The notes: generated by a model not told the origin, from the letters alone. DNA of 21,749 bases from an uncultured Bacilli bacterium (GCA_905236535.1 CAJOQN010000003.1:1-21749), one strand, 5' to 3'; numbered from the stretch's first letter, positions 1-21,749 are shown. Translations and numbers: made by a program.

Positions 1-76
1 TAGCAGGAATCGAACCTGTACGGGTTGCCCCACTAGATCCTAAGTCTAGCGCGTCTGCCAGTTCCGCCATAGGTGC
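1..76 (-). tRNA. tRNA-Leu (anticodon UAG), type II tRNA with long variable arm. The 3' acceptor strand, discriminator and CCA are cut off by the window edge.
   Basis: The reverse complement reads GCACCTA-TG-GCGG-AACTGGCAGA-CGCG-C-TAGAC-TTAGGAT-CTAG-(long variable arm TGGGGCAACCCGTAC)-AGGTTCGATTCCTGC-TA. It matches the canonical Leu tRNA framework (GGCGGAAxUGGCAGACGCGC) and has the T-loop GGTTCGATTCC. Confidence 0.8.
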
Positions 77-79
77 AGC

Positions 80-130
80 GTATCTATCATATAGAATTAG
101 ATGATAAAAAATCAATTATAATTTTGACAA
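80..130 (-). promoter_or_regulatory. Candidate sigma-A promoter for tRNA-Leu (TTGTCA -35-like, TATGAT -10-like, read on the minus strand).
   Basis: RC of 77-130 = ttgtcaaaattataattgattttttatcatctaattctatatgatagatacgct, immediately upstream of the tRNA 5' end. Spacing is imperfect. Confidence 0.25.
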
Positions 131-139
131 CATTTTTGA

Positions 140-772
140 TTAAATATTTTTATACATGATGACTAATATCTCTTTGCAGACATCTCTTGATTTATCAGAG
201 ATATTTTCGAAATAACCATAGATTCTTTCATTCATTCTCTTTTCATCATAAGAGATATCTTCATTCATATATAAGTCACGGACTTTCTCTTCATAGAGTT
301 TATCCACTTCTTCTTCAATCTTGATGACATAATTGATAAGAGGATCCATAATCTTCTTTTCATGGATGTGATTGAAGTTCTTTAAAACTTCATTTAATCC
401 ATCGATAGAAGCGATACATTTAAAGATAAATGGTCCAATATCCTCCGGTAAACTTTTATAGTTACGAATATAGATTTTATAGGAAATTTCATCTATCGCA
501 TCGATTAAATCGTCAAGCTTATCTAAAAGGACGAAAATATCCTCTCTATCAATTGGAGTGACAAACTCTTTAGCGAGATCCTCTTCGAGTTTTCTTTTAA
601 TCTTGTCCGCTTCATGTTCGATTAAATGAACATCGTTTTTAAGTTTTAAGGGATCTTCGTTTTCGAATTCTCTTAAACCATTGGCGAGGGCTTCCATACA
701 TTTTCTCGCCATTTCACCAAGTTCAATAAATCCATCAAAGAAGACTTGTGATTTCTTTTTAAATAACGCCAT
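140..772 (-). CDS. DUF47 (PhoU-like, YkaA/TIGR00153 family) phosphate-transport accessory protein. Start moved from the ORF-track Met to the internal Met (MALFKKKSQVFFDGF...).
   Basis: The N-terminus MALFKKK..FF..F is typical of DUF47 partners of PiT transporters. A perfect SD (AGGAGG) sits 9 nt upstream of the ATG at 772, and this SD overlaps the stop codon of the upstream PiT gene. Confidence 0.85.
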   Translation of the reverse strand: MALFKKKSQVFFDGFIELGEMARKCMEALANGLREFENEDPLKLKNDVHLIEHEADKIKRKLEEDLAKEFVTPIDREDIFVLLDKLDDLIDAIDEISYKIYIRNYKSLPEDIGPFIFKCIASIDGLNEVLKNFNHIHEKKIMDPLINYVIKIEEEVDKLYEEKVRDLYMNEDISYDEKRMNERIYGYFENISDKSRDVCKEILVIMYKNI

Positions 773-785
773 AAAATAAATCCTC

Positions 786-1871
786 CTATTTAAATATCGC
801 GACAATTATTAAGGTTAGAACATAGGCTATCAAGCCACAGCAAGGGAATGAGAAGACGATTGATAATAAGTTTTCATAGACAATATGCCAATTGATATGT
901 TTAAGACCTTTGGTCATCCCTGCTCCAACGATGGAGAAGGTCTTGATTTGTCCGGTGGACAATGGAATACCAACATAGGTCGAGAACATAACTCCGAAAG
1001 TCGTTCCAATATCAGTGGCAAATCCTTGATAATCATCAAGTTTAAAGATTCCCATTCCAATCTTTTTAATAATTTTATATCCGGAACAAATTGTGCCAAT
1101 AAATAACATAATTGCTGAGAATCCTAATAAGAAATACATGCTGCTAGAAGAGGTAATATCATTTTCGAGATAACCCTTTTCTTGTCCAGCAAAGACAAAG
1201 AATAATATTAAGACTCCTAAGAACTTTAAGCCATCTTGAGCCCCGTGGGCTAAAGATGAGCCACACATCGTCACGATTTGGCCATATTTGAAAAAGCCCT
1301 TGGTCTTAACCTTATGCATTTTAATGCATATAAGTTCGATTAATTTAGAGATTGAGAAACCTAATAATACCCCACCTGGGACTGCGATTAAGATACCATA
1401 GAAAGTATAAGCGATAGATGAATCCCAACTTAAGACAATGCTCACGGATGGAACTTGCAAAGTCATACACGCTAAACCACTACCAATAAGCCCCGCGATT
1501 AAACAGTGAGATTGAGAAGATGGAATCCCAAAGTGAGAGGAGAAAAAGCCCCAAGCAATAACCGCGACTAAAGCCGCACATAAGGAATATAAAGCGGCCA
1601 TATTATTTGCATCACCAAAATTAACAATATTGGAGACAGAGTCGATGGTCGCTTTAGAGACAAAGAACATTGAAACGATACCAACGAGATTTAAGATTGC
1701 GCATAAGACTATCGCTAAACGAGGTCTAATCGCTTTGGTGGATACCGCGGTGCTAATTGAGTTTGCACTATCACTATATCCATTTACAAAGATCGAGAAT
1801 CCGACAAGGATTACTCCCAAGAATAAAATTGGATAATCAATGAATAAATGGAAGAATTCACCTATTGGCAT
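786..1871 (-). CDS. Inorganic phosphate transporter, PiT (PHO4) family, multi-pass membrane protein.
   Basis: Highly hydrophobic 361-aa protein with the N-terminal PiT signature F-x-NG-x-x-D-x-AN-S-I-x-T-x-VST (FVNGYSDSANSISTAVSTKAI). It is paired with the DUF47 gene. There is no SD; a TATAAT lies about 16 nt upstream of the ATG, so the leader is short. Confidence 0.85.
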   Translation of the reverse strand: MPIGEFFHLFIDYPILFLGVILVGFSIFVNGYSDSANSISTAVSTKAIRPRLAIVLCAILNLVGIVSMFFVSKATIDSVSNIVNFGDANNMAALYSLCAALVAVIAWGFFSSHFGIPSSQSHCLIAGLIGSGLACMTLQVPSVSIVLSWDSSIAYTFYGILIAVPGGVLLGFSISKLIELICIKMHKVKTKGFFKYGQIVTMCGSSLAHGAQDGLKFLGVLILFFVFAGQEKGYLENDITSSSSMYFLLGFSAIMLFIGTICSGYKIIKKIGMGIFKLDDYQGFATDIGTTFGVMFSTYVGIPLSTGQIKTFSIVGAGMTKGLKHINWHIVYENLLSIVFSFPCCGLIAYVLTLIIVAIFK

Positions 1872-1960
1872 ACAATAATATTATATTATATATACTTTAA
1901 AAAATTGAAAACAGTTCCGTACTTGGCTAACCCTTTGAGAAGAGTGTCCTTGCGAAATCT

Positions 1961-1990
1961 AAAAAATCCCTCGGCAATTATCGAGGGTTT
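1961..1990 (-). terminator. Rho-independent terminator for brnA (usable in both directions).
   Basis: ccctcg-gcaattat-cgaggg stem (1968-1973 / 1982-1987), flanked by A6 on one side and TTTT on the other. Confidence 0.6.
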
Positions 1991-1998
1991 TGCTTATT

Positions 1999-2205
1999 TT
2001 AGAAAGTAATGTCAATTGTGCGTTTGTTTTTTACACAATCAATTAAATATAAGTTAATCAAGTTTTGATAAGGAATACCAGTTGCTTCCGACATTTCTTT
2101 AAAATAATCCAAAACAGTCTCACTTATATTAATAGTGATTTGTTTTTTTAATTGTTTGGCATATGGATTCTTTTTAGCGTTTGAGAAATCGTATTCTTTT
2201 TTCAT
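1999..2205 (-). CDS. brnA: BrnA-family type II antitoxin (68 aa, starting at the internal ATG of the 84-aa ORF-track entry).
   Basis: MKKEYDFSNAKKNPYAKQLKKQITINISETVLDYFKEMSEATGIPYQNLINLYLIDC matches the remembered BrnA motif (DFS.A..NPYA..LKK.vTirld.d..dYFk..a...gipYQtLIN.yLr). The ORF-track N-terminal extension begins with TTG and overlaps the brnT frame. Confidence 0.7.
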   Translation of the reverse strand: MKKEYDFSNAKKNPYAKQLKKQITINISETVLDYFKEMSEATGIPYQNLINLYLIDCVKNKRTIDITF

Positions 2206-2206
2206 A

Positions 2207-2362
2207 TTAATAAATAAACCTTTCTTCACTATCACTATGGCCTTTGTCTTCAATTAATAAAGCGTTATCATCATAAAAAACTGAAACAGCTTCTTCAAAG
2301 GACACATTGTGTTTTTGGATGTTTATTTTGTTTTTCTTTTCATCCCATTCAAATCGTAACAT
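2207..2362 (-). pseudogene. brnT: Truncated BrnT (DUF497, RelE-fold ribonuclease toxin). Only the N-terminal 51 codons remain and the C-terminal half is missing.
   Basis: MLRFEWDEKKNKINIQKHNVSFEEAVSVFYDDNALLIEDKGHSDSEERFIY-stop. It matches the BrnT N-terminus (FEWDE.KN..N..KHGVSFEEA..VF.D......D..HS..EERF) but stops where the family continues with the ...IRIISARKAT... beta strands. The stop is 1 nt from the brnA ATG. There is no SD upstream. Confidence 0.55.
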
Positions 2363-2735
2363 AATTTTTACATAATTACATCATAATTATCAATGATGTT
2401 TATTTCCTTTCTTTAAAATATGTTTTTAGTGTTGATGATTAGTTATCTTTTAATTTTTTTTAGAATATGGGTTCTTTTTTATAAAAACCTCCTTTCTTTG
2501 AACGTTTGGTGTTCTCAAAAGGAGATATAAAAAGCCATCCACTTCTTTCCATAATGAAAACACCAGATGTAATTGACAATTGATATCCCTATCAATCTCA
2601 ACTACTGGTGTTACATCACTACTTCAGTTGGATGGCCACATGCTCAGATTAATATCCGTGTGGAGCGTGAGGATCTTCTTGAATATAAGAACGTCTTCTT
2701 TATACCTTCATATCACTCTAGGCGATACTTTCCAC

Positions 2736-2766
2736 ATTGCTATGTTCTAACACACAACATAGCAAT
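2736..2766. repeat. Perfect 11-bp inverted repeat (ATTGCTATGTT ... AACATAGCAAT) with a 9-nt loop, forming a stable hairpin in apparently non-coding DNA.
   Basis: Read directly from the sequence. No T-run follows on either strand, so it is not a classical terminator. Confidence 0.5.
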
Positions 2767-2910
2767 TAATTATAAGGGTGCCCTTATTCCGTTTTAGCCA
2801 AATTTACACCTACTCCCGCAGTATTTCATGCTTCGGTCTTTTGACGCGTTTTAAGTCTGCTTATAGTTGATTTTCTTATTATATAATATTTCTTTATTAT
2901 AATAAAGAAA

Positions 2911-2934
2911 AAAGAGAGATATTTTACTCTCTTT
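2911..2934 (-). terminator. Hairpin aaagagag-atatttta-ctctcttt followed (on the minus strand) by a T-run. It ends the GNAT pseudogene transcript, and the stop codon lies in the loop.
   Basis: 8-bp stem. The adjacent perfect 22-bp palindrome tttctttattataataaagaaa at 2890-2911 supplies the downstream T-rich segment. Confidence 0.45.
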
Positions 2935-3250
2935 CAATCATATAATAGATAACTTCATGGTCTATATCGTGATAATGAATAATGTCTCTTTTATCCATTA
3001 TAGTCATCCCACATTTTATCATCGCTCGTCCACTTGAATGATTCTCTTTAAAGTGAGCACATATCGCTCTTTTAAAGCCAAGATTAAATAATTCTATAAT
3101 CATCGCTATAACTTCAGTAATGTGACCTTAATCATGATGCTCATTGGAGGGTATTATTTGCTTTAAGCGATCTCATCTCCAACAGTGCCACTTATTATCT
3201 CACTCAATTTTTAATCGCCTTTTCGTTCTTCTGTATTGCTTAAATAAATA
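2924..3250 (-). pseudogene. Fragmented RimJ/RimL-type GNAT N-acetyltransferase. The C-terminal 67 codons (2924..3127) are intact; the upstream part carries an in-frame TAA (3128..3130) and a frameshift.
   Basis: Minus-strand translation reads ...HHD*GHITEVIAMIIELFNLGFKRAICAHFKENHSSGRAMIKCGMTIMDKRDIIHYHDIDHEVIYYMIERE*. GHITEVIAMI / ICAHFKENHSSGRAMIKCGM matches the GNAT motifs KGYATEA...L.RIEA.V...N.AS.RVMEK.GF. The TAA sits where the conserved Lys of w-g-K-G-y-aTEA belongs. Further upstream the frames break (EIISGTVGDEIA* in another frame). Confidence 0.5.
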
Positions 3251-3258
3251 TTGGATAG

Positions 3259-3284
3259 AAAAAAGGGAATCATAAAAGATTCCC
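3259..3284 (-). terminator. Rho-independent terminator for the esterase lipoprotein gene.
   Basis: gggaatc-ataaaa-gattccc stem (3265-3271 / 3278-3284) followed on the minus strand by U6 (the A-run at 3259-3264). Confidence 0.65.
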
Positions 3285-3308
3285 TGTTTTATTAATAGTG
3301 ACTATTAA

Positions 3309-4868
3309 TTATTTTTTAGATTCAAACCAATCAAAGAGATTGACGGCTTCTCCATCAACGATAACATCTTTATCGGATGGGGCTTTGATTTGTTCTGAAT
3401 TAGCTTGATCTTTGTCGACCATATCTCTAAAAATATAAATCCAAGAGAAGTGACCCATATAGTTGTTACCATTTGGGTTACAATCTGTTCCTCTAACATC
3501 AGTGAAATAAGCGAGGTGAACATCCTCCGCTCCCGCTCTCATAAGTCTTTGATATGTTGGAATAACATAGTTATTTGGTGGAACAGTGGTGTCGTTAGCG
3601 GCATGAATGAACCAAATTGATAAATCTTTTAATTGTTGAATTTGTGTATCACTAATTAAATCATTAGCGTAAGCTTCACATGTTGGATAATAGGCTCTAA
3701 AGAAGTCACCATAATTGATGGCCATTTCCATCGTCATATAACCACCATTGGAGCATCCACCGAGATAAACACGGTTGGCATCAATATCTAAGTTGTGTTC
3801 AATGAAATGATCAATCGTGTCTTTTAAGATTTTACGATAGATGGAATTTCCACCACCACTTTGACCAGAACCGTTATCCATCCACATTGTTGGAGTTTGA
3901 ACTGCCAAGACATAAGCGCCGTGTGGAAAGTGAGATTGAATTTGTTTTTCACCTAAAGCGGTGACATCGTTACCTAATAAGGCGATATCTGGATCAGTTC
4001 CACCTTCACCCATCCCATGTAACCAAATGATAAGAGGGTTCTTTACGCCATCTTCTCTTAAAGCATCAATTTCATAAGCTTTATAGGTAAGGGTTTGATT
4101 ATTGGAAGAATAAGAATGGGCTGGTCCCCAGTCTCTCGTAGAGAGAGTGGTTCTCGCACGTAAAGTATCAAATACTTTACCACTGGCATAATCGCCCATA
4201 GCACTTGAAAGAGTGGCATCGACGGTGATGTTTTGGGTCCAAGAGTTCATATTGTTCATATAGGTGAAGCATCCTTGTCCAGCAGCAACACCCCAACCAC
4301 TGTAGGTAGTTTGGAAGTCTAAACGGATATACTTACTTTCAGTGGCATTGATAACTTGTCCTTCAATATCACAAAGCGATTTTCCAATAATAGTACGATT
4401 GGTTTTGTTAGTTCTAGCTGTAAAGTTTGCGGCTTCAAGTTCACTAGCGGAAATTGGTTCTGTTAAAGAGATCTTTGCTCCGACAATAGCGGGGCCGAAT
4501 TCAAAGCCTTCAACAAGATAGTCAATCGAATCATCAACATCGACGAAAACTTTAAATATTTTGTCAAAGTAGCCTTCTTTGCTAACAGTAACATAAGCAT
4601 TACCTGGGCCTTCAAGGTAGACAGAACCATCATTTTCAACAGAGACAACACTTTCGTCACTAGAGGTATAGGTAACACCTTCTAATGAACATGAGATTTT
4701 TGCAGAATCCTCATCAGCACGATTTAAGATTTGGCGATTAATGGTCGCAGGAATGATTTTAGAGTCTTGCTTTTCACTATTATCACCACTTTTGTTTGAA
4801 TTACAGGCGGTAACGCCCATAATTAAAATAAGGGATGCAAAACCAACAAAAAATTTTGTATTTGCCAT
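3309..4868 (-). CDS. Lipoprotein with a Big_2-like Ig domain and a C-terminal alpha/beta-hydrolase (esterase/depolymerase-type) domain. Start set at ATG 4868 (MANTKFF...); the track start at 4880 is TTG.
   Basis: Signal peptide plus lipobox LILIMGVTAC. A Big_2-like stretch (VTYTSSDESVVSVENDGSVYLEGPGNAYVTVSKEG). An esterase core with the oxyanion region IIWLHGMGEGG and the nucleophile elbow GGCSNGG (G-x-S-x-G). Confidence 0.8.
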   Translation of the reverse strand: MANTKFFVGFASLILIMGVTACNSNKSGDNSEKQDSKIIPATINRQILNRADEDSAKISCSLEGVTYTSSDESVVSVENDGSVYLEGPGNAYVTVSKEGYFDKIFKVFVDVDDSIDYLVEGFEFGPAIVGAKISLTEPISASELEAANFTARTNKTNRTIIGKSLCDIEGQVINATESKYIRLDFQTTYSGWGVAAGQGCFTYMNNMNSWTQNITVDATLSSAMGDYASGKVFDTLRARTTLSTRDWGPAHSYSSNNQTLTYKAYEIDALREDGVKNPLIIWLHGMGEGGTDPDIALLGNDVTALGEKQIQSHFPHGAYVLAVQTPTMWMDNGSGQSGGGNSIYRKILKDTIDHFIEHNLDIDANRVYLGGCSNGGYMTMEMAINYGDFFRAYYPTCEAYANDLISDTQIQQLKDLSIWFIHAANDTTVPPNNYVIPTYQRLMRAGAEDVHLAYFTDVRGTDCNPNGNNYMGHFSWIYIFRDMVDKDQANSEQIKAPSDKDVIVDGEAVNLFDWFESKK

Positions 4869-4954
4869 ATTTTTAAACAAGATGGGAACCTGAAGACCAA
4901 ATCCCCATTTACCTTTCTAAAAAAATTATAACTTAATTAGTATAAGGAATAAAT

Positions 4955-4985
4955 GATTATAGTCAGTTTTTGACTAATAAAATGT
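4955..4985 (-). promoter_or_regulatory. Candidate promoter for the esterase lipoprotein gene (TGACTATAAT, near-extended -10 on the minus strand).
   Basis: RC of 4955-4980 = ttattagtcaaaaactgactataatc, with TATAAT at 4956-4961 (minus). It lies about 85 nt upstream of the ATG. Confidence 0.35.
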
Positions 4986-5025
4986 TTTGTTGTTATCGAA
5001 ACAATCATATAGAAATAGGATTGAG

Positions 5026-5118
5026 ATGCAAGCAGTCGACGTTTGGTCCTTGAGCGGTCATCGTCATAATCAAGATATTCGCACCAACATTGAGATGGAC
5101 GGTGCCAAGATTAACTAA
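5026..5118 (+). CDS. Possible small ORF (30 aa, MQAVDVWSLSGHRHNQDIRTNIEMDGAKIN) inside a GC-rich intergenic island. Speculative.
   Basis: AGGA lies 5 nt upstream of the ATG, and the bidirectional terminator at 5127-5152 follows the stop directly. The composition is gene-like, unlike the flanking AT-rich spacers. Nothing in the sequence resembles a known family. Confidence 0.2.
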   Translation: MQAVDVWSLSGHRHNQDIRTNIEMDGAKIN

Positions 5119-5126
5119 TGAAAAAG

Positions 5127-5152
5127 GATCAGCGAATCGCTGACCCTCTTTT
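5127..5152 (-). terminator. Rho-independent terminator for the GH3 gene (bidirectional).
   Basis: ggatcagcg-aat-cgctgaccc stem, 8 bp with one G-U pair, followed by cttttt on the minus strand and tcttttatt on the plus strand. Confidence 0.6.
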
Positions 5153-5169
5153 ATTGGTTTAATTTAAAC

Positions 5170-8100
5170 CTAGGCTGGTTTTGTAAGTCCGACTGCTTGA
5201 TAATCGGCTTCATCCCAAACGTTATTGGAATGTGCGCAAGCATAGAGGATGTTCTTAGCCGCTCTTCTTAAGAGGATTAAAGTATCATGTTGAGTTTGGT
5301 TATAAGCATGTTGAGCATCGCAAGATGGGTTTTTGTTTAACCAGAGGTCATTACCCGCTCTAATACCAATGTTGACCGCCATATATGGAGAGGAGACATA
5401 GTCGGTAATGACTACACCATGGAATCCCCATTCAGTTCTTAAGAGGTCGGTTAATAAAGCTTTGGAAGCACCTGCCCACCAGGAACCAACACAGTTGAAG
5501 GAAGACATAATGCCGATACCGCCTAAGTCAACATAGATTTCGAAGCCACGAGCATAGATTTCTCTTAAAGCTTGTTCGCTACACCAGGTGAAGACACCTG
5601 CACGGTTTGCTTCTTGTTCATTGAGAAGGAAGTGTTTTGCATAGGTGTAAACACCATATTTCATACTACCTTGAGCAGTATGACCCGCCATTTGACCGGC
5701 GATGAGTGGATCTTCAGAATAATATTCGAAGTTACGACCACCACATGGGTTACGGTGAGTATTGATACCAGGAGCATACCATCCAGTTAAACCACGGGAT
5801 GCGCCTTCCCTACCAATGGATTCACCCATAAGGGTGGCAACGTTAACGTTCCAAGAGCAAGCCACGATAACTTCACTTGGGTGACCAGTTCCGGAGTGGT
5901 AAGCACTACTTGGACCATCATAGTCAGAGGCTTGAGCTTTACCGATTGAGCTGATAGAAGTAGTTCTAAAGGAGCCTTGGTCAACAATATTGAATAATTC
6001 TTGACGTGATAATTGATCTAATAAATCATCCCAACCTTCATCATCCCAATCAGCATCTTTGAAATCTCTAAGGGTTAAGCCATTATTGGCACCCATAGTT
6101 GGGGTGTCGCCTTCGATTTGATTATCACTAAAGTTGAAGTTTTGACCACCTTGTTGGTTAGAAGTTCCGCCTGGGAATTTGTCCGAAGTAGCGGTTCTAT
6201 TGATTTGGTTAGTGTTTTGCCATGTGCCAGCGAAATCGCTACGGGAAAGATATTTAATCTTTTCAGCATTATTGGCACCCCATTCCACATCTTGGAAGAG
6301 GTTTTGGTATTCTGCGCCAGTTTGATAAGATCTTGTGAATTCGATATCTTGAGCAATGTTGAAGGTTCTAGCATTTTGTCTATTGGTGGATGTTTGAGCA
6401 ATGTTCCAGACATCTTCTCTTAGAGAAACTTCATAATCACCATGTTCAAGGAGATAGAAGCCATCAGCAGTGGACCAGCTAGCCATTTCACGGAAGGTGA
6501 ATTCAATTTTATAATTTTTGGATTCGTTTGGTTGTAAAACGTTGGTCTTAGTAAATCCGATTAATGTGAACCAAGATTTTTCAATCCCATAATCTTCATA
6601 ATATGGAGCATGGAAATAAATTTCCACGACATCTTTACCAGCAACATTACCGGTATTTTTGACTTCAACACCAACTTCGACTTTTTGGTTGGTCTTATCG
6701 ACTTTGAATTCAACGATGGATTTATCAAATGTTGTGTAAGATAAACCATAACCGAATGACCATCTGACTTCATCATCATAGTCGAAATCATCATCGACCA
6801 TGCCTCTAGTGACATAGTATCTATATCCAACATAAATGTTTTCGATATATTCAACGAATCGACCAGTGGAAGCGCCAGTATGGGTTAAGGTTGTGGCATT
6901 ACCAAAGTTTTGGTAAGATGGTGCGCTTGTCATTGAGCGTGGCCAGGTGTCAACTAAGTGACCGCTTGGGTTGATTTTGCCGTTTAAGACTTGAGCAACC
7001 GCGGTAGTACCAGTAAGACCTGGGTGGCCAATGAAGACAGCCGCGTCAATCCCATCGTCATCAACAAATTCTGCTTCGCAGACTGTTGGGACGTTGAATA
7101 AGATAATCACTTTTTCGAAATTATCTTCGAGCATTTGAATGATTTGTTTTTCGGTATCGGTAAGCATCAAGGTTGCACCGAGAGTGCCACCACCACTGAC
7201 ATTCATATCACCGTCTTCTGAACCACGACGTGTGATAACGTATAAAGCAGTATCAGAATAATCGGTAGAATAATCTAATAAAGATTTATCACCAAGTTCG
7301 GAATAAGTTTTGGTGTAAGCTGCGATAGGAGCTTCAAAGTTAACAGGCTCTTTGGTTGGAACAACTTCAGAGTAATTATAGGTGTTGACACCACATTGAA
7401 TGTCGTAGTCTCTGTCTGCCACAGAATAGTTAGAATTTCTATTTGTAGCATAGTAGTTTTTGATCATGTTGAAGAGGTATTGGTTGATTTCGAAACCTTC
7501 TTCACCAAGAGCAACTTCGAGTTTTTTCGCGACACGTGGGAAGGCGCTATAACGTCCATCAGTTTGGAAGGAACCAGAACCACCATTACCATAGAGAAGT
7601 CCGAAAGCTGCGGAACCGAAAACATTAATTTTCTTTCCTTCTTCAGTAGAGACATCTAATGGAAGGGCATTGTTCTTATTCTTTAAAAGAACGATACCTT
7701 CTCCTTCAATAGTTACAACATTTTCATCAGCGAGAGCCGCAGCCTCCATTGCCTCTTCCGTGTCATATGTTTTGGTTTTGGAACCGCTGATAGTGGTCAT
7801 AAGAATATCCCATGTTGTGTATAGGATTGGGGTCGCTAACATTGTGATAACGAGGACAGAACTGACCACCGGAATAAACCAAGGTTTCATACGATGCCAA
7901 GTAATGACGCTCTTGAGAGGTCCTTTGGCCGCTTTAGCTTGTTCTTTCTTTGCTTTTCTGTCAGATTTGCGGTAGTTGGCGAATGCTTCTTTATCTTCTG
8001 CCGTGAACTTGAATCTTCCGAAGGCCCACGCCATAAGGAAGTACATCGTTCCAATGAGGAGGACAGCGATACCAATAATGATAAGGTCAATCCACCACGC

Positions 8101-8172
8101 GAAAGAAGAAAGAGAATAACCCGCAACAATTTCTTTATCCCAAATGGATTCGAAAATAGGTAAATTAAACAT
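5170..8172 (-). CDS. Glycoside hydrolase family 3 (beta-glucosidase/beta-xylosidase type), membrane-anchored by two N-terminal TM helices. The domain order is permuted: alpha/beta sandwich domain, then Fn3-like domain, then linker, then the (beta/alpha)8 catalytic barrel.
   Basis: GH3 domain-2 motifs come first (IVLLKNKNNALPL, INVFG, PGLTGTTAVAQVLNGKINPSGHLVDTWPRS, FGYGLSYTTF). An Fn3-like segment follows (VEVKNTGNVAGKDVVEIYF). The barrel motifs sit at the C-terminus (NTHRNPCGGRNFEYYSEDP, KHFLLNEQEANR, GFHGVVITDY with the nucleophile Asp). TM helices FAWWIDLIIIGIAVLLIGTMYFLMAWAF and WFIPVVSSVLVITMLATPILY flank a Lys-rich loop. A strong SD (GGGAGA) lies 7 nt before ATG 8172. Confidence 0.9.
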   Translation of the reverse strand: MFNLPIFESIWDKEIVAGYSLSSFAWWIDLIIIGIAVLLIGTMYFLMAWAFGRFKFTAEDKEAFANYRKSDRKAKKEQAKAAKGPLKSVITWHRMKPWFIPVVSSVLVITMLATPILYTTWDILMTTISGSKTKTYDTEEAMEAAALADENVVTIEGEGIVLLKNKNNALPLDVSTEEGKKINVFGSAAFGLLYGNGGSGSFQTDGRYSAFPRVAKKLEVALGEEGFEINQYLFNMIKNYYATNRNSNYSVADRDYDIQCGVNTYNYSEVVPTKEPVNFEAPIAAYTKTYSELGDKSLLDYSTDYSDTALYVITRRGSEDGDMNVSGGGTLGATLMLTDTEKQIIQMLEDNFEKVIILFNVPTVCEAEFVDDDGIDAAVFIGHPGLTGTTAVAQVLNGKINPSGHLVDTWPRSMTSAPSYQNFGNATTLTHTGASTGRFVEYIENIYVGYRYYVTRGMVDDDFDYDDEVRWSFGYGLSYTTFDKSIVEFKVDKTNQKVEVGVEVKNTGNVAGKDVVEIYFHAPYYEDYGIEKSWFTLIGFTKTNVLQPNESKNYKIEFTFREMASWSTADGFYLLEHGDYEVSLREDVWNIAQTSTNRQNARTFNIAQDIEFTRSYQTGAEYQNLFQDVEWGANNAEKIKYLSRSDFAGTWQNTNQINRTATSDKFPGGTSNQQGGQNFNFSDNQIEGDTPTMGANNGLTLRDFKDADWDDEGWDDLLDQLSRQELFNIVDQGSFRTTSISSIGKAQASDYDGPSSAYHSGTGHPSEVIVACSWNVNVATLMGESIGREGASRGLTGWYAPGINTHRNPCGGRNFEYYSEDPLIAGQMAGHTAQGSMKYGVYTYAKHFLLNEQEANRAGVFTWCSEQALREIYARGFEIYVDLGGIGIMSSFNCVGSWWAGASKALLTDLLRTEWGFHGVVITDYVSSPYMAVNIGIRAGNDLWLNKNPSCDAQHAYNQTQHDTLILLRRAAKNILYACAHSNNVWDEADYQAVGLTKPA

Positions 8173-8410
8173 AAATTCTCCCTTTCTTAAACTTAATTAT
8201 GTCCGCCAAAAAAGATGTCATCATTTTCTAGGCGTAGATTAAGTACATTATTAATATATATCATTTCGAAAGAAAATGGAAAAAAATAAAGACCTAAACT
8301 TAAAAGTTTTATCACATAACTTTAAAAAGAAATAATTAAAATATGAAAAAATGAGTTTGATGATAATTATAAATTACACGGGAATAGCAATAATTATTCT
8401 TTAAAAAATA

Positions 8411-8440
8411 AAAAGAGGCCAGGGTTTAATTCCTGGCCCA
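8411..8440 (-). terminator. Rho-independent terminator for the flotillin operon.
   Basis: ggccagg-gtttaatt-cctggcc stem (8417-8423 / 8432-8438) followed on the minus strand by tcttttt atttttt. Confidence 0.65.
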
Positions 8441-8449
8441 AAGATTTAA

Positions 8450-9931
8450 CTAATCTTTTTGTTGATCTTTGGCGTTTGCCACCACTTTGGTGCCGAAGTA
8501 TCCTAAAAGTAAGGATTTAAGATCGATACCTAAAGTTTTGTTTAAGCCTTCGAAGATTTGATCGCCGTGTTGTTGAATCTCACTGACGAGTTTGGCTTCG
8601 TTGCCATCTCCATACATGGTAATACCATCGATTTGGGCAAGAGCGGCAGCGATTGGCTCAGCATAGGCTCTTACTGTCTCTGGTAAAACATTGGATTCAA
8701 GGATGAGCTTTAAGGTGGCAGCGTCATTATAGGATTTCATGGCGTCGGCTTTAGCTTTGATGGCGTCGGCTTCCGCTTGACCTTTGGCTTCAATACCTTT
8801 AGCTTCTGCTAAAGCAGCTTCTTTATTGGCATCCGCTTCAATTCTCACGGCCGTGGCAGCTTGTTCACGAGCATTCTTTTCCGCTTCAGCGGCCACTTTT
8901 TTAATTTCGGCTTTTCTTTGAGCTTCCACTAAATCGGCTTCAGCAGCTTTTTGACGGGTGAAGAGATTGGCTTCAGCAGCTTTTTCAGCCGCATATTTTT
9001 CAGCATCCGCTTTCTTATTGATGGTCGCGGCAAGTTTTTTCTCAGCGAGTTCCACTTCTTTATTTCCGAGTTCAACTTCTCTTTCTCTTTTAGAGATTTC
9101 CGCGTTTGTGGTTGCGACATTGATCTCTTCTTGTCTTTTTTGAGCTTGGATTTGATAGGCGGCATCTGCATCAGCCTTCGCGGTGTCGGTCTTAATCTTG
9201 AGTTCTGCTTCTTTTAAAGCATATTCCGTATTCTTTTGAACGATGACAGTCTTGGAATTGACTTCTGCTTCATTCGCATCTTGAGCGGCTTTTGCTCTAG
9301 CGATAGAGACATCTCTTTCAGCGTTTGCCTTAGCAATCGCTGCTTCTTTAGAGATTTGAGAAATGTTATCAATACCTAAGTTTTCAATAACATGATTGCC
9401 ATCGGAGAAGTTTTGAATGTTGAAGTTGACAAGTTCAATGCCGAGTTTTTCCATGTCTGGCACGACATTTTCCATAACCTTGGAGGCCACACCTTTACGG
9501 TCTTGGACTAATTGGCGGATTCCAACCGTGCCAACGATTTCTCTCATATTGCCTTCAAGAACTTGTTTGACTTGTTCAATTAAGTCCTCTTGATTCATTC
9601 CAAGAGTGGCTTCAAACGCTCTTTCAAGAAGGGCTGGATCGCTAGAGATCTTTAAGTTGGCGACCCCATCAACATTGATGTTAATGAATTCGTTGGTGGG
9701 AATTGATTCACGAGTCTTGATATCGACTTGGAATACCTTAAGGGATAATTTGTCTTTTCTTTGTAAGAAGGGAAGTTTCCAACCAGCTTGCCCTCTTAAG
9801 ATTTTTCTTTTGCCTAAACCAGAGATCATAATGGCTTCATCTGGTCCCGCTTTGGTGTATGAGCAGAGCACTAAGACAATTAAAAGCACTACTACTACAA
9901 TAACCCCGAATAAGATCCAAAATAATAACAT
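8450..9931 (-). CDS. Flotillin-family SPFH protein, FloT/YuaG-like: N-terminal membrane anchor, SPFH domain, long Ala/Glu/Lys-rich coiled coil.
   Basis: TM segment MLLFWILFGVIVVVVLLIVLVL. Flotillin/band-7 motifs follow. An extended EA-repeat coiled coil is present (AEKAAEANLFTRQKAAEADLVEAQRKAEIKKVAAEAEKNAREQAA...). A strong SD (GGGAGGA) lies 7 nt before the ATG. Confidence 0.9.
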   Translation of the reverse strand: MLLFWILFGVIVVVVLLIVLVLCSYTKAGPDEAIMISGLGKRKILRGQAGWKLPFLQRKDKLSLKVFQVDIKTRESIPTNEFININVDGVANLKISSDPALLERAFEATLGMNQEDLIEQVKQVLEGNMREIVGTVGIRQLVQDRKGVASKVMENVVPDMEKLGIELVNFNIQNFSDGNHVIENLGIDNISQISKEAAIAKANAERDVSIARAKAAQDANEAEVNSKTVIVQKNTEYALKEAELKIKTDTAKADADAAYQIQAQKRQEEINVATTNAEISKREREVELGNKEVELAEKKLAATINKKADAEKYAAEKAAEANLFTRQKAAEADLVEAQRKAEIKKVAAEAEKNAREQAATAVRIEADANKEAALAEAKGIEAKGQAEADAIKAKADAMKSYNDAATLKLILESNVLPETVRAYAEPIAAALAQIDGITMYGDGNEAKLVSEIQQHGDQIFEGLNKTLGIDLKSLLLGYFGTKVVANAKDQQKD

Positions 9932-9996
9932 AGTAATATCCTCCCTTCGTTATTACTTTTTGAGCCAAAAAATTGAATTATGGGATAAAGAGATAA

Positions 9997-10362
9997 TTAT
10001 TTAACATTATGAATGGTGAGAACGTTCTCCACTTCATCCCAGGTGGTATCAAACTTTATTGGCTTATCTGAAAGCGTTAGGTTAAGCGCTTCGGAAATAT
10101 TTCTCATCAACATTGTTGACGAAATTCTGGAGTAAGTTTTTCTAAGTGAAATTTGCAAAATTGTGTATTCGTCTAAATCGCCACTTTGAACTTTTTCCTT
10201 CGTTAATGGACGAATGACAATGTTCCCTTTCTCATCTAAACCAACCTGAACACGATAGGCGTATTCGAACGGAACAGAAGCAATGGTGTTCAAGGTAATG
10301 TTCGTGTTGTATAAGGACGCTGTCCCAAGTTTCTCTTTAGAGCTAAACCACGTTATTGGCAT
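9997..10362 (-). CDS. Hypothetical 121-aa soluble protein encoded directly upstream of flotillin (66-nt gap). It occupies the position where an NfeD/YuaF-type gene is normally found.
   Basis: Strong SD AGGAGG 8 nt before the ATG. No TM segment and no recognisable motif. The segment YRVQVGLDEKGNIVIRPL is vaguely like a swapped-hairpin beta-barrel (AbrB/MazE-like). Confidence 0.65.
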   Translation of the reverse strand: MPITWFSSKEKLGTASLYNTNITLNTIASVPFEYAYRVQVGLDEKGNIVIRPLTKEKVQSGDLDEYTILQISLRKTYSRISSTMLMRNISEALNLTLSDKPIKFDTTWDEVENVLTIHNVK

Positions 10363-10454
10363 GTTACTTTCCTCCTAGACAAACACATAATACTATTAAA
10401 TATAAATTAATTCAAGAAAATTCAAACAAATTATTATTAAAATTAAATCTACAT

Positions 10455-10477
10455 GAAAAAAAGACTCTTGTGAAGTC
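10455..10477 (-). terminator. Weak hairpin plus U7. Possible terminator after the hydrolase gene.
   Basis: gactt-cacaa-gagtc (5 bp including one G-U) followed by the A-run at 10456-10462 (U-run on the minus strand). Confidence 0.3.
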
Positions 10478-10505
10478 CTATTCTTATATAATAAGGTTCT
10501 TTGAA

Positions 10506-11432
10506 TTATTTAATATAATCAATAATTTTCTTCATTATTTTTTCGTCTTGTAAAGTCAATTTATGGAGTGAAACATCTTTAAAATAATTAATCTTATCCT
10601 CATTTGTGTTGATGATTTTCTTCTTTAATAAAACATTATATTTATCAAAGACTTCATTCATATAATCCAAGGCTGTTTTTTGATAGTTTGGATTGTGCCC
10701 TTTATTGTTCTCAATAATAAATTCAAAATTTGAATTATCAAGCTCTTTCACTTCTTTGGTCGCGTTTTCATAAGGGACTACTGGATCATCAATAGAATGA
10801 ATGAAAAGAATGTTCTTTGAGGTCTCTTTTAAAAACGATAACAAATTAATATCAAAATAAGATGGCTCCGCTTTCATTTCGTAATTCAAAATGTGAGAAG
10901 TAATAAAATGGGATTTGGTGAAATGAAAGACCAAAGATTTAATCGAGATAAAGGGGGCAATAACCACTCCTTTTATAATTTCATCTCTCAAAGAGAGGAT
11001 ATTTAAAGCAGTATAGGCTCCTAAAGAATGGCCGATAACCACGATTTCAGTGTCCATCTTTAAATAATCTAATAAATCGTTTACATCTTTCGTCGGTTCA
11101 TTTAAAGATCTAAGATTATCACCTTTAGATTCTCCGCATCCTTGATAATCTAAAGTCAAAACTTTAAAACCCTCTTTTGCGAGGTATTCAATCTCTCGTA
11201 AATAAGCGGTGTGCCCGGGTCCTATTCCGTGTAAGAATAAAACAATCTTATCCGTCTGATAATTATCGTAATAATAATAAAAATAACGAATCTCGACATT
11301 ATTTGAATTAATAAAAGAGGAGGCTTCTTGATGCAATCCCTCAAAATCTAAATAACAAAAATAGGGCACTCCGACGTCCTTATTATATCGGCACACAAAT
11401 TTTTTAAGATATTCGTTAGCAATAATTCCCAT
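10506..11432 (-). CDS. Alpha/beta-fold hydrolase (serine hydrolase).
   Basis: HGIGPGHTAY oxyanion region and GHSLGAY nucleophile elbow (G-x-S-x-G). The start overlaps the stop of the upstream ThuA-like gene (TAATG). Confidence 0.85.
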   Translation of the reverse strand: MGIIANEYLKKFVCRYNKDVGVPYFCYLDFEGLHQEASSFINSNNVEIRYFYYYYDNYQTDKIVLFLHGIGPGHTAYLREIEYLAKEGFKVLTLDYQGCGESKGDNLRSLNEPTKDVNDLLDYLKMDTEIVVIGHSLGAYTALNILSLRDEIIKGVVIAPFISIKSLVFHFTKSHFITSHILNYEMKAEPSYFDINLLSFLKETSKNILFIHSIDDPVVPYENATKEVKELDNSNFEFIIENNKGHNPNYQKTALDYMNEVFDKYNVLLKKKIINTNEDKINYFKDVSLHKLTLQDEKIMKKIIDYIK

Positions 11433-12355
11433 TATTCAAAGAATCCAAACATCGTATCAAGCAATAAAGCGTTTTGAATTTCACTACCAAAGGTCCACGA
11501 CAAAGTTGTATCTGTCTCATAATTCATCAAATTATGACCCATATTCATATACATCATATTGTAATTAAGATTAGTCCAGACTACTGGATAATAACCGCTA
11601 TACCAAATCTCTTCTTGTTTTGGTCCCGTTCCCAAAGGAAAACTTGAAGGATCAATCGAGCAAAGAATTTGAATATCAGGGTTTTCTCTTAAATCGTGTT
11701 CCCAGCGATACCATTCACATGGAGTGGATTCAAAAAGGTCGGGAATATTTCTGGTACCTGGATAATCGTGAGTCTCCACTTTTAAGAACGCGGAAGTTGG
11801 AGCCCAGGTATTGCTCACATATTGACCTGACCCTAAAAAGTCTTCGTGATACCAGTCCCAATCTTGATTATAAGAACTAGGAGTTAAGGCAAAAGCACTA
11901 AAATGGAATCCAACCCAACATCCACCATTATCCATATATTCTTCAAAAGCTTCTCTTTGAGAAGGAGCTTCTGGCCTCGTGTCATAAAATAAAACAATAT
12001 CAACATCGCTTAAATAATCAGCGTTCATATTGTCCCAATTATTGGTAGATTCAAAGATAAAATTATGGGTTTGAGCGGTCTCGCTAAACCAAGTATTAGC
12101 TTCTTTACAAAAGCTGACATGGGCTTGATCATTGATTCCAGTATAAAAAGCGACAGCTTTAAAACAAGGACCACAAACATCACATGGGTAACCAATATGC
12201 TCTTCAATCTCGACTTCATGGCATCCACGGATTATGCAATGCCTCCAGTGTTGGTTGGCGTCGCTTTCCCATTTACTCCAAACGTGAGTGTGTCCTTTTT
12301 GACATGCGCTTAAAGCGATAACACTGATTAAAAATAAAGCACTTTTGATTTTCAT
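11432..12355 (-). CDS. ThuA-like (class-I glutamine-amidotransferase-fold, trehalose-utilisation family) lipoprotein with a Cys/His-rich N-terminal segment.
   Basis: Lipobox LFLISVIALSAC. ThuA core DVDIVLFYDTRPEAPSQREAFEEYMDNGGCWVGFHFSA. The N-terminus HTHVWSKWESDANQHWRHCIIRGCHEVEIEEHIGYPCDVCGPC carries possible metal ligands. Confidence 0.8.
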   Translation of the reverse strand: MKIKSALFLISVIALSACQKGHTHVWSKWESDANQHWRHCIIRGCHEVEIEEHIGYPCDVCGPCFKAVAFYTGINDQAHVSFCKEANTWFSETAQTHNFIFESTNNWDNMNADYLSDVDIVLFYDTRPEAPSQREAFEEYMDNGGCWVGFHFSAFALTPSSYNQDWDWYHEDFLGSGQYVSNTWAPTSAFLKVETHDYPGTRNIPDLFESTPCEWYRWEHDLRENPDIQILCSIDPSSFPLGTGPKQEEIWYSGYYPVVWTNLNYNMMYMNMGHNLMNYETDTTLSWTFGSEIQNALLLDTMFGFFE

Positions 12356-12399
12356 AAATTAATTTCCAGTCTTTGGTGTGAGTTTTGACATCATAACCA

Positions 12400-12470
12400 T
12401 TTAACTAGGTTCTCACTAAATAATTAAGTTTAGACTTGACCTAGGAAAATATTTAAAGATTTAACTTTAG
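12400..12470. repeat. Two copies of TTTAGACTT in direct orientation (36-nt spacing) in the ThuA operon upstream region.
   Basis: aagTTTAGACTTgacc ... aacTTTAGACTTattc. Confidence 0.3.
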
Positions 12471-12537
12471 ACTTATTCTATCATAATCTTATTAATATAT
12501 TAATACTGTTTTGTGAAACGACACTTTTATTTGAAAT

Positions 12538-12563
12538 AAAAAATGGCTCGGCTGAGCCATTTG
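12538..12563 (-). terminator. Strong bidirectional rho-independent terminator after the zinc-ribbon membrane protein gene.
   Basis: aatggctc-ggct-gagccatt (8-bp stem) with A6 upstream and tgtttattt downstream. Confidence 0.7.
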
Positions 12564-12564
12564 T

Positions 12565-13851
12565 TTATTTAGAAGATGATCTTTTCGTTTTGGTGACTTT
12601 GCTATATAAGAAGATTTCTTTACGTTGAGTGATATTTAAAGAATTCTCTCTTATATAATTCTTTGCCCCATATTGGAATTTAACGACTTTGTTTTGTTTT
12701 CTCATGATTATATGAGAGGGGATAGCCGCGGCTAGACCGGCGAAGACACCAATAACAAGTCCAGATACCCAACCTTGAGAAATACCAAAGGCAATACCAA
12801 AGGCAACGCCACCAGCAAAAAGGAAGAAAAGCAAGAAGAACAAAATAGATTTAGGAATAGAGATTGGTAGATCACCTGCAACCTTTCCGCTTTGTCCATT
12901 AACCGCAAATTGATAATTCTTTTCTTTCCATTTGGTGTTTAAAACCCACACGGGATATAAAGCATAACTAGATTGGGTATTTGAGAATTGAATATTTGAA
13001 TCTTGGATAGAGACATTGCTATATCCATGAACATCATTTCTAAAAGCTTCGATGGTCCCATCACGGAATCTTTGAGTCGCACGATTAAAGGTCACATCTT
13101 TATCAACATCATATCGATCCGCGGCAATACCCGCGAGATAGGCAACATTGAATTCTTCCGCTTGATCGAAATCAAAAGGTTCAATGGATTCCATTAATTT
13201 GTCATCCATCTTTTTAGAACCATCGACTGGAACATGATCAAAAGCGATTTGACCACCACGGATGATGGAATAATATTTGGTCTCTTTATAATCGTATTGA
13301 GAGTCGGACCAACGTTCGACAATTTCACCTTTAAATCTGACCTTGCCATCGACATCCGCATCAAAAATCCAAAATGGAACATATAAGGATTTGATCTCCT
13401 CAATGGTGTTCTCTTTTGAAAAACTTCCTGGCAATAATGGCTTTTTCTTGAAGAATTTCTTTAAATTCTCCATCACTTTTTCTTTATCGTTCTTAAATGG
13501 AATGACATAGTTTGGTCTTAAATCACCAGAGAGTTGTTTGGAGACAAGGAGGTTATTTCCGCAGTATGGACATGTTGTTGAAGTTGTCGTTTCTTCAACG
13601 ATAATTTCACCACCACAGGAATCACAGGAATAAATCTTCATTCCTTTCATTTCTTCGTTGGTGTATTCTTCCACTCTTGATTGATCCCAAGAAGTATCTT
13701 CTTGTTTATCGGAAGCTAAATCATCAGTGTATTCTTGCAAATCTTTTGTCGTGAAATGAGAGTCGCAATAAGGACAAATAACTTCTTGACTCTTATTGTC
13801 AAACTCTAAAGTTCCACCACAGCAGGGGCACTTAAGTTGTAAATTAGGCAT
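12565..13851 (-). CDS. Zinc-ribbon (TFIIB-type-like) membrane protein: three N-terminal CxxC...CxxC ribbons, a central soluble domain, then two C-terminal TM helices and a basic tail. Proposed YdjG+YdjH-like partner of the upstream SPFH protein.
   Basis: CPCCG..CPYC, CDSCG..CPYCG. TM helices ILFFLLFFLFAGGVAFGIAFGI and LVIGVFAGLAAAIPSHIIM. SD GAGG 10 nt before the ATG. 17-nt gap from the SPFH gene. Confidence 0.85.
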   Translation of the reverse strand: MPNLQLKCPCCGGTLEFDNKSQEVICPYCDSHFTTKDLQEYTDDLASDKQEDTSWDQSRVEEYTNEEMKGMKIYSCDSCGGEIIVEETTTSTTCPYCGNNLLVSKQLSGDLRPNYVIPFKNDKEKVMENLKKFFKKKPLLPGSFSKENTIEEIKSLYVPFWIFDADVDGKVRFKGEIVERWSDSQYDYKETKYYSIIRGGQIAFDHVPVDGSKKMDDKLMESIEPFDFDQAEEFNVAYLAGIAADRYDVDKDVTFNRATQRFRDGTIEAFRNDVHGYSNVSIQDSNIQFSNTQSSYALYPVWVLNTKWKEKNYQFAVNGQSGKVAGDLPISIPKSILFFLLFFLFAGGVAFGIAFGISQGWVSGLVIGVFAGLAAAIPSHIIMRKQNKVVKFQYGAKNYIRENSLNITQRKEIFLYSKVTKTKRSSSK

Positions 13852-13868
13852 TGTAATTTACCTCAATA

Positions 13869-15257
13869 TTATTTCTTGTCTAAATCGTTAATTGGATCGC
13901 CGCATTCTGGGCAGAATTTAGGAACATTATTTTGATCCGCTGGTTCCCACCCACATTTATCGCATTTAATCTTGCTGCCACTTGGTCTTGGTTTGCCACA
14001 GTTCGCACAGAATTTACCAGTGTTCACTGTCCCACATCCACAAGTCCAGCCATCGGCTTCTGGCTTTTTGGTTCCACATTCTGGACAGAACTTACCAGAG
14101 GCTTGGGCCCCACATTTTGGACAAGTCCATGTTCCTTGTGGTTCTGGTTTTTTCGCTCCACATTCAGGACAGAATTTGCCACTAGCTTGAGCGCCACACT
14201 TTGGACAAGTCCAAGTGTTAGCTGCTTGTTGTTGAGCTTTTTGTTCTTCACCCATTTGGTAGAAGCTTTGAGCGTTCATGCCACCAGCTTGGGCTGCCAT
14301 ATTCATTCCATAAAATCCCATGACCGCACCATTTGGATTAGAAGCGGCGTTCTTCATGGCTTCAGCTTGGGCTTCAACTAAAGTTGCACCGGCCATTGAA
14401 GCGTTTCTAGCATAAACATTCTTTCTTTGTAATTCTTTGATTAAATCTTCATCTTCTTTTGGAAGAGTGACACTACCTAAAGCGATAGAGATGACTTCGA
14501 TACCACGTAATGAACCCCATTGTTCATCAAGAGCGTTATTCATCGCTTTTTCTAAATCGGTGAGGTGAGTCATGATTTGGTTTGGTCTTAATTGAAGTTC
14601 ACTAAGATGACCAAATGCTGGTTGTAAGGCGTGGACGAATTCAGTTTTTAATTGAGAATCAATTTGTCCTCTGACATAACTATCAGTGACATTACCACAC
14701 ACGTTTTGATAGAAGAGAATAGGATTGGTAATCTTATAAGAATAGACACCATTACAACGAACAGAGACATCAATGTCGATTCCAACATTGTTATCCACCA
14801 CTCTAAATGGAACTGGATTTTGAGTGCCAAATTTGTTGTCCATGATTTCTTTGGTGTTGAAGTAATAAACTCTTTGATCTGAACCGGTGTCACCGCCATA
14901 GGCGAAACGTCTACCCATGGTTTTAAATAAACCAACAACTCTTTCACCAAAGGTTCCTGCAAAGATGGAAGATTCGGTTTTAGAATCAAAGGTATATGCT
15001 CCTGGTTCGGCTGCAAATTCTACAACTTTACCTTGATCGACAATGACCATACATTGACCGTCGCCGACAACGATTGTAGAACCGTTAGAAATGATGTTAT
15101 CACTTCCTTTAGTGTTAGATGATCTTTTCGCGTTGACTCTTTTTTGTCCTTTTTTGACTAAAACATCAACTGGTAAAGCTTCACAGTAGAAATATTCTTT
15201 CCATTGATCTGCTAAAGTTGAACTAACTGAGCCCGCAAAAGCTTTTATTAAACCCAT
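13869..15257 (-). CDS. SPFH/Band-7-like (PF13421-type, YdjI-like) protein with an Ala/Gln-rich coiled coil and four C-terminal zinc-ribbon repeats.
   Basis: N-terminus MGLIKAFAGSVSSTLADQWKEYF. A beta-rich core, then a coiled coil (AQAEAMKNAAS...EEQKAQQQAA). The tail reads TWTCPKCGAQASGKFCPECG twice, then CGCG..CANCG, then CDKCG..CPECG. SD AGGAGG 8 nt before the ATG. The family assignment is from memory of the motif and is not verified. Confidence 0.8.
   Translation of the reverse strand: MGLIKAFAGSVSSTLADQWKEYFYCEALPVDVLVKKGQKRVNAKRSSNTKGSDNIISNGSTIVVGDGQCMVIVDQGKVVEFAAEPGAYTFDSKTESSIFAGTFGERVVGLFKTMGRRFAYGGDTGSDQRVYYFNTKEIMDNKFGTQNPVPFRVVDNNVGIDIDVSVRCNGVYSYKITNPILFYQNVCGNVTDSYVRGQIDSQLKTEFVHALQPAFGHLSELQLRPNQIMTHLTDLEKAMNNALDEQWGSLRGIEVISIALGSVTLPKEDEDLIKELQRKNVYARNASMAGATLVEAQAEAMKNAASNPNGAVMGFYGMNMAAQAGGMNAQSFYQMGEEQKAQQQAANTWTCPKCGAQASGKFCPECGAKKPEPQGTWTCPKCGAQASGKFCPECGTKKPEADGWTCGCGTVNTGKFCANCGKPRPSGSKIKCDKCGWEPADQNNVPKFCPECGDPINDLDKK
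14040..14207 (-). repeat. Two tandem 84-bp coding repeats (28-aa zinc-ribbon unit TWTCPKCGAQASGKFCPECG-xKKPExxG). They are diverged at synonymous positions.
   Basis: The DNA units ggttccacattctggacagaacttaccagaggcttgggccccacattttggacaagtcca and cgctccacattcaggacagaatttgccactagcttgagcgccacactttggacaagtcca are roughly three-quarters identical but encode identical peptides. Confidence 0.6.
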
Positions 15258-15286
15258 ATTAAAGGCCTCCTAAATGTAACAATCTT

Positions 15287-15320
15287 ATTATAATCTTTCT
15301 TATATAAAATATAAAAATAT
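15287..15320 (-). promoter_or_regulatory. Candidate promoter for the SPFH/zinc-ribbon operon (TATAAT at 15287-15292 on the minus strand, about 22 nt upstream of the start codon and including the SD).
   Basis: Minus strand reads ...tttatataagaaagatTATAATaagattgttacatttAGGAGGcctttaatATG. The -35 is poor. Confidence 0.3.
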
Positions 15321-15395
15321 TTCGCTTTTATTTGTTAAGTTATCTATTTTTTACTTTGGCAAAATTTTCTTTATATTAATAGAGATCGAATTTTA

Positions 15396-15421
15396 ATAAA
15401 AAGACCAAGATTTTGCTTGGT
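15396..15421 (-). terminator. Rho-independent terminator after the Hpt gene (bidirectional).
   Basis: accaag-attttg-cttggt stem (15404-15421) directly after the stop codon, followed by cuuuuua on the minus strand. Confidence 0.6.
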
Positions 15422-15422
15422 T

Positions 15423-15770
15423 TTATTGATTTTTTTTATAACTATCTATCACAAGTTGATAAGCGTCTTTTAATTGTTGTATCTCCTTAGAGATATCAAC
15501 ATCATCACTTTTTCTTGTGAGCTCAGTGATGTTAGAAGAGATTTCATATAAAGGGGTTAAGGCCAAATTTCCAGTGACACCTTTAAAGGAATGAGCGGCA
15601 GCGAATAAATTACGAAAATCTTTTTGTTCATAACTATTAATAATTTGCTCAAAAACATTATTGGACATAAATTTAGTGAGCATTCTTTCAATTAAAGAAT
15701 CATTCATCATGATTGAAAGAGCGTTTTGATAACTACCTTGAATATCATTATAGAATTGTTTAATGTTCAT
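15423..15770 (-). CDS. Stand-alone Hpt (histidine phosphotransfer) protein.
   Basis: 115-aa all-helical protein with the phospho-accepting motif AAHSFKGVTGNLAL (H-x-x-K-G-x-x-x-x-G). The start overlaps the stop of the upstream REC-EAL gene by 11 nt. Confidence 0.85.
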   Translation of the reverse strand: MNIKQFYNDIQGSYQNALSIMMNDSLIERMLTKFMSNNVFEQIINSYEQKDFRNLFAAAHSFKGVTGNLALTPLYEISSNITELTRKSDDVDISKEIQQLKDAYQLVIDSYKKNQ

Positions 15771-17469
15771 CGCCTTTTAACTCCTCTTTAATCAAAGCTT
15801 CGAAATCATTAAGAGGCAATGGTCTCGATAAATAATATCCTTGGACGATATCACACCCATTCTTTTTCAAGAAATCACATTGTTCTTTTGTTTCCACACC
15901 TTCGGCAATAGTAATAGCGTCAAGCATCTTGGATAAATTAATAATCATTTTAAGGATATGTTTGACTTTTGGGTTCTTATCCATTGTTTTGATGAATTGC
16001 ATATCAATCTTTAAAATATCAAATGGTAAATCCGCGAGAGCGCCAAAAGAGGAATAACCACTACCGAAGTCATCGATTTCCACTTTAAAGCCATTGTTTC
16101 TAATCTTCTCGATAACTGGAATAACGACTTGAGCGTCTTCCACAAAAGCGGATTCCGTGATTTCAATGTAATAATTCTCTCTCGGAATATTATTCTCATC
16201 AACAAAACCAATGATTTCTTCGACAAGATTTGGGCGATAAATATCAACGCGTGATAAATTAACGCTTAACGGAACATCAAGACCATATTTATCTTTCCAC
16301 TCTCTCATATATTTCGCGGCTTTTTTAAGAATATATTCATCAAGTTCACCAATTAAACCATTCTCTTCAAATAAGGAGATGAATTCACCAGGGTTCACAA
16401 AACCAAATTTAGGACTAATCCATCTAATTAAAACTTCCGCGCTGGAGAATGTTGGTTTATCACCTTGAATATTGTATTTAGGTTGGAAGAATAATTTGAA
16501 TTGACCTTCTTCTAAAGCTTGAGGGAAAGCGTTAATAAGTTCTTCACTATGTAGTGTTTTGGCTTGCTTTTCCTCGTTATAAAAACCGATGTTTTCAACA
16601 TAGTCATTAGTTAATGAATCTGCAGTGGTCTTTGCTCTTCCAATGACGATTTCTTTATCAATTTGCGGATCAACATTTTGATAAACACCAACTCTAAAAG
16701 TAATATTTACTTCACTGGAGACTTTTTGAATGGCCTCATTTAATTTAAGCGGAAGAATATCATAATTATCATGATGCTCGCAGTAGATTAAGAAGGTGCT
16801 TCCTCCATACTTACCTAAAAGACCATTACAATTATTAATGCAAACACTTAATTGTTCTGCGAAGGCTAAAAGGATTTGATCCCCAAATGCTCTTCCATAT
16901 AATTCGTTAATGAGTCTAAATCTATTAATAGAGATAGAAATCATATCCTTAGGAATATCAGGGTAAGCAACATCAAATTGTTTAGCGTATTTTTTGAAAA
17001 ATTCAACGGTGTAAAGACCGGTGAGTCTTTCTGTTTCCACTTCTTTTAAGATTGATCTATCTTCATATAATTCAATCATTCTTTTGATTCTAGCAACAAT
17101 TATATCGGGGTTTTCATAGGGTTTTTTGATAAAATCGTTAACTCCAAGATGGAAACATTCCTCTTCGATATTCTTATCACTAGTGCAAACAATAAAAGGA
17201 ATTCTTTTAAGTTCAGGATTATTTTGTCTAACCTTTAAAAGCTCTCGACCATCCATTGGCATAAAGACATCTAAAAGCACTAAATCAATTTTGTGTTCCG
17301 CTTTTAAAAGGAGATCTAAAGCTTCTTGGCCATCGCTAGCTCTTAAAATATTAAAATCGTCCATTAATATCGTCGACATGATTTCGAGATTAATCTCTTC
17401 GTCATCAACGATGAGAACGGTTCGTTTGACAGAAAAGTTTCCGCGATTATAATTTACTGATTTCCTCAT
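15760..17469 (-). CDS. Response-regulator c-di-GMP phosphodiesterase: REC domain, degenerate GGDEF (motif KYGGSTF), and an EAL domain with catalytic motifs intact. Start set at ATG 17469; the ORF-track start at 17493 is TTG.
   Basis: REC domain VLIVDDEE...DLVLLDVFMPMDG...K. GGDEF fold GLYTVEFF...GRAFGDQIL...GKYGGSTFLIY. EAL domain QPKY..EVLIRW, NYYIEITES, EIDDFGSGYSS, LKIDMQFI, IAEGVETKEQ, QGYY. The TTG at 17491-17493 is the TG extension of an extended -10 (TTGTATAAT). Confidence 0.85.
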   Translation of the reverse strand: MRKSVNYNRGNFSVKRTVLIVDDEEINLEIMSTILMDDFNILRASDGQEALDLLLKAEHKIDLVLLDVFMPMDGRELLKVRQNNPELKRIPFIVCTSDKNIEEECFHLGVNDFIKKPYENPDIIVARIKRMIELYEDRSILKEVETERLTGLYTVEFFKKYAKQFDVAYPDIPKDMISISINRFRLINELYGRAFGDQILLAFAEQLSVCINNCNGLLGKYGGSTFLIYCEHHDNYDILPLKLNEAIQKVSSEVNITFRVGVYQNVDPQIDKEIVIGRAKTTADSLTNDYVENIGFYNEEKQAKTLHSEELINAFPQALEEGQFKLFFQPKYNIQGDKPTFSSAEVLIRWISPKFGFVNPGEFISLFEENGLIGELDEYILKKAAKYMREWKDKYGLDVPLSVNLSRVDIYRPNLVEEIIGFVDENNIPRENYYIEITESAFVEDAQVVIPVIEKIRNNGFKVEIDDFGSGYSSFGALADLPFDILKIDMQFIKTMDKNPKVKHILKMIINLSKMLDAITIAEGVETKEQCDFLKKNGCDIVQGYYLSRPLPLNDFEALIKEELKGDEH

Positions 17470-17475
17470 AATGTC

Positions 17476-17510
17476 GTCTTTTATATTATACAAATTCCTT
17501 TATTAATTAA
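17476..17510 (-). promoter_or_regulatory. Extended -10 promoter (TG-N-TATAAT; plus-strand 17485-17493) driving the REC-EAL/Hpt operon with a leader of about 8-10 nt and no SD.
   Basis: Minus strand reads ctctttttaattaataaaggaattTGTATAATataaaagacgacattATGagg. The upstream terminator U-tract overlaps the -35 position. Confidence 0.4.
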
Positions 17511-17529
17511 AAAGAGTTCGTTTGAACTC
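17509..17529 (-). terminator. Rho-independent terminator after the SBP gene.
   Basis: gagttc-gttt-gaactc stem (17514-17529) followed by uuuuuaauu on the minus strand. Confidence 0.55.
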
Positions 17530-17587
17530 CTTTTATGATTGTTTGTTGTTAACGATGTAATTAACTGAAATATTTTATTTATATTAA

Positions 17588-18865
17588 TTATAAGGTTCCG
17601 AAACCCTCTATAGCTTGATCAATAGAAAGTTCACCTCGTCCAACTTTAAAAGCAGCGTTTGAAATTTGGGTGGTAAGTTTTTCACTAATGCCAATCATCT
17701 CAGGTGAGAAAGTACGTTCTTCTGGGATATTTGCAAATGGAGCGTAGAATGGATCAAATGTTATCTCTTTCGTTGGAGAGACTAAACGTTTATTACAGGC
17801 CATGATATTAAGTTCAAGGGTGGTTAACAAGAATCTCATGAATTCATTGGTCATCTCTAAGTTATCGCAATCCTTATTGACCGAGAATTCGATAGCAGGA
17901 CTATCAATAAAATATCCACCATTATTTGTTAAAGGAATTGGGATATAAGAATATTTAAATGGATGTTTGGTAAAAGCTTCAGATCTCTCTTCGCGTTTGC
18001 TGGTCCCGGAAGCACCATCACTACGACAAATCATCATTGGGACATCACCCTCAAAGAATCTTAAGATAACCGCATTATAATTGTCTTGAATATCATCACA
18101 TTTATCGAGATTAATAGCCCCTTCTTTGATGAGTCTATCAACAATGGTTAATCCTCCTCTCATAAATTCTCCAGCATCACTATCTAAGGCATTAGCTTTA
18201 GCAAGAGCTTCTGGATTATTAGCGAGTTCTACCACACACATTGGATAGGCAATCGTGTTCATCAAGCAATTCATAGAACCTATACTATATCCCATCATTG
18301 GGCTCTCATAGCCTTTTTCAATAAGAGTCTGACAGGAATCTAATAATTCGTTCCAAGTGTTAGGAATTTGAACTTTGGCTTCTTTGTAGAGGTTGTTATT
18401 GATTAAGGCCCCATATGTTCTAGATAAAACAGGAACCATATAAGTTTTGCCTTGTTCATCTTTCTTAATTAAACCTTCACGGATATTATTTAAACCGAAT
18501 CCCAACTCAGGATCTGAAAGATCTTCCATATGAGCGACGGCAGAATTATATTTTTCATCTTCCAACATCGAGGATGAAGAAAAGAAAATATTTGGCTTAT
18601 CGTTGCCATCAAGAATATCCCCTAATTTATTGAAATAGTCATCAGGTTTAGTGTAACTAAGACGAACTTTTGGATAATAGGCATTGAATCTATCAAATTC
18701 CGCTTCTAGGGATTCAAAGTTATCATAACTTCCGACAATTTTAATGTCACAAGCTGTATTTTTATCCAAAGAAGGCTTAAATTCAGTGTTTTTTAAGCGG
18801 TTCCCGCAAGAAACAAGACTTGCTGAGGCAAAAATTGTTAATACAGCGCAAAGTATTTTTTTCAT
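17588..18865 (-). CDS. Family-1 (carbohydrate/MalE-type) extracellular solute-binding lipoprotein. No ABC permease or ATPase genes are adjacent, and it is translationally coupled to the upstream histidine kinase.
   Basis: Lipobox ASASLVSCGN. SBP_bac_1-type N-terminal pattern (IKIVGSYDNFESLEAEFDRFNAYYPKVRLSYTKPDDYFNKLGDIL...IFFSSSSMLEDEKY). ATG overlaps the HK stop (TAATG), with GGAGG 10 nt upstream inside the HK tail. Confidence 0.9.
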   Translation of the reverse strand: MKKILCAVLTIFASASLVSCGNRLKNTEFKPSLDKNTACDIKIVGSYDNFESLEAEFDRFNAYYPKVRLSYTKPDDYFNKLGDILDGNDKPNIFFSSSSMLEDEKYNSAVAHMEDLSDPELGFGLNNIREGLIKKDEQGKTYMVPVLSRTYGALINNNLYKEAKVQIPNTWNELLDSCQTLIEKGYESPMMGYSIGSMNCLMNTIAYPMCVVELANNPEALAKANALDSDAGEFMRGGLTIVDRLIKEGAINLDKCDDIQDNYNAVILRFFEGDVPMMICRSDGASGTSKREERSEAFTKHPFKYSYIPIPLTNNGGYFIDSPAIEFSVNKDCDNLEMTNEFMRFLLTTLELNIMACNKRLVSPTKEITFDPFYAPFANIPEERTFSPEMIGISEKLTTQISNAAFKVGRGELSIDQAIEGFGTL

Positions 18866-21405
18866 TATTTTGATTCCTCCTTCATTCTACGAATCTCTTT
18901 AATGACAAGTTTGATATCGATTGGTTTTGCGATGTGACCATTCATTCCAGCATTTAAGCATTCAGTAACGTTTTCAGCAAAGGCGTCCGCAGTCATTGCA
19001 ATGATTGGAATTGATGAGGCCCATGGATCCTTTAATTTACGAATTGCTCTAGTGGCGTCTAAACCATTCATCTCAGGCATTTGAATATCCATAAAGATAA
19101 GAGTGTATTTTCCTGGTTTGGCCTCTTTCATCTTTTCAAGAGCAATGCGTCCATTCTCCGCACGTTCAGTGGTAACACCATACATCGAAAGCAAGGTCGA
19201 AATGATTTCCCAGTTAACTTCGTTATCTTCAGCGACAAGAATATTTAAACCTTCTAAATCAGAATAATCATTCTCAGGTTCTCTTGATGTAACATCTGTG
19301 CCTAATATCTCACTTATCTTATCATAAAGCGTGGAACGGAAGAGAGGCTTGCTGAGGAATCCATTAACCCCTGCTTCTTTTGCTTGTTCTTCGACATCGG
19401 ACCATGAATAAGCCGAAATTAATAAGATTGGAACAGAATTAGAAACTTCCGCACGGATACGACGAATGGTCTCAATTCCATCCATATCTGGCATCTTTAA
19501 ATCGAGAATAACAATATCATAATTCTTTCCTGTCTTTTCTCTATGTTTAATCATTCCAAGAGCTTCAAAGCCACCTGTGGCTTGCTCGACATTTAAACCA
19601 AGAGACGCTAAAGTGTCACTTCCAGTTTCTAACAATACTTCATCATCATCGACAATTAAGACATCGAGAGGTTGAAGCTTCATCTCTCCTCTTTGATGTT
19701 CGGCGATTGGAATATCTAAGATGACGGTGAAGGTTGTGCCTTTACCTGGTTCACTTTGACAATCAATCGTCCCTTTCATTAGGTCCACCATTTGTTTCGT
19801 AATTGCAAGGCCTAAACCTGTGCCTTGAATACTATTCACACGACTATCGGTTTGACGAGAGAATGGTTGATAAAGATGTTCCATGAATTCTGGAGACATT
19901 CCAATACCATTATCGGAAACGATATATGTCAATTTGACACATCCTTCTTTTTCACTCTCTTCTTCCTTCATATCCACAGCAACACGACCACTTGGTTGTG
20001 TGTATTTAATCGCATTGCTTAAAATGTTGATAAAGATTTGATTCAATCGAAGTTGATCAGCGTATAAATATTCTTTTTCCATGCGGTTGATATGGAAGCT
20101 GAAATCGATATTTTTCTCTTTAATCATTGGTTGTGATAAATTCATAAGATTCTCGACAGTCTCAACAATGGAAAAGGTCTGGGGCACAAGATTAAGTTTT
20201 CCGCTTTCAACTTTAGAAATGTCTAAAATATCATTGATAAGTGTTAATAGATGGTTACTGGCAAGAGAAATTTTGCGGAGATTTTCACCCACGGCTTTTT
20301 GATCATTAATATTCTTTTCTGAAATGGTGGTCAAACCAATAATCGCATTCATTGGTGTACGGATATCATGAGACATGGTGGAAAGGAAGTTTGTCTTTGC
20401 TTGGTTTGCAGATTCCGCTTCTTTTGCACTAATTTGTAATCTCTTATTGAAATAACCCATTATTGCTAAGTCGAAAACAAATAAGATGAGAAGACCTGAA
20501 GAAACAATACCAATCAAAAGCCAGTTTTCAGCGTTAACATTTAAATATTTCGACGGCATCAAACTTAAAAGCGTCCAGTCACCGGTGGCATTAAAAGGAG
20601 TGTAAGAAAGAATACACCTTTCGCGTTTTGAGTTACGCATAAAGAAAAATCCTGTATCAGTGTCAGAAGTAATCTTGTTGAAGAATTCATCCGCTTTCGA
20701 AGGATCTATTTTATTATATGATTTATAGAATTCAAAAAAGTTGTTATTCTTATAAGAATAACCATTGATGATATAATCCCCATTTTTATCGATGATAGCG
20801 AGTTCGGCATTTTGAAATTCTTCTTGTGGAAAAACCCATTTTTCCAACAATTCTGAAACCGGGAGAACACGGAGCAAAACCGCTTCTTTAGACACTCCTG
20901 ATTCATGGAGAGTAATAAGATTGCAAAAGGCAATGCATCGCTGACTATTAACTGGATTGGTGTAAGAACGAGTGATATTAATCGAGGTTCCAATGAGATG
21001 AATCCAACTCAAATCTTTCATAAAATCATAATCATCATTAGTGTAATCAACGGTGAAATCGGTGGATTCCTCGTTTTTCGCTCTCGTTGTTAAACCAATT
21101 AATGTATCAGTGTAAACGACATGCGCGGATGCGTTTGGCAAAACGTGAGAAATACGGATAAAAGAAATAGCTTCGTCAATTGTTAATTCTTCACTATTAA
21201 TATAGTGAGCCCAAACGTCACAAATACGCTGTTCTCCTTCGAAATAGTTTTCGGTGACGTGCTCCATTGCAATGGTGGTGTTTCCATAATGCTTAATTTG
21301 TGTTTGGCTTAAATCTTGTGCTTCCAATGTTGAATAGACCACAACAAAAGAAAGTATTATTAACATAATGAAGATATTAACGAATACAACCCAAATACGT
21401 TTCAT
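18865..21405 (-). CDS. Hybrid sensor histidine kinase: TM1, roughly 270-aa extracellular (dCache-like) sensor, TM2, HisKA, HATPase_c, then two REC domains.
   Basis: TM helices MKRIWVVFVNIFIMLIILSFVVVY and WLLIGIVSSGLLILFVFDLAIMGYF. H-box LSTMSHDIRTPMNAIIGL. N/G boxes ILSNAIKYT, DNGIGMS, GTGLGLAITKQMVDLMKG. REC1 LIVDDDEV...ILDLKMPDMDG. REC2 ILVAEDNEV...IFMDIQMPEMNG...K. Confidence 0.9.
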   Translation of the reverse strand: MKRIWVVFVNIFIMLIILSFVVVYSTLEAQDLSQTQIKHYGNTTIAMEHVTENYFEGEQRICDVWAHYINSEELTIDEAISFIRISHVLPNASAHVVYTDTLIGLTTRAKNEESTDFTVDYTNDDYDFMKDLSWIHLIGTSINITRSYTNPVNSQRCIAFCNLITLHESGVSKEAVLLRVLPVSELLEKWVFPQEEFQNAELAIIDKNGDYIINGYSYKNNNFFEFYKSYNKIDPSKADEFFNKITSDTDTGFFFMRNSKRERCILSYTPFNATGDWTLLSLMPSKYLNVNAENWLLIGIVSSGLLILFVFDLAIMGYFNKRLQISAKEAESANQAKTNFLSTMSHDIRTPMNAIIGLTTISEKNINDQKAVGENLRKISLASNHLLTLINDILDISKVESGKLNLVPQTFSIVETVENLMNLSQPMIKEKNIDFSFHINRMEKEYLYADQLRLNQIFINILSNAIKYTQPSGRVAVDMKEEESEKEGCVKLTYIVSDNGIGMSPEFMEHLYQPFSRQTDSRVNSIQGTGLGLAITKQMVDLMKGTIDCQSEPGKGTTFTVILDIPIAEHQRGEMKLQPLDVLIVDDDEVLLETGSDTLASLGLNVEQATGGFEALGMIKHREKTGKNYDIVILDLKMPDMDGIETIRRIRAEVSNSVPILLISAYSWSDVEEQAKEAGVNGFLSKPLFRSTLYDKISEILGTDVTSREPENDYSDLEGLNILVAEDNEVNWEIISTLLSMYGVTTERAENGRIALEKMKEAKPGKYTLIFMDIQMPEMNGLDATRAIRKLKDPWASSIPIIAMTADAFAENVTECLNAGMNGHIAKPIDIKLVIKEIRRMKEESK

Positions 21406-21623
21406 TTGCTTTTAACCTAAATTCTAGAAAATTGTAATTGATATTATGTTATCACAAATATTTTTACATTTGGAAACAAATATAAAAAGGTGCCTATATC
21501 GTTGATGACATTTTCAATATAACCAGGTCGTCTCTTAATATAAAAAACCTCCATTTCATTGACTTATCCAATAAAGCGGATTCACTTCAGGAATGGCCAA
21601 TTTCTGGGGGATTTTACAAAAAA

Positions 21624-21699
21624 TGGTGGATCTGACGGGGATCGAACCCGCTACCTCGTCGTTGCGAACGACGCGCTCTCCCAGATGAGCTACAGACCC
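21624..21699 (-). tRNA. tRNA-Ala (anticodon CGC), 76 nt with encoded CCA.
   Basis: RC = GGGTCTG-TA-GCTC-ATCTGGGA-GAGC-G-CGTCG-TTCGCAA-CGACG-AGGTA-GCGGG-TTCGATC-CCCGT-CAGATCC-A-CCA. The G3:U70 Ala identity pair is present. D-loop AUCUGGGA is like E. coli tRNA-Ala. A perfect 5-bp anticodon stem places CGC at positions 34-36. Confidence 0.85.
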
Positions 21700-21711
21700 A
21701 CAGCGATATTT

Positions 21712-21739
21712 ATTATATATAATTATCATTCTTTTTCAA
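21712..21739 (-). promoter_or_regulatory. Candidate sigma-A promoter for tRNA-Ala (TTGAAA -35 at 21734-21739, TATAAT -10 at 21712-21717, 16-nt spacer, on the minus strand).
   Basis: RC of the window end reads TTGAAAaagaatgataattataTATAATaaatatcgctgt, followed by the tRNA 5' end. Confidence 0.4.
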
Positions 21740-21749
21740 TTTAATAAAA

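Follow-up and report, generated by a model that had tools for sequence, protein, structure and literature searches.

A putative phosphorelay linking a solute-binding lipoprotein and a dCache hybrid kinase to a REC-EAL protein in an uncultured Bacilli bacterium

The question raised by the locus

In an uncultured Bacilli bacterium (GCA_905236535.1), a stretch of 21,749 nucleotides (CAJOQN010000003.1:1-21749, here called the window) encodes a solute-binding protein (SBP) beside a hybrid histidine kinase (HK), next to a response regulator (RR) with REC and EAL domains and a small Hpt protein. This arrangement raises the question of whether the SBP serves signaling instead of transport, and whether the signal ends in the hydrolysis of c-di-GMP. 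We consider it likely that the four proteins form a multistep phosphorelay, in which the SBP as co-sensor and the dCache hybrid kinase act through the free Hpt protein on the REC-EAL protein, so that c-di-GMP hydrolysis responds to a cue from outside the cell. This core reading agrees with, and is supported by, every in silico test that we ran.

Organization of the locus

A sequence-only reading of the window had proposed a set of four genes for HK, SBP, REC-GGDEF-EAL, and Hpt. Gene by gene the proposal is borne out, with all four open reading frames lying on the minus strand where they had been placed (Table 1), and the Pfam check that it called for matches HisKA, HATPase_c, Response_reg, SBP_bac_1, GGDEF, EAL, and Hpt. 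The translational coupling described for the first pair is seen in the sequence, where GGAGG stands 11 nt ahead of the TAATG shared by the HK stop and the SBP start. The RR stop overlaps the Hpt start, also as described, by 11 nt, with GAGGAG upstream. ABC permease and ATPase genes, said to be absent, are indeed not found in the window by Pfam or in its annotation.

Table 1. Features of the four-gene locus, with positions counted from the first letter of the window
Feature	Position	Strand	Basis
Intrinsic-terminator-like hairpin with T-run, closing the unit after Hpt	15404..15421	-	Terminator scan
Free Hpt phosphotransfer protein, 115 aa, His60 in HSFKG	15423..15770	-	Pfam Hpt, E 7e-8
Response regulator, 569 aa, REC + degenerate GGDEF (GGSTF) + EAL	15760..17469	-	Pfam, motifs
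EAL domain, catalytic motifs complete	15820..16533	-	Pfam, 216 bits, E 5e-64
Degenerate GGDEF-like domain, signature GGSTF at 16792-16806	16693..17028	-	Pfam, 45 bits
RR receiver: acidic pair, Asp67, Thr96, Lys116	17098..17418	-	Pfam + alignment
TGTATAAT, extended -10-like element, ~16 nt upstream of RR ATG	17485..17492	-	Sequence read
Hairpin core stem-loop GAGTTC-AAAC-GAACTC, SBP-RR intergenic	17514..17529	-	Hairpin scan, z = -5.2
Solute-binding lipoprotein, 425 aa, lipobox LVSC, Cys20	17588..18865	-	Pfam SBP_bac_1, E 1e-13
Hybrid sensor histidine kinase, 846 aa	18865..21405	-	Pfam, motif positions
Receiver 2: E/D, Asp773, Thr805, Lys827 canonical	18883..19245	-	Pfam + motif
Receiver 1: DD, Asp635, Ser664, Lys686 canonical	19315..19662	-	Pfam + motif
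HATPase_c, residues 450-565, N464, G1 DNGIGM, G2 GTGLGL	19711..20058	-	Pfam + motif
HisKA, residues 336-402, H-box SHDIRTPMN, His346 at 20368-20370	20200..20400	-	Pfam + motif
Extracytoplasmic dCache-fold sensor domain, about residues 30-290	20536..21318	-	AF2 model + Foldseek

The hairpin between SBP and RR has a stem of 12 bp once the flanking A and U tracts are counted, and it is terminator-like on both strands. It is followed, before RR, by TGTATAAT, which a consensus promoter scan does not report because a -35 match is absent. Together, the two elements fit a separate RR-Hpt transcription unit in this window. The own promoter that had been claimed for RR-Hpt does not hold for the system in general but is specific to the window; the SBP-RR gap elsewhere (loci L003-L005) is 17-50 nt. 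The RR most likely starts at the ATG at 17469, which is the choice of the gene callers, and not at the TTG at 17493. Its Pfam ranges (REC 26-132, GGDEF 156-267, EAL 321-558) are given in the 577-aa numbering from that TTG, and all other RR residue numbers count from the ATG, which gives a protein 8 residues shorter.

The solute-binding lipoprotein

The lipobox cysteine Cys20 is invariant in the SBP homologues. PDB sequence matches of the SBP are weak. Its AlphaFold2 model (pLDDT 81) shows a fold of the CUT1 oligosaccharide-binding type, the top Foldseek matches being RafE, MsmE, and chitin-oligosaccharide SBPs. A lipobox for export combined with a Venus-flytrap fold is as expected of SBP-dependent sensor kinases. 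Only the predicted fold points to an oligosaccharide as the ligand, and the ligand class is uncertain, because the identity to any solved sugar-binding protein is just 13-18%. The neighboring GH3, esterase, and ThuA genes, from which a sugar ligand had been deduced, do not help, as the flanks differ in every locus; these neighbors are not conserved and are therefore uninformative on the ligand.

The SBP is not encoded as part of a CUT1 ABC importer, as the two permease genes are absent beside it in the window and in the compared loci. A motif regex scan finds a CUT1 permease adjoining the SBP in 0 of 85 loci, and the annotated contexts of the window and its relatives show no permease/ATPase pair beside it. 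The SBP family is small and stands apart from the bulk of CUT1 SBPs, a search of 1.84 billion proteins yielding 506 representatives at E <= 1e-3, and a homologous dCache kinase is also encoded beside SBP relatives of 41% and 31% identity. The pairwise identity of the SBP follows that of the sensor domain (r = 0.72) a little more closely than that of the kinase core (r = 0.66), an indirect sign of possible contact between SBP and kinase.

The hybrid kinase

The kinase is composed, from the N-terminus, of TM1, the dCache ectodomain, TM2, HisKA, HATPase_c, REC1, and REC2, with the TM helices at about residues 5-27 and 295-318. Pfam gives two Response_reg matches, the best covering residues 582-697, and no Hpt domain in the kinase, which, together with the motifs, confirms the two C-terminal receivers and the missing Hpt of the first description. 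The features that a relay kinase needs are present, namely, the H-box His, the N, G1, and G2 boxes, and a fused receiver with an acceptor Asp. The kinase is not an equivalog of LuxQ (NCBIfam NF041947, score 332 against a cut-off of 1200), TorS (TIGR02956, 344 against 676), or BarA (NCBIfam, 334 against 890), and the matches to these models span the kinase core and receiver only.

The roughly 270-aa ectodomain has no Pfam match and no PDB match by sequence. Its AlphaFold2 model (pLDDT 85) best matches the dCache ligand-binding domains Mlp24, PctA, Tlp3, and 3lic in a Foldseek search against the PDB (E about 1e-9, probability 1.0), in support of the dCache-like extracellular domain of about this length that had been suggested. 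As modeled, a dCache ectodomain between two TM helices would belong to the same fold class as LuxQ and HptS (PMC8050422). Ectodomain identity among homologues is 50-67%, and 72 positions reach a conservation of at least 90% in both kinase types, with the highest density in residues 141-160 and 201-220, where the canonical distal dCache pocket lies. The distal-module segment R146-F160, strongly conserved in both kinase types, could be the domain's own ligand pocket rather than a docking site for the SBP.

The REC-EAL regulator and the free Hpt protein

The RR has a canonical receiver, with the acidic pair, Asp67, Thr96, and Lys116 kept in 28 homologues. The GGDEF match spans positions 5-126 of the 161-position profile, and its motif, GGSTF here, is degenerate in 28 of 28 family members (SADTF, EADNF, NGDNF, and others), in agreement with the degenerate domain first noted. 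An active diguanylate cyclase was considered for the RR and rejected, the GG(D/E)EF motif being replaced by GGSTF. The domain could, as had been suggested, be a GTP-sensing module, which in the PdeA/CC3396 type keeps its GTP-binding residues and lets GTP activate the EAL domain. In the EAL domain, the motifs FQPKY, EVLIRW, SVNLS, EITES, DDFGSGYSS, LKIDM, EGVET, and VQGYY are kept across the 28 members; loop 6 (DDFGSGYSS) carries Ser in place of the Thr or Ala of the published motif. The closest PDB relatives by sequence are the GGDEF-EAL proteins MorA, MucR, and DosP. His60 of the Hpt protein, in the HxxKG motif, is invariant in 26 homologues.

Distribution and conserved linkage

The scan finds the SBP in 532 species genomes, so the system is widespread and not a rare curiosity. 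The best 80 of these 532 genomes are mostly from the ruminant gut and are labeled as several phyla, the labels being Clostridia, Bacilli (Erysipelotrichaceae, Acholeplasmatales), Spirochaetota, and Chloroflexota. The median pairwise identity of the SBP is 71%, across genomes of 26 to 56% GC. The overlap of HK stop and SBP start is kept in 62 of 64 loci (ATGA in 59, TAATG in 3), which, with the absence of permeases described above, links the SBP gene to a sensor kinase and not to ABC genes, as in three-component systems.

REC-EAL and Hpt genes accompany HK-SBP, downstream or upstream, in 25 of 63 type-A loci, which belong to different taxa and show a shuffled gene order and differing flanks. 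In the other 38, they are missing from the fetched flanks, so this partner need not be obligatory for the kinase; of the 27 loci without any c-di-GMP gene, however, 10 extend for under 3 kb downstream of the SBP. HK-SBP is flanked by membrane GGDEF or HD-GYP genes in 11 further loci, in several of them directly after the SBP, and the source contig itself encodes, 3.7 kb upstream, a membrane protein whose GGDEF motif is intact. These genes refute the idea that c-di-GMP circuitry is sparse in this background.

A variant is found in 14 Lachnospiraceae-type loci, where the same SBP (71% identity) is followed by a dCache kinase of 35% identity that bears REC and a fused Hpt, this Hpt occupying the position that receiver 2 has in the window kinase. 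In 10 of the 14, the next gene encodes a REC-HD-GYP whose HD and GYP motifs are intact. Judged from gene content, the SBP system seems to have been connected with the degradation of c-di-GMP on no fewer than two occasions, one route using a free Hpt and REC-EAL, the other a fused Hpt and REC-HD-GYP.

Alternative explanations

The two gene pairs might be independent units, with HK-SBP signaling to a regulator elsewhere and REC-EAL/Hpt being fed by other hybrid kinases, so that their adjacency would be incidental or reflect the clustering of signaling genes. The 38 type-A loci lacking RR and Hpt in their flanks would fit this, as would the hairpin and -10 element that separate SBP from RR and the close relative L010, in which HK-SBP stands at the same place and runs directly into an SPFH gene (91% identical to that of the window) without RR-Hpt. 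Across loci, RR (about 40% identity) and Hpt (27-53%) diverge far more than the HK core (74-86%) and SBP (56-63%), and further hybrid kinases lie near the pair in several loci (L039, L062, and L070). We nevertheless judge independence clearly unlikely, as the co-localization recurs in the 25 loci despite their different taxa, gene orders, and flanks, the SBP-RR gap shrinks to the short distances of L003-L005, a kinase without Hpt needs one and the sole gene for it in the vicinity is the one coupled to REC-EAL, and the fused-Hpt kinase variant has REC-HD-GYP next to it. A non-enzymatic role of the REC/GGDEF-like/EAL protein, as a receptor or scaffold for c-di-GMP in the manner of FimX or LapD, strikes us as highly improbable; these two turn up among its sequence relatives and its GGDEF motif is degenerate in every member, but the 28 members, in contrast to FimX and LapD, keep the EAL catalytic and loop-6 motifs, the best relatives MorA, MucR, DosP, and RocR are active phosphodiesterases, and the HD-GYP of the variant system has intact motifs.

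At the sensory end, the dCache domain might be the ligand receptor itself, leaving the SBP as an accessory or second input, e.g., a modulator or a co-receptor for another ligand. Direct binding of small ligands is usual for dCache domains, the top structural matches are all ligand-bound receptors, the conserved positions shared by both kinase types are densest near the canonical distal pocket, and in R. cellulolyticum CuaSR alone and CuaDSR both perceive cellobiose (PMC10384115). We regard this as unlikely, given that the dCache-like ectodomains of LuxQ and HptS work via their SBPs (PMC8050422), that the SBP is the most constant element, staying at 71% identity between loci with kinases just 35% identical, and that the PctA-type amino-acid/AI-2 motif (R126, W128, Y144, D146, and D173; PMC9540692) is not reproduced as judged by eye. 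The nearly universal 4-nt overlap with the kinase gene, the lack of a permease/ATPase pair beside the SBP in the 85 loci and the annotated contexts, and the small, isolated family make it very unlikely that the SBP is an ordinary transport protein of a distant ABC importer, possibly with a dual role, whose kinase linkage is co-regulation only, even though its fold is of the CUT1 oligosaccharide-binding type, some SBPs do both transport and signaling (PMC8050422), and one relative at 32% identity (L088) is an orphan without an adjoining dCache kinase.

The proposed relay

In the phosphorelay that we favor, the membrane-anchored SBP lipoprotein would capture a probably carbohydrate-like ligand and, serving no ABC importer, would dock on the dCache ectodomain of the kinase, comparable to LuxP-LuxQ, HptA-HptS, and CuaD-CuaS. 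Docking would shift the balance of autophosphorylation and phosphatase activity at His346, and the phosphoryl group would pass to the kinase receiver Asp635 and/or Asp773, to His60 of the free Hpt protein, and then to Asp67 of the REC/degenerate-GGDEF/EAL protein, the predicted EAL phosphodiesterase activity of which would change in one direction or the other. The resulting change in the c-di-GMP pool would probably affect attachment, motility, or matrix behavior. As a tentative and rather doubtful extension, the SBP and dCache kinase may be the receptor for one shared ruminant-gut cue, either a plant-fiber-derived oligosaccharide or an inter-species signal. If true, such a receptor would let the whole community switch between attaching to feed particles and leaving them.

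Comparison with known systems

SBP-stimulated dCache-like kinases are known from LuxQ and HptS, and SBP-controlled GGDEF-EAL proteins also exist (PMC8050422). The Vibrio AI-2 system LuxP/LuxQ-LuxU-LuxO resembles the window system in its free SBP gene adjoining a hybrid kinase, its dCache-like tandem ectodomain, and its free Hpt protein, which hands phosphate to a receiver protein (PMC8050422). The kinase cores are similar (NCBIfam LuxQ model, E 8e-99), but the window kinase scores far under the LuxQ cut-off and has two receivers. LuxP belongs to the Peripla_BP_4 family, whereas the window SBP is an SBP_bac_1 protein with a CUT1 fold, and LuxO is a sigma-54 activator, whereas the window output is a predicted c-di-GMP phosphodiesterase. 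The window SBP is also a lipoprotein, unlike LuxP, because the hosts are Gram-positive.

The HptA/HptS/HptR system of Staphylococcus aureus has a classical two-component output, the transcription of a hexose-phosphate transporter, and is not known to include a hybrid kinase, Hpt protein, or c-di-GMP enzyme. In the CuaD/CuaS/CuaR system, the kinase CuaS is of the classical type and not of the hybrid one, CuaR acts as a transcription factor, and neither an Hpt nor a c-di-GMP enzyme is known. Shared with HptA/HptS/HptR are the Gram-positive background and an SBP that partners a kinase with a dCache-like ectodomain, for which complex structures are solved (PMC8050422). The Cua system, from the Clostridium relative Ruminiclostridium cellulolyticum, likewise has a signaling-dedicated SBP encoded beside the kinase, CuaD binding the kinase ectodomain and sensing a plant-derived disaccharide (PMC10384115), a likeness drawn here from the published description.

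A non-transport SBP controls c-di-GMP turnover in NspS/MbaA and ScrB/ScrC of Vibrio (PMC8050422), but there a membrane GGDEF-EAL enzyme is the direct target of the SBP, with no kinase, Hpt, or receiver. The Roc system of Pseudomonas shares the path from a Venus-flytrap module through a His-Asp-His-Asp relay to a REC-EAL phosphodiesterase (PMC12051241); unlike the window system, it branches to transcription factors. We rejected the window system as a RocS1/RocR member, its SBP being separate and of the SBP_bac_1 family, its ectodomain dCache, its Hpt free, and its RR equipped with a GGDEF-like middle domain, whereas RocS1 has an SBP_bac_3 flytrap and an Hpt fused to the kinase, with PAS present and dCache absent, and RocR is without a GGDEF-like domain (PMC12051241). 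Within Pseudomonas, two-hybrid assays show the free HptA interacting both with the hybrid kinase RocS4 and with the REC-EAL protein RocR3, which it thus links, as the free Hpt would in the window system (PMC12051241).

Organization of the cassette in the window

The cassette's four genes all lie on the minus strand of the window, and Pfam, motif, and sequence inspection bear out in every particular the coordinates, domains, and junctions that the sequence-only reading had described. In the hybrid histidine kinase (HK), the H-box His346 and the N, G1, and G2 boxes are canonical, as are the acceptor sets of both receivers (Asp635/Ser664/Lys686 and Asp773/Thr805/Lys827), and Pfam indicates no Hpt domain. 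In the regulator (RR), the Pfam match is weak for the GGDEF-like domain and strong for EAL (216 bits).

Features of the window and its source contig
Feature	Coordinates	Strand	Description
HK	18865-21405	minus	846 aa; HisKA 336-402, HATPase_c 450-565, two receiver domains (Pfam)
SBP, solute-binding lipoprotein	17588-18865	minus	425 aa; SBP_bac_1 (Pfam), lipobox LVSC
RR	15760-17469 (likeliest start ATG 17469)	minus	569 aa; REC, GGDEF-like GGSTF, EAL (Pfam)
Hpt, free phosphotransfer protein	15423-15770	minus	115 aa; His60 within HSFKG (Pfam, motif positions)
SPFH/Band_7 protein	13869-15257	minus	repeated zinc ribbons as tail
Zinc-ribbon protein	12565-13851	minus	TM segments C-terminal
Flotillin-like Band_7 protein	8450-9931	minus	
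GH3 enzyme	5170-8172	minus	1000 aa, permuted order: GH3 C-terminal 160-450, Fn3-like 515-584, GH3 N-terminal 752-945
COG3943 RNA motif (Rfam RF02941)	2560-2669	minus	95 bits, exceeds gathering score; AT-rich inter-ORF gap
tRNA-Ala(CGC)	21624-21699	minus	~220 nt upstream of HK gene
Partial tRNA	1-76	minus	other end of window
Candidate diguanylate cyclase	3657-4769 of source contig (L001), outside window		3.7 kb upstream of kinase; multi-TM, GGDEF intact (HVGGDEFIAF)

Read from the sequence, the HK and SBP genes are joined by TAATG, with GGAGG upstream, and the RR and Hpt genes overlap by 11 nt. The gap between the SBP and RR genes contains a 12-bp hairpin with A and U tracts on its flanks (z = -5.2), after which comes TGTATAAT, and a terminator-like hairpin is located 3' of Hpt. 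The separate promoter proposed for RR and Hpt is a local feature of the window and is not general, the SBP-RR gap being 17 to 50 nt in the homologous loci L003 to L005. An Rfam search of the whole window for a c-di-GMP riboswitch or leader in both intergenic regions yielded no riboswitch or other family within 15200-21749.

As previously read, the window has no ABC permease or ATPase genes. The ORFs at 10506-11432 and 11432-12355, considered as ABC permeases, were ruled out, since they encode an alpha/beta hydrolase and a ThuA protein. The genes for GH3, ThuA, and esterase proteins that had been taken to indicate a sugar ligand are real, but because they are not conserved neighbors they are uninformative on the ligand. 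The expectation that c-di-GMP circuitry is sparse did not hold, given the intact-GGDEF membrane protein upstream on the source contig. The SPFH, zinc-ribbon, and flotillin-like genes form a row of three membrane-scaffold-type genes.

Distribution

The window's source is a 73-kb metagenomic scaffold. A large protein collection holds more than 3,600 SBP relatives, the best 120 of these all being about 60% identical to the window SBP, and a scan covering a single genome for each species identified a relative in 532 genomes. The family is small and set apart from the bulk of sugar SBPs; at E <= 1e-3, 1.84 billion proteins contain 506 representatives of it. Ruminant-gut names (RUG, RGIG with host and organ, ruminal_MAG, red deer) appear in the titles of 57 of the 80 closest genomes, where no other habitat is named, and the cassette is apparently tied to the ruminant gut. 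Three of the 80 are cultured isolates, which we take to belong to a rumen culture collection.

The 80 closest genomes are labeled Lachnospiraceae, Oscillospiraceae, Ruminococcaceae, Christensenellaceae, Erysipelotrichaceae, Acholeplasmatales, Sphaerochaetaceae, and Flexilinea, labels that may be wrong for short metagenome-assembly contigs; Spirochaetales labels recur on independent proteins. In the first three contexts examined (L003 to L005), all four genes are present and ordered as in the window, with neighbors that are entirely different. A solitary SBP-family member with 32% identity (L088, 7001-8269) neighbors split transketolase genes and a Cthe_2159-family gene, with no dCache kinase or permease adjoining.

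Two locus types

The loci were mapped with phmmer seeds, using Pfam as a check, and all counts are read off these maps. Type A, comprising 63 of the 80 genome loci, has the window's arrangement of a kinase (dCache, core, REC, REC) followed by the SBP; one type-A kinase, in L015, has a single receiver. At 64 junctions, the stop codon of the kinase gene overlaps the start codon of the SBP gene as ATGA in 59 cases and as TAATG in three. A REC/degenerate-GGDEF/EAL gene adjoins the HK-SBP pair in 25 of the 63 loci, in most of them alongside a free Hpt gene, and some of the REC-EAL proteins bear an additional, well-scoring C-terminal GGDEF domain. These two genes are usually downstream of the pair; they are upstream in L018, L039, L040, L043, L046, L051, L062, and L070, and in L066 the Hpt gene lies upstream and the regulator downstream on the opposite strand. 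Membrane GGDEF or HD-GYP-type genes occur in the flanks of the pair in 11 further type-A loci, several of them immediately 3' of the SBP gene. The flanks of the other 27 contain no c-di-GMP gene; in 10 of these loci the sequence runs for under 3 kb past the 3' end of the SBP gene.

Type B (14 loci) places the SBP first, followed by a kinase with the order dCache, core, REC, Hpt, which is about 35% identical to the window HK. It includes the isolates Butyrivibrio sp. MB2005 and Lachnospiraceae bacteria RM5 and P6B14. A REC-HD-GYP protein with intact HD and GYP motifs is encoded next after the kinase in 10 of the 14. Scanned for the motifs of CUT1 permease loops and for ABC ATPase signatures, the loci showed no transporter adjoining any SBP.

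Some type-B loci encode a 256-aa protein, composed of an unassigned 130-aa N-terminal part and a receiver, between the kinase and REC-HD-GYP genes (L072, 12199-12969; equivalents in L020, L035, L045, L053, L080, and L083). In L080, a single ORF (3-3599) just upstream of the type-B SBP-kinase-REC-HD-GYP set combines a kinase core, two receivers, HD-GYP, and Hpt.

Evidence for the proposed phosphorelay to c-di-GMP

The comparative evidence supports the central claim of the sequence-only reading, that the SBP is a co-sensor feeding a relay, and the signal probably runs from SBP to kinase, Hpt, and REC-EAL protein. Four independent lines all support this wiring. Throughout the depth of its family, the SBP is linked to a dCache kinase and not to a transporter, relatives at 41% (L086) and 31% (L090) identity still adjoining a homologous dCache kinase. 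The Hpt domain missing from the window HK is fused to the type-B kinase, a domain-fusion argument for joint action of kinase and Hpt. The pair is accompanied by the REC-phosphodiesterase gene in differing gene orders and taxa. Finally, the predicted output of both types is a c-di-GMP phosphodiesterase, from the unrelated catalytic domains EAL and HD-GYP.

Alternatively, HK-SBP and RR-Hpt might be two independent units, for which locus L010, from a close relative (Erysipelotrichaceae), provides the main argument. At the same place as window 13869-21405, L010 (5470-10844) has an SPFH gene that matches the window's at 91% identity and a kinase and SBP only 60 to 77% identical (60% for the SBP), yet it is without RR-Hpt, so the two halves can be gained or lost separately. 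The two loci point to replacement of the cassette or to such separate gain and loss. Residue conservation agrees with the proposed wiring from SBP to REC-EAL protein: in 28 RR homologues, the receiver keeps its Asp, Thr, and Lys and the EAL domain all of its catalytic motifs, with the GGDEF signature degenerate in all 28, and the Hpt His does not vary among 26 homologues.

Sequence conservation

Pairwise identity among the SBPs has a median of 71%, the window SBP being the most divergent of the set (median 58% to the others). Type-A and type-B SBPs are as similar to each other as those inside one type, while their kinases share just about 35%. Among type-A kinases, median pairwise identity is 78% for the cores and 69% for the sensor domains. 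Identity to the window proteins is about 40% for RR and 27 to 53% for Hpt, both far more divergent than SBP and kinase. Recent horizontal transfer as the cause of the high cross-phylum identity is not favored, since the cassette GC content (26 to 56%) follows that of the flanks (r = 0.94), indicating that the genes are long-resident and under strong purifying selection. SBP identity co-varies slightly more closely with that of the sensor domain (r = 0.72) than with that of the kinase core (r = 0.66), compared with r = 0.56 between sensor and core, which weakly supports co-evolution.

Predicted sensor structures

The first 320 residues of HK have no Pfam match, and a search of the ectodomain against PDB sequences gave nothing at E <= 10, so its fold was taken from an AlphaFold2 model built with 40 homologues (pLDDT 85). 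In the model, one TM helix extends as a long stalk helix; there are also two alpha/beta modules and a further TM helix. Its Foldseek matches to Mlp24, PctA, Tlp3, TlpA, and the kinase ectodomain 3lic (E ~1e-9, probability 1.0) indicate a dCache-type ligand-binding domain, encoded at window 20536-21318. Among the relatives examined, precomputed dCache_1 matches exist for two homologues only, with a sub-threshold match in L072. Conservation of at least 90% in both kinase types is seen at 72 positions of the ectodomain, which are densest at 141-160 and 201-220, a surface that could be a docking site or the kinase's own ligand pocket. The ectodomain cysteines C62 and C264 are invariant in both kinase types.

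The SBP model (pLDDT 81) resembles in Foldseek the CUT1 oligosaccharide-binding proteins RafE and MsmE and chitin-oligosaccharide binders, at just 13 to 18% identity, and this fold is the only feature that suggests a carbohydrate ligand. Cysteines C39, C178, C256, C280, and C333 of the SBP are invariant.

Biological relevance

c-di-GMP controls whether cells adopt an attached or a free-living state, and fiber digestion in the rumen depends centrally on adherence to plant particles. To our knowledge, very few c-di-GMP inputs with a known signal have been described in anaerobic Gram-positive gut bacteria, for which the cassette represents a conserved, widespread, and uncharacterized putative extracellular input. 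The system is experimentally tractable, the SBP being soluble without its lipid anchor and three cultured isolates carrying the type-B form, and EAL and HD-GYP outputs on one sensor amount to a natural experiment in phosphorelay rewiring. Being widespread, strongly conserved, apparently ruminant-gut-tied, and directly testable, the cassette is of moderate to good interest.

Comparison with known systems

We found no description of this cassette in the literature, only analogues. SBP-stimulated kinases with dCache-like ectodomains are known from LuxP/LuxQ and HptA/HptS, and SBPs act directly on GGDEF-EAL enzymes in NspS/MbaA and ScrB/ScrC (PMC8050422). In Ruminiclostridium cellulolyticum CuaD/CuaS/CuaR, a signaling-only SBP binds its kinase (PMC10384115). 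The window HK scores far below the cut-offs for LuxQ, TorS, and BarA, and the window SBP falls outside the ABC-importer SBPs. A survey of dCache receptors across the rumen was based on Pfam dCache_1 matches (PMC9540692); the window HK gives no such match.

The Pseudomonas Roc proteins offer a parallel for the relay: RocS1, in which an SBP_bac_3 sensor and an Hpt are both fused, acts on the REC-EAL protein RocR, and the hybrid kinase RocS4 interacts with HptA, a free Hpt protein that in turn interacts with the REC-EAL protein RocR3 (PMC12051241). The window system is not a Roc system, having a different sensor and a free SBP from another family. Every part of the cassette is already known; their combination is not.
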